Positions 1-64,000 of a stretch of 64,000 bases of DNA are shown here, piece after piece (positions within the stretch are counted from its first letter, which is position 1; the number at the start of each line of letters is the position of its first letter). Both the position numbers and the translations under genes were made by a program. Source of the stretch: Vicingaceae bacterium (lineage in GTDB: Bacteria > Bacteroidota > Bacteroidia > Flavobacteriales_E > Vicingaceae). The notes under the pieces are model-generated. The model was not told the origin of the DNA. It searched no databases and saw only the letters and a program-made list of their open reading frames with translations. The stretch spans positions 5,528-69,527 of the forward strand of contig BPHE01000009.1 in assembly GCA_026003395.1 (NCBI GenBank), read 5' to 3'.

Positions 1-386
1 AGAAGCATGCTTCTTAACAATTGACCTTGGTCATTGATTAACGAAAGATAAATTTTTTGGGTTGTTTTGGTTTGTTCGCTATAAAGGAGCAATTGATTTT
101 GGCGATACATGATTGCCGAATGAAAACGTAAAAAACCACCCGATTTATGCTCAAAAAGCGTGGTTTTACTATAGTGATTTTCTTTGTCTAATCCAATCAG
201 TTTGATAGTATTGTTGTCTTTGAACCAACAGTATAAATATTTTTCCGATTCGCCGGTAGATGTAAGAAAATTTCCGTCGGAATTTTCGTGAAGGTCGTCT
301 GAAAAATAAACGGAAGCTTTTTGAGCAGTTGTATAACCAGCAGCGAAAACAAATAAGACGATTAAAAACAGAGATTTAACTTGCAT
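1..386 (-). CDS. hypothetical secreted protein, N-terminal part only (gene runs off left edge)
   Basis: ATG at 386-384 (minus) opens a stop-free frame to position 1: MQVKSLFLIVLFVFAAGYTTAQKASVYF..., a signal-peptide-like start. Overlaps the rlmN stop by 11 nt. Absent from the ORF track because there is no stop in the window. Confidence 0.4.
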   Translation of the reverse strand, partial: MQVKSLFLIVLFVFAAGYTTAQKASVYFSDDLHENSDGNFLTSTGESEKYLYCWFKDNNTIKLIGLDKENHYSKTTLFEHKSGGFLRFHSAIMYRQNQLLLYSEQTKTTQKIYLSLINDQGQLLRSML

Positions 387-1431
387 GTTGTTTTACAGTT
401 TTTGCTGCCAGTTGACCGCAAGCAGCATCTATATCTTTGCCACGGCTCCGGCGGATTTTGGCGATTAAACCTTTGTTTTCAAGAAATTGTTGGAATTGTT
501 TGACTTTTTCAGGAGCGGGTTTTTCGAATCCTGTATCTTCTACGGGATTATATTCGATGATATTCACCATGCATGGGATGTTGGAAGCAAATCTCAATAG
601 TTTGCGGGCGTCTTCGGGAGAGTCGTTAAAATCTTTCAAAAGAAGATATTCCAATGTTATTTTATTTCCCGTTTTTTCGTAAAAATATCGTAAGGCATCA
701 CGTAACACCGACAAGTTGTTGTGTTCGTTTATGGGCATGATTTTGTTGCGTTTTTCGTCATCGGCTGCGTGGAGAGATAAGGCAAGGTTAAACTTTACAC
801 CGTCGTCTGCCATTTTTTTAATCATTTTGGCAATGCCGGCTGTTGACAAAGTAATTCTTTTTGCCGAAAAACCATACCCTTTGGGATGTGTCACAATTTC
901 GATGGCTTTTTTGACCTGCGAATAATTCAACAAAGGTTCTCCCATACCCATAAACACGATATTGGTTAAGGGAAGGCCATATGTTTCTTGTGCCAATTGG
1001 TTGATATGTCTGATTTGAAAAGCAATTTCGTAGTATTTCAATTGCCTGATGAGTCCCAATTGTCCGGTGGCGCAAAATTTACAAGTCAAACTACATCCTA
1101 CCTGTGAGGATACACAAGCAGTCATACGTTTGCCTGCAGGAATCAGCACCGCCTCAAAGAAACGGTTTTGTTGTGTTTGAAATGCCACTTTTATGGTGCC
1201 GTCGCTGCTTTTTTGACGGCTATATTCATGTAATGCAGGAATGAAAAAGTTTTCCGACAACAGATTTTTTAATTTTTTAGGTATATTGGTCATTTCATCG
1301 AAAGTGGAAGCATTTTTTTGCCAAATCCATTCCGAAATCTGTGATAAACGGAACCCCGGTTCTTTCCATTCATTGAAAAGATTAAGAAGTTCATCGTCTT
1401 TGGTATCCAAAAAATTTTTTTTATCGTTCAT
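376..1431 (-). CDS. rlmN: 23S rRNA/tRNA (adenine-C2)-methyltransferase RlmN, radical SAM
   Basis: 351 aa. CxxxCxxC radical-SAM cluster motif (CSLTCKFCATG), GMGEPLLN, C-terminal DIDAACGQL, typical RlmN length. Confidence 0.9.
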   Translation of the reverse strand: MNDKKNFLDTKDDELLNLFNEWKEPGFRLSQISEWIWQKNASTFDEMTNIPKKLKNLLSENFFIPALHEYSRQKSSDGTIKVAFQTQQNRFFEAVLIPAGKRMTACVSSQVGCSLTCKFCATGQLGLIRQLKYYEIAFQIRHINQLAQETYGLPLTNIVFMGMGEPLLNYSQVKKAIEIVTHPKGYGFSAKRITLSTAGIAKMIKKMADDGVKFNLALSLHAADDEKRNKIMPINEHNNLSVLRDALRYFYEKTGNKITLEYLLLKDFNDSPEDARKLLRFASNIPCMVNIIEYNPVEDTGFEKPAPEKVKQFQQFLENKGLIAKIRRSRGKDIDAACGQLAAKTVKQHAS

Positions 1432-1699
1432 TGAGGTGCTAATTCAACTCCGTAAAATTAAACATTATCCAAAATCTTTGTTGTGAAACAGAATCTTACC
1501 TAATGTTACCGGGTAATTTTACAAAATATTTGCTGCTTTTAAGCAAAAAAATTTATTCATGCGAAATTCAGGAAAAACTTTTTCCAATTTGCAAAATTAA
1601 CCGGCATTAACAATTTGCTATGTTTAAATTTTACCGGCAAATAATTTTGGGTTTTCAATACTTTCACAAATTTTTGAATTTAATTACATGAAAATACTG

Positions 1700-1707
1700 T
1701 AATTTTG
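1700..1707 (+). promoter_or_regulatory. candidate Bacteroidota -7 promoter box (TAnnTTTG)
   Basis: taattttg, 33 nt upstream of the ATG at 1740. A second match, tatttttg, lies at 1728-1735. Confidence 0.3.
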
Positions 1708-1739
1708 AAACACTTGAATTTTAAGAATATTTTTGGACC

Positions 1740-2468
1740 ATGAAAAAAATTTACTTTTTGACGTTATTCACAGGAATGATTTTATTTGCCGCCAGGGCAC
1801 AAAGTTCTTTTGATGTATTGGACCCAAACGGGGCGGTTATCAACAATGATACATTTACGATTACCGGACCTGCATCGGCATCGGTGATGGTGGAGCATTT
1901 TAAGTTGAAAAACAATAGCAGTTCAAAAAAATTTGTCAGTGTCAAAAGATATGAAATATCTGTGCAGCCAAACACACAAAATTATTTCTGCTGGTCGGTT
2001 TGTTATTTGCCTGTCAATGCCGGACAGTATCCATATTTTGAAGACAACGGTGTGATAGAAGTATTGTCCAACGCCGTTGAGGATACCACATTGGATTGTT
2101 ATTACAAACCTCAAAATGTAAATGGAAGCAGCTATTTCAGATATGTATTTTTTGACCGTCAAAATCCCGGCGACTCTGTGCAATTTTTTGTAAAATTTGC
2201 CACATGGGCAACAAATATACAGGATCAAAAAAACAATGGAATAACAATTTATCCAACCAATACAAACGGATCGATATTTATAGAAAACTCATTGGGGATA
2301 CGTCAGGTATTGATTTTTGACTTAACCGGAAAGATGGTTCATTCGCAAAATTTTTCTTATGAATCGAAAGTTAATCTAGACCTGACTCATCTTCCTTCAT
2401 CATTGTATTTTGTGAGAGTGATCGATGCCAATGGTACAGCCACTGCCCGAAAAATTGTGAAAAATTGA
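1740..2468 (+). CDS. secreted protein with T9SS (Por-type) C-terminal sorting domain
   Basis: N-terminal signal peptide (MKKIYFLTLFTGMILFAARAQ). C-terminal ~75 aa IYPTNTNGSIFIE...LPSSLYFVRVIDANGTATARKIVKN matches the Por_Secre_tail pattern. Confidence 0.75.
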   Translation: MKKIYFLTLFTGMILFAARAQSSFDVLDPNGAVINNDTFTITGPASASVMVEHFKLKNNSSSKKFVSVKRYEISVQPNTQNYFCWSVCYLPVNAGQYPYFEDNGVIEVLSNAVEDTTLDCYYKPQNVNGSSYFRYVFFDRQNPGDSVQFFVKFATWATNIQDQKNNGITIYPTNTNGSIFIENSLGIRQVLIFDLTGKMVHSQNFSYESKVNLDLTHLPSSLYFVRVIDANGTATARKIVKN

Positions 2469-2541
2469 TACTTTTTTTAAATGAATTGAAAATAGTGAAA
2501 GAGCGATTCTTTATGTAATATTTTTTTTCCGAATGGAAGGG

Positions 2542-3252
2542 CTATTTAAAATATTTTTTCAGGTATTTTTCTTCCAGTTCTTTTACTCCTTCAGTGGCTT
2601 TCTTGGCTATATGAATATGCGGCCTGAGTAATGGATATGAAACTTTTTCGGGATCTATTAAATAAATATCGGCTTGATCGGGCACATATTCCAGAAGTTG
2701 GGCTGCAGGATAAACTACCAGGGAAGTGCCTATAACTACAAAGAAATCACATTGCCGCACCTTTTCTATGGCATCATAAAATTTAGGCACAGGTTCGCCA
2801 AACCATACCACATAAGGTCTTAATTGACTGCCTTTTTCACAGGTGTCGCCTAAGTTTAATTGCCAACTTTTGATTGGGTATATCAAAGAAGGATCTACGG
2901 TACTTTGCGCTTTTCTGAGTTCTCCATGAAGGTGAAGAACTTTTGAGCTTCCTGCTCTTTCATGCAAATCATCGATATTTTGTGTGATAATTTCCAAATC
3001 GAAATGATTCTCCCATCCGGCAATTGCATAATGAGCCGCATTGGGTGAAGCTTCCAACAATTGTTTTCTACGCATATTGTAAAACTCAAGTACCAATGCG
3101 GGGTTTCTTTTCCATGCTTCATATGTGGCCACATCCTCAATTCGGTATTTATCCCAAAGTCCATTTTGACCTCTGAATGTGCTTAAACCACTTTCGGCAC
3201 TTATGCCGGCACCTGTAAAAACTATAAGTTTCTTTTTTTGAGAGTGTTTCAT
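2542..3252 (-). CDS. Sir2-family NAD-dependent protein deacylase (lacks Cys4 zinc module)
   Basis: GAGISAESGLSTFRG, QNIDDLHERAG, HLHGEL, VVWFGE and GTSLVVYPAA motifs. Only two Cys in the whole protein. Confidence 0.85.
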   Translation of the reverse strand: MKHSQKKKLIVFTGAGISAESGLSTFRGQNGLWDKYRIEDVATYEAWKRNPALVLEFYNMRRKQLLEASPNAAHYAIAGWENHFDLEIITQNIDDLHERAGSSKVLHLHGELRKAQSTVDPSLIYPIKSWQLNLGDTCEKGSQLRPYVVWFGEPVPKFYDAIEKVRQCDFFVVIGTSLVVYPAAQLLEYVPDQADIYLIDPEKVSYPLLRPHIHIAKKATEGVKELEEKYLKKYFK

Positions 3253-3294
3253 GGCCTATTGAACTGAATAAACTTGTATCGCGAAGGCCTTTGT

Positions 3295-4074
3295 TTATTC
3301 ACCTTTGAAAACCGGTTTTCTTTTTTCCAGAAATGCTTTTACGCCCTCGTTGAAGTCATATGACTTGCCGGCCTCGTTTTGAAGCTCTTCTTCCAATTTG
3401 AGTTGTTGTGCAAGAGTATTGTTTATTGAGGCGTTAAGTGCTCTTTTGGTTAGTCCAAGGGCTTTTGTGGGCATTAGCGCCAATTTTTCGGCAAATTCTT
3501 GAACTTTTGTGAAAAAATGTTCGTCCTCAAAACTTCGGTAAATCATTCCTATTTTCTCGGCCTCTTCGGCAGATACATTCTCGGCGGTAAACATAAGTGC
3601 AGCAGCACGTTGCCATCCAACCAAACGGGGTAGAATGAAAGTGCCTCCGCTGTCAGGTATCAGTCCGATTTTCGAAAACGCTTGTATAAAAGAAGCAGAT
3701 TTTGCAGCCAATACAATATCACAAGCAAGGGCAATATTTGCACCGGCACCGGCAGCCACGCCATTTACGGCTGCTATGATGGGTTTTTCAATGGTTCTCA
3801 ATAATTCAATGATGGGATTATAATATTGGTTTACGATGCTTTTGATATCTATTTCTCCTGAAGTAGCCTCTGACAAGTCCTGTCCTGCACAAAATGCGCG
3901 CCCTTTTCCCGAGATAACGATACATCGCACTTCTTTGTTCTCTGCGGCCTCTTTCAAAGCATGTTGAAGTTTCAAAGCCAGGGGTTTGTTAACACTGTTG
4001 GCTTTTTCAGGACGATTCAAGTAGATCCAACATACTTGACCGGAAAATTCTACCAAAATTTCTTCCATAATCAA
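3295..4074 (-). CDS. enoyl-CoA hydratase/isomerase family protein, PaaG-like
   Basis: 259 aa crotonase fold. FCAGQDL, AAVNGVAAGAGANIALACD, GLIPDSGGT. Collinear with E. coli PaaG as I recall it. Confidence 0.85.
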   Translation of the reverse strand: MIMEEILVEFSGQVCWIYLNRPEKANSVNKPLALKLQHALKEAAENKEVRCIVISGKGRAFCAGQDLSEATSGEIDIKSIVNQYYNPIIELLRTIEKPIIAAVNGVAAGAGANIALACDIVLAAKSASFIQAFSKIGLIPDSGGTFILPRLVGWQRAAALMFTAENVSAEEAEKIGMIYRSFEDEHFFTKVQEFAEKLALMPTKALGLTKRALNASINNTLAQQLKLEEELQNEAGKSYDFNEGVKAFLEKRKPVFKGE

Positions 4075-4104
4075 CTTAAATTTTTTTGGGGTAAAGATAA
4101 AACT

Positions 4105-6141
4105 TTACCAAATTATAATTCTTTCTTGTGGCTTTTTTACCATTTTCCCCTCTTTACAATTGAATGCATCGGCAAATTCTTTGAGATTGCTCAATGGTCC
4201 AATGACACGATATCTTGAAGGGGCATGCGGATCAGTTTTTGCCAGCCGAATGTCTTCTTCTTTCGTGATGTTCATCTTCCAATTATTCGCCCAAGCCAAA
4301 AAGAATCTTTGTTGCCATGTAAACCCATCAATGACGGGTGGATCGATTTTTTCTTTTTCGTATTTCTTTTTCAGTGCTTCATAGGCTAAAATGACACCTC
4401 CGAGGTCGGCGATATTTTCGCCTACTGTAAGCGCTCCGTTCACATATACACTATCGGCTACAAGATATTGGTTAAATTGTTCGATCATGAGTTGTTTTTT
4501 GGCATCAAATTTTTCCCTGTCTTCTTTGGTCCACCAATTATTGAGGTTACCGTCTCCGTCAAACTGCGAGCCTATATCGTCGAAACCATGTGTGAATTCG
4601 TGGCCGATAACAGTGCCAATGCCTCCGAAATTTAAAGCATCATCGGCATCAGGGTCGAAAAATGGAGGTTGAAGTATGCCGGCAGGAAAAGTAATGTCAT
4701 TATAATTTGTGTTATAAAATGCATTAATGACATGAGGGGATGCATTCCATTCATTAACATCGACCGGTTTGCCGATTTTTCCGGTGTAATAATGATGTTC
4801 GTGAATATTGATATTCATAATGTTTTTTAACAACGAATCAGGGTATATTTCCAGTTTGGAATAATCTCTCCAACGGTCAGGATAACCGATTTTGGTCCGG
4901 AACTTCGATAACTTTTCGATGGCTTTGGCTTTCGTGGCATCGCTCATCCAATCAAGTTGCATGATACGCTCCTTGAACACCTCACGGATGAGCTCTACCA
5001 TATTCAAAACATATTGTTTTGAAGATTCCGGAAAATACCTTTCGACATACAGCCTTCCAACCGGTTGTCCCAATAGGTTATTCAGCCAATTGATCACTCT
5101 GTCTTCGCGGGGTTTCATTTGATTAATGCCAGACAATGTTTTTTGATACATGGCAAAGTTTGCTTGTTCAAAATCAGATGACAAATAAGGGGCAAAATGG
5201 TTGAGGAGGGTAAATTGCAAAAATACTGCCCATTGTTGTGGAGTGTATTTTTTCAACAATTTGTCCAATTTTTTGAAATAATCGTTGCTGATTGAAATGA
5301 TGGTGTCGGGGTTTTTCATTTGCAATCCTCTGAAATATTCTTCCCACAAAAAATTTTGATAGGGCTTGACGAAAGAGTTAAAATCTTGTTTTTTCAAACT
5401 ATCTGTAAAGGAATTTCTAAGTTGTGTGCGGTCTAATGAAATTTGTGCCAAATCTTTTTCGATTTTAAGCACAAGATCTTTTAGTCCGTCGGCTGTTTGT
5501 TCGTCTTTTTTCCACAAGCGGAAAATTTGGGTTATGTATTGCTCGTATGCAAACAGTATGTTCTTGCCTCTCTCGTTGTCGGGAAAATAAAATGTTTTGT
5601 CGGGCAGGCCCAAACTCCCTTGAAATAGATAAATACCATATATTTTGCTGTTTTTGGCATCAGGTTCGACAAAACCCGATACGCAAGCACCGGTATATAA
5701 ACCCGCTTCTCCTATGAGATAGGATAAATCTTTGTATGTGTTTGCATTGGAAAATTTGTTGAGTAGAGGGATAAGAGGAGTGATACCTAATTGATCGACT
5801 TTTTGAGAGTCCATGGCCGAGAGGTAAAAATCTCTGACGACTTGTTCGGTCGAACCTTTGGTGTATTGTTTGGACCGGAGCTCTTTCAAAATAGTTTTAA
5901 TTTTTTTGTTGTTTTCTTCTTTCAGAATGTTGAAGCTGCTCCAACGGGCTTCTGTCGGTGGAATAGGGTTATTTTTGATCCATCCTCCAACGGCAAATTG
6001 GTAAAAATTGTCGCAAGGATCGGCACTTCTATCCAATTGTGTTGTATCATATCCCTTTTTAATTGCCTCTGTAGTGTTTTTTTCATCGTTTTTGCAGGCA
6101 AGAATTGATAACAAAATGGCAATAATAAAGTATTTTTTCAT
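4105..6141 (-). CDS. M13 family zinc metallopeptidase (PepO / endothelin-converting-enzyme-like), lipoprotein
   Basis: 678 aa. Lipoprotein-type signal (LSILAC). HExxH site VIGHEFTHGFD, downstream ENIADLGG, C-terminal W. Confidence 0.9.
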   Translation of the reverse strand: MKKYFIIAILLSILACKNDEKNTTEAIKKGYDTTQLDRSADPCDNFYQFAVGGWIKNNPIPPTEARWSSFNILKEENNKKIKTILKELRSKQYTKGSTEQVVRDFYLSAMDSQKVDQLGITPLIPLLNKFSNANTYKDLSYLIGEAGLYTGACVSGFVEPDAKNSKIYGIYLFQGSLGLPDKTFYFPDNERGKNILFAYEQYITQIFRLWKKDEQTADGLKDLVLKIEKDLAQISLDRTQLRNSFTDSLKKQDFNSFVKPYQNFLWEEYFRGLQMKNPDTIISISNDYFKKLDKLLKKYTPQQWAVFLQFTLLNHFAPYLSSDFEQANFAMYQKTLSGINQMKPREDRVINWLNNLLGQPVGRLYVERYFPESSKQYVLNMVELIREVFKERIMQLDWMSDATKAKAIEKLSKFRTKIGYPDRWRDYSKLEIYPDSLLKNIMNINIHEHHYYTGKIGKPVDVNEWNASPHVINAFYNTNYNDITFPAGILQPPFFDPDADDALNFGGIGTVIGHEFTHGFDDIGSQFDGDGNLNNWWTKEDREKFDAKKQLMIEQFNQYLVADSVYVNGALTVGENIADLGGVILAYEALKKKYEKEKIDPPVIDGFTWQQRFFLAWANNWKMNITKEEDIRLAKTDPHAPSRYRVIGPLSNLKEFADAFNCKEGKMVKKPQERIIIW

Positions 6142-6458
6142 CTTGAAAAGTTTGCATAAAAATAATACAATTTTTAAAATTTAAAGAAATATAGCAGCGA
6201 CATTTAAATTTTTTAGTATGTGAATGACTAAACTTTTTTATTTTTTAATAGTTCCCAAGATTTGTTAAAACAACGATATTCTGCCGGATGTGTCTTTAAT
6301 TTGTGAGAGCAAACGACTTTAAATTTAATGTCAAATCATTTAAAACATATTGTTTAAAATGCATAATGATAAAAATAAAAAATTTGAAAAATTGCATTTG
6401 CAAAATTTTTATAGAAAAAATTTGAAAATAAAATAACTTCGCTGCAAAATTGCAATGC

Positions 6459-8213
6459 ATGAAAACAAAATTCAGAACACACAATTGCGGGGAATTAACA
6501 TTACAGAATGCAGGACAAGAAGTTGTTTTGTGTGGTTGGGTGCAAAGGGTGAGAAATCTTGGGGGAATGACCTTCATCGATCTACGAGACCGTTATGGAA
6601 TCACACAATTGACATTCAACGATCAAATAAACGAACAATTACGGTCCAAAGCAGCCGGGCTTGGCAGGGAATATGTCATCACTGTGAAGGGCAAGGTGGT
6701 GGAGCGTGAAAACAAAAATCCGAAAAACCCAACAGGAGAAATAGAAATTTTGGTGAATGAATTAAACATTTTGAATCCATCGGAGATCCCTCCCTTTACC
6801 ATTGAAGATGAAACCGATGGAGGAGAAGAATTAAGAATGAAATACCGTTATTTGGATCTTCGCCGCAACCCTGTAAAAAACAATTTAATTTTGCGTCACC
6901 TTCTTGCATTAGAAACGAGAAAATATCTTGATTCACTTAATTTTTTAGAAATCGAAACACCATTTTTGATTAAATCCACGCCCGAAGGTGCAAGAGATTT
7001 TATCGTTCCGAGCAGAATGCATCCGGGTCAATTTTATGCTTTACCACAATCACCGCAAACTTTTAAACAATTGCTGATGGTGGCCGGGTATGACCGCTAT
7101 TTTCAAATTGTAAGATGTTTTAGGGATGAAGATTTAAGATCGGACAGACAACCTGAGTTTACACAGATCGATTGCGAAATGGCATTTGTAGATCAACAAG
7201 ATGTGATGCAAACGTTCGAAGGTTTGATAAGGCATTTGTTTAAAAGTGTAAAAGGAATTGATCTTCCGGCATTTAAAGTGTTGACCTATGATGAGGCAAT
7301 GAATAAATACGGCAGTGATAAGCCCGATTTGAGATTTGGAATGACTCTTAAAGATATCACACATTTGGCAAAAGGTAAAGGATTTAAGGTTTTTGATGAA
7401 GCGGAGTGTGTCATGGGTATATGTGTTACAGGAAAAGCAAGTTATTCAAGGAAACAGTTGGATGAATGGACCGAATTTGTCAAAAAACCGCAGGTGGGTG
7501 CCAAAGGATTGGTGTATGTAAAGTGTGAAGACAATGGGTATAAATCAAGTGTCGATAAGTTCTACTCTCCTGACGATTTACAATCATGGGCTGATGCCAT
7601 GCAAGCCAATAAAGGAGATTTGTTGTTGATACTTTCCGGTGAGAGAAACAAGGTAATCAAACAATTGGGAATATTACGCAAGGAGGTAGCTTTGAAAGAG
7701 AAGATGATCGACGAAAACAAATTTGAGTGTTTGTGGGTGATTGATTTTCCTTTGTTTGAATATGATGAAGAAGAAAAAAGATGGGTGAGTATGCATCATC
7801 CCTTTACTTCTCCAAAAATAGATAACTTGAAAGATCTTGATACCGGTGATCTCTCTTCAATCAAAGCCAAGGCCTATGATATGGTCATCAATGGAGTGGA
7901 AGTAGGCGGAGGTTCGATAAGAATTCACAATAAAGAATTGCAAAGGAAGATATTTTCAATTTTAGGATTGACCGATCAGGAAGCCGACGAAAAATTCGGT
8001 TTTCTAATGAATGCATTTCAATATGGCGCTCCGCCGCATGGTGGCATTGCCTTTGGGTTTGATCGTCTCTGTGCCGTAATTTCCGGTGAAGACAGCATAC
8101 GTGATTTTATAGCTTTTCCAAAAAACAATTCGGGCAGGGATGTCATGATCGATGCTCCTTCTGCAGTTTCTCCACAACAGTTAAAAGAATTGCACCTGAA
8201 AGTAGATGCATAA
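6459..8213 (+). CDS. aspS: aspartate--tRNA ligase
   Basis: Class II aaRS motifs ([35 protein letters not shown]). The start at [13 protein letters not shown] fits the AspRS N-terminus; the ORF track starts 9 nt earlier. Confidence 0.95.
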
Positions 8214-8216
8214 TAT

Positions 8217-10115
8217 ATGCTGTTAAAACATCTGTGGGCAAAGTACGGAAAGCCCATTAAAATATTTCTCTTCACGTTGATGATATTTTTAGCAGCAATT
8301 TTTATCTTTAAAGATTCTATTTTTCATTGGAGCATCAACATTATTCTTGCAAAAATTGAAAATAAAACAAATGTACATATCCGGCTATTTAATCCTGTTT
8401 TACACGGAATCAACGGCGTGCAAATAGATAGTTTGGAGATTGTTTACCCCGGAAAAAATTTAAAATTAAACTTATATCAATGGGAAAGCCAACACTCGTT
8501 TTTGAATCCGTTAAAATTAAAGAGGCTGAAGATTGACTCGGTTGCATTTCATAGCGATACTGTCGACAATAACAATTTGACCGTTTCGAAGGCGGATTCT
8601 GCAAAGAAAGGGTCATTTTTTCAACGGTTACCCGAATGGTTAGAGATTTTACCGGATAATATTTATATCGGGTCGGTGAAATTTAACACCAACCAGCCGT
8701 TGAATCTGAGTTTAAATATCTATGATTTGAAAAAGGCCGAAAATTTTTATTCGGCACGTTTACAGTCATCAAATTATGAGGTATCGTTAGAGGGGAATCT
8801 ATGGAGAAAATTTAAGGGGATTCAACTGGATTTTTTGTTGAAAGATGCCCAACAATACAGACCATTGAAGATGCCTTTGTTTGAAGATTTAATTTTAGTA
8901 TTTGACTCCATAAAATCGCAAATTCATCTCGGCATGTCGAATGATGATTATATTGACATAAAATTTGATGCCTATAAAACAAATTTGTATCACCACAAGA
9001 TTGCTGACGATACTGTCAGATTCAACCATATTCATATGAAATTGAAAATGAAAAAAGACAAGAATACGCTCTATACAACACAGCATCATGTGATAAATTT
9101 TGACAATCTATTCATGAATCTTTTTTTAAATCTTGATTTTTCGGAAAAAAGCATTGAATTTATTTTGGAATACCCTAATAAAGATGCCAAAACTTTTTTT
9201 GCATCACTCAATCCACAATTGTTTCCAAATCTTCACAAGTTTGATGTACAAGGCAATCTATACATGAAAATGGCTTTGGGTTATAATCAAAAATTTCCGG
9301 ACAGTTCTTATGTAGATTTTCAATTTTCACCCAAGAATTTTAAAATCTTGAATGATGGCGGATTAAATATTTCCAAGGTTAATCAAGGTTTTATGCACAG
9401 GGTGAAAAATGAAAGAGATTCACTGTCTTTTTGGGTTGGACCTGAAAATCCAGATTTTACGCCGTTAAGCAAAATCACACCGTTTTTGATATATGCTGTA
9501 TTGACCTCGGAAGATGCAGCATTTTTCAGACACAAAGGCATCTTGCCTTCCGCCCTTACGAGTTCGCTCAGGGATAATTTAAAAAAAGGCCGTTTTGCAC
9601 GAGGTGGCAGCACAATCAGTATGCAATTGGTGAAAAATTTGTTTTTACACAGAAAAAAAACCATTTCCAGGAAAATGGAAGAACTCATCTTGACATCCAT
9701 CATCGAACAAATGCATCTTATCAGTAAGGAAAGAATGCTCGAGATATACTTCAACATCATAGAGTGGGGACCCGGAATATATGGTATCAATCAAGCCGGT
9801 CGATTTTACTTTGACAAACAACCTAAAGAACTCGACTTGAATGAAGCCATATTCCTGGCAATGATTATTCCTGCTCCATCAAAATTTTATTATTTTCTTG
9901 ATCCAAAAGGGCAGGTAAAAGCATCCTGTGAAAATTATTTTAAAATTGTGGCAGGACATATGTTAAAAAGAAACCAAATTGACACGGTCGTCTATCAAAC
10001 GGTTGCCCCATCTTCTTTGGTCTTTTCGTCTCAAGTGAAAAAAATGTTGAATGTAGCTTATCCATCTGCAGATACTCTGCAAGAACCAATCATTCTTTTT
10101 GATTCGGAAGAATGA
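8217..10115 (+). CDS. membrane protein with large N-terminal domain of unknown function and C-terminal GT51 peptidoglycan glycosyltransferase domain
   Basis: GT51 motifs in order near the C-terminus: EDAAFFRHKG, GGSTISMQLVKN, RKMEELILT, KERMLEIYFNIIEWG. N-terminal TM segment. No transpeptidase domain. Confidence 0.8.
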   Translation: MLLKHLWAKYGKPIKIFLFTLMIFLAAIFIFKDSIFHWSINIILAKIENKTNVHIRLFNPVLHGINGVQIDSLEIVYPGKNLKLNLYQWESQHSFLNPLKLKRLKIDSVAFHSDTVDNNNLTVSKADSAKKGSFFQRLPEWLEILPDNIYIGSVKFNTNQPLNLSLNIYDLKKAENFYSARLQSSNYEVSLEGNLWRKFKGIQLDFLLKDAQQYRPLKMPLFEDLILVFDSIKSQIHLGMSNDDYIDIKFDAYKTNLYHHKIADDTVRFNHIHMKLKMKKDKNTLYTTQHHVINFDNLFMNLFLNLDFSEKSIEFILEYPNKDAKTFFASLNPQLFPNLHKFDVQGNLYMKMALGYNQKFPDSSYVDFQFSPKNFKILNDGGLNISKVNQGFMHRVKNERDSLSFWVGPENPDFTPLSKITPFLIYAVLTSEDAAFFRHKGILPSALTSSLRDNLKKGRFARGGSTISMQLVKNLFLHRKKTISRKMEELILTSIIEQMHLISKERMLEIYFNIIEWGPGIYGINQAGRFYFDKQPKELDLNEAIFLAMIIPAPSKFYYFLDPKGQVKASCENYFKIVAGHMLKRNQIDTVVYQTVAPSSLVFSSQVKKMLNVAYPSADTLQEPIILFDSEE

Positions 10116-10191
10116 TTTGACATTTTCCAAGATAAGTTAATAAAGATATACGCAGTTTGAAAAAATAGGTAACCCGGAGTATAAACAATTA

Positions 10192-10854
10192 TTAATTTTT
10201 TTCTTCACTTGTATGATCAATATTTTTTGGGGTTCCGTTGATGGCGCGATCAATGTATGGGAAATACTTTTTATGATTGATGATAAGAAGGAAAATACCC
10301 GTGGTAATAGAAGCATCGGCAAAATTAAAAACAGGTTGAAAAAACACAAAGTATTCACCCCCCCAAAACGGAATCCAATCAGGAAGGTAACCTTCCCAAA
10401 GAGGAAAATAAAACATGTCAACTACACGTCCAAAAAGAAAAGGGGCATATCCGCCGTCTTGAGGTAAAAATTCGGCCACACGTCCGTAGCTGTCGCTAAA
10501 AATCAGACCATAAAACAAGCTGTCAATAATATTGCCGATGGCGCCTCCTAAAATCAATCCTGAGGAAACAACCAGACCTAAGGGGGGATTTAATTTTTTT
10601 ATTTTCAAAACATAGTAGGTGATAAATCCTACGGCAACGATTCTAAAAATACTCAGAATCAGTTTGCCAATATTACCACCAAACTCATACCCAAAAGCCA
10701 TTCCAAAATTTTCGGTAAAATGAATGATAAACCAATCGGTAATCACATATTCTTGTCCCAGGTACATATGGGTTTTTACCCAAATTTTTATGGCTTGATC
10801 GATGATCAAAACCAACAGCATATAGAAAAAAGGATGAAACAATTTATTTTTCAT
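10192..10854 (-). CDS. lspA: lipoprotein signal peptidase (signal peptidase II)
   Basis: Four TM segments. NFGMAFG and GGAIGNIIDS / VVDMFYF and FNFADASIT motifs. Located in the ileS-dksA-lspA neighbourhood. Confidence 0.9.
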   Translation of the reverse strand: MKNKLFHPFFYMLLVLIIDQAIKIWVKTHMYLGQEYVITDWFIIHFTENFGMAFGYEFGGNIGKLILSIFRIVAVGFITYYVLKIKKLNPPLGLVVSSGLILGGAIGNIIDSLFYGLIFSDSYGRVAEFLPQDGGYAPFLFGRVVDMFYFPLWEGYLPDWIPFWGGEYFVFFQPVFNFADASITTGIFLLIINHKKYFPYIDRAINGTPKNIDHTSEEKN

Positions 10855-10871
10855 GTTATTATATCCTTACA

Positions 10872-10911
10872 ATTAAAAGCAAAAACCAATGGGTAGTCCA
10901 TTGGTTTTTGC
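10872..10911 (-). terminator. intrinsic terminator-like hairpin after the DksA-like gene
   Basis: Perfect 14-bp stem gcaaaaaccaatgg / ccattggtttttgc (10879-10892 / 10898-10911), 5-nt loop, followed on the minus strand by a U-run. Confidence 0.5.
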
Positions 10912-10928
10912 CAGCTATTTGACCATGA

Positions 10929-11864
10929 TCAACGGTTGAGTTTTTCTTTTGCTTCAATACTTAATGTAGCATGTGGCACCAATCTCAATCTTTCTTTTGG
11001 TATCAGTTTGCCGGTCACTCTGCATATCCCGTATGTTTTATTCTCAATTCTGACGAGGGCGGCTTCCAGGTTTTTGATAAATTTTTCTTGTCTTGCGGCA
11101 AGTTGTGCTATTTCTTCCCTGGTCATGGTTTCGGATCCGTCTTCCATCAATTTGAAGGTTGCATGCGTGTCATCGGTGCCATGATCGCTTGAATGGGTCA
11201 AGGCATCTTTTAATTCCTTGTAGTTTTGACGGGCTTCTTCGAGTTTTTTTAATATAATCTCCTTAAACTCAGCCAGTTCTTCGTCGGAGTATCTGACACG
11301 GTTGTCTTCAAAAGCTTTCACCGGTTTTCGAATTTCTTCTTTGGGAGGAGACCATTTGGGTTGCGGTATTTTCTTTTCTTCGAATAAAGGTCTTACTTTT
11401 CCCTTGATCATTGTGGGGTTGGGTTTGCGTGGGACATAGTCGTCATCATCATCGTCATCGTCAACTGCAAGGTCATCACCAACAAGAATAGACGGGTCAA
11501 TATCGACATTTACTTCATCGCTATCTTCTTCATCTTCATCATCAACAGGATCGGGCTCAAGATCATCTATCAATTCTTCATCTTCTTCTTCCAATTTGGC
11601 TTTTTTGGTTTTAGGTTTCTTTTTTGTTTCCTTTTCTTGGGATTTAGCTTCTTTCTTAGTTGGTGTTTTGCCGGACTTTTTTTTGTCTGCCGTTACTTTT
11701 TGAGTGTTTTTGGCAGCAGTTTTTTTATTTTCCTTTTCTTCAGCTTTTTCTTTTTTATTCTTTTTTGCAGCCGACTTTTTCTCTTCCTTTCTGCCGGTTT
11801 TGGAAGAGGCAGTTTTTTTTGGTTTTTCTTTTTGGCTTTTGGAGTTAGTTGCTTTTTTCGCCAT
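10929..11864 (-). CDS. DksA/TraR-family protein with ~200-aa Lys-rich then acidic low-complexity N-terminal extension
   Basis: The C-terminal ~110 aa has a DksA-like coiled coil plus finger region (YGICRVTGKLIPKERLRLVPHATLSIEAK). The N-terminus is K/E/T-rich, followed by a poly-D/E tract. Start overlaps the ileS stop by 20 nt. Confidence 0.75.
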   Translation of the reverse strand: MAKKATNSKSQKEKPKKTASSKTGRKEEKKSAAKKNKKEKAEEKENKKTAAKNTQKVTADKKKSGKTPTKKEAKSQEKETKKKPKTKKAKLEEEDEELIDDLEPDPVDDEDEEDSDEVNVDIDPSILVGDDLAVDDDDDDDDYVPRKPNPTMIKGKVRPLFEEKKIPQPKWSPPKEEIRKPVKAFEDNRVRYSDEELAEFKEIILKKLEEARQNYKELKDALTHSSDHGTDDTHATFKLMEDGSETMTREEIAQLAARQEKFIKNLEAALVRIENKTYGICRVTGKLIPKERLRLVPHATLSIEAKEKLNR

Positions 11865-14800
11865 GGTATTTAGATTTAAATAGTTTCACATGTATTTGAA
11901 ATTCTTCAAGGTCTACGATGTTTGATAAATTTTGTTGCATTTTGCCTGTAAATATAATATCTTCTGCCAAAGTTTCCGAACAAATATAATCTTTATGCAA
12001 TTCTACCACTTTTTCAATTATATCATTTTTTTCAATTTCAATTATGATTTTATCGGTAACTTCAAAACCGAGTTCTTTTCTGAGGTTTTGTATACGGTTG
12101 ATAAATTCTCTGGCCAATCCTTCATATTTGAGTTGATCGGTGATACGTATATCGAGGGCAACGGTGATGCCTTTGTCATGGGCAACCAACCAGCCGGGTA
12201 TATCTTGAGGAATGATTTCAAGTTCGTCGGTTGTAAGCGTGATATTTTGTCCTTCTATGACCAAATCGATTTTTTGGTTTTTCTCGAGTGAATTTATTTC
12301 TTCCTGAGTGAGATCTAAGAGTTTTTGGGTTACCGATTTCATAAGAGGCCCAAGTATGGGACCAAGTTTTTTGAAGTCGGGTTTCACTTTTTTAACAATA
12401 ATGCTTTGATTGGCATCAAGATATTCAATTTCTTTTACATTGACTTCACTTAAGATAATGTGTTCTACTTCTTTGATCATCTCTTTTTGTGCACTATTCA
12501 ATACCGGTATCATCATTTTTTGCAGTGGCTGACGCACACGAATATTTTGTTTTTTACGCAAACTGAGAACAAGTCCTGAAATGATTTGTGCCAGATCCAT
12601 TTTTTCTTCAAGATGCAAATCTATCATTAAATCGTCGGAATTGGGAAAATCGGTTAAATGGACGGAAGGAGGATAGTTGCCCTTGATGTTTTGGGTGAGA
12701 TTACGGTAGATAAAATCGCTAAAGAATGGAGCAAAAGGGGATGAAAGTTGAGCCAGAGTAACAAGACAAGTGTGAAGTGTTTGGTATGCCGAAATTTTAT
12801 CTTGATTGTATTCTCCTTTCCAGAAACGTCGGCGGCTCAAACGGACATACCAATTGCTCAAGTGGTCTACAACAAATGTTTCGATCGAACGTGCTGCTCG
12901 TGTGGGTTCATAGTCGTCGAGATTTTCTTTGACGTTTTTGATAAGAGAATTGAGTTTTGAAAGAATCCAACGGTCTAATTCCGGGCGTTCTTTGACGGGT
13001 ACTTGTGCTTCTTCGGCACGATAGTGATCTATATTGGCATATAGGGCAAAAAAGGAATATGTGTTGAAAAACGCCCTGAAAAATTTACGTTGGGTTTCGA
13101 CAATGCCATCCGGATCAAACTTAAGGTTTTCCCAAGGTTGGGCATTGGTAATCATATACCAGCGTGTTGCATCTGGGCCAAATTTTTTGAGTGTTTCGAA
13201 AGGATCGATGGCATTTCCCAATCGCTTGCTCATTTTTTGGCCATGTTTGTCGAGGACGAGCCCGTTGGATACTACCGTTTTATAAGCCACCGAATCAAAA
13301 CACGCAGTAGCAATCACATGCAGTGTATAAAACCAGCCACGAGTTTGGTCCACACCTTCGGCAATAAAATCAGCCGGCATGATTTCTTCCAAATTGACCT
13401 TTTTGTTAAAAGGCCAATGCCACTGTGCGTAAGGCATTGCTCCGGAATCAAACCAAACGTCAATCAAATCGGTTTCTCGGTACATCGGTAAGCCATTGGA
13501 TGATACCAATATAATCTCATCCACAAAAGGCCGGTGAATGTCGAATTTATGATAGTTCTCGTCAGACAGGTCATTTTCATTGAAAGAGGCAAGCGGATTG
13601 GATTTCATTATGCCTGCTGCCACTGATTTTTCACATTCTTTTTTTAGTTCTGCGAAAGATCCGATACATTTTGTTTCTCCGTCTTCACTTTTCCAAACAG
13701 GCAAGGGAATACCCCAAAATCTCGAACGCGAAAGATTCCAATCGTTGGCATTTTCGAGCCAGTTGCCGAAACGGCCGATTCCGGTACTTTCGGGTTTCCA
13801 ATATATTGTTTTGTTGAGTTCAACCAAACGGTCTTTGATAGCCGTAACTTTTATAAACCATGAATCCAAAGGATAATAAATCACGGGCTTATCGGTACGC
13901 CAGCAATGCGGATAGTTGTGTTCGTATTTTTCTTTTTTCAGCAGTTTGCCTTCCATTTGCAGTTTTATAACTATTCTATCATCTACCGAAAGATAATCGA
14001 GTTTGGACGTATCGCTGATAATCGATTTCAATTGTTCTCTTTGTTTTTCGATGGCTGCTTTGCGTTCTTCCGGAGTAAGATAGGCCTCTTTGACCGGTTC
14101 TCCGGCAAGCCCAAAAACCGGGTCATTGACTTCGGGGCGGAACCTTCCGCGAAGATCGACCAAAGGTACAGGTCGGTCATTTTCGTCTAAAACAAGCATG
14201 GGAGGAACACCGGCTTCTCTGGCAACTTTCATGTCGTCGGCACCAAAAGTTGGTGCTATGTGTACGATTCCGGTTCCTTCGTCGGTGGTGACAAAATCTC
14301 CGGGTATAATCCTGAAGGCCTTATCGGCATCTTTGTAGGGCAAAACATATGGAAGCAATTGGTGGTAGCGTAGTTGATTCTCGACCAGTAGTTTGCCTTT
14401 AAATACAGCCAAAATACGGTAAGGTACTTTTTTATCTCCGGGTTTATAATCTTCCCATGGCAAAGCTTCTTGTTCAGGTTTGAAATACCGAGATAGAATG
14501 TCTTTCCCTAGTACAATAAGCTGAGGTTGCGAAGTATATGGGTTAAATGTCTTTACCAACACATATTCAATGTCAGGGTTTACTGCCAGTGCCGTGTTGG
14601 AAGGTAAGGTCCAGGGGGTTGTTGTCCAAGCAGCAATATAGACAGGAAGTTCAGAAGAAACAGACAATGCTTGTTTAAGCTTTTCTTCTGATTCAGCGGT
14701 AAGTTGAAAAAGGGCAGTGGCCGACAAGTCCTTTACATTTCTGTAGCATCCCGGTTGGTTGAGTTCGTGAGAGCTGAGACCGGTACCTGCTGCAGGAGAG

Positions 14801-15345
14801 TAGGGTTGAATGGTATATCCCTTATACAATAGGTTTTTTTCATAGAGCATTTTGAGTAGATGCCAAACCGATTCGATGTATTTATTTTCGTAGGTAATGT
14901 ATGGATTTTTCATATCTACCCAGTAGCCCATCTTTTCGGTCAAATCGTTCCAATGGGCTGTGTATTTCATAACAGCTTTGCGGCATGCTTCGTTGTATTC
15001 TTTGATGCTTATTTTTTTGCCAATGTCTTCTTTGGTGATGCCAAGCTCTTTTTCCACACCAAGTTCCACAGGCAAACCATGAGTGTCCCAACCCGCTTTT
15101 CTTTCAACATAATAGCCCTGCAGAGTTTTATACCGGCAAAAAATATCTTTGATGGTTCTGGCCATAACGTGGTGAATACCGGGCATTCCGTTGGCTGATG
15201 GCGGACCTTCGTAGAAAATAAACTTTTGTTTGCCCTTGCGGTTTTCTACACTTTTCTCAAATATTTTATTTTTTTGCCAGAAATCCAGTATCTTTTCGGC
15301 AAAGGCGGGTAAATCAAGTTGGTTGTATTCTTCAAAAATTTTCAT
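11845..15345 (-). CDS. ileS: isoleucine--tRNA ligase (long, type-2 form)
   Basis: 1166 aa. HIGH-type motif (PSANGMPGIHHVMAR), KMSKS (QKMSKRLGN), editing-domain-sized insertion. Confidence 0.95.
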   Translation of the reverse strand: MKIFEEYNQLDLPAFAEKILDFWQKNKIFEKSVENRKGKQKFIFYEGPPSANGMPGIHHVMARTIKDIFCRYKTLQGYYVERKAGWDTHGLPVELGVEKELGITKEDIGKKISIKEYNEACRKAVMKYTAHWNDLTEKMGYWVDMKNPYITYENKYIESVWHLLKMLYEKNLLYKGYTIQPYSPAAGTGLSSHELNQPGCYRNVKDLSATALFQLTAESEEKLKQALSVSSELPVYIAAWTTTPWTLPSNTALAVNPDIEYVLVKTFNPYTSQPQLIVLGKDILSRYFKPEQEALPWEDYKPGDKKVPYRILAVFKGKLLVENQLRYHQLLPYVLPYKDADKAFRIIPGDFVTTDEGTGIVHIAPTFGADDMKVAREAGVPPMLVLDENDRPVPLVDLRGRFRPEVNDPVFGLAGEPVKEAYLTPEERKAAIEKQREQLKSIISDTSKLDYLSVDDRIVIKLQMEGKLLKKEKYEHNYPHCWRTDKPVIYYPLDSWFIKVTAIKDRLVELNKTIYWKPESTGIGRFGNWLENANDWNLSRSRFWGIPLPVWKSEDGETKCIGSFAELKKECEKSVAAGIMKSNPLASFNENDLSDENYHKFDIHRPFVDEIILVSSNGLPMYRETDLIDVWFDSGAMPYAQWHWPFNKKVNLEEIMPADFIAEGVDQTRGWFYTLHVIATACFDSVAYKTVVSNGLVLDKHGQKMSKRLGNAIDPFETLKKFGPDATRWYMITNAQPWENLKFDPDGIVETQRKFFRAFFNTYSFFALYANIDHYRAEEAQVPVKERPELDRWILSKLNSLIKNVKENLDDYEPTRAARSIETFVVDHLSNWYVRLSRRRFWKGEYNQDKISAYQTLHTCLVTLAQLSSPFAPFFSDFIYRNLTQNIKGNYPPSVHLTDFPNSDDLMIDLHLEEKMDLAQIISGLVLSLRKKQNIRVRQPLQKMMIPVLNSAQKEMIKEVEHIILSEVNVKEIEYLDANQSIIVKKVKPDFKKLGPILGPLMKSVTQKLLDLTQEEINSLEKNQKIDLVIEGQNITLTTDELEIIPQDIPGWLVAHDKGITVALDIRITDQLKYEGLAREFINRIQNLRKELGFEVTDKIIIEIEKNDIIEKVVELHKDYICSETLAEDIIFTGKMQQNLSNIVDLEEFQIHVKLFKSKYHGEKSN

Positions 15346-15452
15346 CTGTCTTTTTTTAGACCGGCAAAGGTAATTTAAAAAATTTATCTCGTCCTAATTT
15401 TTAAAATGATTTGATTAAGTGAAAGTTATCATTTACAAAAGTTTTTGTGGTG

Positions 15453-18400
15453 TTAAGGGGTTATTTCTTTTTTTTCAACGTCTTTCCAAATATAAGCAAA
15501 TTTGGGGTCAATGACTATCTTGTCGGGTTTTTTGGGGCATATTAATTTGATAGAAGCGTGATTGTTTTGAATCATGATGGTTGATGAAGCTAAGGGTTCA
15601 CCATACATTTTTCCCTTTTTTTTCTCATAAGCGGTTATGGTGACCGGACCGGTTGCAACAAGACGTTCGGATTTTCCCAAGTCGGTGTTTTTGATGTTTT
15701 CTGTTAAAGAAATGTTTGTCAGATAAGAACTCTTGAAAAATTCTATGTTTAAATTAATTTCCCAGGTAGAATCAGCCTGGGGTTTGGCTTCTTTACTTTT
15801 GACGTCAAGGTCCCAAATGATAATTTTTTCGAGATGTTCTTGCACAAAAGGTTTGAGGGAATCGGGGCAAAGGTCATACAATCGTTTGGAGAACTCAAGA
15901 GAAGTGGGGTATGGTGGTTCTTGATAAGCAAATTTCTTGATTAATTGTTGCAATACATTGAACATTATTGCAGAACCTGTTTGATGTTGAATGGCATTGA
16001 GAGCCACGGCTGCTTTGTCATAATAAACATACGATTGTTGGTCTGTGGTCAATAAAGTCGGTTCTCTTTTGGTTTCATAAGCGCGTGAAGTGATATAATT
16101 ACGATTGGACCGACGCAAAAATTTCAGCAACATATCTTCACCAAATACTTTGGCAATGACATTGGAAGCCGAGAATTCGGCAAGTGATTCGGAAAGGAAA
16201 GGGGCTCCTTGCATTTTTGCTCCTACTACCTGGTGAGCCCACCATTGGTGAGCCATTTCGTGAGCAACCACATGAAAAATTCTATTGATGTCTTCTTGAT
16301 TGTCTTTGTAGTTTGATGTAAAACCGATACTTTCTGAATAGGGCATAGTGCCCGGAAATGCCTGTGCGAATGAAGAAAATTGTGGGAATTCAATGATACG
16401 GGCTTCATTGTGATAATATTTTCCGAGATGGTTGACGTAATAAGAGATGGAAGCTTTCAGGGCATCCATCATTTGAGGAACATTCCATTCATGGCCGGGG
16501 TGGTAGTAAATGGCCAGTTCAATATCATTTAAACGCTCTTTTTTAACAGCATACCTTGCGGACATTACATTAAAGAAGAACAAAGACGGTTGGTCAAGGC
16601 GGTATTCAAAATATGCCCGGTTTTTTGTGGTCCATCTTTTCACAAGCTTGCCGGGCGCAATGGCCATTTGGTCAGCGTAAGTGGAGATGACAAAATGCAT
16701 TTTGGCCCAGTCCGATTGTGTAACATAATTCCACATGCATTTTTGGGTGCAGTTTGTTTCCAAGGGAGGTAAATAAAATTGCTTTATTGACAATCCTTGT
16801 TTTTTTCTTTCGGTATTTTCTGCAATTTCATAACTTTCGTCATAACCAAAAGCCGGAGTAAACATACTGTAGTTTAAGAATGTGCCGTTTGGCATCAGGT
16901 ATGGATTAGAAAGTTCGTTTTCGATGCTCTCATAGATTTCTTTATAGCTATATTCAAACAACATACTGTCTCCTGGCATAAGTGGTTGTTTTAAACGGTA
17001 AATTTCAAATGAAACCAATTTTGAAGTGTCTTTGTGTATTAATGTTAAATTGTTGTTGATGATTTCAAACGGATGTTTCACAGGATTATTGATATACAAC
17101 TCCTCGATAGGTTCATTGAATTTATTTTTGAGATATAGCTTTGCTTTGACGAAATATTTTCTTTCTTTCCCAAACAGGTCAATGGCATAATCGGCATATA
17201 CAATTTTGGGCTGGGGTTTATCTTTATATTTTTGATAGTTTTTTTCATAAAAGGCACGCCAATATATTTCATCATCATAAGAAAGAAAACGATTTCTGAT
17301 ATTAACATGATAATGTAAAAATCCTGCATATCCGGTTACAATAATCAATGCGGTGGTGGGGAAAAGTTTGTATTGAGCAAAATGGTTCTTGATTATAAAA
17401 AGTTTGTCAAGGAAGGATATGTTTTTGTAACCTTCAAATATGACGATAGTGACATAAAATACAAAAGCATAAATCAGCATCCAATAAAACCAAAATGAAA
17501 TATATTGTGTCAAATAAGGACCATAGCCATAAAAATCGGAATAAATGATGTCCGGAAAAGTGGGTAAGATGCCGGCCATATTGGATTTGATGTGCAGGGA
17601 AGCTTTCAATACTGGTTGAAACGTAAGAATTAAAATCACTATTCCCATGGAAATGAACTTTTGCCCGGTCAATGCATGTAAGAAAAAAGACAAAATGATT
17701 AACGCAATGAAATCGGTGAATTTAAAAAAGAAAATTTCCGTAAAATATATTGAAAATTCAATAGGAGCTTCTCCTTTGAAAGTTTGATACAGGATACCGA
17801 ACAATAAAAAGAAAATACCGCAGAATATATAAAGCAACATCAATGAAAACAATTTGCCGGTAAGGATAACCGCAGGAGACACCGGCAAAGAATATTTGAT
17901 TTCGGAAAAGAAACTTGTTTTTTCACGCCAAAAGATTTCGGCCGACAAGTAGATAAAAAACAATTTTAAAATGAAAAAAACAAAGAAAATTATTTTCAGC
18001 GTGTAATAAGTTGTGGCATATCTTGGGGCTTCATCATCCTGAATCATTCCGATGAAATACATAAGATACATCAGAAAAATAATTCCGGTCATGAATATCA
18101 AAACATTGCTGCGCAGCATGTATTTTAGACCCAAAGAGGCCTCATTGGCCACTGCAGATAACATCCATGAAAATCCTCCGGTTATTTTTGAAAATCGAAT
18201 GGATTTATATTGAACTTGAATAAAAGACCGTATGGTTTTGCCGGAATCATTGCTGTCTGCTGTTTTTTTCGGAAGATTCCATCTGATTCTCTGTTTATAT
18301 ACGGCCATAAAAAATAAACCAATGCCCAATCCGCACCAAACAATCCTGTTAATTATAAATCTGGCGGTAGGCACGATCAAATAATGATTCATTTCATAAG

Positions 18401-19079
18401 CGGTCTGTTTATTCAGCAGTTCAAATAATGGAATCAATCCAAATGGGTCGGCAATGTCAATGAAAGAATGATCAATTAAATTATCGGACAACTGCAAAAA
18501 TGAAAAATAAAATGCCAGCATTCCGACGGCAATCAAGATGGAGTATTTGATATTTTTCAAAAAAGAGCCAAAGAAAAATAATATGCAACCGATGGCGATC
18601 AAGCTGGGCAAGACAATGATGGTCATACACCACAAATGATGGGTGAGATTAAAAGGGAGTAAAGAATCTTCGGAAGTCCAAGGAACCAAATGGGCCAAAA
18701 TATCTGCCAAGGGAATCGAGGCAAAAATCATTATGACCGGTAGGAATGCTCCCAAAAACCTTCCGCTAAAAAGCACAAATTTTGATACAGGATAGGTATA
18801 GATGATTTCATGAAACTTATATTCGTAGTCACGGGCCAGTGAAAATGCAATAAATTCATTTAAAATCAAAGGCAGGAATAATGAGATAAGAATGTAGAGG
18901 TTTGTCAATGAATAAGGGGCATTTTTGTATACAACTTCTGTTACATTGCCAATTCGAATGGTTTCTATGCTGAAAATCAACAATGCAAAGAGCATGATAA
19001 CAGAAAAATAAACATATACAGATGGTTTTTTAAACCAATACTTCCATTCGAAAGGTAATATGGAAACAATTTGTTTCAT
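15453..19079 (-). CDS. ABC-2-type transporter permease fused to M1-family zinc peptidase domain
   Basis: 1208 aa. The N-terminal ~600 aa is polytopic membrane. The C-terminal part has HEMAHQWW (about 16240-16263 on the plus strand) and a downstream LSESLAEF glutamate. Immediately downstream of the ABC ATPase gene. Confidence 0.85.
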   Translation of the reverse strand: MKQIVSILPFEWKYWFKKPSVYVYFSVIMLFALLIFSIETIRIGNVTEVVYKNAPYSLTNLYILISLFLPLILNEFIAFSLARDYEYKFHEIIYTYPVSKFVLFSGRFLGAFLPVIMIFASIPLADILAHLVPWTSEDSLLPFNLTHHLWCMTIIVLPSLIAIGCILFFFGSFLKNIKYSILIAVGMLAFYFSFLQLSDNLIDHSFIDIADPFGLIPLFELLNKQTAYEMNHYLIVPTARFIINRIVWCGLGIGLFFMAVYKQRIRWNLPKKTADSNDSGKTIRSFIQVQYKSIRFSKITGGFSWMLSAVANEASLGLKYMLRSNVLIFMTGIIFLMYLMYFIGMIQDDEAPRYATTYYTLKIIFFVFFILKLFFIYLSAEIFWREKTSFFSEIKYSLPVSPAVILTGKLFSLMLLYIFCGIFFLLFGILYQTFKGEAPIEFSIYFTEIFFFKFTDFIALIILSFFLHALTGQKFISMGIVILILTFQPVLKASLHIKSNMAGILPTFPDIIYSDFYGYGPYLTQYISFWFYWMLIYAFVFYVTIVIFEGYKNISFLDKLFIIKNHFAQYKLFPTTALIIVTGYAGFLHYHVNIRNRFLSYDDEIYWRAFYEKNYQKYKDKPQPKIVYADYAIDLFGKERKYFVKAKLYLKNKFNEPIEELYINNPVKHPFEIINNNLTLIHKDTSKLVSFEIYRLKQPLMPGDSMLFEYSYKEIYESIENELSNPYLMPNGTFLNYSMFTPAFGYDESYEIAENTERKKQGLSIKQFYLPPLETNCTQKCMWNYVTQSDWAKMHFVISTYADQMAIAPGKLVKRWTTKNRAYFEYRLDQPSLFFFNVMSARYAVKKERLNDIELAIYYHPGHEWNVPQMMDALKASISYYVNHLGKYYHNEARIIEFPQFSSFAQAFPGTMPYSESIGFTSNYKDNQEDINRIFHVVAHEMAHQWWAHQVVGAKMQGAPFLSESLAEFSASNVIAKVFGEDMLLKFLRRSNRNYITSRAYETKREPTLLTTDQQSYVYYDKAAVALNAIQHQTGSAIMFNVLQQLIKKFAYQEPPYPTSLEFSKRLYDLCPDSLKPFVQEHLEKIIIWDLDVKSKEAKPQADSTWEINLNIEFFKSSYLTNISLTENIKNTDLGKSERLVATGPVTITAYEKKKGKMYGEPLASSTIMIQNNHASIKLICPKKPDKIVIDPKFAYIWKDVEKKEITP

Positions 19080-19085
19080 CGTATT

Positions 19086-19952
19086 TTATTCATTTACATT
19101 ACACATATAGAAAAAAACATCTTCCAAATCGGGCTGTTTCGGCTTAAAATCTTTGCCGGGAAAATCTTCGGAAAAAATACTGATAAAATGTTGCCCGTAT
19201 TTTAGCTTATAAGACAGTATGTTGTATTGTTCAGACAAAGATTGAATTTCCGAACTTTCCACTTGTTTTTCGTAAACTTTGTTTTCTATTAACTTTAAGG
19301 CATCTGCCGGAGAACCTTCAAATTTTACCCGGCCTTTGTGCAAAACTGCCATTTTGTTGCATAAATCCGAAATATCCTGGACGATATGGGTCGAAAATAA
19401 AACTATCCTTTCTTTAGCCACATCAGCCAGAATGTTTTGAAAACGGTTTCTTTCGGTTGGGTCTAAGCCGGCAGTAGGTTCGTCAACAATCAATATTTTT
19501 GGGTCGCCCATTAATGCTTGTGCAATGCCAAACCGTTGACGCATACCTCCGGAAAAATCATACACATATCTGTTGCGATGTTCATACAAATTTACCATAT
19601 GCAACAACTGCCCGGCGATTTCCCTTCTTTTGTTTACAATTCCTTTCAAAACGGCAATGTGTGTAAGGAGTTCGATAGCAGTAGTTTTAGGATAAACACC
19701 AAATTCTTGTGGTAGATATCCGAGAATCGATTTGATTTTCCATGGTTTGTCGGTAACATTCTCGTCGTTCAAATATATTTCACCGCTGTCCGGGGCAATA
19801 AGTGTGCTTAAAATCCTCATCAATGTAGATTTTCCGGCACCATTGGGACCTAAAAGTCCAAACATTCCCGTGGTGAGTGTCAGCGAAACATTGTCTAATG
19901 CTTTTAAATTGTTTTGATAAGTTTTGCTGATTTGTTTAATTTCCAATTTCAT
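19086..19952 (-). CDS. ABC transporter ATP-binding protein
   Basis: Walker A GPNGAGKST, signature FSGGMRQR, Walker B ILIVDEPTAGLD. Confidence 0.9.
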   Translation of the reverse strand: MKLEIKQISKTYQNNLKALDNVSLTLTTGMFGLLGPNGAGKSTLMRILSTLIAPDSGEIYLNDENVTDKPWKIKSILGYLPQEFGVYPKTTAIELLTHIAVLKGIVNKRREIAGQLLHMVNLYEHRNRYVYDFSGGMRQRFGIAQALMGDPKILIVDEPTAGLDPTERNRFQNILADVAKERIVLFSTHIVQDISDLCNKMAVLHKGRVKFEGSPADALKLIENKVYEKQVESSEIQSLSEQYNILSYKLKYGQHFISIFSEDFPGKDFKPKQPDLEDVFFYMCNVNE

Positions 19953-20156
19953 GGGAAAAATTTTTATATTCTATAACATATTTATTTTAAATAGGATACA
20001 TGCCCACATGTAGGGCGCGAAAATAAAAAAAAACAGTTTAAAAACCATGTTTTATGGTTAAATCATAAAAAAAACTTAGATTATGCATTTTTAACAATAC
20101 ATTGGCAGGCAATTCGGATAAATCTAAAATAAATTTTAATAATTTTCGCCCTCAAT

Positions 20157-21218
20157 ATGACAACAGAAGCAACTGATTTCAGGAAAATATTTTCGGGGAA
20201 AAGGATTTTTTTGGCTGTTTTTATCGGTTTGTTGGCATCATCTTATCTTGCGTATGATGGGCTAAGCAAAACTGACTGGAATGGCTATGATTGGTCGGGA
20301 ATGTCGCTATGGTCGTTATTGGTGGCGATATTGTTGATGATATTGCGTGATCTTGCCTATATGCTTAGAATAAGAGTCCTGACAGACGGAAAATTGTCCT
20401 GGAGACAGGCATTTGATGTGGTGATGTTATGGGAATTTGCCTCGTCGCTCACACCCAGCGTGGTGGGAGGATCGGGTTTTGCCATTTTTATCTTAAATCA
20501 GGAAAAAATTCCACTTGGAAAAAGCACGGCAATTGTCATGGTTACTGCTTTTTTGGACGAATTGTTTTATGTCATCATGGTGCCTTTGGTGTTGATTTTC
20601 ACCGGCACGCAAGAGCTTTTCCCTCTTAGTTTGCAAAAACAAATCTTAGGAGTGGAATTTGGCAGCAAGCAATTGTTTTATGTTGGTTATGCGTTTATTT
20701 TGATATTGATAGGTGTGATTTTTTATGGTTTGTTTATTCGTCCGAAAGTCGTAAAATATTGGTTGGTCAAAATTTTTTCATTCAGGTTGCTCAGAAAATG
20801 GAGATATAAAGCACTCGAAACAGCCAATAATTTAATTATTACATCCATAGTATTGAAAGGAAAAAATTTTGGTTTCTGGTTGAAGGCGTTTTTTTATACC
20901 ATTCTTTCATGGTCGGCACGTTTCTGGGTTGTAAACTTTATATTACAGGCCTTCAATCCTTCGTTAAACATAGCCGATCATCTGTTGATTTATGCACGCC
21001 AATTGGTGATGTGGGTCATTTTGTTGATAAGTCCAACTCCCGGCGGAGCCGGAGTTGCCGAGATTTCTTTTTCGGGATTTCTGGAACAATTTACTCCTGA
21101 TGGTTTTGCTGCACTTCAAGCCACTTTATGGAGGGTTTTGAGCTATTATCCGTATATATTGATAGGAAGTATTTTGTTGCCCATCTGGTTAAGACGGGTG
21201 TTGGAACGTAAAAAATAA
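20157..21218 (+). CDS. flippase-like / lysylphosphatidylglycerol-synthase TM-region family membrane protein (UPF0104)
   Basis: 353 aa, about 8 TM segments. Conserved PTPGGAGVAE motif near the C-terminal third. Confidence 0.75.
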   Translation: MTTEATDFRKIFSGKRIFLAVFIGLLASSYLAYDGLSKTDWNGYDWSGMSLWSLLVAILLMILRDLAYMLRIRVLTDGKLSWRQAFDVVMLWEFASSLTPSVVGGSGFAIFILNQEKIPLGKSTAIVMVTAFLDELFYVIMVPLVLIFTGTQELFPLSLQKQILGVEFGSKQLFYVGYAFILILIGVIFYGLFIRPKVVKYWLVKIFSFRLLRKWRYKALETANNLIITSIVLKGKNFGFWLKAFFYTILSWSARFWVVNFILQAFNPSLNIADHLLIYARQLVMWVILLISPTPGGAGVAEISFSGFLEQFTPDGFAALQATLWRVLSYYPYILIGSILLPIWLRRVLERKK

Positions 21219-21247
21219 AAGCCCTTGAAATCAAGGGCTTTTATTGT
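21217..21247. terminator. bidirectional intrinsic terminator-like hairpin
   Basis: aaaagcccttgaaatcaagggctttt between convergent genes. A-run upstream and T-run downstream. Confidence 0.5.
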
Positions 21248-21307
21248 CTTGAGTTTTTTGAAATTTTCAAAAAATCAATATAAGCATGTGTTCGTTTGAG
21301 ACAATTT

Positions 21308-22402
21308 TTAGAAGTATCCACGAATGGTTATCCTGAAATTTCTTCCCGGGGCAGATATTCCCGAGGCAAAATGCCGGTAATTTTGATCAAGTATATTTTC
21401 TAAAGCTAATTGAATTTCGATGATTTTATTCAAATGGTAACCTGCGCGGGCATTGACGGTTATCCAGGCAGGCGTACCCCAAGGGGTGGCTTTGGATAAA
21501 TTGTCTTCACCAAACATGTTATAATCTTTCAAGCGTTTCCATCCGTTATAAATAAAAAAGATTTCACCTTTGAATTTATTTTTGTTGAGTCTAAAAGAGG
21601 TCATTCCGTATACAGGAGGAATATGATCGAGAGGGTAAGGGGTCGAGTCGGTTTTTATCCTTCCGTAAGTATAAGTTAAAGTGCTGCGTATGGAGAAATT
21701 TTCTGTAACATTTGCCTGCATAGAGGCCTGAAGGCCATAAATGAAAGCATTGAGGGCATTCTGGTTTGCCACAATCCGGCTCCAACGCCCGTCATAAAAT
21801 ATGGAATCCTGTCCGTTGAAAGTATAGGGAGCAGTGGTGATAAGATTATCATAATAGGTATAATAGGCGGTAGCTTCAAGGTATGTTTTTTCGATTTCGC
21901 GGCCTATGGTCAAATCTGCTGTGTAGGTATATTCGGGTTTTATGTTCGGGTTGGGCACAATCAAGAGTCCGGGCACCGATTCAAAAACCTTTCCAAGGTC
22001 ATCCACGTTTGGCGATCGAAATCCTGTGTTACCGGTCAAAGCAAATTTCCATTTGCCGGGAAGCCAGGTTACTCCAAGCATGCCACTTGGTGCATGATTT
22101 ACTTGATTTACAACATCAAATGGAAATGGGAAAAAGTTTTTGCTTTTGAATATAGATTTCAATTCAATGTAGTTATAACGGGATCCGGCATGAAGAGTCA
22201 GTATGTCATTGAATTTATAAGCATAATTCAAATAAATGGCAGCACTGTACCAATCGCTTCCTCCATCCGGATAACGGGTGTCCAACGAATCGGTTTCGCC
22301 CGTGATAATTATGTTGGTTGTCGTGGGCTTTAGACCAAACCTTATTGTAAACACCTTCGAGTCCGTAAAAAATTTTGTGTTTCTTGATTTTTTTGCTGAA
22401 AT
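21308..22402 (-). pseudogene. TonB-dependent receptor, C-terminal fragment (duplicate of 26319-27409; no signal peptide or plug)
   Basis: Protein from TGETDSLDTRYPDGG to the C-terminal F is identical to 26319-28724. Upstream of that, an indel patch (22310-22326) shifts the frame, and the gene is cut at the duplication joint. Confidence 0.8.
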
Positions 22403-24090
22403 ATTATAAAAAGTTTGTCAAGGAAGGATATGTTTTTGTAACCTTCAAATATGACGATAGTGACATAAAATACAAAAGCATAAATCAGCATCCAATAAAA
22501 CCAAAATGAAATATATTGTGTCAAATAAGGACCATAGCCATAAAAATCGGAATAAATGATGTCCGGAAAAGTGGGTAAGATGCCGGCCATATTGGATTTG
22601 ATGTGCAGGGAAGCTTTCAATACTGGTTGAAACGTAAGAATTAAAATCACTATTCCCATGGAAATGAACTTTTGCCCGGTCAATGCATGTAAGAAAAAAG
22701 ACAAAATGATTAACGCAATGAAATCGGTGAATTTAAAAAAGAAAATTTCCGTAAAATATATTGAAAATTCAATAGGAGCTTCTCCTTTGAAAGTTTGATA
22801 CAGGATACCGAACAATAAAAAGAAAATACCGCAGAATATATAAAGCAACATCAATGAAAACAATTTGCCGGTAAGGATAACCGCAGGAGACACCGGCAAA
22901 GAATATTTGATTTCGGAAAAGAAACTTGTTTTTTCACGCCAAAAGATTTCGGCCGACAAGTAGATAAAAAACAATTTTAAAATGAAAAAAACAAAGAAAA
23001 TTATTTTCAGCGTGTAATAAGTTGTGGCATATCTTGGGGCTTCATCATCCTGAATCATTCCGATGAAATACATAAGATACATCAGAAAAATAATTCCGGT
23101 CATGAATATCAAAACATTGCTGCGCAGCATGTATTTTAGACCCAAAGAGGCCTCATTGGCCACTGCAGATAACATCCATGAAAATCCTCCGGTTATTTTT
23201 GAAAATCGAATGGATTTATATTGAACTTGAATAAAAGACCGTATGGTTTTGCCGGAATCATTGCTGTCTGCTGTTTTTTTCGGAAGATTCCATCTGATTC
23301 TCTGTTTATATACGGCCATAAAAAATAAACCAATGCCCAATCCGCACCAAACAATCCTGTTAATTATAAATCTGGCGGTAGGCACGATCAAATAATGATT
23401 CATTTCATAAGCGGTCTGTTTATTCAGCAGTTCAAATAATGGAATCAATCCAAATGGGTCGGCAATGTCAATGAAAGAATGATCAATTAAATTATCGGAC
23501 AACTGCAAAAATGAAAAATAAAATGCCAGCATTCCGACGGCAATCAAGATGGAGTATTTGATATTTTTCAAAAAAGAGCCAAAGAAAAATAATATGCAAC
23601 CGATGGCGATCAAGCTGGGCAAGACAATGATGGTCATACACCACAAATGATGGGTGAGATTAAAAGGGAGTAAAGAATCTTCGGAAGTCCAAGGAACCAA
23701 ATGGGCCAAAATATCTGCCAAGGGAATCGAGGCAAAAATCATTATGACCGGTAGGAATGCTCCCAAAAACCTTCCGCTAAAAAGCACAAATTTTGATACA
23801 GGATAGGTATAGATGATTTCATGAAACTTATATTCGTAGTCACGGGCCAGTGAAAATGCAATAAATTCATTTAAAATCAAAGGCAGGAATAATGAGATAA
23901 GAATGTAGAGGTTTGTCAATGAATAAGGGGCATTTTTGTATACAACTTCTGTTACATTGCCAATTCGAATGGTTTCTATGCTGAAAATCAACAATGCAAA
24001 GAGCATGATAACAGAAAAATAAACATATACAGATGGTTTTTTAAACCAATACTTCCATTCGAAAGGTAATATGGAAACAATTTGTTTCAT
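22342..24090 (-). CDS. truncated duplicate of the ABC-2 permease (TM region only, M1 domain lost), chimeric 3' end
   Basis: First 570 aa identical to 15453-19079. After the joint it reads out of frame into the TonB-receptor fragment for 19 codons (FQQKNQETQNFLRTRRCLQ*). Confidence 0.6.
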   Translation of the reverse strand: MKQIVSILPFEWKYWFKKPSVYVYFSVIMLFALLIFSIETIRIGNVTEVVYKNAPYSLTNLYILISLFLPLILNEFIAFSLARDYEYKFHEIIYTYPVSKFVLFSGRFLGAFLPVIMIFASIPLADILAHLVPWTSEDSLLPFNLTHHLWCMTIIVLPSLIAIGCILFFFGSFLKNIKYSILIAVGMLAFYFSFLQLSDNLIDHSFIDIADPFGLIPLFELLNKQTAYEMNHYLIVPTARFIINRIVWCGLGIGLFFMAVYKQRIRWNLPKKTADSNDSGKTIRSFIQVQYKSIRFSKITGGFSWMLSAVANEASLGLKYMLRSNVLIFMTGIIFLMYLMYFIGMIQDDEAPRYATTYYTLKIIFFVFFILKLFFIYLSAEIFWREKTSFFSEIKYSLPVSPAVILTGKLFSLMLLYIFCGIFFLLFGILYQTFKGEAPIEFSIYFTEIFFFKFTDFIALIILSFFLHALTGQKFISMGIVILILTFQPVLKASLHIKSNMAGILPTFPDIIYSDFYGYGPYLTQYISFWFYWMLIYAFVFYVTIVIFEGYKNISFLDKLFIIFQQKNQETQNFLRTRRCLQ

Positions 24091-24096
24091 CGTATT

Positions 24097-24963
24097 TTAT
24101 TCATTTACATTACACATATAGAAAAAAACATCTTCCAAATCGGGCTGTTTCGGCTTAAAATCTTTGCCGGGAAAATCTTCGGAAAAAATACTGATAAAAT
24201 GTTGCCCGTATTTTAGCTTATAAGACAGTATGTTGTATTGTTCAGACAAAGATTGAATTTCCGAACTTTCCACTTGTTTTTCGTAAACTTTGTTTTCTAT
24301 TAACTTTAAGGCATCTGCCGGAGAACCTTCAAATTTTACCCGGCCTTTGTGCAAAACTGCCATTTTGTTGCATAAATCCGAAATATCCTGGACGATATGG
24401 GTCGAAAATAAAACTATCCTTTCTTTAGCCACATCAGCCAGAATGTTTTGAAAACGGTTTCTTTCGGTTGGGTCTAAGCCGGCAGTAGGTTCGTCAACAA
24501 TCAATATTTTTGGGTCGCCCATTAATGCTTGTGCAATGCCAAACCGTTGACGCATACCTCCGGAAAAATCATACACATATCTGTTGCGATGTTCATACAA
24601 ATTTACCATATGCAACAACTGCCCGGCGATTTCCCTTCTTTTGTTTACAATTCCTTTCAAAACGGCAATGTGTGTAAGGAGTTCGATAGCAGTAGTTTTA
24701 GGATAAACACCAAATTCTTGTGGTAGATATCCGAGAATCGATTTGATTTTCCATGGTTTGTCGGTAACATTCTCGTCGTTCAAATATATTTCACCGCTGT
24801 CCGGGGCAATAAGTGTGCTTAAAATCCTCATCAATGTAGATTTTCCGGCACCATTGGGACCTAAAAGTCCAAACATTCCCGTGGTGAGTGTCAGCGAAAC
24901 ATTGTCTAATGCTTTTAAATTGTTTTGATAAGTTTTGCTGATTTGTTTAATTTCCAATTTCAT
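24097..24963 (-). CDS. ABC transporter ATP-binding protein (duplicate copy)
   Basis: 288 aa, identical to 19086-19952. Confidence 0.85.
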   Translation of the reverse strand: MKLEIKQISKTYQNNLKALDNVSLTLTTGMFGLLGPNGAGKSTLMRILSTLIAPDSGEIYLNDENVTDKPWKIKSILGYLPQEFGVYPKTTAIELLTHIAVLKGIVNKRREIAGQLLHMVNLYEHRNRYVYDFSGGMRQRFGIAQALMGDPKILIVDEPTAGLDPTERNRFQNILADVAKERIVLFSTHIVQDISDLCNKMAVLHKGRVKFEGSPADALKLIENKVYEKQVESSEIQSLSEQYNILSYKLKYGQHFISIFSEDFPGKDFKPKQPDLEDVFFYMCNVNE

Positions 24964-25167
24964 GGGAAAAATTTTTATATTCTATAACATATTTATTTTA
25001 AATAGGATACATGCCCACATGTAGGGCGCGAAAATAAAAAAAAACAGTTTAAAAACCATGTTTTATGGTTAAATCATAAAAAAAACTTAGATTATGCATT
25101 TTTAACAATACATTGGCAGGCAATTCGGATAAATCTAAAATAAATTTTAATAATTTTCGCCCTCAAT

Positions 25168-26229
25168 ATGACAACAGAAGCAACTGATTTCAGGAAAATA
25201 TTTTCGGGGAAAAGGATATTTTTGGCTGTTTTTATCGGTTTGTTGGCATCATCTTATCTTGCGTATGATGGGCTAAGCAAAACTGACTGGAATGGCTATG
25301 ATTGGTCGGGAATGTCGCTATGGTCGTTATTGGTGGCGATATTGTTGATGATATTGCGTGATCTTGCCTATATGCTTAGAATAAGAGTCCTGACAGACGG
25401 AAAATTGTCCTGGAGACAGGCATTTGATGTGGTGATGTTATGGGAATTTGCCTCGTCGCTCACACCCAGCGTGGTGGGAGGATCGGGTTTTGCCATTTTT
25501 ATCTTAAATCAGGAAAAAATTCCACTTGGAAAAAGCACGGCAATTGTCATGGTTACGGCTTTTCTAGATGAATTGTTTTATGTCATCATGGTGCCTTTGG
25601 TGTTGATTTTCACCGGCACGCAAGAGCTTTTCCCTCTTAGTTTGCAAAAACAAATCTTAGGAGTGGAATTTGGCAGCAAGCAATTGTTTTATGTTGGTTA
25701 TGCGTTTATTTTGATATTGATAGGTGTGATTTTTTATGGTTTGTTTATTCGTCCGAAAGTCGTAAAATATTGGTTGGTCAAAATTTTTTCATTCAGGTTG
25801 CTCAGAAAATGGAGATATAAAGCACTCGAAACAGCCAATAATTTAATTATTACATCCATAGTATTGAAAGGAAAAAATTTTGGTTTCTGGTTGAAGGCGT
25901 TTTTTTATACCATTCTTTCATGGTCGGCACGTTTCTGGGTTGTAAACTTTATATTACAGGCCTTCAATCCTTCGTTAAACATAGCCGATCATCTGTTGAT
26001 TTATGCACGCCAATTGGTGATGTGGGTCATTTTGTTGATAAGTCCAACTCCCGGCGGAGCCGGAGTTGCCGAGATTTCTTTTTCGGGATTTCTGGAACAA
26101 TTTACTCCTGATGGTTTTGCTGCACTTCAAGCCACTTTATGGAGGGTTTTGAGCTATTATCCGTATATATTGATAGGAAGTATTTTGTTGCCCATCTGGT
26201 TAAGACGGGTGTTGGAACGTAAAAAATAA
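25168..26229 (+). CDS. flippase-like / UPF0104 membrane protein (duplicate copy)
   Basis: 353 aa, identical to 20157-21218. Five synonymous nucleotide differences. Confidence 0.75.
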   Translation: MTTEATDFRKIFSGKRIFLAVFIGLLASSYLAYDGLSKTDWNGYDWSGMSLWSLLVAILLMILRDLAYMLRIRVLTDGKLSWRQAFDVVMLWEFASSLTPSVVGGSGFAIFILNQEKIPLGKSTAIVMVTAFLDELFYVIMVPLVLIFTGTQELFPLSLQKQILGVEFGSKQLFYVGYAFILILIGVIFYGLFIRPKVVKYWLVKIFSFRLLRKWRYKALETANNLIITSIVLKGKNFGFWLKAFFYTILSWSARFWVVNFILQAFNPSLNIADHLLIYARQLVMWVILLISPTPGGAGVAEISFSGFLEQFTPDGFAALQATLWRVLSYYPYILIGSILLPIWLRRVLERKK

Positions 26230-26258
26230 AAGCCCTTGAAATCAAGGGCTTTTATTGT
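26228..26258. terminator. bidirectional terminator-like hairpin (duplicate)
   Basis: Same hairpin as 21217-21247. Confidence 0.5.
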
Positions 26259-26318
26259 CTTGAGTTTTTTGAAATTTTCAAAAAATCAATATAAGCATGT
26301 GTTCGTTTGAGACAATTT

Positions 26319-28724
26319 TTAGAAGTATCCACGAATGGTTATCCTGAAATTTCTTCCCGGGGCAGATATTCCCGAGGCAAAATGCCGGTAATTTTGATCA
26401 AGTATATTTTCTAAAGCTAATTGAATTTCGATGATTTTATTCAAATGGTAACCTGCGCGGGCATTGACGGTTATCCAGGCAGGCGTACCCCAAGGGGTGG
26501 CTTTGGATAAATTGTCTTCACCAAACATGTTATAATCTTTCAAGCGTTTCCATCCGTTATAAATAAAAAAGATTTCACCTTTGAATTTATTTTTGTTGAG
26601 TCTAAAAGAGGTCATTCCGTATACAGGAGGAATATGATCGAGAGGGTAAGGGGTCGAGTCGGTTTTTATCCTTCCGTAAGTATAAGTTAAAGTGCTGCGT
26701 ATGGAGAAATTTTCTGTAACATTTGCCTGCATAGAGGCCTGAAGGCCATAAATGAAAGCATTGAGGGCATTCTGGTTTGCCACAATCCGGCTCCAACGCC
26801 CGTCATAAAATATGGAATCCTGTCCGTTGAAAGTATAGGGAGCAGTGGTGATAAGATTATCATAATAGGTATAATAGGCGGTAGCTTCAAGGTATGTTTT
26901 TTCGATTTCGCGGCCTATGGTCAAATCTGCTGTGTAGGTATATTCGGGTTTTATGTTCGGGTTGGGCACAATCAAGAGTCCGGGCACCGATTCAAAAACC
27001 TTTCCAAGGTCATCCACGTTTGGCGATCGAAATCCTGTGTTACCGGTCAAAGCAAATTTCCATTTGCCGGGAAGCCAGGTTACTCCAAGCATGCCACTTG
27101 GTGCATGATTTACTTGATTTACAACATCAAATGGAAATGGGAAAAAGTTTTTGCTTTTGAATATAGATTTCAATTCAATGTAGTTATAACGGGATCCGGC
27201 ATGAAGAGTCAGTATGTCATTGAATTTATAAGCATAATTCAAATAAATGGCAGCACTGTACCAATCGCTTCCTCCATCGGGATAACGGGTATCCAATGAA
27301 TCGGTTTCGCCCGTGATAATATTGGTTGTATGAGCTTTAGACCAAACCTTATTGTAAACACCTTCGAGTCCGTAAAAAATTTTGTGTTTCTTGATTTTTT
27401 TGCTGAAATCTGCATTTAGCGCATAAACTTCAACATTTTCAATTCTGCTCTGAAGTTTAAGATTGTTTAAACGTCTTGTGTGACGGCTTTCTTCTATGTT
27501 TTGAAACGAAGTGGTAAGGGTGGCTTTATCCCACCATTTACCTTGTGTGTGTTCCAATTTATAGTATGTTAAGAGGCGTTTTTGCGGCCCATAATACCAT
27601 TCTGCATATCTGGGTAATCCTCCGGATGTTTGTTGCAGACGGTCGTATCTTGGGATGTTGCTTGATGTGGAATATTGGAAATTAAAGGTATGAGTGATGT
27701 TTGCGCTTTGTTTCCACATAATTTTTTGAAGCAGGTCATATTGTTTGTATCCGGACCCAACCTGTAGGTTTGGATTATTGTTTACAAAAACCGAATCTTT
27801 TCCTTCAATGGTTTTAACGTAAAAATTCCTGTACCAATCGGTGCCTAATGCATAGTTTCGATTGTTTCCTTGCATCAGGTCTCCAAAATCGGAATAAGTG
27901 AAGGAGGAAATCCAACCAAATTTATTGTTGGCAATCGAAAAGTCAATATGCCCGGTTTTCTCCTCGTTGGCGGTTGAATACCTGGTATAAGCACTTCCTT
28001 TGGTAATCCATTTTGAATCATTGGAAAATACTGGGTTTTTGGTTTGAAAAACCATCACTCCCCCCAACGCATCGCTTCCATATATTACCGATCCCGGGCC
28101 AAAGATTACTTCTGCCGATTGAAGCATGTTCGGATCAATCGTGATGACATTTTGTAAATGGCCTGAACGGTAAATGGCATTGTTCATTCTGATACCATCA
28201 ATCACCAACAACACACGGCTGGCTTCAAAACCTCTCAAAACGGGGCTGCCTCCGCCTTGTTGGGATTTCTGCACAAATACATCTCCGGTGTAGATTAACA
28301 TATCGGCCGTTGTTTGCGGGTTGTAAAAATTTATTTCTTCAGCTTCGATTTTTCTTATTTTTAAAGGGGACTCTTTTAAAGTTAGGGAATCGCGTTTGGG
28401 CGATATGACAAATGCTTCAAGATTGTAAACCTTTTCGTTTAACAAGATTTTAAAATTATTTTTCTCCAAATCTTCGTATGATACTGTAGCGGTAAAATAA
28501 GACAAATGTTTAATTTTGATTTGATCGCCTTTTTTCAGGCCAGTTAAGGTTATTTTACCTTTGTTGTCGGTGCTTCCTTGTAATACTTCATTAACATACA
28601 CATAAGCACCTGCCACAGGTTGCAGCGTGGCATTGTCCAATACGTTTATTTCTTGCCCAAAAGAGAATCCGGCAATAAAAACAAAAATACAAAACAATAT
28701 ATGGTTAAAATTTAATTTTTTCAT
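26319..28724 (-). CDS. TonB-dependent receptor with N-terminal carboxypeptidase-regulatory-like domain
   Basis: 801 aa. Signal peptide. Plug motifs (GGGSPVLRGFEASRVLLVIDGIRMNNA, GSDALGGVMVF). C-terminal aromatic residue (RGYF). Confidence 0.9.
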   Translation of the reverse strand: MKKLNFNHILFCIFVFIAGFSFGQEINVLDNATLQPVAGAYVYVNEVLQGSTDNKGKITLTGLKKGDQIKIKHLSYFTATVSYEDLEKNNFKILLNEKVYNLEAFVISPKRDSLTLKESPLKIRKIEAEEINFYNPQTTADMLIYTGDVFVQKSQQGGGSPVLRGFEASRVLLVIDGIRMNNAIYRSGHLQNVITIDPNMLQSAEVIFGPGSVIYGSDALGGVMVFQTKNPVFSNDSKWITKGSAYTRYSTANEEKTGHIDFSIANNKFGWISSFTYSDFGDLMQGNNRNYALGTDWYRNFYVKTIEGKDSVFVNNNPNLQVGSGYKQYDLLQKIMWKQSANITHTFNFQYSTSSNIPRYDRLQQTSGGLPRYAEWYYGPQKRLLTYYKLEHTQGKWWDKATLTTSFQNIEESRHTRRLNNLKLQSRIENVEVYALNADFSKKIKKHKIFYGLEGVYNKVWSKAHTTNIITGETDSLDTRYPDGGSDWYSAAIYLNYAYKFNDILTLHAGSRYNYIELKSIFKSKNFFPFPFDVVNQVNHAPSGMLGVTWLPGKWKFALTGNTGFRSPNVDDLGKVFESVPGLLIVPNPNIKPEYTYTADLTIGREIEKTYLEATAYYTYYDNLITTAPYTFNGQDSIFYDGRWSRIVANQNALNAFIYGLQASMQANVTENFSIRSTLTYTYGRIKTDSTPYPLDHIPPVYGMTSFRLNKNKFKGEIFFIYNGWKRLKDYNMFGEDNLSKATPWGTPAWITVNARAGYHLNKIIEIQLALENILDQNYRHFASGISAPGRNFRITIRGYF

Positions 28725-28937
28725 AACTGATGATTTTAGAAATTACGAATAGAAATGAAAATTATGACCATAATAATCATAAGATCATCGGCCTTTAGAG
28801 ACGTTAGCATTGATCTGTCATGTTAAATCTCCGGCGGGGGTGAAAGGAGTTGCAATTGTATGGATTGATAAAATGTAGTTAAATACCCAAATGTTATAAG
28901 CATGCTTTTAATATGGAACTGAAAATTTTGTGTAAAA

Positions 28938-29357
28938 TCAGACAACCAAAAAATTTCTGCGAAATTTTTTTGGCGCAACCGGATCAGACGGTAAGGACTG
29001 TTTGGTATCGTGCTGTAAAAGTTTTTTGAAATAATCTGTCAATGCTTTTTCTTTCTTATCCTCCAAACAAACGATTCGTATAAACTTTCCATCCTTGATG
29101 ATTTTGACTACATCATACATTTTACCGTCAAAACGGAATTCTTTGCCTTTTTCCTCCCAGGCAATGCGATTGAATTGATGAATGGAAAATATCAAACTTT
29201 TGGTTTCCCTGTGTGTTTTTCCAAATTTAACGGATTGTTGGAAGTTGTACCGCAGATATTTCCTTTGAATCCATAACAATCCCTCAAATCTCAGGTAGAA
29301 AAACAACAAGGCAGGAATGGAGATGGATAGAAGGAAGTATTTTTTGTATGATATCAT
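28938..29357 (-). CDS. hypothetical membrane-anchored protein
   Basis: ORF with one N-terminal TM segment. The ATG at 29357 is preferred over the TTG at 29375 in the ORF track. Sits 4 nt after the kbl stop. Confidence 0.45.
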   Translation of the reverse strand: MISYKKYFLLSISIPALLFFYLRFEGLLWIQRKYLRYNFQQSVKFGKTHRETKSLIFSIHQFNRIAWEEKGKEFRFDGKMYDVVKIIKDGKFIRIVCLEDKKEKALTDYFKKLLQHDTKQSLPSDPVAPKKFRRNFLVV

Positions 29358-29361
29358 GTTG

Positions 29362-30546
29362 CTAAATGACACCAAGTTTTTTCCCTACTTTTTCAAAGGC
29401 GGCTATGGCTTTGTCAAGATGTTCGGTTTCGTGGGCAGCAGAAAGTTGTACTCTGATGCGTGCTTGTCCTTTTGGTACAACCGGGTAGAAAAATCCAATC
29501 ACGTAGATTCCTTCCTCCAATAAAGCATTAGCAAAATCTTGCGATAGTTTGGCATCGTAGACCATAATAGGTACAATGGCACTTTCGCCATCTTTGATGT
29601 CAAATCCCAGCGATCTAATCTTCTCTTTGAAATATTTTACGTTTCTTTCGAGTTTGTCACGTAGATGGGTTGTTTTCGAAAGCATGTCGAAAACGGCGAT
29701 TGAAGCTCCAACGATGTGAGGTGCCAAAGAGTTTGAGAAAAGATATGGCCTCGAACGTTGACGCAGCATTTCAATGATTTCCTTTCGTCCTGTGGTAAAA
29801 CCGCCCATGGCACCCCCAAGCGCTTTACCCAATGTGCCTGTGATAATATCGACGCGCCCCATGACATTTTTCAACTCGATGGTGCCACGTCCTGTAGGGC
29901 CTATAAAACCCGTAGCATGGCTTTCGTCAACCATTACAAGGGCATTGTACTTTTCGGCCAGGTCGCAAATTTTATCCAACGGAGCAACAAATCCGTCCAT
30001 AGAAAACACCCCGTCGGTGACAATGATTCTAAAACGGGCATCGGATGCTTCTTTCAATTTTGCTTCAAGGTCGTCCATGTCGCAATTTTTGTAGCGGTAT
30101 CGACGGGCTTTACATAATCTCACACCATCGATAATGGAGGCATGGTTTAATTCATCCGAAATTATTGCGTCTTGTTCGTTGAAAAGTGGTTCGAACACCC
30201 CCCCATTGGCATCAAAACAGGCAGCATATAAAATAGTGTCTTCGGTGCCTAAAAATTCTGCTATTTTACGCTCAAGTTCTTTGTGTATGTCTTGTGTACC
30301 GCAAATAAACCGGACACTGCTCATACCGTACCCACGGGAATCTAATGTGCGGTGGGCCGCTGCAATTACTTCAGGATGTGACGAAAGACCCAAATAATTG
30401 TTTGAGCAGAAGTTTAATACTTTCTTTCCTCCCACAATGATCTCAGCCCCTTGTTCCGATTCGATGATCCGCTCTTTTTTGAATAAACCCGATGCTTCAA
30501 TGGATTTCAGTTCGTTTTCCAAATATTGCTTAAAATTTCCGTACAT
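29362..30546 (-). CDS. kbl: glycine C-acetyltransferase (2-amino-3-ketobutyrate CoA ligase)
   Basis: 394 aa, collinear with E. coli Kbl as I recall it ([48 protein letters not shown]). Confidence 0.92.
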
Positions 30547-30614
30547 TCCTTTTTGTTTTTGGATATTTGCGTCAAATTTAAAAATATATTTGAATAACCG
30601 ACGTTCTGATACCT

Positions 30615-32374
30615 ATGATTAAATATTTTCTCCATAACCGTAATGTTTTATTGCTGCTTGTATTCAGTGTTTTTGCCATAAAGGTTGTAGCTCAAAAAGA
30701 ATACAAAATTTACCGTTCGAAATCAGGTATGATTAAGGCCGAGGGAAACTTGCTTAACGGCGTAGAGGATGGCCTTTGGAAATATTACGACGAAAAAGGG
30801 CGTTTATCCCAAATGATCCACTATGCCAATGGTGAATATCACGGTGAATTTATATCTTTTTATCCCGACAGCACGGTAAAAGAAAAAGGATAATTTCCGT
30901 TTCTCGATGAAGCACGGCCCATTTGTGACATTTTACACCGGAGGACAAAAAGCAGTTGAAGGATTTTATACCCGGGGATATAAAGACAGTGTATGGACCG
31001 AATATTTTGAAAACGGTAAAATACAAAAACAATATACTTTTCATTTGGACACGCTCGATGGTGAATATAAGGAATGGTATCCAAACGGGCAATTAAAATC
31101 AATCGTACTCTATAAAAAAGGGGGTGGAGTATCCTTTATATTTTTCTTCGCAGGATGGGAAAGTATTGTTAAATGAAGGCAACGGACAACTTATTGATTA
31201 TTACCCCAACGGAAAAATAAAGATTCATGCAACCTACCAAAATTCTTTGCCACATGGCAGGTTTTTGAAATACTTCGAAAATGGTCATACCATGACCGAC
31301 TGTCGGTTTAATGAAGGTAAACGGCATGGCGAATGCTTGACTTATTTCGAAAACGGAAACCTTTTCACAAAAGAGAATTATCTACATGACACTCTCAACG
31401 GGCCTGCTTTTGAATATCACGACAATGGTCAGTTGCATGTCAAAAAATTTTATTCGGCGGGTTTATTGAATGACACTTTCATCACTTATTTCAAAGACGG
31501 CAAAATTTCCACTTTGGGATTTTATAAAAACGGACTAAAAGAAGGGCATTGGCAATATTTTTTGCCTAACGGCAAATTGGATTTTGAAGGGGATTTTAAA
31601 GATGGAAAACGTCATGGACATTGGACATTTTATTTCCACAAAAACGGAAAGATTGAATGGGAGGGAGATTTTTTCGATGATAAGAAACATGGATTATTTA
31701 GGTATTATTATGAAAATGGGAATATTTGGAAAGAAGGAAAATATGTGAACGACCTAAAACAAGGTGTTTGGACTACCTGGAACGAAAACGGCATAAAAAT
31801 CATGGAAGGGCCGTTTGAAAATGGAAAAGAACATGGTCTATGGCGCTCTTGGTATGATTCCGGAAAGTTATTGCAGGAGGGGTATTTCGAACAAGGTTTG
31901 ATGCACGGTCCATGGAAAGGTTACTTCGAAAACGGACAATTGGAATTTCAAGGGCAATACAATCTTGGTAAAAAACACGGAGAATGGAAGTATTTTTATT
32001 CCGACGGCAAACCAAGAATTCTCGATACCTACGACAATGGCGTGCTGAACGGTTGGCATCAGGCATGGTTTGAAAACGGAAATATAGCGGAAATGGGATT
32101 GTATTATCAAAACAAACTTGATGGATTGTGGACCTATTTTTACGACAATGGGAAAAAAATGAGGGAAGCAAATTTTGTTCAAGGTCGTCAGGAAGGAAAA
32201 GTGACCACATGGTATCCATTTGGAGGCATAGAGTCGGAAATGAATTATAAGAATCATTTGCCTCACGGCAAATGGATTTATTATGGGAAAAAAAATGCAG
32301 AGGTGATTAAAATCATTGAATTTAAAAACGGTCAAAAAGTTAAAGAATATACCCCCGGTAAAAACAAAAATTAA
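30615..32374 (+). pseudogene. MORN-variant (YwqK-like) repeat protein, secreted; reading frame broken twice at homopolymers
   Basis: Three consecutive ORFs in frames 0, 1 and 2 (30615-30893, 30907-31176, 31124-32374) all carry the same G-x-W-x-x-Y-x-x-NGk repeat. The frames rejoin at the A5 run 30883-30887 and the A6/G5 run 31114-31124. Confidence 0.7.
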
Positions 32375-32404
32375 GAAAGCATGTAATCAATTACATGCTT
32401 TCTT
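32373..32404. terminator. terminator-like perfect hairpin between convergent genes
   Basis: 14-bp stem aagaaagcatgtaa / ttacatgctttctt with loop tcaa. Confidence 0.5.
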
Positions 32405-32470
32405 AAAGAAACTATTGCAACAAAATTATTTTATTGTTCCAATTTTTTGTTGATTTTTTCCAAGCGTTGC

Positions 32471-33079
32471 TCAAATGAGGCATAGCGGTTTTGCTGGTCT
32501 TGGGTGAGTTGATCCATGATGTTTTTGCAATTCCATCTGTTTTTGCATAATTTTTTGAGACACTTCCATGTATTTTTGAATGGCTGAAGTATCTCCTTTA
32601 TCGATAAAGTCGTCAACATAATTTTCAAACTCATCCATCAACCTGTCAATGTCATTCAAAACAGCATCTATTTTATTAAATGCCCCTTGAATGTTGTTGT
32701 TGTTTTCTCCACATTGATAGGTGGCATCGCCAAAAGCCAGCATAGGGAAAAATATTACTGGAAGGAATATCAGGCCAATGGTAAATCCCACACTTTTGCC
32801 GAAGCATTTTGATAAATTATGATAAACAATTATGGCAACGATGATATTAACAATAGGAATAAAAAACAGAAGAATCCACCAAACCGGTTTTTTGACTATT
32901 TGCAGAAGTACCACCATGTTGTAAATGGGAACAATGGAAGCCCATCCGGGTTTACCGGCTTTTTCAAAAATTTTCCAATTAGACACGATCATTAATCCGG
33001 CTACGAATAACAAGAAAATTAATTGTGGCAAAGGCAACGAAGCTCCTGCTTCATTTAACAGAATAAATAATGTTTTCAT
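32471..33079 (-). CDS. DUF5684-like small membrane protein (C-terminal tail possibly frameshifted; alternative end at 32431)
   Basis: TM-rich N-terminal half with the KIFEKAGKPGWASIVPIYN motif that I associate with DUF5684. See the finding on the tail. Confidence 0.55.
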   Translation of the reverse strand: MKTLFILLNEAGASLPLPQLIFLLFVAGLMIVSNWKIFEKAGKPGWASIVPIYNMVVLLQIVKKPVWWILLFFIPIVNIIVAIIVYHNLSKCFGKSVGFTIGLIFLPVIFFPMLAFGDATYQCGENNNNIQGAFNKIDAVLNDIDRLMDEFENYVDDFIDKGDTSAIQKYMEVSQKIMQKQMELQKHHGSTHPRPAKPLCLI

Positions 33080-33293
33080 AACAATTTGATTTTAAATTAT
33101 TTTACAAGGATATAAAAAAACTTTTAAATAAAAAAATTTAAAATTTTACACACCATATTTATTTTGTAAAAATTCAAATAATACAATGCTTGAGGAAGAG
33201 GAGATTTTTTATGAGGGAGAATTTTTTTGCCCGGCAGTTCTTCACGTCTTTTACTACCTTTCGCGGTCATGCTCCCATATCTTGAAGAGGCCA

Positions 33294-35717
33294 CTACCGC
33301 ACATTTGCCTGAAAATTGATTTTATAGTAAAAAAGGGGTAAAAAGCCCAATTGATAGTTGAGTTTGATGGGAGGTCTGTCTGTGCCTTGCACCGGCGCAA
33401 ATGTGTAGTTTAATATGTTTCTCCGGTTGGTGACATTGATCAGGTCTATGCCTATCTCGTGGGAAGCTTTGGGATTATTTACCAGGAAATTTATTTTAAA
33501 ATCCAATCTTAAATAAGGCGGAAATTGAAATTGGTTATATAAGCTGTCACTGAAAATGATTTCGCGTTCGGCAAAAGTTCTCAAAGTGTCGATGATTCCG
33601 TATCTACGGCTGCCGGCATAAGTAAACTTCGTGCCTATGTTCAATGTGCTTTTTTTTCCAGCTTTAAAAGTTTTGCCTGCCAAAAAATTGAAAATATACC
33701 TACCATTGAAGTCGGTGTTTCTCCATTTTCCGTCACTTGCTTTATATTTTGAATCATAGAGGGTAAGCGTAGACATTAAAAAATATTTGCCATACACAAA
33801 TTTTTCGAATGTAAATTCTACTCCCGTATTGTATCCTGTGCCTTTGTTTGTCAGTTCCGAAGGGAAAAACCTGCTGAAACTGCTGCCTTGATTTACCAAA
33901 GAAAATGCAGAAGGTTTCACTTCAACCGGAATATCGAAAAGATATTGATAATAAATTTCGGCTCTGAATCTGAACTTGCCCTGATAGGTATATCCTACCA
34001 CGTTGTGATGGCTTTTCATAGGTCCCACGTGTTGATTGATGATTCTCCGCCTGCCGCTGCTGTCGGGCTGAAGGTAAAAATACACATAAAAAGGAATGAT
34101 TTGTGAGTGCAAACCCATTCCGGCTGAAAGCATGTGTTTGGAATTTATTTTGAATTGCCAACCCACACGAGGTTCCGGAAACGAATAAGTGCTGTTGTAG
34201 CCAAAATATAATCCATGCAGGCCGAAGGTTATATCTTGTTTTTCATTGATGGAATGCAGTGCCTGTATGTAGGGTTGAACAATATAGGTGTTTTTGTTGG
34301 TATTCCATCTGACTTCCCAATGGGGCGGTGTTTCATAAAACTGACTGTCGTTGAAAAGTAATTGATAAAACTCTGCCACTACACCGGCTTTAATCCACCA
34401 ACGGGCAGCCGGACGGTAACTTGCATAGGCATGATCGGCTATTTTATTTTGTGTAAAATGAAAATAGAGATAATCATACACACTATCGATGACAAACATG
34501 CCATTGTTATCGACATGCCGGGCAATGTATTGGTGAAAGGCGTGCTGGTTTTCGTGTGAGATGGCCAGGGTGTTTTTAAACAACCATTTTTCGTTTACCG
34601 GATGGGTATACACAGCTCCGATTGTAGCCATGCGTGTGCCAAAGTATTGGTCCCGGTCATTTTGTCCGTAAAGATCTATCTCCGAAGTATCTTTTTGTCG
34701 GCTGATCACAATGTCTATATCGCTTTTGCCGGCAAGTCCGAAGACAGATATTGATTTACCGTCGTTTAAAGGGAAATTCAATTTGAAATTAAGATCCTGG
34801 TAACGTGGAACGGCATTGGTGCCAATGTCGATGCCTGCACCGCTGAAAAGGGCAAGGGTCGAATAACGGTAGGCCGCAAGATATGATGATTTTTGTTTTT
34901 TGATGGGCCCTTCAGCGGCGAGCTCTGTTCCCAGAAAACCAAATTGCGTGGTAAACTCGTGTTTTTCATTGTTGCCATTGCGGAGCTTCAGATCAAACAC
35001 AGCGGCAATGGCATTGCCAAATTCGGCAGGAAATGCCCCGGAATAAAAGTCCGAGTTGGCCAATGTTTTGTTATTGATGATGGTTACGGGCCCGCCTGTG
35101 CTGCCCGATACGGCAAAGTGGTTCGGATTGGGAATGGGTATGCCCTCCACTCTCCATAAAACGCCCAGAGGCGAATTTCCTCTCACCACGATATCGTTTC
35201 GGCTGTCGTCTGCGCCTTGAACTCCCGCATAATTTGCCACCATTCTTGCAGGATCAAAACGGCTGCCGACATACAACTCCGATTCTTCCACCGAGAATGT
35301 GCGGGCACTGACCACGGCCATCGGGTCGTTGCTCTGTATGCCTCTTTCTGCGGTAACTTCCACACTTTCCAATGCAATTGCCGAGGGCTGCAATGAAAAT
35401 TGCAACATCCTGTCTTTCCCTGCATTGACCTGTATGCCGTATTCAATATGTGTCTGGTATCCGATAAACGAAACAGAAATTTTGTATATGCCCGGATACA
35501 CATTGTCTATTTTGAACTGTCCGTTTTCGTCAGACGAAACGCATTTGACAAGGGTGGTATCTTTCAATAAGCAAACGTTGGCAAAAGGCAATGGTTGTTG
35601 GGTGGCTGCTTCTGTCACACGTCCTTTGATGGATTGTTGTGCCAAAACCCAAAACGGAAATAAAAATAAAACACTCAAAAATGCTGATGTAATTTTCTGT
35701 ATTGTAAACATGGTCAA
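33294..35717 (-). CDS. TonB-dependent receptor with carboxypeptidase-regulatory-like N-terminal domain
   Basis: 807 aa. Signal peptide, then GRVTEAATQQPLPFANV... (CarbopepD_reg-like), then IVVRGNSPLGVLWRVEGIPIPNPNHF and a long beta-barrel-like region. Confidence 0.85.
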   Translation of the reverse strand: MTMFTIQKITSAFLSVLFLFPFWVLAQQSIKGRVTEAATQQPLPFANVCLLKDTTLVKCVSSDENGQFKIDNVYPGIYKISVSFIGYQTHIEYGIQVNAGKDRMLQFSLQPSAIALESVEVTAERGIQSNDPMAVVSARTFSVEESELYVGSRFDPARMVANYAGVQGADDSRNDIVVRGNSPLGVLWRVEGIPIPNPNHFAVSGSTGGPVTIINNKTLANSDFYSGAFPAEFGNAIAAVFDLKLRNGNNEKHEFTTQFGFLGTELAAEGPIKKQKSSYLAAYRYSTLALFSGAGIDIGTNAVPRYQDLNFKLNFPLNDGKSISVFGLAGKSDIDIVISRQKDTSEIDLYGQNDRDQYFGTRMATIGAVYTHPVNEKWLFKNTLAISHENQHAFHQYIARHVDNNGMFVIDSVYDYLYFHFTQNKIADHAYASYRPAARWWIKAGVVAEFYQLLFNDSQFYETPPHWEVRWNTNKNTYIVQPYIQALHSINEKQDITFGLHGLYFGYNSTYSFPEPRVGWQFKINSKHMLSAGMGLHSQIIPFYVYFYLQPDSSGRRRIINQHVGPMKSHHNVVGYTYQGKFRFRAEIYYQYLFDIPVEVKPSAFSLVNQGSSFSRFFPSELTNKGTGYNTGVEFTFEKFVYGKYFLMSTLTLYDSKYKASDGKWRNTDFNGRYIFNFLAGKTFKAGKKSTLNIGTKFTYAGSRRYGIIDTLRTFAEREIIFSDSLYNQFQFPPYLRLDFKINFLVNNPKASHEIGIDLINVTNRRNILNYTFAPVQGTDRPPIKLNYQLGFLPLFYYKINFQANVR

Positions 35718-38681
35718 TTAATCTTTTTTTACAGGAAACGTCAAAATAAACTCTGTTCCTTTGTTTTCTTCGGTTGTAAAAATAATATTCCCTCCGAAAT
35801 TTTCCACAATCATTCTGACCATTGCCAGTCCGAGCCCCATTCCTGCCGATTTGGTTGTGAAATTGGGTTGGAAAATCTTATCCCTGATGTTTTCGGGAAT
35901 TCCCAAGCCATTGTCTTTTACCGATATCACAAGGTGTTTGCCCGTGTTTTTCAATTGAATGGCAATGTGGCCTTCACGGTCCTCCGGAATGGCTTGAATG
36001 GCATTTTGTATCAGGTTGTTCATCATTCGGACGAAATAATCTTTGTCACCGGTGATAAAAGTTTGTGTCGATGCTTCGTCGGTATTGAGCGATATGGTTA
36101 CGTGAGCAGTTTGATGCAAGGGAATGATATTTTGCAAAAGTTCATAAGGACAGATGGGGGAGGGACGGTAGTTGGGCATTTTGGCAAATGTGGAAAACTC
36201 TCCGGCGATATGCGCCAGAGTGTCGATTTGTTCAATCAGTTGAGGTATGGTTTGTTTGATTCGTTCCAACACATCCGGGTCGTGGTTGTCTATCGATCTT
36301 TGCAACAATTGCAATTTAAGTTTCATCGGTGTCAATGGGTTTTTGATTTCGTGGGCTACTTGTTTGGCCATTTCTCTCCAGGCAGTTTCTCTTTCTGTGC
36401 GCGACAATTCCTCAACGCTTTTGGCCAGTTCTTTCACTTTGTTATTATAGGCCTCTATCAAACTGCCAATCTCATCTTTTTCTTTCCAATCGATTAATTC
36501 ATTAGATCCGGAGAGTTGTAATTTGATGATTCTGTTTTTGAGCAATTCGAGCGGACGGGTTAACCATCCCGTAATAAAATAGGAAGCAACCGCAATCAAA
36601 ATAAACATCATCATAAAGATATTGATGAATCTTGATAAATACAAGTTTAACTCTTTTTCCAAATCTTTTTGTTTTGAAAAAAATGGCAGGTTTAACCATG
36701 CAATTATTTCGGATTTTTGATTGAACAAAGGGGTGTAGTAAGAAAAAAATTCCTGTTGTCCCAAACGCTCCTTAATCAAATAATCGGTTTTCATTTCGAA
36801 TTTCATGGCATCTAAGGCCTTACGGTTCATCAACGGACCTGTTAGTCCGGCCCGGAAAACTTCATTCCTTGAAGTGGCATATAGAAAACCGTCGGTCGTG
36901 TAGATATGGATATCTACAAAAAACAAGTTCGACAGTTTGGAAAGAAAGAAATCGAGGTAGGAATCCGGAAGGTTTGTCAGATTGCCGTTGGGTTCAATCT
37001 TTTCCATCAGTTCTGTTTTGATGGAACCCGATTTTTCTTTGATTTGAGAGAAAAACCTTTGAAAATACTGCTCTTTTACCGAAGTATTGACAAAGTAAAT
37101 TAACATGCCCGTAAAAATTATCAAGATGGCGATCATCGACCATTGCAATTTTGCTCCGAAACCACCGGAGAAAATTTTGGGCAATTCAAGTATTTGTCCG
37201 TAAAATGATCCGGTGATTAAATAAAACAATATACCGGCAAAATAAAACATAGAAAAAAGTGAAAGCAGGTCAGTGGTGCTCAATCTTGCATAAGCCACAC
37301 CAATGGTTACTATTTCGTTGCGTTCAAAAAGTACATGAAAAGATGAATGATCCGTGTCAATTGTTTGGGCGGGTTTAACGGGAAACGAATAATCGCCCAC
37401 CGAGTATTCTATATGATTATTGACATATTTGGCAAACGACAATCCGGGAATGTTGGGAGGTGAGATACCCGGCACATCTTTTATGAGCAATTCCGGAAAA
37501 CCTTCGTATTGCCAGTTGAGTTTTAAATAAAATTCCAGAAAAATTTTTCCTTTATTTGAGAACTTGTCTATTACCGTAATTTCCGAAACATAGGTTACAT
37601 TACCCTCGCTGCGGTAGGCATAATTGAGCCGGTTGCTTTTTAAAATGCCCTTAAACAGAGTATTGTGAAAGTAGGGGATACATGCAGTCAGGCGATTGTC
37701 AGGTTGAATGACCAATGAATCGTTTTCATCGCAATAAGTCACTCTGATGCGGTATTTGTTCCAAAAACCCTGAAAATACTTCTCTTCCAAATAATTTTTA
37801 AAAAAATCGGGATGCAACCAAAAAGTATGTATGCTATCGGCAATCAAAGGGTCTTGTTGTATTCTTGTGGCTATGTCGGGAAATAAAAATTCCGCCACAG
37901 GGTCGCGGTTATCTGCCAATTTTTGGGCAAATAAACGGGCATTGTCTTGTTCTGAGGTATTTATGGCCCGGGTTAGATAAATTGTAAGCGACAAGCAGGC
38001 CGGAATAAGCAAGGCAAAAATGCTTCTGAAATATTCTTGTAGAGGCCTGTTGCCAGTAGGCATCACGATAAATGCAAGGTGTAATGGCCAAATAATCGAT
38101 AACCACAGATTTTGGGCATAAGCAAATACAGTAAAGACCAAAATCGATATAGCCAAAAAAGTATATTTCAATGTGTTGGAAAATTTGTTCATAATGATAC
38201 CGGAAATCACTCTGATAGAGATGATCCAAATCAATAGTGGAATTAATAAAATAAAGGCAGCTGTAATGGAGTATTTGTCAAGAAGGTAAAATTTATCGAA
38301 TCTCAAGGATATATTGTTGTTGAAAAGAAACTGATGCCATTCAAAATTTATGATAATACCGGTAAGAATAAAAAATACGAACAACAAAATTTTTTGAAAA
38401 TTGCGGAAACGGACAATGGTTTTAAAAACCGTCAATATATACATTGTCGTATATCCAAAGACAATCAAGTTAAACAATAACTGACCCGGAGATTGCTGCC
38501 ATTCGTTGTAGGCATAGATTTGAGGGGAAAACCATTCGTCCCGGATATAATTCCATGGAAATTCCAATAACTGCAACAGCAACCAAACAAAAGAATAAAT
38601 CAACCAACCGGCATTTTGAATTGCAGGTTTTTCATGATAGCTGTAAAAAATATAGATCAAGTGGAATAAAAGAACTAACAA
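35718..38681 (-). CDS. polytopic sensor histidine kinase (HAMP-HisKA-HATPase_c)
   Basis: H-box AHEIKNPLTPM, N-box LIQNAIQA, G-boxes DNGLGI and GMGLGLA. Many TM segments. The frame stays open upstream of the annotated TTG start. Confidence 0.85.
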   Translation of the reverse strand: MLVLLFHLIYIFYSYHEKPAIQNAGWLIYSFVWLLLQLLEFPWNYIRDEWFSPQIYAYNEWQQSPGQLLFNLIVFGYTTMYILTVFKTIVRFRNFQKILLFVFFILTGIIINFEWHQFLFNNNISLRFDKFYLLDKYSITAAFILLIPLLIWIISIRVISGIIMNKFSNTLKYTFLAISILVFTVFAYAQNLWLSIIWPLHLAFIVMPTGNRPLQEYFRSIFALLIPACLSLTIYLTRAINTSEQDNARLFAQKLADNRDPVAEFLFPDIATRIQQDPLIADSIHTFWLHPDFFKNYLEEKYFQGFWNKYRIRVTYCDENDSLVIQPDNRLTACIPYFHNTLFKGILKSNRLNYAYRSEGNVTYVSEITVIDKFSNKGKIFLEFYLKLNWQYEGFPELLIKDVPGISPPNIPGLSFAKYVNNHIEYSVGDYSFPVKPAQTIDTDHSSFHVLFERNEIVTIGVAYARLSTTDLLSLFSMFYFAGILFYLITGSFYGQILELPKIFSGGFGAKLQWSMIAILIIFTGMLIYFVNTSVKEQYFQRFFSQIKEKSGSIKTELMEKIEPNGNLTNLPDSYLDFFLSKLSNLFFVDIHIYTTDGFLYATSRNEVFRAGLTGPLMNRKALDAMKFEMKTDYLIKERLGQQEFFSYYTPLFNQKSEIIAWLNLPFFSKQKDLEKELNLYLSRFINIFMMMFILIAVASYFITGWLTRPLELLKNRIIKLQLSGSNELIDWKEKDEIGSLIEAYNNKVKELAKSVEELSRTERETAWREMAKQVAHEIKNPLTPMKLKLQLLQRSIDNHDPDVLERIKQTIPQLIEQIDTLAHIAGEFSTFAKMPNYRPSPICPYELLQNIIPLHQTAHVTISLNTDEASTQTFITGDKDYFVRMMNNLIQNAIQAIPEDREGHIAIQLKNTGKHLVISVKDNGLGIPENIRDKIFQPNFTTKSAGMGLGLAMVRMIVENFGGNIIFTTEENKGTEFILTFPVKKD

Positions 38682-39285
38682 TATGAAAAATATACATATA
38701 ATCCCTTTTTTTAAATTTGTGGCAATGGGGTTTTCTAAGATCGATGTAAGGCAATTGCAGGTTATGATGTTTGATAAAAAAAAGATTTTGTGTGTTTTGA
38801 CGGTCAGGAAAAAATTTTAATTGTACATTTTCGTAAATATTTTCATTGAGTTGATTTTTCAAATACTTGTTCTCAAACGGATATTGATGATGAATAAGAA
38901 ACAATGCTGTGAATGTTTTGGAGGAAATATTTTTTTGTTTTACGTAATATAATCCGTTTTGAATAAACATACAAGTATCTAAATCGTTGTGAGGAAGTAG
39001 GCGTGGATCAATGTCGTGGTTGTTCCATGTGACGATTTCGCCTTTATTTGAAATAAAAAACAAGTAATCATTGGAGGGAATCGATTGTTTTTCGATGAAT
39101 GCAGGAAAAGATTCTTGCAGGGTCAGGATTTTTTCTAAAATCTTACGGGTGATTTTTTGTGCCAAATATGTATCGGTAACCGGCTTTATCTTGTTCCAAT
39201 AGATGATCGACAAAATGTTACCTGTCAACAGAATCAATACGATACCAAAAAATAAATGTTTATGTCGAAGCATCAAATTTTGCAT
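38632..39285 (-). CDS. probable N-terminal segment of the histidine kinase (TM anchor plus extracytoplasmic domain), separated by a frameshift at a T7 run
   Basis: 217-aa ORF overlapping the kinase ORF by 50 nt in another frame. Removing one T from 38706-38712 fuses ...HKFKK to GIICIFFILLVLLFHL... Confidence 0.5.
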   Translation of the reverse strand: MQNLMLRHKHLFFGIVLILLTGNILSIIYWNKIKPVTDTYLAQKITRKILEKILTLQESFPAFIEKQSIPSNDYLFFISNKGEIVTWNNHDIDPRLLPHNDLDTCMFIQNGLYYVKQKNISSKTFTALFLIHHQYPFENKYLKNQLNENIYENVQLKFFPDRQNTQNLFFIKHHNLQLPYIDLRKPHCHKFKKRDYMYIFHIVSSFIPLDLYFLQLS

Positions 39286-39420
39286 CTTCGGTCAATCTAA
39301 TTGCGAAAGTAAGAAAATAAACGGGATACTTTTCGGTTTAAATTCCAAACGCAAAGTGCATAAATTTTTCACCGAACCGGATATGAAATTTTGTAAAAGA
39401 ACAATTCAGAAACCACAAGA

Positions 39421-41244
39421 TTAACGTTGTTGTTCCTGTTCAAGGTGTTGTAGGATCACTGCAGCCAGTTTTTGGCCGGTAATTTTGGCCAATTCTTCAA
39501 AACCGGATTTTTTGATCTGTTCTATAGAACCGAAAGTTTGAATGAGTTTTGAGGCAGTTTTTTCGCCTACGCCGGGAATTTTTGTCAATTGTGTCCGGAT
39601 GGCCTTAACATCTCTTTTTCTTCTGTGATGGCTGATGGCAAAACGGTGTGCTTCATTTCGGATATGTTGCAATAGTTTCAAAGAGGGTGATTTTTTGTCG
39701 AGATAAAGTGGGTAAGGATCACCGGGAAAATAAATTTCCTCCAATCTTTTGGCTATTGACACAATACTGATTTTACCTCTCAATTGCAGCTCGTTCAACG
39801 CTTCAAGAGCGGCGTTTAATTGCCCTTTGCCTCCATCGATGACGATCAATTGAGGCAGTGGCTCATTTTCGTCAAGCAATCTTTTGTAACGGCGATACAC
39901 CACCTCTTTCATCGTGGAAAAATCATCCGGTCCTTCGACGGTTTTGACATTGAAATGTCTGTAATCTTTTTTGGAAGGCCTGCCGTATTTGAAAACCACG
40001 CAAGATGAAACAGCATATGTTCCCTGGATATTCGAATTGTCAAAACATTCTATATGTGTGGGTACTTCATTGATACGTAAATCCTCTTTCAGGCGGATCA
40101 AAATCTCCGGAATCGATTTGGCTTTTTCGGATGTAGTTTTTCTCAACAACCAATCCATGTAAAATTGGCGGGCATTTTTGTAGGACAATTCCAACAAACG
40201 GCTTTTTTCTCCTCCCTTTGGTACGGTTATTTTGGTGTTTTCAGGCGACCAATTGATTTCCTGGGGTACGATTACTTCTTTTGCTTCCGATAGGAATATC
40301 TGTCTGCACTCAAACAAAACTTGAGGGATTAAATCTTCCGGTTCTTCATCGGTGATTGCCTCCAGGTGTAGGTTGTATGACTGAACAACACGACCGTCTT
40401 CAACCTTTAAGTAATTGAAAAAATAATGCGTCTGGTCGCGGTGATAGGTTATTACATCTAAATGTCCAAGGTGGGCTGAAACAACAGTGCTTTTGTGTTG
40501 GTAATCATCCAAAATTTGTATTTGACGTTTTACTTCTTCTGCTTTTTCGAATTCCCATTTATCGGCCAGTTCCTCCATTTTTTTTTGCAACGATTCTTTC
40601 AACGGATCTATTTTACCTTTGATGATTTGTTTGGCACTTTCTATTTCTTCTAAATAATCTTGTTCTGATTGTTTGCCGGCACACGGGGCTTTGCATTTTC
40701 CGATGTGATATTCCAGGCACGGTCTGTAGCGGTTTTCCCGGATTTTTTCCGGACTTAGGTCAAGTTTGCATGTGCGTAGATGAAACATTTCCCTGATTAA
40801 ATGCATTAAAGATCGCATGGTGATGACCGAGGCAAAAGGACCAAATTTTTCGCCTTTAAATTTTTGGTGTTGCCTTGTGCTGATTATTCTTGGAAAATTT
40901 TCTTTGACAATGACAATCCATGGATAGGATTTATCATCTTTAAGATTTACATTATATCGCGGCTGAAGTTTTTTTATCAAATTATTTTCCAGCAAAAGTG
41001 CTTCCCACTCGCTTGCAACTACTATGTAATCAAAAAAGCGTATTTTTTTTACCAGTAATTTTAACCGTGCTGAGGTGTGTTCTTTTTGGAAATAGGACGA
41101 AACTCTTTTTCTGAGATTTTTTGCTTTACCCACATATAGAATGGTTTTGTTTTGATCATAAAAACGGTAAACCCCCGGTTTCTCAGGTATCAATGCGAGA
41201 TTCTTTTCAACATCTGATCGGATATCGAAAAGATTTTCATTCAT
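39421..41244 (-). CDS. uvrC: excinuclease ABC subunit C
   Basis: 607 aa. GIY-YIG (GVYRFYD...ILYVGKAKNLRKR), UVR domain, endonuclease V-like domain and C-terminal (HhH)2. Confidence 0.95.
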   Translation of the reverse strand: MNENLFDIRSDVEKNLALIPEKPGVYRFYDQNKTILYVGKAKNLRKRVSSYFQKEHTSARLKLLVKKIRFFDYIVVASEWEALLLENNLIKKLQPRYNVNLKDDKSYPWIVIVKENFPRIISTRQHQKFKGEKFGPFASVITMRSLMHLIREMFHLRTCKLDLSPEKIRENRYRPCLEYHIGKCKAPCAGKQSEQDYLEEIESAKQIIKGKIDPLKESLQKKMEELADKWEFEKAEEVKRQIQILDDYQHKSTVVSAHLGHLDVITYHRDQTHYFFNYLKVEDGRVVQSYNLHLEAITDEEPEDLIPQVLFECRQIFLSEAKEVIVPQEINWSPENTKITVPKGGEKSRLLELSYKNARQFYMDWLLRKTTSEKAKSIPEILIRLKEDLRINEVPTHIECFDNSNIQGTYAVSSCVVFKYGRPSKKDYRHFNVKTVEGPDDFSTMKEVVYRRYKRLLDENEPLPQLIVIDGGKGQLNAALEALNELQLRGKISIVSIAKRLEEIYFPGDPYPLYLDKKSPSLKLLQHIRNEAHRFAISHHRRKRDVKAIRTQLTKIPGVGEKTASKLIQTFGSIEQIKKSGFEELAKITGQKLAAVILQHLEQEQQR

Positions 41245-42290
41245 TTTGTGAAAAATCTATGAAGGGCAAAAATGCCCATTGCCCATAAAATAAATCCTCC
41301 CAGTTGATGAAGTGAAGCTAACAACAATGGAGTGTGCATCAATAATGTGGTGACCCCCAGTATGAATTGTAGCAGAAGTGCTAAACCAATCCAACGTATG
41401 GAGTTGGTTTGGGATTTGGAAAGGAGTTGTTTCCGGGATTTAAGCCAAACTATCGTCCAGATAACAAAAAGTAGATATGGAATATGCCTATGGATAAATT
41501 GTACCCCCGCAATATTTTCAACCCAATTTTTCCAAAAGGGCTGCATGGCCGTGACGGCATCGGCCATCCATTGCCCCCTTGAATTGTCCATTAGAGGCCA
41601 GTCGTTAAAAACAAAGCCGGCATCAAGACCGGCCACGAAGGCACCATAAATGATTTGTAAAAACAGCAAAACGTTAAAGACAACAAGCCATTTCCCAATG
41701 CCGGGATTGCGTTGATGGTTGATTTCTAATTTTTCTTCAAAGCCAATCGACAGCAACAACCAAAGGTTATATGCAAACGTGATGAATGCCGTTCCTAAAT
41801 GCATGGCCAATCTGTAGTGGCTCACATCCGGGCGGTCAAGCAGCCCGCTTTGTACCATATACCAACCCAACAATCCTTGCGACAACCCAAGTAACCCCAA
41901 TATCAGTAAGCGTTTGTGCAATGGAGGCAGAATAATTTTCTTCATAGAGAAGTAAATCCATCCTGCAATAAAAATCAATCCCATCAATCGGCCAATCATA
42001 CGATGAATATATTCCCACCAAAAAATTTTTTTAAAATCTTCCAGTGAAAAGTTGAAGTTTACCTGTTTATATTCCGGATATTGTTTGTATTGCTCGAAAA
42101 GGTGCTCCCAATCCGATTGGTTAAATGGCGGAGTAGAACCGAAAAGAGTCCAATCGACCATGCTGAGGCCTGAATGCGTCAATCTGGTGAGCCCCCCAAT
42201 CAAAACCATAACAAAAATCAATACGCATCCTGTAGCTAACCAGATCATAAAACCTTTGTCACGGTATTTTAAAAAACGTCTCATTTCCAT
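41241..42290 (-). CDS. ctaA: heme A synthase (COX15/CtaA family)
   Basis: 349 aa, 8 TM segments. Conserved His-containing motifs (WEYIHRMIGR, HLGTAF, FIHRH, LHQLGG). Its stop overlaps the uvrC start (ATGA). Confidence 0.85.
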   Translation of the reverse strand: MEMRRFLKYRDKGFMIWLATGCVLIFVMVLIGGLTRLTHSGLSMVDWTLFGSTPPFNQSDWEHLFEQYKQYPEYKQVNFNFSLEDFKKIFWWEYIHRMIGRLMGLIFIAGWIYFSMKKIILPPLHKRLLILGLLGLSQGLLGWYMVQSGLLDRPDVSHYRLAMHLGTAFITFAYNLWLLLSIGFEEKLEINHQRNPGIGKWLVVFNVLLFLQIIYGAFVAGLDAGFVFNDWPLMDNSRGQWMADAVTAMQPFWKNWVENIAGVQFIHRHIPYLLFVIWTIVWLKSRKQLLSKSQTNSIRWIGLALLLQFILGVTTLLMHTPLLLASLHQLGGFILWAMGIFALHRFFTK

Positions 42291-42856
42291 TGAAAAGTTT
42301 CAATCAAACGGTATATGTCTGTTTTTAAGTAATCGGCCACAGGTTGAAGAGAGTCGGCATTAGGGACAACATTGAAGTAAAGCGATCCACGCAAAAAATG
42401 TTTGCTGCTGTCAGTTAAATGAAACTGCATGACCGATCCGACATTCCCGGTTAGTTCATAGACCGTTCCGTAGACATGATGCAAAGTGTCGAGAATCAAA
42501 TTTTCTTTGATGTTACCTGCTTTGCTGATATGTTTCATAACAAGCAAACGGCTGTCTTCGGTCAACAACGGCAGGTTGTTATCTACAATTTTGTAACTCA
42601 AATGTATGGTTGCCTTATACCGTGGGATTTCAAGGTTATACCAGCAAAATTCGTCGGTTCTTTTGACAGGATGGGCATAATCCGGAATATCAAAAACAAA
42701 TGGACACAATGTGTCATTAAACGTAAGGTATCTTTTTTCCGGCAAATCTATTCTGAAATATCCTGTTGGTTTCGGGTAAAATCTTTCTTCTTCGACACAA
42801 GCGGTGACGCTGCCTAAAACCAACACAAGCAGGAGAAATAAGTTTATATTAAGCAT
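42281..42856 (-). CDS. gldD: gliding motility lipoprotein GldD
   Basis: 191 aa. Lipoprotein signal (GSVTAC). PKPTGYFRIDLPEKRY, IHLSYKIV and a C-terminal FHLTDSSKHFLRGSLYF...ETFQWK, collinear with Flavobacterium johnsoniae GldD as I recall it. Confidence 0.8.
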   Translation of the reverse strand: MLNINLFLLLVLVLGSVTACVEEERFYPKPTGYFRIDLPEKRYLTFNDTLCPFVFDIPDYAHPVKRTDEFCWYNLEIPRYKATIHLSYKIVDNNLPLLTEDSRLLVMKHISKAGNIKENLILDTLHHVYGTVYELTGNVGSVMQFHLTDSSKHFLRGSLYFNVVPNADSLQPVADYLKTDIYRLIETFQWK

Positions 42857-42967
42857 ACTGCAAAAGTAATAAAAGAATCGGGCGCATGGATGGTTTTATT
42901 TAATTCCCGAGCTGTATTAAATTTTTTTAAAACTCAATTCAAAGATGTTTGGTTCATTTGCATTCAC

Positions 42968-42975
42968 TATATTTG
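42968..42975 (+). promoter_or_regulatory. candidate -7 promoter box (TAnnTTTG)
   Basis: tatatttg, 24 nt upstream of the ATG at 42999. It lies inside the longer ORF-track ORF, which argues for the downstream start. Confidence 0.3.
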
Positions 42976-42998
42976 TAATGACAATAAACATAGATTTC

Positions 42999-43451
42999 AT
43001 GAACGACAATAAAACCTTATTGCAATTGTTTAATTTTCAATTTGTCAATTTTGAAAAAGAAATAATGCAAACACCTGAGGAGCATCTTTGGCGAATTATG
43101 CCGGGTATTAGAAATTCAATAGGTCATTTATGCTTGCACATATGTGGAAATCTAAGGCACTTTATAGGTAAAGAATCTGGAGGGATTGATTATGTGAGAG
43201 ACCGTGAAAGAGAATTTAATTCACCTGCCATAGAAAAAAATCTATTGTTGGATGAAATAAAAACAACCGGTCAAACTGTTGAAAAAGTTCTTTCAAAACT
43301 TTCACCGGAAATTCTGGAAGAACAAATAATTATTTCCTTTCTGCCTTTTTCCCTGACCAAAGGTCAATTTATCATACATTTACTATCGCACATGGCATAT
43401 CACATAGGGCAAATTAACTATTTGCGAAGAATACTTGCCGGAACGCAATAA
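42999..43451 (+). CDS. DinB-superfamily protein
   Basis: About 150 aa. His triad context (HLCLHICGNLRHF ... HMAYHIGQINYLRR), typical of DinB_2/DUF1572-like four-helix bundles. Confidence 0.7.
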   Translation: MNDNKTLLQLFNFQFVNFEKEIMQTPEEHLWRIMPGIRNSIGHLCLHICGNLRHFIGKESGGIDYVRDREREFNSPAIEKNLLLDEIKTTGQTVEKVLSKLSPEILEEQIIISFLPFSLTKGQFIIHLLSHMAYHIGQINYLRRILAGTQ

Positions 43452-43487
43452 ATTTTTTATTCAGGCGTTTTCAAAAGAAAAACTACT

Positions 43488-44249
43488 ATGAAAACGCCGA
43501 AACAAATTTTGCAAAAAACCGGACGTACAATTTTGTTTCAAACAGGGCTTATTATTTCTTTGTCTTTTGTTTATATTGCCATGGAAAGCCGTTGGGCCAC
43601 AACTCCCATGATTCTGAATCCAACCAATACGCTGGATATTGATGATTGGGAAATACCCATTACCATCATTGAAACTCCTAAAAATCAAAAAGTAGAGGAA
43701 CCACAAAAGGTTACCAAAAAGTTGATTGCAAATATTCGTCCTGATGTCAAACCTGCCATGTTTGACAATAAAACGGATAACAGCCGGGATAATCATACCA
43801 ATGATCAAACAACCAATGATCAAAAAATTACACCAATTGACGAAAATGTCACCAACCGGCAAAACATAGATTATATAGAAACGCCCGAATTTCTTCATGT
43901 AGAAGTTTGGCCCAGACACAAATCATGTAAAGACATCGTTGAAAATGAAAAAGCAAAAAGTTGTCTGGAACAAAAATTATATGAATATTTTGAAAAATAC
44001 ATTGACAGGAGTTTTCCACGATACATGCAAAAAAGAGAAGAAAAATTGTATGTAGAAATTGTCATTGACCATCAAGGAAAATTGAGCCGCTTTAAAATTG
44101 TAAAATCCGATAATGAAAAGTTAAGTGAATTGACGTCCAAAGCATTTGAAAAATTGATAGACAAGCATGGAGATGAATTTATTTCAGGGAAAAACAATGG
44201 AAGACAAGTAGCCACAAAATTTTATATCCCCATAAAGTTCTCGAGGTAA
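43488..44249 (+). CDS. energy transducer TonB-family protein
   Basis: N-terminal TM anchor, low-complexity linker, and a C-terminal ~90-aa domain beginning VEVWPRHKSC... and ending KFYIPIKF (TonB_C-like). Confidence 0.6.
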   Translation: MKTPKQILQKTGRTILFQTGLIISLSFVYIAMESRWATTPMILNPTNTLDIDDWEIPITIIETPKNQKVEEPQKVTKKLIANIRPDVKPAMFDNKTDNSRDNHTNDQTTNDQKITPIDENVTNRQNIDYIETPEFLHVEVWPRHKSCKDIVENEKAKSCLEQKLYEYFEKYIDRSFPRYMQKREEKLYVEIVIDHQGKLSRFKIVKSDNEKLSELTSKAFEKLIDKHGDEFISGKNNGRQVATKFYIPIKFSR

Positions 44250-44479
44250 TAATCACACCGTCTTCAATATCATAACCCGCAACTTTTAAAAAACTCAAAT
44301 TCTATAAGATAAATTCCTACTTTGAATTTTGACTGTCCTCAGATATTAAGGATTGTCATATAGTAGTTTTCTCCAATATCTTTCAAAAATTGCCAAAAAA
44401 TCCTTGAAAATATTTGCTCTAAAAACGAAACTTAAGGAGTAATTTTTATTTAACCGTGCGCAATTTGAAAGATTTCATG

Positions 44480-44487
44480 TAAATTTG
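44480..44487 (+). promoter_or_regulatory. candidate -7 promoter box (TAnnTTTG)
   Basis: taaatttg, 10 nt upstream of the ATG at 44498. This would imply a very short leader. Confidence 0.25.
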
Positions 44488-44497
44488 TTTTAAAAAA

Positions 44498-46765
44498 ATG
44501 AAAGTAAAACTACAATTTTTCATAATTCCCCTGTTAATTCTAAAAACTTCGGTTATATCAAACCTATATGCACAGGGAGCATATGGCTCGGTTAGATATG
44601 ACAGCATTCCTTTTTTTCACAACAACGACTCTTTGTTGAATCCCTTTACGGGAGGATTTAACAATCCTCAATTTTCACTTGGAGATTTAAATGGCGACGG
44701 CAAAAAAGACCTTTTTGTTTTTGACCGTTCAGGCAACAAGCCGATGGTGTTTATCAATGAAGGATCGCCCGGCAACCCCAAATATGTTTTCAAACATCAA
44801 TTTATGTCTTATTTTCCTTCTCCATCACAATACTCACCTTACATAGAAAGTTGGGCCTTGATAAGGGACTTTAATTGCGATGGTGTAGGGGATTTGTTTG
44901 CTTCGGCTCCGGGAGGTATCATGGTTTTTCGGAACGACGGGATTGCATATCCTCAGTTCACTTCTATAACCGGATTGCTTCTCTCCAATTATCAACCCAA
45001 CAATTTAAACATTTATGTGAGCTCAGCCGATATTCCGGGGATTGATGATGTCGATAAAGACGGTGACCTGGATATTTTGACTTTTGATGTGTTGGGTTCG
45101 CGACTCGAGTATCATCGTAACTATTCTATGGAAAATACCGGTTCTTGTGATACTCTTTGGTATGTTTTGAAAAACAAATGTTGGGGGCACTTCACTGAAA
45201 ATTCTTTTAATAATTCGATCAACCTATTCGATACCTGCAATTACAACGTGGCTTCACCCCAAAGGACCGGGCAGGGCAACAAACATGCGGGTTCGACAGT
45301 TTGTATCATAGAAACAAACAATAACGATGCCCGTGACCTTGTTTTAGGAGACATCTCGTTCCCCAATCTAACTCTGCTTACAAATTGTGCCACCCTTCCC
45401 AACTTAAATTCTTCAATGTGTTCCGCTGATACGGCTTTCCCTAAGAACCATACGAATACGATTGCTTCGGGGGTCCGTAACTTTCCCGCGGCATTTTGGC
45501 TTGATGTCAATGATGACGGTAAACGTGATTTGTTGGTTACGCCCAATGCCGCCGGCACGCTTGTTTCCGATAATTTTTTTAATGTATGGTATTATCAAAA
45601 CAATGGTTCCGACCTGAATCCTTCGTATAACCTTGTTTCAAAAAGGTTTCTTGCAGAAACTGCCGTAGATGTTGGAGAAGGGGCAAACGTTACCATGGCA
45701 GACTTAGACCAGGATGGCTTGTTGGATCTTTTCATCGGCAATTTCGCTTATTATGATTCCACCGGTGGAATGATAGCTTATTACAAAAACATAGGCACGG
45801 CAACCGCGCCGAAATTTAAACTCATTACCCATAATTTTGCCAACTTGCCCTCATACAATTTGAACACAACGTTGAATTTGCCTGCCAAAGCAATTGCCCC
45901 GACATTTGGAGACCTTGACGGTGACGGTGATGTAGATATGATTGTGGGAGACAGCGAAGGAAAAGTACACCTTTTCACCAATAACGGCAACGGAAACTTC
46001 TCACTTGCACAAGCCAATCTTTCTTCGATTGATGTGGGGGAATATGCTGCCCCTCAATTATTTGACCTTAATGGAGACGGACTGTTGGACCTCATTATTG
46101 GAGAAAAAGATGGCAATTTGAATTATTACGAAAATACAGGCACAGCATCCTCTCCTGTTTTCACATTGATAACTCAAAATCTTGGCAACGTTCAAGTCAA
46201 AAAATGGTGGGATTATCAAGGTTATAGTTATCCTTTCTTTTTCCATCATGGGCAAGATATACGTTTATTATGTGGAAGCAAATCCGGATACATTTATTAT
46301 TACGACAGCATCCAAAACAATCTTAATGGAAGTTTTCACCTGGTTGACACCATGTTTATGGATATTTGGGAAGGCATAAGATCAACCGTTGCCGGAGGTT
46401 TTTTTATGGGCAATGACACTTTGGTAGATTTTTTTGTAGGAACATACAATGGTGGAGTGGCTCCTCATAAAGGAACAGGTTATATTGCACCTTCTTCGGT
46501 TGATATCTATTCATTGCCGATAGATGCGGAAATTTATCCGGTTCCTGCATCAGACCATTTTTTGGTTCGCATACGTGAAGCATATTTGCGATTGAGTGAT
46601 CTTACCATAATAATATACAACCTTGCCGGGCAAATAGTGGGGAGTTATCCCTATTCCATGAATCCTGTCGATGTTAATCATCTTCCCGGCGGATTTTACC
46701 TGGTTAAGTTAGAGTGGAAAGGTAAGAAATTAAACTTTACGGGTAAACTAACCATAATCAGGTAG
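44498..46765 (+). CDS. FG-GAP/VCBS-repeat protein with T9SS (Por-type) C-terminal sorting domain
   Basis: Repeated Ca-binding-like DxNGDGxxDL motifs (GDLNGDGKKDLFV, DVDKDGDLDIL, DLDGDGDVDMIV, DLNGDGLLDLII). C-terminal IYPVPASDHFLV...GGFYLVKLEWKGK...LTIIR. Confidence 0.8.
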   Translation: MKVKLQFFIIPLLILKTSVISNLYAQGAYGSVRYDSIPFFHNNDSLLNPFTGGFNNPQFSLGDLNGDGKKDLFVFDRSGNKPMVFINEGSPGNPKYVFKHQFMSYFPSPSQYSPYIESWALIRDFNCDGVGDLFASAPGGIMVFRNDGIAYPQFTSITGLLLSNYQPNNLNIYVSSADIPGIDDVDKDGDLDILTFDVLGSRLEYHRNYSMENTGSCDTLWYVLKNKCWGHFTENSFNNSINLFDTCNYNVASPQRTGQGNKHAGSTVCIIETNNNDARDLVLGDISFPNLTLLTNCATLPNLNSSMCSADTAFPKNHTNTIASGVRNFPAAFWLDVNDDGKRDLLVTPNAAGTLVSDNFFNVWYYQNNGSDLNPSYNLVSKRFLAETAVDVGEGANVTMADLDQDGLLDLFIGNFAYYDSTGGMIAYYKNIGTATAPKFKLITHNFANLPSYNLNTTLNLPAKAIAPTFGDLDGDGDVDMIVGDSEGKVHLFTNNGNGNFSLAQANLSSIDVGEYAAPQLFDLNGDGLLDLIIGEKDGNLNYYENTGTASSPVFTLITQNLGNVQVKKWWDYQGYSYPFFFHHGQDIRLLCGSKSGYIYYYDSIQNNLNGSFHLVDTMFMDIWEGIRSTVAGGFFMGNDTLVDFFVGTYNGGVAPHKGTGYIAPSSVDIYSLPIDAEIYPVPASDHFLVRIREAYLRLSDLTIIIYNLAGQIVGSYPYSMNPVDVNHLPGGFYLVKLEWKGKKLNFTGKLTIIR

Positions 46766-46784
46766 TGATTTTCTGCATAAAAAT

Positions 46785-46812
46785 AAAAAGGGGCAATTAT
46801 AGCCCCTTTTTT
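46785..46812. terminator. bidirectional intrinsic terminator
   Basis: aaaaaggggc aattata gcccctttttt between convergent genes. Confidence 0.6.
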
Positions 46813-46839
46813 CAGTTGTTTAAAATAAGATAAAATAAA

Positions 46840-47784
46840 TTAGCTGCAAAGTTTCATTTCGTCAAGCACATTCATAACAGTTTTTACTGCATCAGCCGAT
46901 TGATACAGCAATGCCTTTTCTTCTTCGTTAAGATCGAGTTCTATAATTTTTTCCACTCCATTTTTTCCAAGAATCACAGGAACACCCAGATAAATATCCT
47001 TTAAACCATATTCCCCATTCAAGTATGCACAAACGGGTAAAATTCTCCTTTGATTCTTGATGATTGCTTCAACCATTTGTGCTGCAGACGCACCCGGCGC
47101 ATACCATGCAGAAGTGCCAAGCAATTTTACGATTTCCCCTCCACCAAATTTGGTTCGTTCAATGATGGCATCCAACTTCTCTTTTGAAATCAACTGGGTA
47201 ACGGGGATTCCGGAAACAGTGGTATATCTTGGCAAGGGAACCATCGTGTCTCCGTGACCACCGAGTAGCATTGCCTGAATGTCTTTGACCGATACATTCA
47301 GCTCCTCGGCCAAAAAGGCACGGTAACGGGCAGTGTCCAGCACACCGGCCATTCCAAATACTCTCGATGAATCCACCTTGGCAGTAAGATAGGCACAATA
47401 TGTCATTACGTCCAATGGATTGGATACTACAATGATGATGGCATTGGGAGAATATTTGATGACATTTTCCGTCACACTTTTGACAATGTTTGCATTGGTC
47501 GAAATTAAATCGTCACGGCTCATTCCGGGTTTTCTTGGCAACCCCGACGTGATTACAACTACATCAGAATTTTTGGTTTTTTCATAATCGTTGGTCGAAC
47601 CATATACTCTTGTGTCGTAAAGTTCGACAGGTGCTGTTTCCCATATGTCAAGAGCTTTGCCTTCGGCAAACCCCTCTTTGATGTCCAACAGCACTACCTC
47701 TTCTACAATTTCTTTTCTGGCAATGACATCGGCACATGTTGCGCCTACGTTGCCTGCTCCTATTACTGATACTTTCATAGTCAT
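46840..47784 (-). CDS. mdh: malate dehydrogenase (LDH-like MDH)
   Basis: MKVSVIGAGNVGATCA Rossmann start, ITSGLPRKPGMSRDDL, GGHGDTMVP. The start may be MKV at 47778. Confidence 0.93.
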   Translation of the reverse strand: MTMKVSVIGAGNVGATCADVIARKEIVEEVVLLDIKEGFAEGKALDIWETAPVELYDTRVYGSTNDYEKTKNSDVVVITSGLPRKPGMSRDDLISTNANIVKSVTENVIKYSPNAIIIVVSNPLDVMTYCAYLTAKVDSSRVFGMAGVLDTARYRAFLAEELNVSVKDIQAMLLGGHGDTMVPLPRYTTVSGIPVTQLISKEKLDAIIERTKFGGGEIVKLLGTSAWYAPGASAAQMVEAIIKNQRRILPVCAYLNGEYGLKDIYLGVPVILGKNGVEKIIELDLNEEEKALLYQSADAVKTVMNVLDEMKLCS

Positions 47785-47984
47785 TTGTTTTTGCCCGCTA
47801 AATTATAAAACTCATTAAAATTCAAAAGATTTTTTATCAATTTTTTTAAGTACATCTATTTTTGTAAATTAAAAATATGAATTACTTTAATTTTAGAATG
47901 TTTGATTTAAAGATATTTTCGCAAAAAAATTAATAATCTCTTAGGCAACCATTTTACGAACGTTGCGTTTTTAAGCTGAGATGA

Positions 47985-48557
47985 ATGAAAAAATTAACAG
48001 AAAAAGAATTATTAAAAGCCATTGAAGGGTGTAAAAAAAATGACCGACAAAGTCAAAAAATAATATATATGCATTATTATTCCACATTATTGCCTGTCTG
48101 CTATCGATACACATCCAACCGCGATGAAGCTCTTGACTTGTTACATGATGTTTTTTTAAAAATTTTTGAGAAAATAAAAAAATATAAACATACGGGTTCA
48201 TTTGAAGGATGGTTAAAACGATTAACTGTAAACTATGCCATTGATCGATATAGAAAAAACAAAAATATCCGCCCCCTTTCCACAGATGACGAAGAACACC
48301 CCATTCAAATTAGCGAAGTAGAGCCGGATGATGATTCAATTTTTACCCGGGTCTCTTCTTCCGATTTGGTGGATGCCATACGTCAATTGCCTGATGGGTA
48401 CAAAATGGTATTTTGTTTGTATTATTTAGAAGAAATGTCACATAAAGAGATAGCCGAAAAACTAAATATAAATGAAGGGACTTCAAAATCCAATTTGTTT
48501 AAAGCAAAAGCAAAACTAAAAGATATTTTAACCAAAAAATTATTGTTAAAATCATGA
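47985..48557 (+). CDS. ECF-type RNA polymerase sigma-70 family factor
   Basis: Region 2 (DVFLKIFEKI...FEGWLKRLTVNYAIDRYRK) and region 4 HTH (MSHKEIAEKLNINEGTSKSNLFKAKAKL). Confidence 0.88.
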   Translation: MKKLTEKELLKAIEGCKKNDRQSQKIIYMHYYSTLLPVCYRYTSNRDEALDLLHDVFLKIFEKIKKYKHTGSFEGWLKRLTVNYAIDRYRKNKNIRPLSTDDEEHPIQISEVEPDDDSIFTRVSSSDLVDAIRQLPDGYKMVFCLYYLEEMSHKEIAEKLNINEGTSKSNLFKAKAKLKDILTKKLLLKS

Positions 48558-49903
48558 CACCACAAGACAAAAAATTGAGTCAATTATTGCAAGAAAAACT
48601 CAATCGGTTGCCTGACGTAGACACCCAACCCCAATGGGAGAGAATGGAGCAATTGCTTCGTAAAAAATCATATTGGAGTAACTTGAAAACAGCATCTGCA
48701 ATTTTGATGCTTACCGCTTCTGTTGCCGGATTGAGCTATTTTGTAAGCATCAATGGAAACCTGAAGCACCAAGAAGACGGGCATTCGCAATCTATACATA
48801 AGCCGGACATCTCTCAAAAATTGTCAGAAAAACAGACATTCCGGCAAAATAATGATGAAACATTTTCCAACTCATCCAATACGGTTGTGAATGAAAATGT
48901 CAATATACAAGAAAAAGAAAGCTATAATGTTGTAAAAGAGAAAAATATCGATAACAAAGCCAAAAACAACTGTAATGATGCAAACAATACCACTACTTCT
49001 CAAGTAGCATTTCAAGATAAAAATCAAAAAACAATATCGAACGAAAACATGTCGGAAAATAAAACAAACAGTCCGCAACACTCCAATCAAGACATACCTG
49101 AATTCCATATTCTAAGCAGCAAGCCCGAATATTGTGAAGGGGAAATTATGGTATTTAAAACCGACCTTCAAGATAAAAATTTCACCAAACAATGGTTTGT
49201 CAATGGTGAATTTTACGCTTCAGGAAATGCAATATCTATTCCTGCAGAGTTGGATGAAAAAGGTAATGAATATGAAATTACCTTAATTGTACAAGATATA
49301 AAAAACAAAGAAACATCAACGAGCAAGACGCTCAAAGTAGACGTTTATCCTTTGCCTGAGCCCGAAATAAAATACAAAGAATTATATAAGGAAAACGAGG
49401 AAGAATACTTATTTAATCCTTATTGGGAATTTGAGACCTCAGGGCACTACAAACAAATTGAATGGCAACTTGGACAAGGAGAATACGCAAGAGGCAATAA
49501 GGTTCAAACTATTTATAAAAACCCGGGTATTTATGAGGTAAAGCTGACCGTAGTGGACAATAACGGATGTAAAGGCACTGCATTTAAAAAAATATATGTC
49601 GACAAAAAATATGATGTATTTGCACCCAATGCATTCACACCCGATCAGGATGGCTTGAACGACGAATTTATTCCCAAAGCATTAGAAAATACTACTGTTG
49701 AATATCTATTGGAAGTTTCGGACAGTGAGGGAAATATTGTGTTCAGATCAAATGATTTAAACAAAGCATGGAATGGAAAAATGATGAATATAGGCGATCC
49801 TATGCCTGAAGGAACTTATTTTTGGACTTGCACCATAAAAGATAAAAACGGAAAAACTCATCAATGGAACGGTCAGGTATTGTTGTTGAGAGAGAAAAAT
49901 TAA
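48554..49903 (+). CDS. membrane-anchored anti-sigma-like protein with PKD-like and T9SS type-B (CHU_C / gliding-motility-associated C-terminal) domains
   Basis: ATGA overlap with the sigma gene. About 50 aa N-terminus, then a TM segment (ASAILMLTASVAGLSYFV), then an N/K/S/Q-rich linker. PKD-like GIYEVKLTVVDNNGC. CHU_C signature FAPNAFTPDQDGLNDEF...GTYFW...GQVLLLR. Confidence 0.75.
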   Translation: MTPQDKKLSQLLQEKLNRLPDVDTQPQWERMEQLLRKKSYWSNLKTASAILMLTASVAGLSYFVSINGNLKHQEDGHSQSIHKPDISQKLSEKQTFRQNNDETFSNSSNTVVNENVNIQEKESYNVVKEKNIDNKAKNNCNDANNTTTSQVAFQDKNQKTISNENMSENKTNSPQHSNQDIPEFHILSSKPEYCEGEIMVFKTDLQDKNFTKQWFVNGEFYASGNAISIPAELDEKGNEYEITLIVQDIKNKETSTSKTLKVDVYPLPEPEIKYKELYKENEEEYLFNPYWEFETSGHYKQIEWQLGQGEYARGNKVQTIYKNPGIYEVKLTVVDNNGCKGTAFKKIYVDKKYDVFAPNAFTPDQDGLNDEFIPKALENTTVEYLLEVSDSEGNIVFRSNDLNKAWNGKMMNIGDPMPEGTYFWTCTIKDKNGKTHQWNGQVLLLREKN

Positions 49904-49969
49904 CCGTATTTTAAAACTTTATTGCCGATTTAAAGAATGTTTGTGGATGAAATTTAATGACAAAAAAAG

Positions 49970-49994
49970 AACGCTACAGATGTAGCGTTTTTTT
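49970..49994 (+). terminator. intrinsic terminator
   Basis: aacgctacagatgtagcgtt followed by tttttt. Confidence 0.55.
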
Positions 49995-50053
49995 AGTAAA
50001 ATAATTTTAACGTGCAACTTTTAACATTTTTTTGCTGTCTTATGTAAAAATAC

Positions 50054-50061
50054 TATATTTG
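50054..50061 (+). promoter_or_regulatory. candidate -7 promoter box (TAnnTTTG)
   Basis: tatatttg, 22 nt upstream of the ATG at 50083. Confidence 0.35.
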
Positions 50062-50082
50062 TTGACACAAAATATTATTTAT

Positions 50083-51126
50083 ATGAAATATAAATTTTTA
50101 TTGATAGTCGTTTTAGTGTTGAATTTTTCGAATATACTGTTTTCCCAAAACAATGTGGGAATCAACACCAGCACGCCGGACAATAGCGCCATGCTTGATG
50201 TAGTAGCCAACGACAAAGGGGTTTTGATACCTCGGTTAAATTCTGTACAAATGTTGGCGATTCCAAACCCTGCCAAAGGTCTGTTGATTTTCAACACCGA
50301 CAGTAACTGTTTTTGTTACAATGCAGGTACTCCGTTATTGCCCAACTGGGTATCATTATGTAGTGCAGGAGGATCAGGATCGCCCGGTCCGCAAGGCCCG
50401 ACAGGTCCAACCGGTCCCACAGGAGCACAAGGATTGCCCGGGCCACAAGGTCCGACAGGTCCACCGGAGCACAAGGTCCGGCAGGTCCACAAGGGTCCTA
50501 CAGGGCCGACCGGAGCACAAGGACCACAGGGGATACAAGGTCCAACCGGTCCAACCGGAGCACAGGGTCCGGCAGGTCCACAGGGTCCTACAGGGCCGAC
50601 CGGAGCACAAGGACCACAGGGGATACAAGGTCCAACCGGTCCAACTGGAGCGCAGGGTCCGGCAGGTCCACAGGGACCACAGGGTCCTACAGGACCACAG
50701 GGCCCTACGGGGGTTACATTTAAAACCGGTATTTATCTGACTTCTTCAGTAACTATAAATACAGCCACATGGGCAAATGTGCCGGGTATGTCGTTAACTT
50801 TTACCGCTCAAAATAGTAGTGCTTTAATTTTATTTACGGCCTCAGGTTATGGCTACACAAATTCTATGGCTTACGTGCAATTTAGAATATTAAACAATGG
50901 CTCCCCTATAGGAAGTACAAATACAAAAATACAAAGTTATGATGATTGGACCGGAACCGTAACACCTTGGAGTTGTTCATTTTCCAGGGTTATAACAGGA
51001 TTAATTCCCGGAAATACTTATACATTGACCGTACAAGGACAAAGAGGAGGAATTTTAGGTGTTTATGATGCAATAATTGATCCTTCCTTGGCTGGTCATC
51101 ACATGGCTTTAAATGTTGTACAATAG
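50083..51126 (+). CDS. collagen-like triple-helix-repeat secreted protein with globular C-terminal domain (paralog 1)
   Basis: Signal peptide [22 protein letters not shown], a ~95-aa conserved head, about 110 aa of Gly-X-Y ([13 protein letters not shown]...), and a ~140-aa non-repetitive tail. The ORF track starts 51 nt earlier. Confidence 0.75.
50138..50462 (+). repeat. shared 5' cassette of the two collagen-like genes (copy 1)
   Basis: About 325 bp nearly identical to 51198-51522 (offset 1060). I count 4 mismatches by eye. Confidence 0.85.
50494..50673 (+). repeat. 2 x 90-bp in-frame tandem repeat (30-aa Gly-X-Y unit)
   Basis: The unit ggtcctacagggccgaccggagcacaaggaccacaggggatacaaggtccaaccggtccaac[c/t]ggagc[a/g]cagggtccggcaggtccacag occurs twice. 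Confidence 0.8.
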
Positions 51127-51142
51127 ATAAAAATTTACCATT

Positions 51143-53104
51143 ATGATAAAAAAATGTAGTTTTTTTCTGATATTGTGTGTAATTTATGCTATCGGTGTTT
51201 TTTCCCAAAACAATGTGGGAATCAACACCAGCACGCCGGACAATAGCGCTATGCTTGATGTAGTAGCCAACGACAAAGGGGTTTTGATACCTCGGTTAAA
51301 TTCTGTACAAATGTTGGCGATTCCAAACCCTGCCAAAGGTCTGTTGATTTTCAACACCGACAGTAACTGTTTTTGTTACAATGCAGGTACTCCGTTATTG
51401 CCCAACTGGATATCATTATGTAGTGCAGGAGGATCAGGATCACCCGGTCCGCAAGGCCCGACAGGTCCAACCGGTCCCACAGGAGCACAAGGATTGCCCG
51501 GTCCACAAGGTCCGACAGGTCCGACCGGGGCACAAGGTCCGGCAGGTCCACAAGGTCCGACAGGTCCCACTGGGGCACAAGGTCCGGCAGGCCCACAAGG
51601 TCCGACAGGTCCTACCGGGGCACAAGGTCCGGCAGGTCCACAAGGTCCGACAGGTCCTACTGGGGCACAAGGTCCGGCAGGTCCACAAGGTCCGACAGGT
51701 CCGACAGGTCCTACCTGGACATTGTCTACTATTACATATAATTCCAATGGAACCATTACTCTAAATGGTACAGCCGGTTCGGGAGGACCTATTTCAACCA
51801 CAGGTGGTGCCTGGTTGACAACCGGAAATACGGGAACTACGCCTGCAAGCAATTGGATAGGAACGAATGATAACGTTGATTGGGTGATGAGAACCAATAA
51901 TACCGAAAGGGCCAGAATAACCAATGACGGAAGGTATTTGATCAATCTTGCCACTCCAAATGCCGGCGAAAGATTAACCGTGAATGCAGGAACAGGGTTT
52001 GATGCGGTAAATGGCTATGCTGCAGGTACAAACTTCGGAGGATATTTTCAAAGTACAGGAGGTGCAGGTGTGGGTGCATTCGGCGCAAATGACAATGCAA
52101 GTGGTGCAGGATTGTTTGGACTTAATACTTCAACCGGTGCCGGTACGGTGGGACAAGCAAATTTAGGCAATGGTACGGGTGTTGTAGGTGTCAATTTTGC
52201 TGCCGCAGGAGCGGGTAATGGAGATGGTGTCTATGGTACCACTGCACAAAGCGCAGGATTTGGAGTTTTTGGTACAAACACTAATACGAGCGGAACAGGA
52301 ATTGTCGGTGCCGGAAATAATACAACAGCCGGTTATATAACCACCGGTAGTGGTGGAGCATTTACAGGAACCGGTTTGGGTATTTATGGTTATGCCAATA
52401 CAACTACCGGAACGGGTGCATTATTTAGAGGAAATAATGTCTCTCCTTTTTATACAGTGACAAATGGAAGTGGAAGTGCTTCGAACGGAACTACCCTTGG
52501 TGTGGTTGGTTATTCTTTAAGCACGACCGGTTCAACGGCAAGATTCGGTGGATATTTTGAACAAATTGCTACAATGATTTATGCGTATGTAGGTGGAATA
52601 ACTGCAACAAACACTGCCCGGAAAATAGAGGGTATGGGTACTGTAAATACCGTGGTGAAAGATGTCAATGGCAATCTTGTTGTGCTTTCTGCTCCCGAAG
52701 CACCCGAAAATTTATTCCAGGATTTCGGTGTGGGCCGTTTGGTCAATGGTCGTGCCCATATACAGTTAGATCCAAATTTTTCTAAAAATATTGTCGTCAA
52801 CGAAAAACATCCCTTAAGAGTATTTATTCAATTAAAAGGGGATTGTAAAGGGGTGTATGTTACCAATGAATCTGCTACCGGATTTGATGTGATAGAATTG
52901 CAAGGAGGAAATTCAAATGTGGAGTTTTATTGGTTTGTAACTGCCAATCGAGCTGATGAAGTGAATGCGGATGGAACCGTTGCCCGATATTCTGAAGAAA
53001 GATTTGCACCGGCCATTGGCCCACAACCTAAAACAGAGATGCAACAACGTGAAATAACACCTAGACAGATAAATACTCCTGTGAGAGAAATGAAAAGACG
53101 TTAA
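51143..53104 (+). CDS. collagen-like triple-helix-repeat secreted protein with Gly-rich beta-helix-like and C-terminal domains (paralog 2)
   Basis: Signal peptide, the same head domain as paralog 1, about 100 aa of Gly-X-Y, then degenerate G-x-G-[VIL]-x-G repeats ([42 protein letters not shown]) and a ~200-aa tail. Confidence 0.75.
51198..51522 (+). repeat. shared 5' cassette of the two collagen-like genes (copy 2)
   Basis: See 50138-50462. Confidence 0.85.
51509..51688 (+). repeat. 4 x 45-bp in-frame tandem repeat ([15 protein letters not shown] unit)
   Basis: Units at 51509, 51554, 51599 and 51644, differing only at a few third positions. Confidence 0.85.
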
Positions 53105-53133
53105 ATGAATCCTGATGCATATCCATAGATGTG

Positions 53134-53161
53134 AAGCCGGGTTTTACCCCGGCTTTTTTTT
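53134..53161 (+). terminator. intrinsic terminator after collagen-like paralog 2
   Basis: aagccggg ttttac cccggctt followed by a T-run. Lies inside the 5' extension of the ORF-track fcl ORF. Confidence 0.6.
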
Positions 53162-53201
53162 AAAATTTATATTTTTACGGCGAAAATCAAAAAGCTTAAG
53201 C

Positions 53202-54146
53202 ATGGATAAAAAATCAAGAATATATGTGGCAGGTCACAGAGGTATGGTGGGATCCGCATTGTTAAGAAAGTTGCAAAAAGAAGGATTTGAAAATATTATC
53301 ACCCGGACTTCAAGTGAATTGGATCTTACCAGGCAATATGATGTAGAGAAATTTTTTGAAGAAAATCGTCCTGATTATGTTTTTTTGGCTGCTGCAAAAG
53401 TGGGAGGAATCCTGGCAAACAATACTTACCGCGCAGATTTTATATACAAAAATTTAATGATAGAAGCAAATGTAATCCATGCATCTTATCTTTACGGTGT
53501 TAAAAAACTTTTGTTTCTGGGATCATCATGTATCTATCCAAAAATGGCACCACAGCCGATGAAAGAGGAATATCTGCTCACCGGACCTTTGGAATGCACA
53601 AACGAACCTTATGCCATAGCCAAAATAACCGGCATAAAACTTTGTGAAAATTACAGGAAACAGTACGGATGTAATTTTATATCCGTAATGCCTACAAACT
53701 TATATGGGCCCAATGACAATTATGACTTGCAAAATTCACACGTCTTGCCGGCATTGTTGAGAAAATTTCATACAGCCAAAATAAAAGGGTTGCCTTATGT
53801 TGAGATATGGGGTACAGGCACGCCCAAAAGAGAATTTCTGCATGTGGATGACCTTGCCGATGCCTGTTTGTTTTTAATGGAAAAATATGACGGGGACCTA
53901 TGGTTGAATGTAGGTACCGGTAAGGATATCAGCATCAAGGATCTGGCTTTGATGATAAAAGAAATTGTGGGTTATGAAGGAGAATTAAAATTTGACACGA
54001 CAAAACCGGACGGAACCCCAAGAAAATTGTTGGATGTCAGCAGAATTCATGCTTTGGGATGGAAGCACAAAATAGAACTTGATACAGGTATTCGCATGGT
54101 ATATGAGCAGGAAGTGAAAAAAATGGAATTTTTTGAAAATGCATGA
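53202..54146 (+). CDS. fcl: GDP-L-fucose synthase
   Basis: [56 protein letters not shown]. Collinear with E. coli Fcl as I recall it. The start at MDKKSR follows the terminator. Confidence 0.93.
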
Positions 54147-55684
54147 AGCGTTATATAGTTTTTTTAATCATATTTCGGATAACAGTCATAGAAAAAAGTT
54201 TCTCACAAACAATAGTATATCCTGTTCCTGTCAACTTTATTCATCAATTGCCTATTGAACAGATCCTAAATGATTCGGGATATTTTACAGCTTCTAAACC
54301 TTTGATGGCCGTTTATGACAAAAACACACATCTTCCCATGTATTCATATAGATTTAAAGAAAGTGATACAAACCGGACAAGATGGTTGAATAAATTCACA
54401 AAAGAAGATTTATTGAAGTTAGATTCATCCGGTTATTATTTATCGTTAAATCCGATGATGGATTTTACAGCAGGAATTGATAATAAATTCAATACATATT
54501 ATTACAATACGAGGGGGATTCAAATTAAGGGTTATGTCAATAAAGTGTCGTTGTATGCCATTTATACCGAAAATCAGGCGGGATTGCCGTTATACCAGCA
54601 TAACTACGTAAAAAATGGAGAGATAGTGTTAATTAATAATGATAGCAGTTATTCAAGGCAGACGGGTTATGGGATGGTACAAGGCAAAGGAAGGTCAAAG
54701 CCTTTTAAAAACAAAGACAGAGATTTTGGTTATTTTCAAGGTCAGTGGGTCTATTCCATCAGTTCGGAGTTAAGGGTAGGTATGGGGTACGACAAATTAT
54801 TTTTTGGACAAGGATACAGGAGTATATTGTGGAGTGATTTTGCTTCGCCGTTTCCTTATGCTTTCTTGCAGTACAACAAAAGAAAAAAATGGCAATATGA
54901 ATTTTATGCCGGACAATTATTGGAAGGTGTAAGGAATAAAAGTTTATTTACAACGGCAGAATCCTATTTTTTTAAAAAAACTTTTTACATATATCATTTT
55001 CAATGGCATGTCGGCAAGAATCTGACTCTTTCGTATTTTGAAAAAAATTTTTGGATGCCCAGTTATTTTGGTTCGAACAATTGGATGCCCGAGGATTATA
55101 TACCAGTTCCTTTTTATCAAATTTTCCGCAAGAATGCTTTTCAAAGAAATATTTACACATCATCGGGAGCCGGTCTGAGTTATTATTTGCCGTCAATGAA
55201 AACAATAATTTTTGGCCAAGGGCTTCATTCATTCCAATATGCCGGTAATTACGCTTGGCAGGCCGGTATCAAAAAATTTGGCAATATATGGTCAATCTGG
55301 GCAGAATATAACCATGCGTACCAAAGTTATTATCACGAGCATCATTTGAACGAAAATATCGTGCATCCGTTTGGCCCTATATTTAAAGAGGTTGTTCTTG
55401 GGACTTTGGTCAACTACCGCAGATGGATGTGTTCAATAGAGTATATCTCAGGAGAATTTCCTTACACAAACAGGCTATACCTTTATGAATTATCGGGATA
55501 TTCGACGAATCAAAATCTGAGAAAAGTTATGTCATGGCGTGGAAGATCCGCATTTATAGTCAATCCTGCATATCAATGGCATTTGTTTATTGAGATTTTA
55601 TCAAGGAAAGCAGGCAATACAAAAGAAAATTACCTAATGTTTGGCATAAATACTAATTTAGTGGTCAAAAATCATTTATATTGA
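54143..55684 (+). CDS. putative outer-membrane beta-barrel protein, Wzi/RemB-like (family assignment tentative)
   Basis: Signal peptide. Aromatic-rich alternating pattern. [12 protein letters not shown] motif. Distant paralog of 56738-58291. ATGA overlap with fcl. Confidence 0.55.
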
Positions 55685-55685
55685 A

Positions 55686-56741
55686 ATGGTCTGGGGAGAA
55701 GCCATATTATCGCTATTGACTGCTTTTTTAATAGCACTGGTAAGTTATCCGGTTTATATCAAAGTGGCTATATACAAACGATTATTTGATGTACCGGACA
55801 AAGAACGGAAAATTCATGAGAAACATATTCCTTCCATGGGAGGCATAATCATGTTTGCCGCAACACTTATTTCATTCTTTTTTTGGTATCCAATTAATGA
55901 TATTCATATAACAAGGTTTTTGGTACCATCGATAATAATATTGGTTTTCATCGGTATAAAAGACGATATCATCGGCACATCGGCTGTATATAAATTATCG
56001 GCGCAAATTTTTGTGGCATTGTTGATGACCTTAGCGGCGGATGTCAGAATAACCGGTTTTCACGGATTGTTCGGTATAAGGGAAATTCCGGAGTATTTGT
56101 CGGTATTATTCACGGTATTTACGTTTATAGTTATCATCAATTCGTTTAATTTGATTGACGGTATTGATGGACTTGCGGGAGGAATTGGATTCAACACCGC
56201 ATTTTGGATGGGTGTTTGGTTTGTCTTGGCCGGAAACAACCTGATGAGTGTATTGGCTTTTGCATTGTCCGGTTCCTTATTGGCATTTTTAATTTTCAAT
56301 ATGCAGCCTGCGAAAGTTTTTATGGGAGATACAGGATCATTGTTTATTGGTTTGTTGATGGCTGTGTTATCTATAGTTTTGATTGAATATGACAAAGATC
56401 TGCTTCCCCATTATATGAAAACATTATCCAAGCCATTGTTGGGTATGGCTATGTTGAGCTATCCTTTATTTGATACATTGAGAGTTTTTTTTATCAGGAT
56501 CATGAAAGGCAGGTCTCCATTTTTGCCGGACCGCAATCATATTCACCACTTATGGATTGATCTTGGGAAATCGCACAAGCAAGCCACATTTATTTTAGTT
56601 TTTTCGAATATTTTTATAGTAATGGTGACAGTATTGGCTACGTATTTTCTTGAAAGTTTACCGGCATTTTTATTGTCATTTGGCACTACTTTCCTGGTTT
56701 ATTTGTGGCCATGGTTTTTAAAAGAAAAGTCAAAGAAATGA
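55686..56741 (+). CDS. glycosyltransferase family 4 polyprenyl-phosphate HexNAc-1-phosphate transferase (WecA/MraY-like)
   Basis: About 10 TM segments. DDIIG, NLIDGIDGLAGG, FMGDTGSLFIG and HIHH motifs. Confidence 0.85.
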   Translation: MVWGEAILSLLTAFLIALVSYPVYIKVAIYKRLFDVPDKERKIHEKHIPSMGGIIMFAATLISFFFWYPINDIHITRFLVPSIIILVFIGIKDDIIGTSAVYKLSAQIFVALLMTLAADVRITGFHGLFGIREIPEYLSVLFTVFTFIVIINSFNLIDGIDGLAGGIGFNTAFWMGVWFVLAGNNLMSVLAFALSGSLLAFLIFNMQPAKVFMGDTGSLFIGLLMAVLSIVLIEYDKDLLPHYMKTLSKPLLGMAMLSYPLFDTLRVFFIRIMKGRSPFLPDRNHIHHLWIDLGKSHKQATFILVFSNIFIVMVTVLATYFLESLPAFLLSFGTTFLVYLWPWFLKEKSKK

Positions 56742-58291
56742 CCATTGCGGGCAAATTGAAATATTTGATTTTTATTTTTTTGATGTCTTCATCAATTTTA
56801 CATGCACAAACGGCCTGGTTATCTCATCCCGTCAAGTTCCTGGCAGTAGAAAAGCAATTGCTCGAGAATAATTATTTTCCGTTGTCATTTCCATTCTTAA
56901 CGCCTCAAGACACTATCATTCAATCGAATTATTTCAAAAAGAATTCAAACTTTTACCTGTTGCCTTTGATCAATAGCTTTGCCGTATTGGGATCAAACAT
57001 GCAATATGCCGACACTTACAACGAATATAATGGAATGTATGTCGAACCCGGCTTGGGAATGTTTTATCGGTATAAGAGACATACATTCACAGCATCCATT
57101 CAAGGCAGTTTTTTTTTACCGACAGATTCACTTCCGGCAGCATACGGAAATTATGCCCCGGTGCCGGGATTTTCCAAAGGTTATGATATAAATGGACGGA
57201 TAGGCGCGTCGAATTATGGAGAGTTTGTTTGGAAATATCATTCTAAAAAATATTTTTCTTTCTCGGCAGGAATAGGGAAATATCAGATAGGAAACGGGTT
57301 ACGTTCATTGTTGCTTTCGCAAGAATCGACATCTTATCCTTTTTTGGCGGCAAATGTAAACTTGGGAAAATTGTCCTATACGCACGTGCTTTGTTTTTGG
57401 AATGATTTCATTGTGCTAAATGACCTAAATGGAAATAATTATACAGTATTTGCATCCAAACCCGGGGTTTTTCATTATTTAACCTACAGACCTTTTCGTT
57501 GGTGGGAGTTTGGTTTGTTTGAGTCGGTGATTTGGCAAGGACAAAACGGTAGGATGCACCGAGGTGTTGAATGGGCCTATCTCAATCCGGTGATATTTAT
57601 TCGGCCTGTTGAGTTTTCGATGGGGTCGGCAGATAATGTATTGGCCGGTTTTCAAAATTTATTCAGGGGCAAAAAATGGATTTTTTATCAGCAATTGATG
57701 TTGGATGAGTTTTTGTTGGAGGAGATCAGAAAACAACAGGGATGGTGGGGAAATAAATTTGCTTTTCAAACAGGATTTACGTTATATGATATTTTAGGTT
57801 TGAAAAATATATTTTTGAAAGGTGAATTGAATGTAATCAGACCATTTACGTATACACATGAGACAAAAAATGCCAACAATTTGGGAATACAAAACTACAG
57901 TCATAACCGGCTGCCATTGGCTCATCCATTTGGTGCAAATTTGATGGAGTATATTTTATGGGCCGGTTGGGATAACCAACAATGGCATGTTTCAGCCACA
58001 TATTCATTTATGCGGCAAGGCAGGGATTCTGTAAATACCAATTTAGGCAGCAATATTTTTTTATCATACTCTACCAGAACCAGAAATTATGCCAATAGAT
58101 TTTTACAGGGACTGCCTTATATTCATCGTTCAATAGGGATAAATATTCAATACAAAATGGGTTTGAACCATGCATTTTTTATTCAGGTAAAAAGTATGTC
58201 TGAAGAATATGGAAGACAAAAAAATGTAAGCTTACTATTGAAAGCGGGAATTCAGACATATTTTAACCGGCAAGGTTTGAAAAAAATTTGA
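56738..58291 (+). CDS. putative outer-membrane beta-barrel protein, Wzi/RemB-like (second paralog)
   Basis: The start MTIAGKLKYLIFIFLMSSSILHAQ gives a signal peptide and an ATGA overlap with the upstream stop. IGNGLRSLLLSQ and PLAHPFGANLME motifs. Confidence 0.55.
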   Translation: MTIAGKLKYLIFIFLMSSSILHAQTAWLSHPVKFLAVEKQLLENNYFPLSFPFLTPQDTIIQSNYFKKNSNFYLLPLINSFAVLGSNMQYADTYNEYNGMYVEPGLGMFYRYKRHTFTASIQGSFFLPTDSLPAAYGNYAPVPGFSKGYDINGRIGASNYGEFVWKYHSKKYFSFSAGIGKYQIGNGLRSLLLSQESTSYPFLAANVNLGKLSYTHVLCFWNDFIVLNDLNGNNYTVFASKPGVFHYLTYRPFRWWEFGLFESVIWQGQNGRMHRGVEWAYLNPVIFIRPVEFSMGSADNVLAGFQNLFRGKKWIFYQQLMLDEFLLEEIRKQQGWWGNKFAFQTGFTLYDILGLKNIFLKGELNVIRPFTYTHETKNANNLGIQNYSHNRLPLAHPFGANLMEYILWAGWDNQQWHVSATYSFMRQGRDSVNTNLGSNIFLSYSTRTRNYANRFLQGLPYIHRSIGINIQYKMGLNHAFFIQVKSMSEEYGRQKNVSLLLKAGIQTYFNRQGLKKI

Positions 58292-58332
58292 ATTTTCTGG
58301 AGTTTTTTTCCTAAAATTGCCCTGTCAAATTT

Positions 58333-59229
58333 ATGAAGACAGTTACCTATCATATCCAAAGGACCGTTGCAGACAAGTTAGTAGATTATTTGGAATTGTC
58401 AAAAGTCAGGTTGAATATATTGGTGGTTTTCTCTTCTGTGTTGGGTTATTTAATTGGATATAACGAAAGCCAAAACTCTTTTTTTGAATTGTTTTTTTTG
58501 ACCGTTGGAGGATTTTTGGTTACAGCATCGGCCAATACCTTCAATCAAATACTGGAAAAGGATTTCGATGCATTGATGCAAAGGACACAAAACCGTCCTT
58601 TACCGGCAGGACGTGTTTCTATACAAGAAGCATTGATATTTGGGGCAATAACATTAATTTTCGGACTTGTAATGTTGGGGGCAGGAATTCATCCACTTGC
58701 CGCTATTTTGGCATTTTTATCCTTTTTTATTTATGTGTTTGTATACACGCCAATGAAAAGAATTTCCATAGTGTCTGTCGTTATTGGCGCATTCCCGGGA
58801 GCTATCCCGCCATTGTTGGGGTGGGTTGCCGCAACAAAAAGTTTTGGACTTGAAGGGGGCTTATTGTTTGCCTTGCAATTTGCCTGGCAGTTCCCACATT
58901 TTTGGTTAATTGCCCGAAAGGGACAAGAAGATTATTTGAAGGCGGGATACAAAATAGTGCCATGGGATGGAAAAAAAGACCAATTGTTTAAATACTTATT
59001 GGCCGGTTCTGTATGGATAATGTTGCCGGTTTCTTTTCTATCATATTACTATCAATTAAATGGCAAAATGTATTTATGGGCAGCCGTGCTTTTGGGAATA
59101 ATCATTTGGTTGACGTCTGTTTTATATCTCAAAGATGAAAAAAAGTATTTTAGAAATTTGATAATATATACACTTTTATATTTGCCATTGATACAGCTTT
59201 TTTATTGGTTTGACAAAATTTGGATTTAA
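58333..59229 (+). CDS. cyoE: protoheme IX farnesyltransferase (heme O synthase)
   Basis: UbiA-family motifs NQILEKDFDALMQRTQNRPLPAG and a second Asp-rich region. 9 TM segments. Confidence 0.9.
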   Translation: MKTVTYHIQRTVADKLVDYLELSKVRLNILVVFSSVLGYLIGYNESQNSFFELFFLTVGGFLVTASANTFNQILEKDFDALMQRTQNRPLPAGRVSIQEALIFGAITLIFGLVMLGAGIHPLAAILAFLSFFIYVFVYTPMKRISIVSVVIGAFPGAIPPLLGWVAATKSFGLEGGLLFALQFAWQFPHFWLIARKGQEDYLKAGYKIVPWDGKKDQLFKYLLAGSVWIMLPVSFLSYYYQLNGKMYLWAAVLLGIIIWLTSVLYLKDEKKYFRNLIIYTLLYLPLIQLFYWFDKIWI

Positions 59230-59825
59230 TGAATGCAAGCATGGGATATTCAATGGAAGACGATATAAAGCAGCAGCAGGAGAGAAGTGCTCTTCCTATG
59301 TTGTGGATAGGAATTGTGAGCATTGTGATGTTATTTGCCGGCTTTACCAGTGCTGCTATTGTCAGCCATATGTCCGGGTCTTGGATTCATATAAAGCTCC
59401 CATGGTATTTCATTGCCAGTACTGCCATCATTGTTGCTTCGAGTTTTACCTATCATTATGCCTTCAAATTAATGCAGCGCAAAGAATTGGCTTTTTCGGT
59501 CAGATGGATAATTTTGTCATTGATATTAGGCGCAGGGTTTGGAATTTTCCAATACTTAGGTTGGAAAGAACTGGTTAAACAAGGGGTATATTTCACCGGG
59601 CCGACAGCCAATCCGGCCGGATCGTATTTTTATGTCATTACTTTTGTCCATTTCCTGCATTATATTGGAGGAATCATCAGTATGTTGGTAGTTTACTTCC
59701 GTGCAAAATCGGGCAAATATTTAGAAAAATCAACCGGATTTAAAATAAGTTTAATTTATTGGCATTTTTTAGATGTCCTTTGGTTATATTTGTACGCTTT
59801 TTTATATTATTTAATAAACAATTGA
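59229..59825 (+). CDS. heme-copper oxidase subunit III family protein (short form)
   Basis: About 198 aa, 5 TM segments. C-terminal YWHFLDVLWLYL motif. The ATG at 59229 overlaps the cyoE TAA; the ORF track uses the TTG at 59220. Confidence 0.75.
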   Translation: MNASMGYSMEDDIKQQQERSALPMLWIGIVSIVMLFAGFTSAAIVSHMSGSWIHIKLPWYFIASTAIIVASSFTYHYAFKLMQRKELAFSVRWIILSLILGAGFGIFQYLGWKELVKQGVYFTGPTANPAGSYFYVITFVHFLHYIGGIISMLVVYFRAKSGKYLEKSTGFKISLIYWHFLDVLWLYLYAFLYYLINN

Positions 59826-59826
59826 T

Positions 59827-60690
59827 ATGGGAGCAAATACAACAGCAGTAGATGCTAAAACAGCATGGGGTGGAGGAAGAGCCCCTTTCGGCATCAGTTA
59901 CGGAAAAATGATGATGTGGTTTTTTTTGATTTCTGATGCTTTGACATTCGGAGGATTTCTTGCTTCTTACGGTCTAACCAGACATCACTTCCAAGACATT
60001 TGGCCCAGTGCCGAAAATGTTTTCACGCATTTCCCGTTTTTGGAAGGCGATCATCCCCTTTTGTATGTGGCTTTTATGACCTTTATTTTGATTATGAGTT
60101 CGGTGACTATGGTGTTGGCTGTGGAAGCCGGTCACAGAATGAGCAGACGGGAAGTGTTGATTTGGCTTGGCTTAACTATTCTTGGAGGTTTAATTTTCGT
60201 CGGTTCTCAGGCCTGGGAATGGTATCACTTTATTCATGGTACTGAGCTTGGTGCCGTTGAATTAGGTAAAGGATATTTGACATTGCCATCCGGACAGGTG
60301 GTGGAAACTAAAGGGATTATTGCCAGGTGGGCTTCTGAAGCCAAAGATACATTGTTGTTGCCATGGAAAGATGATGCCGGCAATTATATTGCCTTGACAG
60401 GTCAAGAAATGCAAAAAGTATTGGCAGGAGCAAAAGAAATTTTTGGAGCAAATTTGATACATAATGAATACGGAGTGCCTGCTTTTGGCGACTTTTTCTT
60501 CTTTATAACCGGGTTCCACGGTACACACGTTTTCAGTGGTGTTGTATTGAATTTTGTTATCTTTATCAATGTAATTAAAGGCACATACGAAAAAAGAGGT
60601 CATTACGAAATGGTCGAAAAGGTCGGTTTATATTGGCACTTTGTAGACCTTGTCTGGGTTTTTGTTTTTACGTTCTTTTATCTTGTTTAA
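59827..60690 (+). CDS. cytochrome c oxidase subunit III with ~80-aa soluble insertion
   Basis: SQAWEWYHF, TGFHGTHVFSG, YWHFVDLVWVFVF. An insertion (GTELGAVELGKG...EYGVPAFGD) lies between helices. Confidence 0.8.
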   Translation: MGANTTAVDAKTAWGGGRAPFGISYGKMMMWFFLISDALTFGGFLASYGLTRHHFQDIWPSAENVFTHFPFLEGDHPLLYVAFMTFILIMSSVTMVLAVEAGHRMSRREVLIWLGLTILGGLIFVGSQAWEWYHFIHGTELGAVELGKGYLTLPSGQVVETKGIIARWASEAKDTLLLPWKDDAGNYIALTGQEMQKVLAGAKEIFGANLIHNEYGVPAFGDFFFFITGFHGTHVFSGVVLNFVIFINVIKGTYEKRGHYEMVEKVGLYWHFVDLVWVFVFTFFYLV

Positions 60691-60708
60691 TTTTAAAAAT
60701 TTATTGAT

Positions 60709-61092
60709 ATGTCACATCATGAACATCATCAAGGGCATGCACACGAACCGTATGAGTTTGCGGTGCATCATTCAGAAGAAGAAGGAAAAAAAATCAGAAG
60801 AACACTTTGGAATGTGTTCTGGATATTATTGATAGTTACCACTATTGAGGTCTTATTGGGTATTTTCTGGAAAAGTTGGGGATTCTCATGGCCTATTGTG
60901 AAAAATACGTTTATTTTCATGACCATTTTAAAGGCCTACTATATAGTTGCATACTTCATGCACTTAAAAGATGAAGCCCGTAGCTTCATTTATGTGATTG
61001 TCATGCCATACATCTTGTTTATTATTTATTTGTCATACATCTTGATATACGAAGGTTATTCTTTACATTTTCTAGATTTATGGTTTAAATAA
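60709..61092 (+). CDS. cytochrome c oxidase subunit IV family (prokaryotic COX4_pro-like)
   Basis: 127 aa, 3 TM segments. The AYYIVAYFMHLKDE motif is typical of this family. Confidence 0.7.
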   Translation: MSHHEHHQGHAHEPYEFAVHHSEEEGKKIRRTLWNVFWILLIVTTIEVLLGIFWKSWGFSWPIVKNTFIFMTILKAYYIVAYFMHLKDEARSFIYVIVMPYILFIIYLSYILIYEGYSLHFLDLWFK

Positions 61093-61773
61093 ATGGAAGT
61101 ATCAAAATCAAAGATTTGGAAGGCAGCAATTGTATTGATCATACTCTTGTTGCCTTCTTTATTTTACTTGTTTTTATTCAGCGGTAAACATTTGCATCAA
61201 TCGTTGCCATATTTTGGTCCCAAAAAACTTGTTGAGAAGGAAGGGAAATTCGATACGGTCTATTTTACAATTCCTTCTTTCCGGCTTTTGGATCAAGACA
61301 GCACCCCATTTACAAGAGATTCTATGCATGGGTATATTTATGTAGTTGACTTCTTCTTTGCAACTTGTCCCACCATTTGCCCCAAAATGGCTACACATAT
61401 GCACAATCTTCAAGAAAAATTTAAAGATTATCCGCAAGTGAAATTTTTGTCAATTACCGTGAATCCCGAACACGACACTCCCACCGTTTTAAATGACTAT
61501 GCAAAAAAGGTACATGCCGGACCAAATTGGAAATTTCTCACCGGTGAAAAAGATTCGATATACAATCTGGCATTTACGGGATTTTTTGTAAGTGCTATGA
61601 AAGACACATTGGCTCCCGGTGGATTTCTCCATTCCCCTTATTTGATATTACTGGATAAAGAAGCACATATAAGAGGTTATTTTGACGGAACATCCACCAC
61701 CGAAACCAAAAAACTTGAAGATGCCTTGAAAATACTTCTCTACGACGATTTTAAAGCCAAGAAAAAGAAATGA
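61093..61773 (+). CDS. SCO1/SenC family copper chaperone
   Basis: TM anchor. Thioredoxin-like fold with the CPTICP motif and a downstream His (FLHSPY). Confidence 0.85.
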   Translation: MEVSKSKIWKAAIVLIILLLPSLFYLFLFSGKHLHQSLPYFGPKKLVEKEGKFDTVYFTIPSFRLLDQDSTPFTRDSMHGYIYVVDFFFATCPTICPKMATHMHNLQEKFKDYPQVKFLSITVNPEHDTPTVLNDYAKKVHAGPNWKFLTGEKDSIYNLAFTGFFVSAMKDTLAPGGFLHSPYLILLDKEAHIRGYFDGTSTTETKKLEDALKILLYDDFKAKKKK

Positions 61774-62288
61774 CAGTTTTTACAAATAAAAAATTCATAT
61801 GGACTGTCACAATAATTTTACCTTTAGCCGTGGCAGCATTAAAATATATACCAAAGTTTGAAGGTCCTTCATGGACAAGTTCGATGCCCTTGTTTTCAGC
61901 AATTATCAATTCAATAACGGCAATAGTTCTAGTTTGGTCGGTGGTCAACGTAAAAAAAGGGAACATAGAAAAACACCGTAAAGGTATGATAACTGCTTTG
62001 ATATTGTCCACACTGTTTTTGTTAAATTATGTATTTTATCACATTACCAACGAAGATACACCTTATCCCGAAGAAGCGCCTTTGCGTTATGTTTATTATT
62101 TTATTTTAATTACACATATTTTTTTGTCGGGTATAATTGTGCCTATGGTTTTATTTACTCTTAGACATGCATTAATGAATAATATTGAACAACACCGCAG
62201 GTTGGCAAAAATTACTTTTCCATTATGGTTGTATGTTGCTGTTACAGGAGTTTTGGTTTATGTTTTTATGGCTCCTTACTATCACTAA
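61770..62288 (+). CDS. DUF420 family membrane protein
   Basis: 172 aa, 4-5 TM segments. ATGA overlap with the SCO1 gene. This family commonly sits in oxidase accessory clusters. Confidence 0.6.
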   Translation: MTVFTNKKFIWTVTIILPLAVAALKYIPKFEGPSWTSSMPLFSAIINSITAIVLVWSVVNVKKGNIEKHRKGMITALILSTLFLLNYVFYHITNEDTPYPEEAPLRYVYYFILITHIFLSGIIVPMVLFTLRHALMNNIEQHRRLAKITFPLWLYVAVTGVLVYVFMAPYYH

Positions 62289-62348
62289 CAAAAAATGACT
62301 ACAATTTCAATGATTTAAATGCATAAATTTGCATAAAAATTTTTCGCG

Positions 62349-62573
62349 ATGAAAAAAGCAGGCATTTTCATATTTTTTATCTTTTTGAATATTGTATCTT
62401 TTGCGCAATGTGCCATGTGTCGTGCATCTGTGGAGAGTTCACAACAAGCCGGCGAAACATGGGCGAATGGCTTCAACAGTGGAATTCTATATCTTATGGC
62501 TGTGCCTTATGTGGCTTTTGCCGTGATTGCCTGGTTGTATTATAAAAATTATTATTCGAAAAATAAAAATTAG
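62349..62573 (+). CDS. small hypothetical membrane protein with CxxC
   Basis: 74 aa. Signal-like N-terminus, CAMC directly after the predicted cleavage site, and one C-terminal TM segment. Confidence 0.4.
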   Translation: MKKAGIFIFFIFLNIVSFAQCAMCRASVESSQQAGETWANGFNSGILYLMAVPYVAFAVIAWLYYKNYYSKNKN

Positions 62574-62693
62574 AGTCAATTTATTATGCAAAAGAGAAAA
62601 AAATGTGAGGAGAGCCATGATTAATGGTAAGATAATTTTATGAATTTGCTTGTAAACCCGCTAAGGAGAAATCATAGTTAAAGATAAATAATG

Positions 62694-62723
62694 CCCTTCG
62701 GTGAAAAATCCGGAGGGTTTTTT
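62694..62723 (+). terminator. intrinsic terminator-like hairpin 19 nt upstream of the metH start (operon terminator or attenuator)
   Basis: cccttcgg tgaaaaat ccggaggg (8 bp including one G-U pair) followed by tttttt. Confidence 0.5.
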
Positions 62724-62741
62724 ATAGAAAATAAAACAAAA

Positions 62742-64000
62742 ATGAAAACATCTATAAAAGATGAAATAGAAAAACGAATACTGGTGCTTGATGGAGCCAT
62801 GGGCACAATGATACAGCGTTTTAAACTTGAAGAAGCCGATTATCGGGGTGAAGAATTTAAAAATTGGCCGGTAGATTTAAAAGGCAACAATGATTTATTG
62901 ACATTGACACGCCCGGATGTGATAGCATCTATACATCGGTCCTATATGGAAGCAGGAGCAGACATCATAGAGACCAACACATTCAATGCTCAAAAAATTT
63001 CGCTGGCCGATTATGCAATGGAAGCATTGGCTTATAGAATCAATTTTGAAGCTGCAAAATTGGCAAAAGAAACAGCCGGACAATTTATGAAGGAAAATCC
63101 GGAAAGAAATGTCTGGGTGGCAGGTTCGATTGGTCCCACAAACAAAACGCTGTCATTGTCGCCCGACGTAAATAATCCGGGGTTTCGTGCATTGGATTGG
63201 GACACTCTTCTTGACGCTTATATGGAACAGGTACAGGGTTTGGTGGACGGAGGAGTGGATTTGCTGATTGTTGAAACTGTTTTCGATACGCTCAATGCCA
63301 AATGTGCCTTAATGGCCATTAGACGTGTCTTTCAGCAAAAAACAGTCGAGTTGCCGGTGATTGTCTCCGGAACCATTACCGATGCCAGCGGCCGTACATT
63401 GAGCGGCCAAACATTAGAAGCATTTTTAATATCTGTGTCACATTTTCCTTTGTTTGCCATAGGTTTAAATTGTGCATTAGGAGCCCGTCAATTACGCCCG
63501 TTTATAGAAGAATTGAGTCAGAAAGCACCATTTTATGTGAGCGCATATCCCAATGCCGGATTGCCCAACCATTTTGGAGAATATGACGAAACACCTGAAG
63601 AGACAGCGGAGTATATCAAAGATTTTCTTCAATCCGGATGCGTCAACATAGTAGGAGGTTGTTGTGGAACGACACCGGAACACATACGTCTTATAGCAGA
63701 CGCAGCCAAAGGAGCAACACCACGGAAGATTCCTGAATTGCCGAAGTATCTTCAGCTGAGTGGGCTGGAATCATTCACACTCAGACCGGATAGTAATTTC
63801 ATGAACATCGGCGAAAGAACCAACATTACAGGGAGTAAAAAGTTTGCAAGATTGGTGAAAGAAAACAATTGGCAAGAAGCGTTGGATATTGCCCGTGAAC
63901 AAGTGGAAAATGGAGCACAAGCCATAGATATTTGCATGGACGAAGCCATGGTTGATGGACAACAAGCCATGAAAACCTTTTTAAGGTTGATTGCATCCGA
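62742..64000 (+). CDS. metH: methionine synthase (B12-dependent), N-terminal part; continues past right edge
   Basis: Stop-free frame from the ATG at 62742 to the window end. Homocysteine-binding domain ([45 protein letters not shown]), then the start of the pterin-binding domain ([14 protein letters not shown]). Not in the ORF track because there is no stop. Confidence 0.9.

Follow-up and report, generated by a model that had tools for sequence, protein, structure and literature searches.

The window, i.e., the whole 64,000-nucleotide stretch analysed (contig BPHE01000009.1, Vicingaceae bacterium), carries two near-identical, directly repeated copies of a 5-kb unit. Each copy includes genes for an ABC transporter ATPase and a flippase-like membrane protein, and is bounded by parts of two larger genes.

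Organization of the duplicated unit

The unit and the genes in and around it are as follows:
17392-22402: copy 1 of the unit, 5011 nt, with alleles differing from those of the close relative L039 (see below)
22403-27409: copy 2 of the unit, 5007 nt, agreeing with L039 in 14 of the 15 alignment columns that distinguish the two copies
15453-19079, minus strand: intact permease-M1 gene, encoding a membrane protein of 1208 aa with a fused M1 peptidase domain
19086-19952, minus strand: ABC transporter ATPase copy 1, 288 aa
20157-21218, plus strand: flippase-like membrane protein copy 1, 353 aa (Pfam LPG_synthase_TM, TIGR00374)
21214-21245: palindromic terminator-like hairpin, 32 nt, between convergent genes (26225-26256 in copy 2)
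21308-22402, minus strand: 3' fragment of the receptor gene (801 codons) beginning near codon 439, predicted pseudogene
22342-24090, minus strand: chimeric ORF, permease codons 1-563 followed by 19 out-of-frame codons from the receptor fragment and a stop
24097-24963, minus strand: ABC transporter ATPase copy 2, with the same protein sequence as copy 1
25168-26229, plus strand: flippase-like membrane protein copy 2, with the same protein sequence as copy 1
26319-28724, minus strand: intact TonB-dependent receptor, 801 aa, with CarboxypepD_reg-like, Plug and beta-barrel domains

Self-BLAST of the window returned the unit as a single alignment of 5011 columns with 99.721% identity, confirming the head-to-tail duplication of the original prediction. 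The copies are direct and adjacent, and no spacer separates them. The predicted offset of 5011 over ~4.9 kb holds from 17392 to ~22307, beyond which it drops to 5007 because copy 1 carries 4 extra bases. One correction to the earlier description is that the copies are not identical in DNA, the alignment containing 10 mismatches and 4 gap columns. The divergent intergenic region and the terminator-like hairpin are both found in each copy, as had been noticed. Apart from the unit, self-BLAST detected no repeats in the window other than collagen-like arrays at about 50-52 kb and a 36-nt palindrome at 32371-32406.

The permease-M1 and receptor genes each occur in one intact and one truncated version. 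The left parental breakpoint follows codon 563 of the permease-M1 gene, whose intact product has ~12 predicted TM segments (aa 20-547) and an M1 domain (aa 871-1054) with the HEMAH motif at 940. The chimeric ORF retains all ~12 predicted membrane segments and has lost the M1 peptidase domain. The match between the two permease versions, earlier put at 570 aa, is indeed N-terminal; its extent is 563 aa, followed by the 19 out-of-frame codons. The right parental breakpoint (27409|27410) lies inside the receptor gene. The top NCBIfam matches of the intact receptor are heme/hemoglobin-type receptor subfamilies, with scores below their cut-offs. The receptor fragment corresponds to approximately the last 330 aa of the intact protein, in agreement with the earlier estimate; it lacks a start codon, a signal peptide and a plug domain, and a +1 frameshift is present at 22322. 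This promoterless 3' fragment is a predicted pseudogene.

Protein comparison also bore out the identity of the ATPase and 353-aa pairs. As judged from the reading frames, there are two copies of the ABC ATPase and flippase-like genes, each with the common divergent promoter region, in keeping with the proposed doubling of the dosage of both genes. What that proposal left out is a predicted second ATPase-permease operon, in which the permease lacks the M1 domain and retains the predicted membrane domain in full (563 aa, followed by a tail of 19 aa).

The novel joint and the single-copy relative

Two further features mark the ends of the unit:
22402-22403: novel joint, at which the equivalent of receptor position 27409 is fused to the equivalent of permease position 17392
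17386-17394, plus strand: 9-mer TTCTTGATT spanning the left breakpoint, with a twin at 27388-27396

A three-way comparison of the boundaries revealed that the joint is blunt, without filler bases, and that both parental boundary sequences are kept at the outer edges of the duplication. The sequence following 27409 is CTGCATTTAGC, while ATTATAAAAAG follows 22402. Microhomology amounts to 0 nt, since the boundary bases mismatch (G at 17391 versus T at 22402; C at 27410 versus A at 22403). Neither Ns nor a gap occur at the joint, and the sequence continues normally on either side. A search of the outer boundaries for flanking direct repeats of at least ~35 bp found none; the best local alignments between the outer flanks and the unit ends are one of 13 nt, which is a chance match, and a gapped one of 26 nt. 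The 9-nt identity had been placed near both breakpoints, and its coordinates are right; the crossover (27409|17392), however, lies 13 nt past the right-hand 9-mer. Sharing a 9-mer within 25 nt on either side of two random positions has a chance probability of ~0.018, and in L039 the left-hand 9-mer reads TTTTTGATT. On the grounds of the 13-nt displacement and this chance probability, we rejected the 9-mer as the recombination point.

The tandem arrangement might also be the product of the insertion or replication of a mobile or excisable element, such as a composite transposon, an integrative element or a 5-kb circle sharing chromosomal sequence, since, as a matter of topology, a circular form of the unit gives the same head-to-tail joint. 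Pfam and NCBIfam scans detected no transposase, integrase or replication domain in any ORF of the unit, and no transposase or integrase domain among the ORFs scanned around it. Searches of the window revealed neither tRNA genes nor Rfam RNA matches, and neither terminal inverted repeats nor direct-repeat flanks, the only inverted repeats being the terminator hairpin and weak chance pairs. These scans uphold the initial impression that transposase, integrase, tRNA and inverted-repeat ends are missing. Moreover, the unit ends cut ordinary chromosomal genes that are intact in L039. Gene content and the lack of tRNA genes and terminal repeats led us to discard a mobile element, which is scarcely credible here.

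The synteny check suggested earlier was performed on one close relative, the metagenome contig FWPU01001329.1 (L039), which is colinear with the window and ~96-97% identical to it. In this single relative, on which the single-copy comparison rests, the permease-M1, ATPase, flippase-like and receptor genes occur once each at full length, with 95-99% protein identity. Because L039 has the same genes once each, the duplication appears, by sequence comparison, to be specific to the window sequence. The proposed anatomy, i.e., a simple internal duplication with one novel joint and flanking genes intact once and truncated once, is correct and is backed by this relative.

Among species-representative genomes, the top match of the 353-aa protein is only 58% identical and comes from a Vicingaceae MAG. 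The neighbourhood of the 353-aa gene is not conserved in this set, a receptor homologue adjoining it in L025 only. A homologue search with the chimeric ORF gave one match at 25% identity, indicating that close relatives are absent from the protein collection. Neither the chimeric ORF nor the 353-aa protein nor the ATPase has a record by exact look-up, and a 40-mer spanning the joint is absent from viral_contigs. By exact look-ups, homologue search and 40-mer search, no independent assembly with the same joint was found. The relatives recovered are without exception uncultured MAGs or metagenome contigs.

Differences between the copies

The copies differ at an isolated synonymous site (20207/25218) and in two patches:
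20546-20558, plus strand: variant patch 1, four synonymous differences in 13 nt (25557-25569 in copy 2)
22268-22326, minus strand: variant patch 2, six synonymous substitutions, an extra in-frame Ile codon and an extra base causing a frameshift, the extras being counted relative to copy 2 and L039

Inter-copy differences are confined to these sites. All lie within the right-hand 2.1 kb of copy 1, the left 2.8 kb being identical between the copies, and patch 2, the most divergent, stops 76 nt before the joint. Codon-wise, 11 of 11 substitutions are synonymous (P ~2e-7 if random), accompanied by one in-frame extra codon and one frameshift. For instance, the 353-aa gene pair has five synonymous DNA differences and encodes identical proteins. 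The sole frame-breaking difference (+1 at 22322) falls in the predicted receptor pseudogene. Because all substitutions are synonymous, the extra codon is in-frame and the frameshift is in the truncated receptor fragment, we interpret the differences, from their pattern in the sequence, as alleles shaped by selection rather than sequencing errors or fresh mutations.

Sequencing error was dismissed as their source on account of the synonymous nature of all substitutions and the comparison with L039. Twelve single-base indels separate the two sequences over 21 kb, of which nine are intergenic and three are at the extreme 3' ends of ORFs; none is a frameshifting indel inside a gene, which makes a consensus error an unlikely origin for the +1 at 22322. 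A paralogue as source, by gene conversion, was likewise rejected, as the window contains no ectopic donor for either variant patch with up to 4 mismatches allowed. Divergence from L039 is strongly mosaic, ranging from 0 to 34 differences per 200 nt, which would fit a recombining population, with differences between close sequences introduced as synonymous patches already filtered by selection. The description of the duplication as very recent is consequently too simple, as patchy, purely synonymous allelic differences are a pattern that mutation after duplication does not give. The pattern would instead imply either later recombination with other strains or the presence of two strain haplotypes in the assembly.

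A single event might account for both the joint and the variants, if the duplication occurred in one step as the cell took up DNA of another strain. Homologous recombination within the unit would involve a donor fragment whose end corresponds to 27409, and its free end would then be joined illegitimately to position 17392 of a sister chromosome, making copy 1 a resident/donor chimera from its formation. The allelic type of the differences and their restriction to the right-hand 2.1 kb of copy 1, up to 76 nt from the joint, next to an identical left 2.8 kb, are consistent with such an origin. A few bases of microhomology are usual at joints formed by homology-facilitated illegitimate recombination. 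The joint described here has none, the frameshift in the patch requires a separate event, no sequence feature demands the scheme, and the literature search yielded only general papers on homology-facilitated illegitimate recombination. We regard one-step uptake as very unlikely.

Tandem duplication or assembly artefact

The original prediction offered two alternatives, a real amplification and an assembly artefact. They are still the right pair, and sequence alone cannot separate them. The best explanation, to which we assign a probability of about 0.5, is a real, lineage-specific tandem duplication formed by illegitimate joining, the copies of which were later differentiated by recombination with other strains. 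We read the duplication as carried by at least part of the sequenced population. Illegitimate, RecA-independent joining between sister chromosomes would have linked a point within the receptor gene (after 27409) to one within the permease-M1 gene (at 17392). The two short allelic patches would then have come in through homologous recombination with related strains, and one frameshift may later have accumulated in the dead receptor fragment. Since the copies are identical over ~4.9 kb apart from the sites described above, the event would be young relative to the 3-4% divergence within the species, and nonetheless old enough for recombination patches to arrive.

Bacterial tandem duplications with short or no homology at the junction arise spontaneously and are unstable. 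The present repeat should be readily lost via RecA-dependent recombination between the copies, unless the extra dosage is selected for. The exact head-to-tail geometry, the single-copy state of L039, the gap-free joint, the location of the frameshift in a predicted pseudogene, the lack of frameshifting indels within genes over the 21 kb compared with L039 and the mosaic divergence from L039 support a real duplication and leave it an even proposition. Several observations weigh against it. Changes are synonymous and clustered even in the receptor fragment, where no constraint is expected once duplication has occurred; a real duplication thus needs extra recombination events to explain a pattern that a mixture of two haplotypes predicts directly. 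The most divergent patch ends just 76 nt from the joint, and 0 nt of microhomology is the outcome expected when two sequence ends are concatenated. In addition, an unstable 5-kb repeat with 99.7% identity must have outlasted at least one recombination event, and the joint is known from no independent assembly.

These observations bring in the heterotype false duplication, in which two co-occurring strain haplotypes of a single-copy locus are laid in tandem by the assembly. Copy 1 would be a contig or haplotig end, or a terminal overlap, copy 2 the next start, the 5-kb overlap would have been left untrimmed, and the joint would exist in no cell. Ko et al. 2022 (PMC9516828) report haplotype divergence as the main cause of false duplications, especially at homozygous/heterozygous boundaries, and describe a gap or read-depth gap as usual between the false copies. 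The differences look like two natural alleles, with 11/11 synonymous substitutions, an in-frame codon, two patches and nothing in the left 2.8 kb, and patch 2, the most divergent, comes within 76 nt of the joint, which recalls such boundaries. The blunt joint, devoid of microhomology and of a flanking repeat, and the single-copy state of the sole close relative agree with this origin, and the uncultured nature of all relatives suggests that the window, too, probably derives from a mixed population.

The spacing of 76 nt also corresponds to k-1 at the widely used assembler setting k = 77, an observation made post hoc that may be a coincidence. We abandoned a de Bruijn-graph origin of the spacing, as no path to the blunt joint could be constructed without reads carrying it. 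In contrast to the usual gap between false copies, no run of N or gap occurs at the joint. We reason that graph-based assemblers join sequences via overlaps, a blunt junction of unrelated gene interiors normally requiring reads that carry it, and that two sequences with 100% identity over 2.8 kb and 99.7% identity across their whole length would normally be collapsed. Furthermore, either the strain that supplied copy 1 would have a frameshifted receptor, or the frameshift would itself be a consensus error, and then the sole one seen in >21 kb. On balance, we regard the false duplication as somewhat less probable than a real duplication.

Either way, the event is of a known, ordinary kind and would not surprise a specialist. 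The locus resembles spontaneous tandem segmental duplications of bacteria in its direct copies, its one joint within unrelated genes and its intact parental boundaries; no IS or rRNA repeats flank it, the enclosed genes are doubled, and the genes at the joint are truncated or fused. Copies in such duplications are identical or randomly diverged, whereas clustered synonymous allelic patches and 0-nt microhomology are seen here. Duplications flanked by IS, rRNA or REP sequences have the same outcome, a tandem duplication; they arise by homologous recombination and are classified as R-D-R-D-R structures in the 'Tandem' preprint (10.64898/2026.05.22.727201), while no flanking repeat is present here. 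Heterotype false duplications (PMC9516828) share with the locus adjacent near-identical copies, variants of haplotype type only and a boundary beside a locally divergent stretch. They were described in diploid vertebrate assemblies, whereas the source here would be a mixed bacterial population, and their copies are usually separated by a gap, which is not visible at this joint.

If the locus is an artefact, strain mixtures can yield gap-free false tandem duplications in prokaryotic assemblies, which inflate gene counts and create false truncated genes. If it is a real duplication, it would be a further natural, non-homologous tandem duplication caught before collapse, in an uncultured Bacteroidota-like lineage, and a small, concrete case of the beginning of a gene-dosage change and of a domain fission separating permease from M1 peptidase. 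It is unlikely that the duplication is both real and kept by selection, as an early stage of an operon duplication with domain fission whose copies became distinct by inter-strain recombination or by a one-step origin from incoming DNA. Were this so, a stand-alone 12-TM permease would have arisen from the fused permease-M1 gene and would be expressed together with an ATPase copy of its own.

Layout of the duplicated unit

Self-comparison of the window revealed one long direct repeat, in which 17392-22402 (copy 1) recurs as 22403-27409 (copy 2) with 99.721% identity over 5011 columns, including 10 mismatches and 4 gap columns; the tandem repeat described in the original prediction is thereby confirmed. 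The offset between the copies is 5011 until about 22307 and 5007 thereafter, owing to four additional bases in copy 1. The ORF map, which agrees with the gene layout predicted earlier, contains the following features in and around the unit.

11845-15345, minus strand: IleRS, left of the unit
15453-19079, minus strand: intact 1208-aa membrane protein with an M1 peptidase domain (permease-M1)
19086-19952, minus strand: ABC ATPase, copy 1
20157-21218, plus strand: flippase-like LPG_synthase_TM protein, copy 1
21214-21245: 32-nt palindromic hairpin, copy 1
21308-22402, minus strand: TonB-dependent receptor gene, 3' fragment
22402/22403: joint between the copies
22342-24090, minus strand: truncated permease
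24097-24963, minus strand: ABC ATPase, copy 2
25168-26229, plus strand: flippase-like protein, copy 2
26225-26256: hairpin, copy 2
26319-28724, minus strand: intact 801-aa receptor

As predicted, the two ATPases and the two flippase-like proteins are 100% alike. The truncated permease consists of residues 1-563 of the intact protein, followed by 19 out-of-frame codons to a stop. The window contains neither tRNA genes nor Rfam matches, and no transposase or integrase domain was found among the ORFs scanned in or near the unit. Features of the mobile-element class of duplications were looked for and are absent, and a mobile element is a most improbable source of the repeat.

Across the 64 kb, the only other repeats are collagen-like arrays near 50-52 kb and a 36-nt near-perfect palindrome at 32371-32406. 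Two adjacent ORFs (50032-51126 and 51143-53104, both on the plus strand) carry Pfam collagen triple-helix repeats, and their DNA forms 45/90-nt-period arrays at 50386-50718 and 51435-51711. About 500 nt are 92% identical between the two genes, local GC is up to 0.47, and a PKD/CHU_C protein (type IX secretion signal) is encoded upstream, at 48554-49903. The palindrome (94% self-complementary) directly follows a MORN-repeat gene (31124-32374) and is probably a terminator.

A single-copy relative and the structure of the joint

A scan of species-representative genomes found distant relatives only (protein identity at most 58%), in which the neighbourhood is not conserved. A scan of metagenome contigs identified a close relative, FWPU01001329.1 (L039), whose identity to the window is 97.4% on the left side of the locus and 95.9% on the right side. 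L039 is colinear with the window once one unit is taken out: positions 1-12242 align to 10155-22402, and positions 7238-21059 to 22403-36230. In L039, all genes of the unit are full length and occur once each (protein identity: permease-M1 97.9%, ATPase 99.3%, flippase-like protein 98.3%, receptor 95.3%); the single copy is therefore the ancestral state, and the duplication is specific to the window's sequence.

The 12 single-base indels that separate the window from L039 over 21 kb are either intergenic (9) or located at the extreme 3' ends of ORFs (3), and the consensus of the window is therefore not prone to indels. At 35720, the window and L039 differ by a single-base indel. This site marks the boundary of two genes that abut with no spacer, one for a CarboxypepD_reg-domain protein (807 aa, 33294-35717, minus strand) and one for a histidine kinase (987 aa, 35718-38681, minus strand).

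Comparison of both parental boundaries with the joint revealed that right-parental sequence runs to 27409 (…GCTGAAAT) and is directly followed by left-parental sequence from 17392 (ATTATAAAAAG…); after 27409, the right parent itself continues with CTGCATTTAGC. There is no microhomology, as 0 bases at the joint are assignable to either parent (17391 is G and 22402 is T; 27410 is C and 22403 is A). Filler sequence is absent, and so are direct repeats in the flanks: when the outer flanks were aligned locally to the unit ends, the best match was 13 nt long. Classified according to the 'Tandem' preprint (10.64898/2026.05.22.727201), the joint has neither a homologous-recombination signature nor microhomology. 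The closest known kind is the no-homology class of spontaneous bacterial tandem duplications, the anatomical features of which are present here; the defining features of the homologous-recombination and microhomology subclasses are not.

The 9-mer TTCTTGATT, which had been noted on or near both breakpoints, is positioned as described: it spans the left breakpoint, and its right-hand twin ends 13 nt before the right breakpoint. Because of this 13-nt offset, a role of the 9-mer as the crossover in recombination is rejected. For random pairs of positions, the probability that the sequences within ±25 nt contain a common word of 9 nt or longer is about 0.018, and the left-hand 9-mer reads TTTTTGATT in L039.

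Differences between the copies and origin of the repeat

The left 2.8 kb of the unit shows no difference between the copies. Differences are confined to an isolated site, 20207, and two patches.

20546-20558: 13-nt variant patch, in the flippase-like gene
22268-22326: 59-nt variant patch, in the receptor fragment; ends 76 nt before the joint
22300-22326: part of the copy-1 patch, GATAATTATGTTGGTTGTCGTGGGC

The last difference between the copies is located exactly 76 nt from the joint (22326-22402), and a de Bruijn graph at k of 77 or more would link the patch to the joint.

Read codon by codon, all 11 substitutions are synonymous; they exceed the 10 mismatches by an AAT to AAC change hidden in one aligned gap region. 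Ten occur at third codon positions; the eleventh alters the first base of a Leu codon (TTG to CTA). The synonymous share of random changes in these genes is about 21-22%, which gives such a set a P of about 2e-7. The four extra bases of copy 1 represent two events, an in-frame ATT that adds an Ile (…TTNIITGE… to …TTNIIITGE…) and one base at 22322 that causes a frameshift in the truncated receptor copy, which is predicted to be dead. This synonymous and in-frame pattern indicates that the differences are alleles that evolved in functional, in-frame genes, the single frameshift being the sole exception. Apart from the frameshift, it rules out sequencing errors and random post-duplication mutations as their source. 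The original interpretation is supported in part: the observation stands, the 9-mer loses its role, and "very recent" needs qualifying, as the copies differ by clustered synonymous allelic patches.

L039 sides with copy 2 at 14 of the 15 alignment columns at which the copies differ. Its divergence from the window is strongly mosaic: some stretches have 0-2 differences per 200 nt, and the receptor barrel reaches 34 over that length, after which the count drops sharply to zero across the equivalent of 27257-27563. This is the pattern of a recombining population. When receptor region 27000-27600 is compared with L039 11830-12400, some 200 nt with about 17% divergence (27041-27240) give way to about 300 nt that are fully identical (27257-27563), which suggests recombination tracts within the surface-exposed barrel region.

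Allelic variants are also a feature of false duplications, and assembly of two strain haplotypes into an artefactual repeat, to which we give less than even odds, would directly predict purely allelic differences, even in the receptor fragment, where constraint should be lacking. The most divergent patch adjoins the joint, the joint is blunt, and a mixed population is likely because the relatives are all uncultured. A near-perfect 5-kb tandem repeat should, moreover, be unstable. The distance of 76 nt is also k-1 for k = 77, possibly by coincidence. Haplotype divergence is reported to be the main cause of false duplications, above all where homozygous and heterozygous sequence meet, and a gap or read-depth gap is usual in them (Ko et al. 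2022, PMC9516828). However, assemblers based on overlap-joining graphs would not normally fuse the interiors of two genes at a blunt junction unless reads carried it, and would normally collapse two sequences sharing kilobases of identity.

A real tandem duplication, including one present in only part of the population, has a probability of roughly 0.5. It would fit the exact geometry, with no gap and normal sequence either side of the joint, and the position of the frameshift, which lies in the one copy that it would not harm. Where a species recombines heavily, young paralogues would be expected to differ by imported synonymous patches; an origin of the whole arrangement in one step from donor DNA is improbable. 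Under either reading, duplication or artefact, the event is of a well-known kind and at most a new instance.

Predicted consequences for the duplicated genes

For the ATPase/permease-M1 pair and the flippase-like protein, function is known at the family level only. The N-terminal 582 aa of permease-M1 (15453-19079, minus strand) match no Pfam or NCBIfam model, and a search of 5.8 billion proteins gave one hit only at E <= 1e-30 (25% identity); the membrane half appears poorly sampled. The hairpin that separates the convergent genes resembles a terminator on the minus strand. The receptor fragment begins near codon 439 of 801 and is a predicted pseudogene, as it has no signal peptide, plug domain or promoter.

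A real duplication would give each copy its own divergent intergenic region for the ATPase and flippase-like genes, and dosage would double because both genes keep their upstream regions in both copies. In copy 2, the ATPase gene would lie upstream of a permease that has all of the approximately 12 membrane segments predicted from hydropathy (aa 20-547) and no M1 domain. In the intact protein, this C-terminal metallopeptidase domain spans 871-1054, with HEMAH at 940; codon 563, at which the permease is truncated, lies between the two modules. A permease cleanly parted from the M1 peptidase domain to which it is fused would be a modest extra point of the arrangement.

Follow-up and report, generated by a model that had tools for sequence, protein, structure and literature searches.

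Two near-identical copies of a 5-kb sequence stand head to tail in the window (the whole 64,000-nucleotide stretch of DNA analysed here), and the substitutions that separate them appear to be silent. Are these copies young paralogues, or are they two versions of a single locus? The original prediction was that the units derive from two alleles, either joined by recombination or merged by an assembler. Alignment of the units directly reveals their anatomy. They lie on the same contig and abut exactly:

17392 to 22402, unstranded: repeat unit 1 (copy 1), 5011 nt.
22403 to 27409, unstranded: repeat unit 2 (copy 2), 5007 nt.
22402/22403, unstranded: the joint, GCTGAAAT on the left and ATTATAAAAAG on the right, blunt.

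The joint lies mid-gene, with receptor DNA on one side and a permease-peptidase gene on the other. In its single-copy form, the locus has the order permease-M1 peptidase, ABC ATPase, LPG_synthase_TM-like gene, TonB receptor. The duplication leaves the following genes and fragments in and around the units:

15453 to 19079, minus strand: intact gene whose product is a membrane protein of 1208 aa carrying an M1 peptidase domain at its C terminus; codons 1-562 are within unit 1.
19086 to 19952, minus strand: ABC transporter ATPase, copy 1, 288 aa.
24097 to 24963: ABC transporter ATPase, copy 2, identical to copy 1.
20157 to 21218, plus strand: PF03706 LPG_synthase_TM-family gene, copy 1, 353 aa (called "flippase-like" in the original prediction).
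25168 to 26229: PF03706 gene, copy 2, encoding a protein identical to that of copy 1.
21308 to 22402, minus strand: headless C-terminal fragment of a TonB-dependent receptor, with the ORF listed as 21308 to 22354 and frameshifted at 22322.
26319 to 28724, minus strand: intact TonB-dependent receptor, 801 aa, with CarboxypepD_reg, Plug and beta-barrel domains.
22342 to 24090, minus strand: chimeric ORF of 582 aa, in which codons 1-562 of the 1208-aa gene (copy 2) are followed, past the joint, by 20 codons that are out of frame.

The repeat unit holds the last ~360 codons of the 801-aa receptor. A Pfam search gave no match to any domain in the 582-aa chimeric ORF. The 1208-aa gene is found at full length in the sister lineage (contigs L018 and L057, and cluster members on at least nine contigs), showing that the fusion of a membrane domain to an M1 peptidase is real and not made by the assembly.

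We compared the two units without gaps at an offset of 5011. Between 17392 and 22309 there are only eight mismatches (20207, 20546, 20553, 20555, 20558, 22268, 22280 and 22286), precisely those that had been picked out by eye. The ungapped match collapses at 22310 solely through small insertions, and gapped homology extends to 22402. Within 22308 to 22326, the gapped alignment contains three further substitutions (AAC/AAT, CAC/CAT and GCC/GCT), all of them in the third position and silent under the most parsimonious alignment. Copy 1 also has two insertions in this stretch: one of 3 nt, which adds an Ile codon, and one of 1 nt, which shifts the frame (22322). All differences between the copies therefore fall in one isolated site and two patches:

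20207, plus strand: singleton silent SNP, ATT (copy 1) versus ATA (copy 2, 25218), both Ile; copy 2 is derived and copy 1 matches all relatives.
20546 to 20558, plus strand: patch B, four silent substitutions in 13 nt of the PF03706 gene; partner 25557 to 25569; copy 1 is derived.
22268 to 22326, minus strand: patch C, six third-position substitutions with the 3-nt and 1-nt insertions, in the headless receptor fragment; partner 27279 to 27333; copy 1 is derived.

In patch B, the codons of copy 1 and copy 2 are ACT/ACG (Thr), TTG/CTA (Leu, two sites) and GAC/GAT (Asp). The three receptor-fragment changes known beforehand, read in the frame of the TonB receptor, are CCG/CCC (Pro), GAC/GAT (Asp) and TCG/TCA (Ser), all silent as had been claimed. 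The distance from patch C to the joint, where copy 1 ends, is 77-135 nt. The claim that every substitution is synonymous thus held for the eight listed sites and for all eleven once the three missed ones were included. The full alignment turned up no non-synonymous substitution. It did add the patch at 22308-22326, which had been overlooked, and the two insertions there, neither of which is silent.

The silent bias is extreme. A random substitution in these genes is computed to be synonymous with a probability of 0.22-0.28, so that the chance of eight silent changes out of eight is ~5e-6 to 4e-5, and that of eleven out of eleven is <2e-6. The differences are also tightly clustered, as had been noted: four substitutions fall in 13 nt and six in 59 nt, and 8 of the 10 gaps between neighbours are 27 nt or shorter. 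Clustering of this kind was seen in none of 2 million random placements (analytic estimate ~5e-9). Silence at all eleven sites, including those in the headless fragment, on which selection cannot act, compared with 22-28% expected at random, supports the proposal that the differences are allelic and arose under purifying selection and not by drift after duplication. However, the copies are identical apart from the two micro-patches and one SNP, so they are not two evenly diverged alleles.

One reading of these differences is that one of the copies contains errors of sequencing, consensus calling or polishing; under this reading the duplication itself could be either true or false. The assembly does contain single-base frameshift errors. 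Single extra bases, mostly in base runs, cause +1 frameshifts at 28974, 30890, 31120 and 32522, and these break a 177-aa gene, a 585-aa repeat protein (split in three frames) and a DUF5684 gene. Since all of these ORFs are intact in relatives (L047, L048 and L057), the consensus of this assembly is error-prone. In addition, the copies of two other duplications in the assembly, on contigs C3 and C6 (see below), differ mostly by indels in base runs, and an error could easily account for the extra base at 22322. Errors, however, ignore codon position, which is hard to square with eleven silent substitutions out of eleven, and there is no common motif that would suggest systematic base-calling error. 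We therefore regard this reading as scarcely probable. Inspection of the aligned sequences revealed no shared sequence motif around the substitutions. Two more specific candidates, a diversity-generating retroelement and systematic base-calling error at methylation motifs, were both rejected on the grounds that the changes are silent third-position changes with no shared motif.

We used related sequences to polarize the differences. The locus is single copy in all 12 independent sister-lineage contigs, which comprise L018 (from a metagenome, 96-97% identical) and 11 contigs from independent sequencing runs. At both patches, all 12 agree with copy 2; at 20207 they agree with copy 1. From these states, the two insertions and all but one of the 11 derived substitutions fall to copy 1 (unit 1), while copy 2 (unit 2) has one derived SNP, at 25218. 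The extra Ile codon of copy 1 is absent from all seven related members of the 90% protein cluster and from 16 receptor homologues at ~50% identity. No carrier of the copy-1 patch variants was found in the genome itself, the 12 relatives, the 90% cluster or the protein collection, and neither patch has a match longer than 15 nt elsewhere in the genome. Receptor identity falls from 95% to ~52% at the next cluster, with no intermediate lineage in the collection.

Two further features of the related contigs were observed. Ten short-read sister contigs (L047-L056) all start within a few bases of one another at ~20060, in an intergenic A run between 19952 and 20157 and 90-99 nt upstream of the PF03706 gene; this shared start is a recurrent assembly break at an A-rich intergenic stretch. 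Separately, the intergenic region 33079-33294 differs from L018 by five indels within 120 nt (33090-33205), a far higher density than in the coding flanks.

The polarity of the differences bears on a second reading, in which the tandem duplication is real and homologous recombination with a strongly diverged relative, itself unsampled, later brought two micro-imports of 13 nt and ~59 nt into copy 1. The imported changes would already have been filtered by selection in the donor. Very short imports after transformation have been described for Helicobacter and pneumococcus. The clustering and silence of the substitutions fit this reading, as does the concentration of 10 of 11 derived states in one copy; with the patch template absent elsewhere in the genome, the donor would be external. 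However, beyond the 95% cluster the closest receptor cluster reaches just ~52% identity, which leaves no plausible known donor lineage, and a 13-nt tract with perfectly identical borders requires a donor too diverged for efficient recombination. Furthermore, the joint lacks microhomology and is found in no other assembly, and a 2.5-Mb genome with at least five distinct perfect duplications (2.3-6.9 kb) in addition to unmerged overlaps points to the assembler. We consider micro-imports into a real duplicate unlikely. If they did occur, recombination works in very short tracts on a newly formed duplicate, its dead gene fragment included.

Three other donors were rejected. Ectopic conversion from a paralogue in the same genome is not compatible with the lack of any match of more than 15 nt to either patch elsewhere. 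The sister lineage is not the donor, as its 12 contigs all have the copy-2 state at both patches. A moderately diverged donor is likewise rejected: none exists in the collection, where identity drops from 95% to 52%, and no homologue has the extra residue.

Comparison of the breakpoints at 22402/22403 showed 0 nt of microhomology, and the joint has no flanking repeat. There are also no Ns at this joint, in contrast to the scaffold-gap joins of the same assembly. We looked up the protein clusters of the ORFs that depend on the joint (the 582-aa chimera and a 348-aa fragment) in the public collection; these ORFs occur on this contig only, while the corresponding intact genes occur on many contigs. 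The exact sequence of the LPG_synthase_TM-family protein was likewise found by cluster look-up in its own record only.

Self-comparison of the whole assembly (33 contigs, 2.54 Mb, 300 N) showed that this duplication has company. There are at least five head-to-tail duplications of 2.3-6.9 kb with at least 99.7% identity, and overlapping contig ends were left unmerged:

C3, 165277 to 170290 and 170291 to 175306: exact head-to-tail duplication, 5.0 kb, with a blunt, mid-gene joint.
C6, 78845 to 85716 and 85717 to 92596: exact head-to-tail duplication, 6.9 kb, with a blunt, mid-gene joint.
C1, 1/5268: near-adjacent duplication.
C2, 4578/7300: near-adjacent duplication.
C14/C18, C7/C16, C3/C22, C4/C20, C11/C26, C5/C28 and C19/C27: seven unmerged dovetail overlaps of contig ends, 1.5-17 kb, 99.4-100% identity.

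The copies within the C3 and C6 duplications differ mostly by single-base indels in base runs, plus substitutions outside ORFs, and the two regions (C3 165277-175306 and C6 78845-92596) are probably false duplications as well. At the 100-N gap at C1 237477, the same 385 nt is found on both sides with 100% identity, showing that overlapping pieces were placed end to end in this assembly. An overlap is also seen at the N gap at C3 10710; it lies inside a 155-nt tandem array, is ambiguous, and was not counted as clean evidence. Merging the seven dovetail overlaps would connect many of the 33 contigs. Multi-copy direct repeats are also present at C14:65-14459 and C17:5074-16391 (periods of ~3.0/6.0 kb and 4.5 kb, 94-98% identity). 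With greater divergence than the false duplications show, these may be real repeated genes.

The assembly also contains evidence of a second strain. Contig C32 (9.8 kb) shares both of its ends with C6 68001-79838 (98.65% and 100% identity), while its middle 5.8 kb is unrelated to the 7.9 kb of C6, and divergence climbs towards the edge of the island. This is a strain-variable island assembled twice. As C32 is an alternative haplotype of C6 68001-79838, at least two strains are present in the bin. The C6 duplication begins 25 nt from the boundary between the C32 and C6 haplotypes. In the other redundant pieces of the assembly, the differences are clustered and enriched for silent changes (44 silent versus 38 non-silent; P = 3e-8 against an expectation of 0.25); these differences are allelic and not errors.

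The presence of a second strain is relevant to a third reading, in which a real duplication formed between two strains and the copies differed by strain alleles from the start. This could have happened, for example, by a single crossover with a circularised 5-kb fragment of a near-identical strain or by unequal crossover with incoming DNA. Such an event would account for silent-only differences from the moment of duplication, and the second strain is there in the sample. However, it presupposes an illegitimate circularisation with a blunt joint, the assembly-wide redundancy points to the assembler, and the C3 and C6 duplications, which have the same geometry and differ only by indels and non-ORF substitutions, are left unexplained. 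We therefore consider a duplication between strains very unlikely.

Our data instead favor the interpretation that the 5-kb tandem duplication was made by the assembly and is false, its copies being two strain haplotypes of one single-copy locus; we think this quite likely. It is favored because unmerged duplications and overlaps are numerous in an error-prone assembly, a second strain is present, the joint ORFs are unique and the relatives are single copy. It is further favored by a joint without microhomology and by the position of patch C near the end of copy 1 (compare PMC9516828). Thus, between the two routes originally put forward, merging by an assembler is preferred over recombination, given the redundancy, the alternative haplotype in C32, a joint confined to this contig and 12 single-copy relatives.

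The source would be an uncultured Bacteroidia population with more than one strain. Two overlapping sequences of the single-copy locus would have been concatenated head to tail instead of being merged, so that the two "copies" would be two consensus sequences of one locus. Copy 2 would represent the common haplotype, and copy 1 a minor haplotype at the two micro-patches. The copy-1 patches would then be genuine allelic variation on which purifying selection had already acted while the genes were intact, and this would explain why the patch changes are silent even in the apparently dead receptor fragment. Patch C, next to the end of copy 1, probably blocked recognition of the overlap. The anatomy of the units, the bias towards silent changes, the single-copy locus of the relatives, the assembly-wide redundancy and the second strain are observed directly, and from them we infer both the artificial origin of the joint at 22402/22403 and the pipeline step behind it.

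Several observations run against a false duplication. The joint is free of Ns, which the scaffold-gap joins are not. Neither the added Ile codon nor the frameshift resembles a functional allele; the 1-nt insertion, and perhaps the 3-nt insertion too, may be a consensus error. In addition, silence at 11 of 11 sites exceeds the 54% silent differences in the other redundancies of this assembly (P ~1e-3). Since no sequence with the copy-1 patch variants was found, it is solely the silent pattern that points to the existence of a minor haplotype.

The structure that holds the silent differences is most likely not biological, and its significance is mainly one of quality control. About 75 kb (about 3%) of the draft genome is false redundancy. 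From this redundancy come false gene copies, the 582-aa chimera and a TonB receptor that looks "truncated". It also inflates paralogue counts and contamination estimates, and it would mislead studies of gene duplication and pseudogenes. A silent-only pattern is a cheap signal, available without reads, by which allelic versions of a single locus can be told from young paralogues when an assembly contains near-identical copies.

The locus resembles several known systems in part. Like a genuine bacterial tandem duplication mediated by repeats or microhomology, it is arranged head to tail with one novel joint, and it keeps both boundary genes intact while adding one chimeric ORF and one headless fragment. 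Unlike such duplications, it has no flanking repeat and 0 nt of microhomology, is absent from 12 related contigs, and is one of many in a draft. As in short-tract recombination imports between close bacterial strains, there are dense, mostly silent clusters in otherwise identical sequence; the tracts here differ in being 13 and 59 nt long and in having no known donor sequence. Short-tract recombination may be the source of the patches in the minor haplotype, and is not an explanation of the duplication. In assemblies of diploid vertebrates, local divergence between haplotypes gives rise to false heterotype duplications (Ko et al. 2022, Genome Biol 23:205, PMC9516828). The present case, probably their counterpart in a bacterial metagenome, differs from them in that the haplotypes belong to co-occurring bacterial strains in a metagenome bin and that the joint has no N gap. 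The following traits are shared (PMC9516828): two haplotypes of one locus stand side by side like paralogues, each copy carries haplotype-specific variants, local haplotype divergence is the trigger, and false gene gains and truncated gene models are the result.

Follow-up and report, generated by a model that had tools for sequence, protein, structure and literature searches.

Four genes on the forward strand of a Vicingaceae bacterium form a locus of two joined units. [quoted passage not shown] The second, g3 and g4, encodes two predicted fibre proteins with collagen stalks. On balance, the Dma-like pair seems to us likely to raise expression of the fibres as well as its own. The gene structures, the domains and folds, the autoregulatory motif, the synteny and the link between CHU_C and PTL genes are established in silico. 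The stretch of DNA analysed, 64,000 nucleotides in all, is called the window. An earlier note, made from its letters alone, had recognized an ECF sigma factor, a membrane protein overlapping it and two secreted collagen-like paralogs with a conserved head and differing distal domains. All four open reading frames are present as it described, and its account of their products held up in the domain searches.

The sigma factor and its membrane partner

The product of g1 (47985..48557, + strand, 190 aa) matches Sigma70_r2 (54.6 bits), Sigma70_r4_2 (63 bits) and TIGR02937 (104 bits; cut-off 42.9), and its region 4.2, HKEIAEKLNI(N/S)EGTSKSNL, shows no variation in four aligned orthologues. Motif and matrix searches place an ECF-type promoter, GGCAAC-N16-CGTTTT (47944..47971, + strand), 41 nt upstream of the ATG. 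GGCAAC-N16-CGT is matched strictly nowhere else in the 64 kb window, where 0.03 matches would be expected by chance. The site scores 29.7 bits on a first matrix (the window's runner-up, 9.6) and 26.4 bits versus 14.8 on a second, and the motif recurs 39-43 nt before the ATG of the sigma gene in most lineages of the 15+ examined. The predicted promoter of g1-g2 is strong, conserved and autoregulatory.

The start of g2 (48554..49903, + strand, 449 aa) overlaps the end of g1 through ATGA. A hydrophilic N-terminus, predicted to be cytoplasmic (aa 1-45), precedes the only hydrophobic segment of the protein, a membrane helix at aa 47-68 (48692-48757). There follows a polar linker of 122 residues (aa 69-190; 48758-49123), 75% of which are N, Q, S, T, K, E, D or H, then a PKD domain (aa 296-343; 49439-49582; PKD_4, 43.6 bits) and a CHU_C type-B T9SS domain (aa 357-436; 49622-49861) that scores 51.6 bits for CHU_C (cut-off 27) and 35.1 for TIGR04131 (cut-off 35).

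The N-terminal motif of g2 is common to 78 partner proteins of related sigma factors, and its W28 is kept in at least 90% of them. Their C-terminal ends vary: 20 have CHU_C (17 of these with PKD_4 as well) and 16 have OMP_b-brl_2, the Dma layout. Relatives whose identity with g2 ranges between 94% and about 24% keep the translational coupling, the motif with its near-invariant Trp, the single membrane helix and CHU_C, and the start-stop overlap with the sigma gene persists in all close lineages. By these features g1 and g2 are a genuine, conserved pair of the sigma/anti-sigma type, in which g2 would bind the sigma factor.

Two fibre proteins with a common head

The predicted product of g3 (50083..51126, + strand, 347 aa) is a secreted trimeric fibre protein, with a signal peptide (aa 1-21), a PTL_trimer head (aa 22-95), a collagen stalk (aa 96-212) and a TNF/C1q-like tip (aa 213-347). 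That of g4 (51143..53104, + strand, 653 aa), likewise predicted to be a secreted fibre, has a signal peptide, the same head (aa 22-95) and a collagen region (aa 96-191), followed by a Gly/Thr/Asn-rich beta region (aa 192-465) and a conserved C-terminal domain (aa 465-625). The two heads are identical in protein and 99% identical in DNA over 300 nt; the C-terminal parts are unrelated. Pfam Collagen matches both proteins (g3 at 55 bits), which carry 36 (g3) and 32 (g4) Gly-X-Y triplets, and a near-identical orthologue of g3 (P0018) has precomputed hits to PF26696 and Collagen. The collagen run of g3 is broken for 10 residues by a -1/+1 frameshift pair; the break is missing in a 95%-identical relative.

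The AF2 model of the g3 tip has pLDDT mostly of 87-98. Its best fold matches by Foldseek are the TNF-like lectins BC2L-C and PLTL (E 3e-6, TM 0.71-0.74), and further matches are collagen X NC1 (1gr3), C1QTNF5 (4f3j) and the exosporium protein BxpB (8d02). The model of g4 is confident for the head and for aa 520-610, with fold matches, all weak, to domains of phage tailspikes, tail fibres, pyocin fibres and Bdellovibrio fibres. There are at least 991 homologues of g4, nearly all with PF26696, and the head family PTL_trimer comprises 25,444 cluster representatives; g3 and g4 each belong to a large uncharacterised family. Both N-termini resemble Sec signal peptides. Because profile searches found no T9SS tag in either protein, a location on the cell surface can only be presumed.

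A gap of only 16 nt between g3 and g4 makes their co-transcription probable. The unit is closed by an intrinsic terminator (53133..53156, + strand; -15.7 kcal/mol, z -3.9), and another hairpin, which has a U7 tail, occupies the gap between g2 and g3 (49965..49994, + strand; -15.5 kcal/mol, z -5.6) and is kept in lineage L010. The earlier note had listed these hairpins and a third upstream. All three exist, but the one between g2 and g3 is not the weaker terminator it was taken for, and the upstream one (46785-46811, -14.5 kcal/mol) does not directly bound the locus: it ends a convergent pair, 44498-46765(+) and mdh 46840-47784(-).

Proposed control of the fibre genes

In the proposed mechanism, the cytoplasmic N-terminus of g2, some 45 residues, would hold the sigma factor, with the inner-membrane helix next and the disordered 122-residue linker spanning the periplasm. 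The protein would by analogy cross both membranes, and its outer end, PKD and type-B CHU_C, would probably be offered to the type IX secretion machinery or pass through it. A change at that end, perhaps engagement of T9SS, surface contact or proteolysis, would release the sigma factor, increasing transcription of its own operon from GGCAAC-N16-CGT and of g3-g4 from a weak variant promoter at 50013. The fibre genes, as a separate transcription unit with basal expression from a sigmaA-type promoter, would supply two Sec-exported trimeric fibres of one plan: PTL_trimer head, collagen triple-helical stalk, and a tip that is TNF/C1q-like and lectin-type in g3 and phage-tail-fibre-like in g4. The window encodes GldD and a type-A CTD protein, so the organism has genes associated with gliding and T9SS; no PorP/SprF partner gene was found within its 64 kb. 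We know of no experimental precedent for a T9SS-tagged protein with an inner-membrane anchor.

The candidate promoter upstream of g3, TGCAAC-N17-TGTCT (50013..50040, + strand), was recognized by pattern and register. It scores a non-significant 3.1 bits on the promoter matrix (region-corrected p ~0.33). KGCAAC-N17-YGTCT has one match in the window where 0.04 is expected, the pattern having been defined after the site was seen. The site is in register with TGCAACC-N15-GCCGTCTA upstream of the PTL genes of L109 and with ACAACC..CGTCTA of L015. The element that the window shares with L005 also lies in that register; TGCAAC is preserved in both, and the window's copy preserves the GTC core too. 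A second promoter-like element, of sigmaA type, can be read at 50031..50061 (+ strand), TTTG-N19-TATATTTG, 22 nt upstream of the g3 ATG; its TATATTTG box is kept in L005 too. The consensus of the flavobacterial sigmaA -7 box is TAnnTTTG (PMC9723704).

Synteny of sigma, anti-sigma and PTL/collagen genes is seen in four lineages (window/L010, L005, L015 and L109), which span two sigma subclades, the L109 sigma being nearer to sigmas whose downstream cargo differs. In L015 (12.7 bits, region-corrected p ~0.001) and in L109/L110, a sigma-type promoter motif lies ahead of the PTL genes, and the motif also precedes the downstream cargo genes of L007, L008, L023 and L025. Among the nearest sigma relatives with informative downstream sequence, the genes downstream on the same strand always encode secreted proteins, either PTL proteins or large cargo (mostly CHU_C), and some follow after gaps of 11-96 nt with no terminator.

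Perhaps, instead, the two units are independent neighbours: g1/g2 would control only itself and unlinked genes, and g3-g4 would be expressed constitutively from its own sigmaA-type promoter, next to the pair because PTL-collagen genes tend to follow any CHU_C gene. Such a tendency exists. A g3-type gene lies immediately 3' of a CHU_C gene in seven of the eight informative lineages (in the window that gene is g2), so the earlier note's view that no gene nearby accounts for the collagen proteins should be revised. In six lineages (L011, L014, L125, L174, L187 and L189) the g3-type gene follows ordinary CHU_C cargo and has no sigma/anti-sigma pair beside it; in L187, an ECF-type sigma gene is found some 3 kb downstream, on the opposite strand. 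Elsewhere, PTL genes occur in operons with CHU_C cargo and PorP/SprF. The pair is near the g4-family gene in only two of 50 dereplicated lineages and is missing from the other 48, so dependence of the fibres on it is not the rule. The strong terminator at 49965-49994, the conserved sigmaA-type element and the insignificant score of the ECF-like site also fit independence. Against it stand the sigma-type motifs just before the PTL genes of L015 and L109/L110, the common register of the window/L005 element, the recurrence of the arrangement in two sigma subclades and the fact that each close sigma relative whose context is informative has a surface-protein gene downstream. Independence of the units is possible, if on the unlikely side.

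The sigma factor probably does control g3-g4 in this bacterium, a reading that the comparison of lineages supports in part. The earlier note's hypothesis to that effect gains from the synteny in four lineages and the motifs in L015 and L109/L110, and loses from the degenerate site before g3, the terminator and the sigmaA-type box.

Other readings of g2 and of the fibres

It is very improbable that g2 is ordinary T9SS type-B cargo rather than an anti-sigma factor, its long N-terminus an unusual signal peptide. Both CHU_C and PKD are typical of cargo, a Pfam profile search matched no anti-sigma domain in g2, and where other g3-type genes follow a CHU_C gene, its product is ordinary cargo with a signal peptide. 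In g2, however, 46 hydrophilic residues precede the hydrophobic segment, the motif they carry recurs in sigma-adjacent proteins including those of Dma layout, the overlap with the sigma gene is constant across close lineages, and the equivalent residues 1-40 of Dma1 bind a sigma factor (PMC10927553).

Equally hard to credit is that g3 and g4 should be remnants of the tail-fibre genes of a prophage, tailocin or contractile injection system, unconnected with cell-surface biology. Both match PHROG tail-fibre families, the Foldseek matches include tailspike, tail-fibre and pyocin-fibre domains and many models resembling phage tail fibres, and some PTL proteins, such as the third of L109, end in Peptidase_S74, a chaperone of tail-fibre trimer assembly. 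The PHROG matches, however, lie mainly over collagen repeats, and both proteins open with Sec signal peptides. Among 2.9 million viral contigs scanned there were 10 hits, mostly limited to the collagen part, and the head family appears repeatedly in non-phage contexts among the loci examined. The annotated neighbours (mdh, gldD, uvrC, and sugar epimerase, glycosyltransferase and cytochrome oxidase genes) include no phage or injection-system genes (the earlier note had likewise seen no phage structural genes), and relatives keep the same chromosomal context.

Comparison with known systems

BclA of the Bacillus anthracis exosporium has a GPT-rich collagen triple-helix stalk and a C-terminal jelly-roll trimer of TNF/C1q type. 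Like BclA, C1q and collagen X, g3 bears a TNF/C1q-type tip at the C-terminal end of a GPT-rich collagen stalk, as the fold matches support. It differs from BclA in lacking sequence homology, in its Gram-negative host, and in a Sec signal peptide followed by a PTL_trimer head at the N-terminus. Scl1/Scl2 (Streptococcus) and Lcl (Legionella), like g3 and g4, are secreted bacterial Gly-X-Y proteins, thought to be adhesive. NCBIfam models of such adhesins match the collagen region far below their cut-offs (75 vs 500, 71 vs 325), and g3 and g4 have other terminal domains and no LPXTG anchor. The fibres of Bdellovibrio bacteriovorus (Bd2133, Bd1334, Bd3182, Bd2734) are likewise chromosomal trimeric fibres with a common base and swappable tips. 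Fold matches of g3 and g4 to their structures are weak to moderate; the likeness is one of domain fold only, for Bdellovibrio belongs to another phylum and its fibres have neither collagen stalk nor PTL head.

With the SprB/SprF-type operons for T9SS type-B cargo in Flavobacteria, g2 has the CHU_C domain in common; it differs in its predicted uncleaved inner-membrane anchor and in the absence of a PorP/SprF gene nearby. The PorA-PorXY-SigP pathway of Porphyromonas gingivalis also has a T9SS C-terminal-domain protein relay surface/T9SS information to an ECF sigma, SigP, which controls secretion-related genes (Yukitake et al. 2020, PMC7712824). PorA, however, is free cargo with a type-A CTD, acts via a two-component system and is itself no anti-sigma factor, whereas g2 has its CTD and the predicted sigma-binding segment on one polypeptide.

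The closest match is Dma. Dma1 spans both membranes, and the sigma factor bound by its N-terminus is the ECF21 sigma Das1 (PMC10927553). Like g1/g2, Dma is confined to Bacteroidota, with sigma and anti-sigma in one operon, and, as in the predicted layout of g2, a cytoplasmic segment of about 40 aa, one inner-membrane helix, a long disordered periplasmic linker and a C-terminal module bound for the outer membrane make up the protein. Partners of exact Dma layout, which share the N-terminal motif, go with sigmas 38-45% identical to g1. By its predicted architecture, g2 matches the published layout with PKD and CHU_C in place of the eight-stranded OMP_b-brl_2 barrel, so its outer-membrane step would use T9SS rather than BAM. 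The Dma paper makes no mention of T9SS, and no description of the PKD+CHU_C variant was found in the literature. The regulons would differ as well: NigD1 and vesiculation for Dma, and probably adjacent surface fibres or adhesins for g1/g2. Control of g3-g4 by this sigma factor, if true, suggests a way to tie gene expression to the export machinery of the cell surface.

Architecture of the predicted anti-sigma factor

The most interesting element of the locus is not the pair of collagen genes, members of a huge and uncharacterised family, but g2 (48554-49903, + strand; 449 aa), the gene that follows the ECF sigma gene g1. The N-terminus of the protein, 45 residues long, is hydrophilic and carries a conserved motif. 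The sole hydrophobic segment spans residues 47-68 and leads into a linker (residues 69-190, 122 residues) that is 75% polar or charged, 20% hydrophobic, and poorly conserved in the alignment. [quoted passage not shown] No cleavable Sec signal peptide was evident by inspection, the hydrophobic stretch starting only at residue 47, and a Pfam scan of the protein gave no match to OMP_b-brl. The segments and domains are thus those that the earlier note had described: a short cytoplasmic N-terminus, one transmembrane segment, a stalk, and PKD and CHU_C domains.

[quoted passage not shown] Residues 1-40 of Dma1 bind the ECF21 sigma factor Das1, and the remainder consists of one inner-membrane helix, a long disordered linker that crosses the periplasm, and an eight-stranded outer-membrane barrel; that the protein spans both membranes was established by fractionation of a dual-tagged version (PMC10927553). 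At the level of sequence, g2 shares with Dma the short N-terminal segment, the single membrane helix, and the long linker, but the place of the Dma barrel is taken by a PKD domain plus a type-B sorting domain of T9SS. It is therefore a predicted anti-sigma factor of Dma-like build, with a T9SS sorting domain as its outer module, and it falls outside the definition of Dma by the barrel.

Homologues of g2 are scarce (17 matches in a word-indexed search), and in every lineage recovered (94%, 36%, 28%, and 27% identity to g2) the sigma gene overlaps the homologue. Scanning GTDB genomes with the sigma alignment produced 80 loci across Bacteroidota. At about 25 of them the partner, whose gene overlaps the sigma gene or lies next to it, combines an N-terminal membrane helix with a CHU_C end. 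When 78 partner proteins were scanned with Pfam, CHU_C was found in 20, PKD_4 in 17, and OMP_b-brl_2 in 16, the last including partners at Parabacteroides and Tannerellaceae loci. The partner N-termini have in common the motif KLxxxExxxxxxxWxxIxxxL, and at least 90% of the 78 carry its tryptophan, which is W28 in g2. About half of the partners (loci L015-L094) have no Pfam domain, neither CHU_C nor OMP_b-brl_2, and retain the N-terminal helix layout. This anti-sigma class may have further types of C-terminal module beyond those two.

The sigma factor and its predicted promoter

The partner of g2 is encoded by g1 (47985-48557, + strand), an ECF sigma factor of 190 aa with Sigma70_r2 and Sigma70_r4_2 domains (TIGR02937, 104 bits against a cut-off of 42.9), whose best match among GTDB representatives is 51% identical. 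All four open reading frames are present on the + strand in the arrangement first described, with the sigma gene in front and joined to g2 by a 4-nt ATGA overlap; in relatives, too, the two genes overlap or nearly so. Sigma factors 38-45% identical to g1 are paired with partners of Dma layout, and the partner sigma factors of Dma are ECF21 (PMC10927553), which bears on the placement of g1 in that group as judged by partner layout.

Upstream of g1, at 47944-47971 (+ strand), lies a candidate autoregulatory ECF-type promoter, GGCAACC-N15-CGTTTT (or GGCAAC-N16-CGT), with a -35 element of the AAC type and a -10 element of the CGT type. The strict motif occurs in the window only at 47944, against 0.03 occurrences expected there by chance, and the same site is ranked first in the window by the strict matrix, with 29.7 bits against 9.6 for the runner-up. 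More than 15 lineages were examined, and in most of them GGCAAC-N16-CGT stands 39-43 nt 5' of the ATG of the sigma gene; it also fits the CGT-box ECF promoters known experimentally from Flavobacterium psychrophilum (PMC9723704). Since the motif is unique, top-scoring, and conserved, autoregulation of g1 from this promoter is well supported in silico. A scan of 46700-53400 found no Rfam family, and a generic search for sigma-70 promoters was uninformative (31 matches, 29.7 expected).

The collagen-stalked fibres

Downstream are two genes, g3 (50083-51126, + strand) and g4 (51143-53104, + strand), both encoding a signal-peptide-like start, a PTL_trimer head, a collagen stalk, and a tip, which in g3 is TNF/C1q-like and in g4 is unrelated to that of g3. 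The DNA encoding the two heads is 99% identical over 300 nt (50140-50439 and 51200-51499), and the rest of the genes differs, in keeping with the earlier description of secreted paralogs that share a head and a collagen rod and differ distally. Locus L109 of a relative has three PTL genes (3907-8200), whose heads are likewise near-identical to one another. Heads so alike within a locus suggest either gene conversion or an exchange of tips, in the manner of cassettes, on a base that stays constant.

The Gly-X-Y region comprises 36 triplets in g3, in runs of 11 and 25, and a single run of 32 in g4 (Pfam Collagen, 55 and 47.5 bits). Both proteins fall below the model cut-offs of the Scl1/Scl2 and Lcl adhesins (Lcl 75 against 500, SclB 71 against 325, SclA 62 against 400), and the matches are confined to the Gly-X-Y region. 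At 50455-50492, g3 contains a -1 and then a +1 frameshift some 35 nt apart, so that collagen of the GAQGPAGPQ type becomes 10 residues that read the same repeat in the +1 frame; the 95%-identical relative P0018 has unbroken Gly-X-Y at that site. The pair of frameshifts may be a genuine interruption of the triple helix or an error of sequencing or assembly within the repeat.

The assignment of the head to PTL_trimer (PF26696) comes from precomputed labels on the near-identical orthologues at L010 and on hundreds of homologues; searches turned up no directly relevant paper and no Pfam description of the family. At E<=1e-3 the family comprises 25,444 cluster representatives (clustering at 50% identity). 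Heads similar to PTL_trimer are found in 2-11 copies per protein in giant proteins of up to 4,024 aa (P0214-P0361), beyond the N-termini as well, and by these multiple internal copies the predicted head is also a repeat module of giant fibre-like proteins.

At sequence level the g3 tip had no PDB match under E 0.09, and only a fold search resolved it. The AlphaFold2 model of the C-terminal domain has a pLDDT above 90 over most of its length, and Foldseek matched it to the TNF-like lectins PLTL and BC2L-C (N-terminal domain) with an E-value of 3e-6 and TM scores of 0.71-0.74. Further matches were Pgp3, BxpB, the collagen X NC1 domain (1gr3), a gC1q domain (4f3j), and a Bdellovibrio fibre tip. 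By its modelled fold, then, the g3 tip is a jelly-roll of the TNF/C1q type behind a collagen stalk, a design of stalk and C1q/TNF-type domain that it has in common with C1q and BclA. The model of g4 is confident only in the head and the last domain, and its fold matches were weak. The g4 family has at least 991 proteins, mostly without collagen.

Short-read contigs of close relatives (L001-L004, L005, and L006) end 150-450 nt past the stop codon of g2, most within about 340 nt, and the breaks fall inside the head of g3. The cause is probably the combination of duplicated head and collagen repeats, and fibre loci of this type may be expected to be systematically under-assembled in metagenomes.

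A phage origin of the locus is unlikely. The weak fold matches of g4 were to domains of tailspikes, tail fibres, and pyocin fibres, along with phage tail-fibre-like models, and some related PTL proteins terminate in Peptidase_S74, a trimer-assembly chaperone of tail fibres. However, the annotated neighbours are housekeeping genes, none of them from a phage, tailocin, or injection system, which agrees with the earlier failure to see phage structural genes nearby; both fibre proteins have signal-peptide-like N-termini; a scan of viral contigs gave few matches, mostly to the collagen part; and the matches of g3 and g4 to PHROG tail fibres were set aside as driven by repeats.

Possible sigma control of the fibre genes

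The earlier note took the sigma/anti-sigma pair to regulate the collagen genes, a reading that is supported in part. Four lineages combine a sigma gene, a CHU_C-bearing anti-sigma gene, and PTL/collagen genes at one locus: that of the window (with L010 and L108), that of L005 (g2 36-37% identical to the window's), that of L015 (sigma about 50% identical), and that of L109, with three PTL-collagen genes (sigma 42% identical). The L109 sigma is nearer (54-55% identity) to sigma factors with ordinary CHU_C cargo downstream, so the arrangement is not merely inherited within one clade. Among loci of the g4 family, the sigma pair is present in only 2 of 50 dereplicated lineages. Other close relatives of the sigma have genes for large secreted CHU_C proteins downstream, often behind a gene for a small secreted protein.

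In several relatives the sigma motif recurs before the downstream genes. It precedes a cargo gene at L007 (21.6 bits), L008 (22.4 bits), L023 (two sites, 13.3 and 21.0 bits), and L025 (11.0 bits), and it precedes the first PTL gene at L015 (12.7 bits, region-corrected p about 0.001). At L109/L110 it lies between PTL genes as TGCAACC-N15-GCCGTCTA. The regular expression [GT]GCAAC-N16/17-CGTC found about 7 unrelated matches in 1.33 Mb, counting both strands; lone matches mean little away from the expected position. Several other lineages have the downstream gene 11-96 nt past the anti-sigma gene with no terminator between, which suggests that in them the two form one operon.

In the window, g2 and g3 are separated by an intrinsic-terminator hairpin (49965-49994, + strand). 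All three hairpins of the locus were confirmed, and this one, first thought weaker, equals the flanking ones in folding stability. As to an ECF-type promoter 5' of 50083, there is a candidate variant element at 50013-50040 (+ strand), GTGCAACT-N14-GCTGTCTT, which is in register with the sites at L109 and L015 and conserved in L005, but it scores a non-significant 3.1 bits on the second, softer matrix, because the first position of its -10 is T and not C. The strict matrix places no site upstream of g3 within its top 20 in the window; a pattern drawn up post hoc to cover the element matches the window once, at the element itself. Also, a good sigmaA-type element, TTTG-N19-TATATTTG, stands 22 nt 5' of the g3 ATG, and basal expression of g3 and g4 is likely driven by sigmaA. 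The observation of a sigma pair beside fibre genes is confirmed, and synteny and the motifs before PTL genes at L015 and L109/L110 speak for regulation, but with a degenerate site and a sigmaA-type element in the window, control of g3 and g4 by the sigma is there plausible but unproven.

In the long spacer 3' of the anti-sigma gene at L019 (11808-12415), a different motif, TTTAAGGGTA-N..-CAATCGTTAT, occurs twice; it could be a promoter for another sigma factor or a repeated element.

CHU_C genes beside fibre genes

In seven of eight informative lineages (the window, L011, L014, L125, L174, L187, and L189; L142 is the exception), a g3-type gene comes directly after a CHU_C gene, 19-179 nt away. 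Outside the window, the upstream CHU_C proteins are ordinary T9SS type-B cargo with signal peptides, from which g2 differs in that none is evident by inspection. The link to CHU_C is strong only for g3-type genes; for g4-type genes it is weaker, a CHU_C gene being immediately upstream in 6 of 50 lineages and within two genes in 11 of 50. At some g4-type loci a CHU_C cargo gene, PorP/SprF, and a PTL gene together form an operon. An HMM made from four PorP/SprF-like proteins, one of which (L173) was verified by a 134-bit match to PF11751, found no PorP/SprF-like gene in the window at E<=0.01.

Searches of g3 and g4 with domain models revealed no T9SS tag. The adjacency of CHU_C genes to genes for tagless fibres suggests, so far as we can infer, that CHU_C proteins help to export or anchor the fibres.

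In most other lineages, g3-type genes are trailed by a gene for a small secreted low-complexity protein (72-96 aa, rich in Lys, Ser, and Thr, no Pfam match): L011 11030-11281, L014 1640-1909, L095 1520-1810, L187 8092-8382, L189 8122-8379, L125 4593-4844, and L126 5633-5881. The window has no such gene, and g4 comes 16 nt after g3.

Other features of the window

Past the g4 terminator, 53115-58291 holds a gene resembling GDP-sugar epimerases/reductases, a Glycos_transf_4 gene (55686-56741), and genes for two proteins (513 and 528 aa; 54143-55684 and 56705-58291) that have no annotation and start with signal-like sequences. The likely true start of the first is 53202, as the ATG at 53115 lies before the terminator hairpin. 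One role considered for the downstream sugar genes is glycosylation of the Thr-rich GPT collagen repeats, a modification known from BclA; in L109 these sugar genes do not adjoin the PTL genes.

Elsewhere, 17386-22313 and 22397-27324 form a tandem duplication (4,928 nt, 99.7% identity, period 5,011 nt) in which the ORF pair 19086-19952 and 20157-21218 is repeated as 24097-24963 and 25168-26229. It may be a real recent event or an artefact of the metagenome assembly.

A possible checkpoint in type IX secretion

An inner-membrane-anchored protein bearing a secretion tag poses a topological puzzle. Perhaps, though we consider it improbable as a whole, g2 acts as a secretion checkpoint of T9SS in the manner of FlgM, and fibres lacking a C-terminal sorting domain (CTD) dock on CHU_C proteins such as g2. 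The type IX translocon would capture or thread the CHU_C end of g2, whose N-terminus, still in the inner membrane, would hold the sigma until secretion activity, or tension or occupancy at the surface, set it free. It is through such docking that the CTD-less collagen fibres would get to the surface or remain there. Docking would also explain the almost constant position of g3-type genes behind a CHU_C gene and the fact that heads are kept identical within a locus.

The locus offers a first genomic handle on the very large and essentially unstudied family of PTL_trimer fibres, here collagen-stalked, predicted to be lectin-tipped, with no recognisable export tag and with genes tied to those of T9SS type-B cargo. 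It also leads to the hypothesis that type IX secretion or surface fibres are linked to ECF signalling: might gene expression be controlled, through tethers of this kind, by T9SS activity or by surface contact? The anti-sigma class with T9SS ends appears widespread, and this sister class, accounting for 20 of the 78 partners of the nearest sigma relatives, suggests that wiring of the Dma type has also been plugged into the type IX secretion/gliding apparatus.

The description of Dma is silent on T9SS (PMC10927553), and no account of an anti-sigma factor bearing a T9SS or CHU_C domain was found in the literature. Functionally, the closest precedent is PorA, a cargo protein with a CTD that relays a signal to PorXY-SigP; g2 differs in being itself the predicted anti-sigma factor.

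What the first reader, a model, noticed from the sequence alone, without database searches (positions are those of the whole stretch)
48554..49903. Anti-sigma-like protein carrying an outer-membrane secretion (T9SS type-B) signal: a topological paradox
Its position (ATGA-coupled to an ECF sigma gene) and layout (about 50-aa N-terminus, then a single TM segment at residues ~54-76) are those of a membrane anti-sigma factor. It has no HxxxCxxC zinc motif. Its C-terminus is a CHU_C sorting domain (FAPNAFTPDQDGLNDEF ... GTYFW ... GQVLLLR), which normally directs Sec-exported proteins through the T9SS. If the TM segment is a stable anchor, the T9SS signal would be tethered to the inner membrane. If the protein is released or exported, sigma activity could be coupled to T9SS function. 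The flagellar FlgM/sigma-28 export checkpoint works on a comparable principle.
Basis: inference. Interest (0 to 1): 0.6.

Follow-up and report, generated by a model that had tools for sequence, protein, structure and literature searches.

The report
Anti-sigma factor ending in T9SS tag
A sigma-factor gene is coupled to a membrane-anchored inhibitor that ends in the export tag of type IX secretion cargo, and the sigma factor's own promoter motif recurs in front of cargo genes with the same tag, which suggests that cargo production is wired to the secretion machinery.

Summary
ORF 48554-49903 (449 aa) overlaps an ECF sigma gene by ATGA. It has a 45-aa hydrophilic N-terminus, one TM helix (about residues 46-66, not 54-76), a ~115-aa disordered linker, two Ig/PKD domains and a C-terminal CHU_C (T9SS type-B) domain.

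The pairing is not chance. 26 of 29 sigma orthologues in related genomes carry the same partner. Full-length members occur in at least 14 families of the class, and the genome has a second such pair.

[quoted passage not shown] The first 40 residues of Dma1 bind its sigma factor. Other relatives fuse the module to a PorP/SprF barrel, the outer-membrane partner of type-B tags.

A conserved ECF promoter (GGCAACC-N15/16-CGTC) precedes the sigma gene in nearly all orthologues. It recurs before type-B cargo genes in three genomes.

Best reading: a Dma-like anti-sigma factor whose outer-membrane-directed module is a T9SS tag, coupling cargo transcription to T9SS/PorP status. The "paradox" has a precedent in Dma. 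Sigma binding, secretion and the direction of control are untested.

I found no published description: a new variant of a known kind.

The parts
47944..47970 (+). ECF-type promoter of the sigma/anti-sigma operon: -35 GGCAACC (47944-47950), 16-nt gap between GGCAAC and CGTT, -10 GCGTTT (47965-47970), 15 nt before the ATG
   Evidence: The same motif sits 40-45 nt before the ATG in 27 of the 29 non-self sigma-orthologue loci plus 2 metagenomic loci. A PWM trained only on foreign orthologue promoters scores this site highest in the whole genome, at 27.2 bits.
47985..48557 (+). ECF sigma factor gene (190 aa; regions 2 and 4)
   Evidence: Pfam Sigma70_r2 E 9e-15 and Sigma70_r4_2 E 2e-17. TIGR02937 scores 104 bits against a cut-off of 42.9. 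Orthologues at 38-50% identity occur in 38 of 41 related genomes.
48554..48688 (+). Cytoplasmic N-terminal module of the partner (aa 1-45): two short helices with a near-invariant Trp28. This is the putative sigma-binding module.
   Evidence: AF2 predicts helices 3-17 and 25-36. W28 is conserved in at least 90% of members. hhalign against the N-termini of sigma-adjacent barrel-ended (Dma-like) proteins gives Prob 96.2%, E 2.7e-9; against the second CHU_C subfamily it gives 97.3%. Dma1 residues 1-40 suffice to bind Das1 (PMC10927553).
48689..48751 (+). Single transmembrane segment (aa ~46-66), predicted signal anchor with N-in topology
   Evidence: Kyte-Doolittle 19-residue maximum is 1.75 at residues 48-66, preceded by RKK..K. 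AF2 predicts a helix at 51-65. The hydrophobic region starts at residue 47, against a median of residue 5 (range 1-20) in the 35 other CHU_C ORFs of the genome with a detectable N-terminal hydrophobic stretch.
48752..49105 (+). Low-complexity N/S/K/Q-rich disordered linker (aa 67-184)
   Evidence: AF2 pLDDT is about 30 over residues 66-178. Length is conserved but sequence is not: median 113 residues, range 79-131, 72% polar, in 29 members.
49106..49609 (+). Two Ig-like/PKD beta-sandwich domains (aa ~185-268 and ~269-352)
   Evidence: AF2 pLDDT exceeds 90. Pfam PKD/PKD_4 covers residues 292-343, and PKD is found in 22 of 29 members. Foldseek's best matches are Ig-domain arrays of Aureispira GhpA and other adhesins.
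49610..49903 (+). C-terminal CHU_C / T9SS type-B sorting domain (aa ~353-449, with the stop codon)
   Evidence: Pfam PF13585 E 1.1e-13; TIGR04131 35.1 bits. It keeps PNAFTPxxDGxND, WNG, PxGxYxW and GxVxLxR, but lacks the cargo 'IFNRWG' motif.
49970..49995 (.). Hairpin flanked by an A-run and a T-run: terminator-like end of the two-gene operon
   Evidence: AACGCTACA-gatg-TAGCGTT: the tool calls it on the - strand only (8 pairs, T-run); its + strand tail TTTTTAG is read from the sequence, so terminating the + strand operon is an inference.

Best explanation
The ORF is the cognate membrane-anchored anti-sigma factor of the upstream ECF sigma factor. [quoted passage not shown]

Proposed mechanism:
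1. A ~40-aa two-helix N-terminal module holds the sigma factor at the inner membrane.
2. A single TM helix anchors the protein.
3. A ~113-aa disordered linker lets the folded Ig-Ig-CTD module reach the outer-membrane side of the periplasm.
4. Where Dma proteins carry an 8-stranded outer-membrane barrel, this family carries a T9SS type-B sorting domain. I propose that this domain docks on the T9SS or on a PorP/SprF-like outer-membrane protein.
5. The state of that contact (free, occupied by competing cargo, or pulled on) would set anti-sigma stability and so sigma activity.
6. The released sigma factor transcribes its own operon and a set of large type-B (and some type-A) T9SS cargo genes that carry the same GCAAC-N15-17-CGTY promoter.

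Shown here: the architecture, the conserved pairing, N-terminal homology to barrel-ended (Dma-like) partners of paralogous sigma genes, the conserved promoter, and its enrichment before cargo genes.

Inferred: sigma binding, CTD engagement with T9SS/PorP, proteolytic release, and the sign of the regulation.
For: (1) Pairing.
- ATGA overlap in the window.
- The same gene order in 4 metagenomic homologues and in 26 of 29 sigma orthologues.
- Full-length family members in at least 38 of 201 sampled genomes and at least 14 families of the class.
- A second paralogous pair in this genome at C4:61735-63427, and in 9 of 20 second-best sigma loci of relatives.

(2) N-terminal module.
- It is conserved well beyond what a signal-peptide n-region would be.
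- hhalign against the N-termini of sigma-adjacent proteins with an OMP_b-brl_2 barrel gives Prob 96.2%, E 2.7e-9.
- In B. thetaiotaomicron, Dma1 residues 1-40 pull down Das1 (PMC10927553).
- A profile of the module finds 7566 cluster representatives. Among the best 150, 51 end in CHU_C. Of the 67 long ones without CHU_C, 50 have OMP_b-brl_2 and 4 have PorP_SprF.

(3) Fusion evidence.
- The PorP/SprF-fused members (P0022, P0041) also sit 1 nt behind an ECF sigma gene.
- They are followed by a small ORF; the one after P0022 (214 aa) has a weak CHU_C hit, the one after P0041 has no family record.
- So the same module is attached either to the type-B tag or to the family of its known outer-membrane partner (PMC9143113).

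(4) Topology.
- The hydrophobic region starts at residue 47, against a median of 5 in ordinary CHU_C cargo.
- Basic residues lie on the N-terminal side of the TM.
- AF2 shows two helices, a TM helix, a disordered linker and confident beta domains.
- Linker length is conserved.

(5) Regulon.
- The promoter GGCAACC-N15/16-CGTC is conserved before the sigma gene in 27 of the 29 non-self orthologue loci.
- In the own genome, GCAAC-N15-17-CGTY gives 16 intergenic-sense hits against 2 antisense, and 7 of 14 target genes are CHU_C genes (background 53/2119, Fisher p 1.2e-8). Three control patterns give 1-2 intergenic hits and no CHU_C target.
- With the foreign-trained PWM, 10 of the top 15 sites are intergenic-sense. 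Five precede CHU_C genes, one a clear type-A CTD gene and one a gene with a sub-threshold type-A hit.
- Replication in two other genera (G006, G022): 14 CHU_C ORFs carry the motif in sense orientation and none in antisense, with 0.4 expected.

(6) The T9SS is present: SprA, 18 PorP/SprF genes and 55 CHU_C hits.
Against: - No experiment or complex model shows that this N-terminus binds this sigma factor. The tools could not model a two-chain complex.
- The barrel-ended comparison set was identified by architecture, not by direct alignment to B. thetaiotaomicron Dma1.
- The CTD is a divergent subclade of CHU_C. It lacks the 'IFNRWG' motif of cargo and scores lower: a median of 65 bits against 104 on a cargo-trained HMM, which favours cargo. 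It may no longer be a T9SS signal.
- No PorP/SprF gene lies next to either pair in this genome.
- A chain anchored in the inner membrane cannot simply be released on the cell surface. How the CTD would engage the translocon is unknown.
- The regulon is predicted from sequence only. Other ECF sigma factors with similar -35/-10 preferences, including the paralogue (TGCAACC...CATCT/TGTC), could read these promoters.
- Gene calls in the genome-wide statistics are crude longest-ORF calls.
Confidence: 0.58

Rival explanations
1. It is a conventional single-pass anti-sigma factor. The Ig-Ig-CHU_C ectodomain stays in the periplasm as an ordinary sensor domain, for example binding a glycan, peptidoglycan fragment or unfolded cargo. 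In this reading the CHU_C fold is only a recycled beta-sandwich with no contact to the T9SS or PorP proteins.
For: - The CTD differs systematically from cargo CTDs: it has lost 'IFNRWG', and has WNG and YxW instead of WDG and YxY.
- There is no adjacent PorP/SprF gene.
- Ig/PKD domains are common ligand-binding sensor modules.
- Anti-sigma factors carry very diverse periplasmic domains (PMC7826278).
Against: - The hallmark CTD motifs and the extreme C-terminal position are kept in 28 of 29 members.
- Sister families attach the same N-terminal module to outer-membrane barrels, including PorP/SprF, the family of the type-B CTD partner.
- A ~113-aa spacer of conserved length is not needed for a membrane-proximal sensor.
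- The predicted regulon is type-B cargo.
Confidence: 0.25
2. It is an ordinary secreted T9SS type-B cargo protein with an unusually long signal peptide, or with its true start at Met31. It is merely co-transcribed with the sigma factor as a regulon member, and its N-terminus has no regulatory role.
For: - Met31 followed by KK and a hydrophobic stretch would resemble a signal peptide.
- SVA at residues 55-57 could serve as a signal peptidase site.
- Public sources name relatives 'gliding motility-associated-like protein'.
Against: - Residues 1-30 are conserved across families, with W28 near-invariant, and are homologous to the N-termini of barrel-ended sigma partners.
- Many orthologues have no internal Met before the TM.
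- Start-codon overlap with the sigma stop is conserved.
- There is no conserved AxA-type site, and a conserved aromatic YF lies at the outer end of the TM.
- The hydrophobic region is an outlier among the genome's CHU_C ORFs with a detectable one.
Confidence: 0.05
3. It is a surface-signalling tether of the FecR type. The CTD binds a specific outer-membrane protein only to receive an external signal such as surface contact or substrate. It has no relation to secretion load, and the cargo genes are simply adhesins induced by that signal.
For: - The envelope-spanning layout, long linker and autoregulated ECF operon resemble FecI/FecR/FecA logic.
- Targets are large adhesin-like proteins.
- Nine of ten motif-bearing CHU_C genes lack their own PorP gene.
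Against: - No TonB-dependent transducer or other dedicated outer-membrane partner is encoded nearby.
- The domain used is the secretion tag itself rather than a FecR-type C-terminal domain.
- With these data this reading cannot be separated from the best explanation, and it overlaps with it.
Confidence: 0.1

Closest known systems
[quoted passage not shown]
   Same: - The gene sits directly behind a Bacteroidota ECF sigma gene.
- It has a ~40-aa cytoplasmic N-terminal module, one TM helix and a long disordered periplasmic linker.
- Its C-terminal module belongs at the outer membrane.
- The N-terminal module here is homologous (hhalign 96%) to that of barrel-ended partners of paralogous sigma genes in related genomes.
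   Different: - The C-terminus is Ig-Ig-CHU_C (a T9SS type-B sorting domain) instead of an 8-stranded OMP_b-brl_2 barrel.
- Outer-membrane engagement would therefore depend on T9SS/PorP rather than on BAM insertion.
- The predicted regulon is T9SS cargo, not vesiculation genes.
- This genome shows no barrel-type Dma next to a sigma gene.
FlgM / sigma-28 flagellar export checkpoint
   Same: An anti-sigma factor carries the export signal of the same secretion apparatus whose later substrates are transcribed by the sigma factor it inhibits.
   Different: FlgM is a small soluble protein that is exported whole. Here the protein is anchored in the inner membrane, so release would need cleavage. Export is not shown, and there is no sequence or fold relationship.
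PorA - PorXY - SigP pathway of Porphyromonas gingivalis (PMC7712824, PMC12152298)
   Same: A CTD-bearing T9SS protein feeds information about the secretion system or cell surface into an ECF sigma factor.
   Different: In P. gingivalis the signal passes through a two-component system. PorA is a free cargo protein, and SigP drives T9SS machinery genes. Here the CTD is part of the anti-sigma factor itself, and the predicted targets are cargo genes.
FecI/FecR/FecA-type cell-surface signalling
   Same: An inner-membrane anti-sigma factor has a periplasmic end that contacts an outer-membrane protein, and the ECF operon is autoregulated.
   Different: There is no FecR domain, no TonB-dependent transducer and no TonB box logic. 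The contact module is a secretion tag.
T9SS type-B CTD cargo with PorP/SprF partners (SprB/SprF, PG1035/PorP; PMC9143113)
   Same: A CHU_C/TIGR04131 domain at the extreme C-terminus, preceded by Ig-like domains.
   Different: There is no short cleavable signal peptide and no adjacent PorP/SprF gene. The protein has an added sigma-linked cytoplasmic module and TM anchor, and the CTD lacks the cargo 'IFNRWG' motif.

Membership tests
ECF (group 4) sigma-70 factors (upstream gene 47985-48557) | Regions sigma-2 and sigma-4 only, about 190 aa | tested here: met
   Pfam Sigma70_r2 and Sigma70_r4_2 hit. TIGR02937 scores 104 bits against a cut-off of 42.9.
ECF (group 4) sigma-70 factors (upstream gene 47985-48557) | Autoregulated promoter with an AAC-type -35 and a CGT-type -10 | tested here: met
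   GGCAACC-N15/16-CGT(C/T) is conserved 40-45 nt before the ATG in 27 of the 29 non-self orthologue loci. That it functions as a promoter is inferred.
ECF21 group (the sigma partners of Dma proteins) | Membership in the ECF21 sequence cluster | not testable with these tools
   No ECF-group models are available. The only evidence is indirect: paralogues at 35-45% identity pair with barrel-type, Dma-like proteins.
[quoted passage not shown] | Encoded directly behind an ECF sigma gene | tested here: met
   ATGA overlap, conserved in 26 of 29 orthologue loci.
[quoted passage not shown] | Short cytoplasmic N-terminal sigma-binding region (~40 aa) followed by one TM helix | tested here: inconclusive
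   Layout and homology of the module are met. Binding to the sigma factor itself was not tested.
[quoted passage not shown] | Long intrinsically disordered periplasmic linker | tested here: met
   pLDDT is about 30 over residues 66-178. Median linker length is 113 aa across 29 members.
[quoted passage not shown] | C-terminal 8-stranded outer-membrane beta-barrel (OMP_b-brl_2) | tested here: not met
   Pfam finds PKD and CHU_C, not a barrel. The AF2 model shows beta-sandwiches. It is therefore not filed as a Dma member, only as a sister variant.
T9SS type-B CTD cargo | CHU_C / TIGR04131 domain at the extreme C-terminus | tested here: met
   PF13585 E 1.1e-13 over residues 357-436; TIGR04131 35.1 bits against a cut-off of 35.
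T9SS type-B CTD cargo | N-terminal cleavable Sec signal peptide | tested here: not met
   The hydrophobic segment starts at residue 47, after a conserved 45-aa module. Cargo ORFs of the same genome start theirs at a median of residue 5. No dedicated signal-peptide predictor was available.
T9SS type-B CTD cargo | Cognate PorP/SprF-like gene adjacent | tested here: not met
   None of the 18 PorP/SprF genes lies next to either pair. Most CHU_C genes of this genome also lack one, so this criterion is weak.
T9SS type-B CTD cargo | T9SS-dependent secretion or surface exposure | not testable with these tools
   This needs fractionation in wild-type and T9SS mutants.
Zinc-binding (ZAS) class I anti-sigma factors | HxxxCxxC motif in an ~80-90 aa four-helix anti-sigma domain | tested here: not met
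   Residues 1-45 contain no His or Cys. Only two short helices are predicted.

The most novel reading that the evidence does not exclude
The protein acts as a decoy cargo in a secretion-coupled checkpoint. The T9SS, or a free PorP/SprF-like shuttle, engages the anti-sigma factor's type-B tag. Pulling on or docking the inner-membrane-tethered chain then triggers its proteolysis and frees the sigma factor. Transcription of type-B cargo adhesins would thus be matched to available export or anchoring capacity. This would be FlgM-style logic evolved independently in the type IX system, with a paralogous second channel in the same cell.
Probability: 0.3. Interest if true: 0.85.

Novelty: new variant of a known kind. 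Interest (0 to 1): 0.66.

Why it matters
How T9SS cargo genes are regulated is poorly understood, especially the many giant type-B adhesins of environmental Bacteroidota. The known circuit (PorXY-SigP) controls the machinery in one pathogen.

This family would give a direct physical link between an ECF sigma factor and the type-B branch of the T9SS. It is widespread: at least 14 families of the class, often with two pairs per genome.

It also yields a computable promoter motif that predicts which cargo genes are controlled.

It extends the recently described Dma principle of anti-sigma factors that reach the outer membrane. The same N-terminal module is now seen joined to three outer-membrane-directed modules: an 8-stranded barrel, a PorP/SprF barrel and a type-B tag. 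This points to a general Bacteroidota strategy for reporting outer-membrane state to the cytoplasm.

All predictions can be tested with standard genetics in gliding laboratory strains.

Tried and rejected
- Pfam and NCBIfam on the N-terminal 70-73 residues of four members gave only noise.
- A word-indexed homologue search restricted to residues 1-70 found only near-identical proteins. The exhaustive profile search was needed instead.
With the single protein it returned one locus, titled only 'Bacteroidia bacterium'.
- Foldseek against the PDB gave only generic Ig-domain arrays (GhpA, SGBP-B, complement). It found no CTD-specific or anti-sigma match.
- A sigma/anti-sigma complex model could not be made. 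The structure tool takes single chains from the window only, and the two frames cannot be joined legitimately.
- Literature searches for anti-sigma + CHU_C, type-B CTD + sigma factor, T9SS + anti-sigma + Flavobacterium, and Dma follow-ups found no description of a CTD-bearing anti-sigma factor. The supplement of the ECF classification paper is not held.
- The paralogue-type -10 'CATC' has no intergenic hits in this genome; 'TGTC', the own paralogue's form, does.
- I tested whether the anti-sigma CTD resembles the CTDs of its predicted regulon more than other CTDs. The signal is weak (median 39 against 30 bits, one-sided p 0.03; none for the paralogue), so I did not rely on it.
- I considered and rejected an alternative start at Met31 with a classical signal peptide (see rivals).
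Full report
**1. What is in the sequence**

The window holds two overlapping ORFs on the + strand: 47985-48557 (190 aa) and 48554-49903 (449 aa). They share ATGA.

The first ORF is an ECF sigma factor. It hits Sigma70_r2 and Sigma70_r4_2, and TIGR02937 at 104 bits.

The second ORF has a PKD domain at residues 292-343 and a CHU_C domain at residues 357-436 (E 1.1e-13). It just reaches NCBI's cut-off for 'T9SS type B sorting domain' (35.1 against 35 bits).

Hydropathy places the only hydrophobic segment at about residues 46-66, preceded by RKK..K. The first 45 residues contain no His or Cys.

An AlphaFold2 model built on a 29-sequence family alignment shows the following:
- two short helices (residues 3-17 and 25-36);
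- a TM helix (51-65);
- a disordered stretch (66-178, pLDDT about 30);
- confident beta domains from residue 180 to the end (pLDDT above 90).

Foldseek matches the beta domains to Ig-domain arrays of Bacteroidota surface proteins such as Aureispira GhpA.

**2. The pairing is conserved**

- Metagenomic homologues: only a handful of full-length homologues came from the word-indexed search. All four that I looked up lie 4-8 nt overlapped behind an ECF sigma gene. They are 27-36% identical to the query, or similar only in the CTD.
- Related genomes: I used the sigma protein as an anchor in 40 related genomes. 26 of the 29 best non-self loci have, directly behind the sigma gene, a 398-452 aa protein with the same layout. 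The layout is 41-52 hydrophilic residues, a TM, a variable linker, two Ig/PKD modules and a terminal CHU_C. Pfam confirms CHU_C in 28 of the 29 aligned members.
- Across the class: a profile of the full-length family finds end-to-end matches in ORFs of 400-500 aa in at least 38 of 201 genomes sampled evenly. These represent at least 14 families, and the list was truncated.
- A second pair: the genome (2.54 Mb) has a paralogous pair at C4:61735-63427. Nine of twenty second-best sigma loci in relatives carry that second subfamily.

**3. Signal peptide or anchor**

In 35 other CHU_C ORFs of this genome with a detectable N-terminal hydrophobic stretch, that stretch starts at a median of residue 5 (range 1-20). 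They have the usual MKK-hydrophobic-AQ look. In the sigma-linked protein it starts at residue 47.

The 45 residues before it are conserved across families. The motif is roughly F..x(I/L)(K/R)xKLExFExxYNxxxWxx(M/I)ExxL, and Trp28 is present in at least 90% of members.

Many orthologues have no internal Met that could serve as an alternative start. The outer end of the TM carries a conserved YF rather than an AxA site.

I could not run a dedicated predictor. The evidence favours a type II signal anchor with the N-terminus in the cytoplasm.

**4. Relation to known anti-sigma factors**

The literature search led to the Dma family (Pardue et al. 2024, PMC10927553). In B. thetaiotaomicron, Dma1 lies behind the ECF21 sigma factor Das1. 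It has an N-terminal TM region, a long disordered linker and an OMP_b-brl_2 barrel in the outer membrane. Its first 40 residues suffice to pull down Das1.

Among the close paralogues of the window's sigma factor in related genomes, 11 sampled loci have partners without CHU_C. Seven of these 11 give a (mostly sub-cut-off) Pfam barrel hit, six to OMP_b-brl_2.

I compared the cytoplasmic 42 residues, without the TM, by profile-profile alignment:
- against these barrel-type partners: Prob 96.2%, E 2.7e-9;
- against the second CHU_C subfamily: Prob 97.3%.

An exhaustive profile search with the N-terminal module plus TM finds 7566 cluster representatives at E <= 1e-3. The module is often repeated in tandem, 2-9 times. 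Among the best 150:
- 51 end in CHU_C;
- 29 are fragments shorter than 300 aa;
- of the 67 long ones without CHU_C, 50 carry OMP_b-brl_2 and 4 carry a PorP/SprF barrel.

Two PorP/SprF-fused members that I looked up sit 1 nt behind an ECF sigma gene. Each is followed by a small ORF; the one after P0022 has a weak CHU_C hit.

PorP/SprF proteins are the known outer-membrane partners of type-B CTDs (PMC9143113). One anti-sigma-type module is therefore found attached to three things: an outer-membrane barrel, the family of the type-B partner protein, or the type-B tag itself.

This makes it likely that the tag in the window's protein is directed at the T9SS/PorP apparatus. It also removes most of the 'paradox': anti-sigma factors anchored in the inner membrane that reach the outer membrane already exist in this lineage. 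The linker has a conserved length (median 113 aa, range 79-131) but not a conserved sequence, which fits a periplasm-spanning spacer.

**5. What the sigma factor may control**

The motif (A/G)GCAACC-N14/15-(A/G)CGTC(T/A)T lies 40-45 nt upstream of the sigma start codon in 27 of the 29 non-self orthologue loci and in two metagenomic loci. The window's copy is at 47944-47970. This is the classic form of an autoregulated ECF promoter.

Own genome, pattern scan:
- GCAAC-N15-17-CGTY occurs 68 times.
- 16 hits are intergenic and point at the next gene, against 2 that point away.
- Of the 14 genes so marked, 7 are CHU_C genes of 1000-3400 aa (background 53 of 2119, Fisher p 1.2e-8).
- Three control patterns give 1-2 intergenic hits and no CHU_C gene.

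The other marked genes are the sigma operon itself, a clear type-A CTD protein, an amidase with a sub-threshold type-A hit, a periplasmic redoxin and small secreted proteins.

Own genome, PWM scan:
- The PWM was trained only on foreign orthologue promoters.
- It ranks the window's own promoter first in the genome, at 27.2 bits.
- 10 of its top 15 sites are intergenic and in sense orientation, and 5 of those precede CHU_C genes.

Replication in two single-contig genomes of other genera:
- The motif lies in sense orientation within -200 to +45 nt of the ORF boundary of 14 CHU_C ORFs.
- It never lies there in antisense orientation; 0.4 hits are expected by chance.

The second subfamily's sigma genes carry a related promoter with a different -10 (TGCAACC-N15/16-CATCT, or TGTC in this genome). 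In this genome that form precedes three further CHU_C genes. It also precedes the collagen-like gene immediately downstream of the anti-sigma gene.

These are sequence predictions. No expression data were obtainable.

**6. The tag itself**

The CTDs of both anti-sigma subfamilies keep the core motifs of cargo CTDs: PNAFTPxGDGxND, W(N/D)G, PxGxYx(W/Y) and GxVxLxR. Both lack the 'IFNRWG' motif that is conserved in the genome's cargo CTDs. They form a recognisable, slightly altered subclade.

The genome has a T9SS: a SprA translocon, 18 PorP/SprF genes and 55 CHU_C matches. No PorP/SprF gene is adjacent to either pair. Nine of the ten motif-bearing CHU_C genes also lack one.

**7. Interpretation**

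I think the protein is the cognate anti-sigma factor (about 0.85). It is a sister variant of the Dma family in which the outer-membrane-directed module is a type-B T9SS tag.

The most likely mechanism links the tag's engagement with the T9SS or a PorP-like protein to anti-sigma stability. That in turn would control transcription of a set of type-B cargo genes. My overall confidence in this mechanism is about 0.58.

Three points remain open:
- whether the ectodomain is only docked, or is cleaved and exported as in the FlgM analogy;
- whether it senses cargo load or an external cue;
- what the sign of the control is.

The main rival is that the ectodomain is an ordinary periplasmic sensor that happens to use this fold (0.25). 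An ordinary cargo protein with a long signal peptide is unlikely (0.05).

**8. Novelty**

I found no paper describing an anti-sigma factor with a T9SS sorting domain. Public sources call relatives 'gliding motility-associated-like protein'.

Earlier notes of this scan describe the same architecture in other genomes and reach similar readings. I consulted them after forming mine. They are not independent evidence, but they agree that the class is widespread.

I rate it a new variant of a known kind. The new elements here are the conserved promoter, the predicted cargo regulon replicated in three genomes, and the PorP/SprF-fused relatives.

Noticed in passing
own genome contig C4:61735-63427 (outside the window): A second, paralogous pair: an ECF sigma factor (184 aa) and a 382-aa TM protein ending in CHU_C. 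Its promoter is TGCAACC-N16-TGTC. The same subfamily sits behind the second-best sigma hit in 9 of 20 sampled loci of related genomes, where the -10 is usually CATCT.
   Followed up: partly
window 50014-50039, upstream of the collagen-like gene 50083-51126: An ECF-type promoter of the paralogue's kind (GCAAC at 50014-50018, a 17-nt gap, TGTC at 50036-50039) lies about 45 nt before the likely ATG of the first collagen-like gene. That gene may therefore belong to the regulon of the second sigma factor. The second collagen-like gene (51143-53104) shows no such site.
   Followed up: partly
L058:3424-6540 (GCA_023251075.1), and the contig of P0041: A three-gene unit. It consists of an ECF sigma gene, then a 631-aa protein with 4-5 tandem copies of the N-terminal Trp motif, a TM, a linker and a PorP/SprF barrel, then an overlapping small ORF (a 214-aa protein with a weak CHU_C hit after P0022; a 148-aa ORF with no family record after P0041). 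This appears to be an anti-sigma-like module fused to the T9SS type-B partner protein.
   Followed up: partly
proteins P0018-P0167: The ~37-aa N-terminal Trp motif is a repeat unit. Many relatives carry 2-9 tandem copies before the TM, including CHU_C-ended ones (for example P0018, with 5 copies). What extra copies do is unexplained, since one copy (40 aa) suffices for sigma binding in Dma1.
   Followed up: no
own genome, 10 motif-bearing CHU_C genes: Nine of the ten CHU_C genes preceded by either ECF motif lack a PorP/SprF gene downstream, against 15 of 41 other CHU_C genes that have one. Several motif-bearing genes head tandem runs of CHU_C genes (C2:140530-151414, C2:269179-276806). The trend is not significant.
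   Followed up: partly
own genome C2:49586-50023: A 145-aa secreted protein preceded by the sigma's motif shares the N-terminal 'head' sequence (G(I/V)GIN...LDV...KG(L/V)LIPR) with the two collagen-like proteins of the window (50083-51126 and 51143-53104).
   Followed up: no
window 44498-46765 and 43488-44249: A 755-aa FG-GAP/VCBS repeat protein with a type-A T9SS sorting domain (Por_Secre_tail, 32 bits), and a 253-aa protein with a weak TonB C-terminal domain, lie upstream. They are separated from the sigma operon by a malate/lactate dehydrogenase gene on the opposite strand (46840-47784).
   Followed up: no
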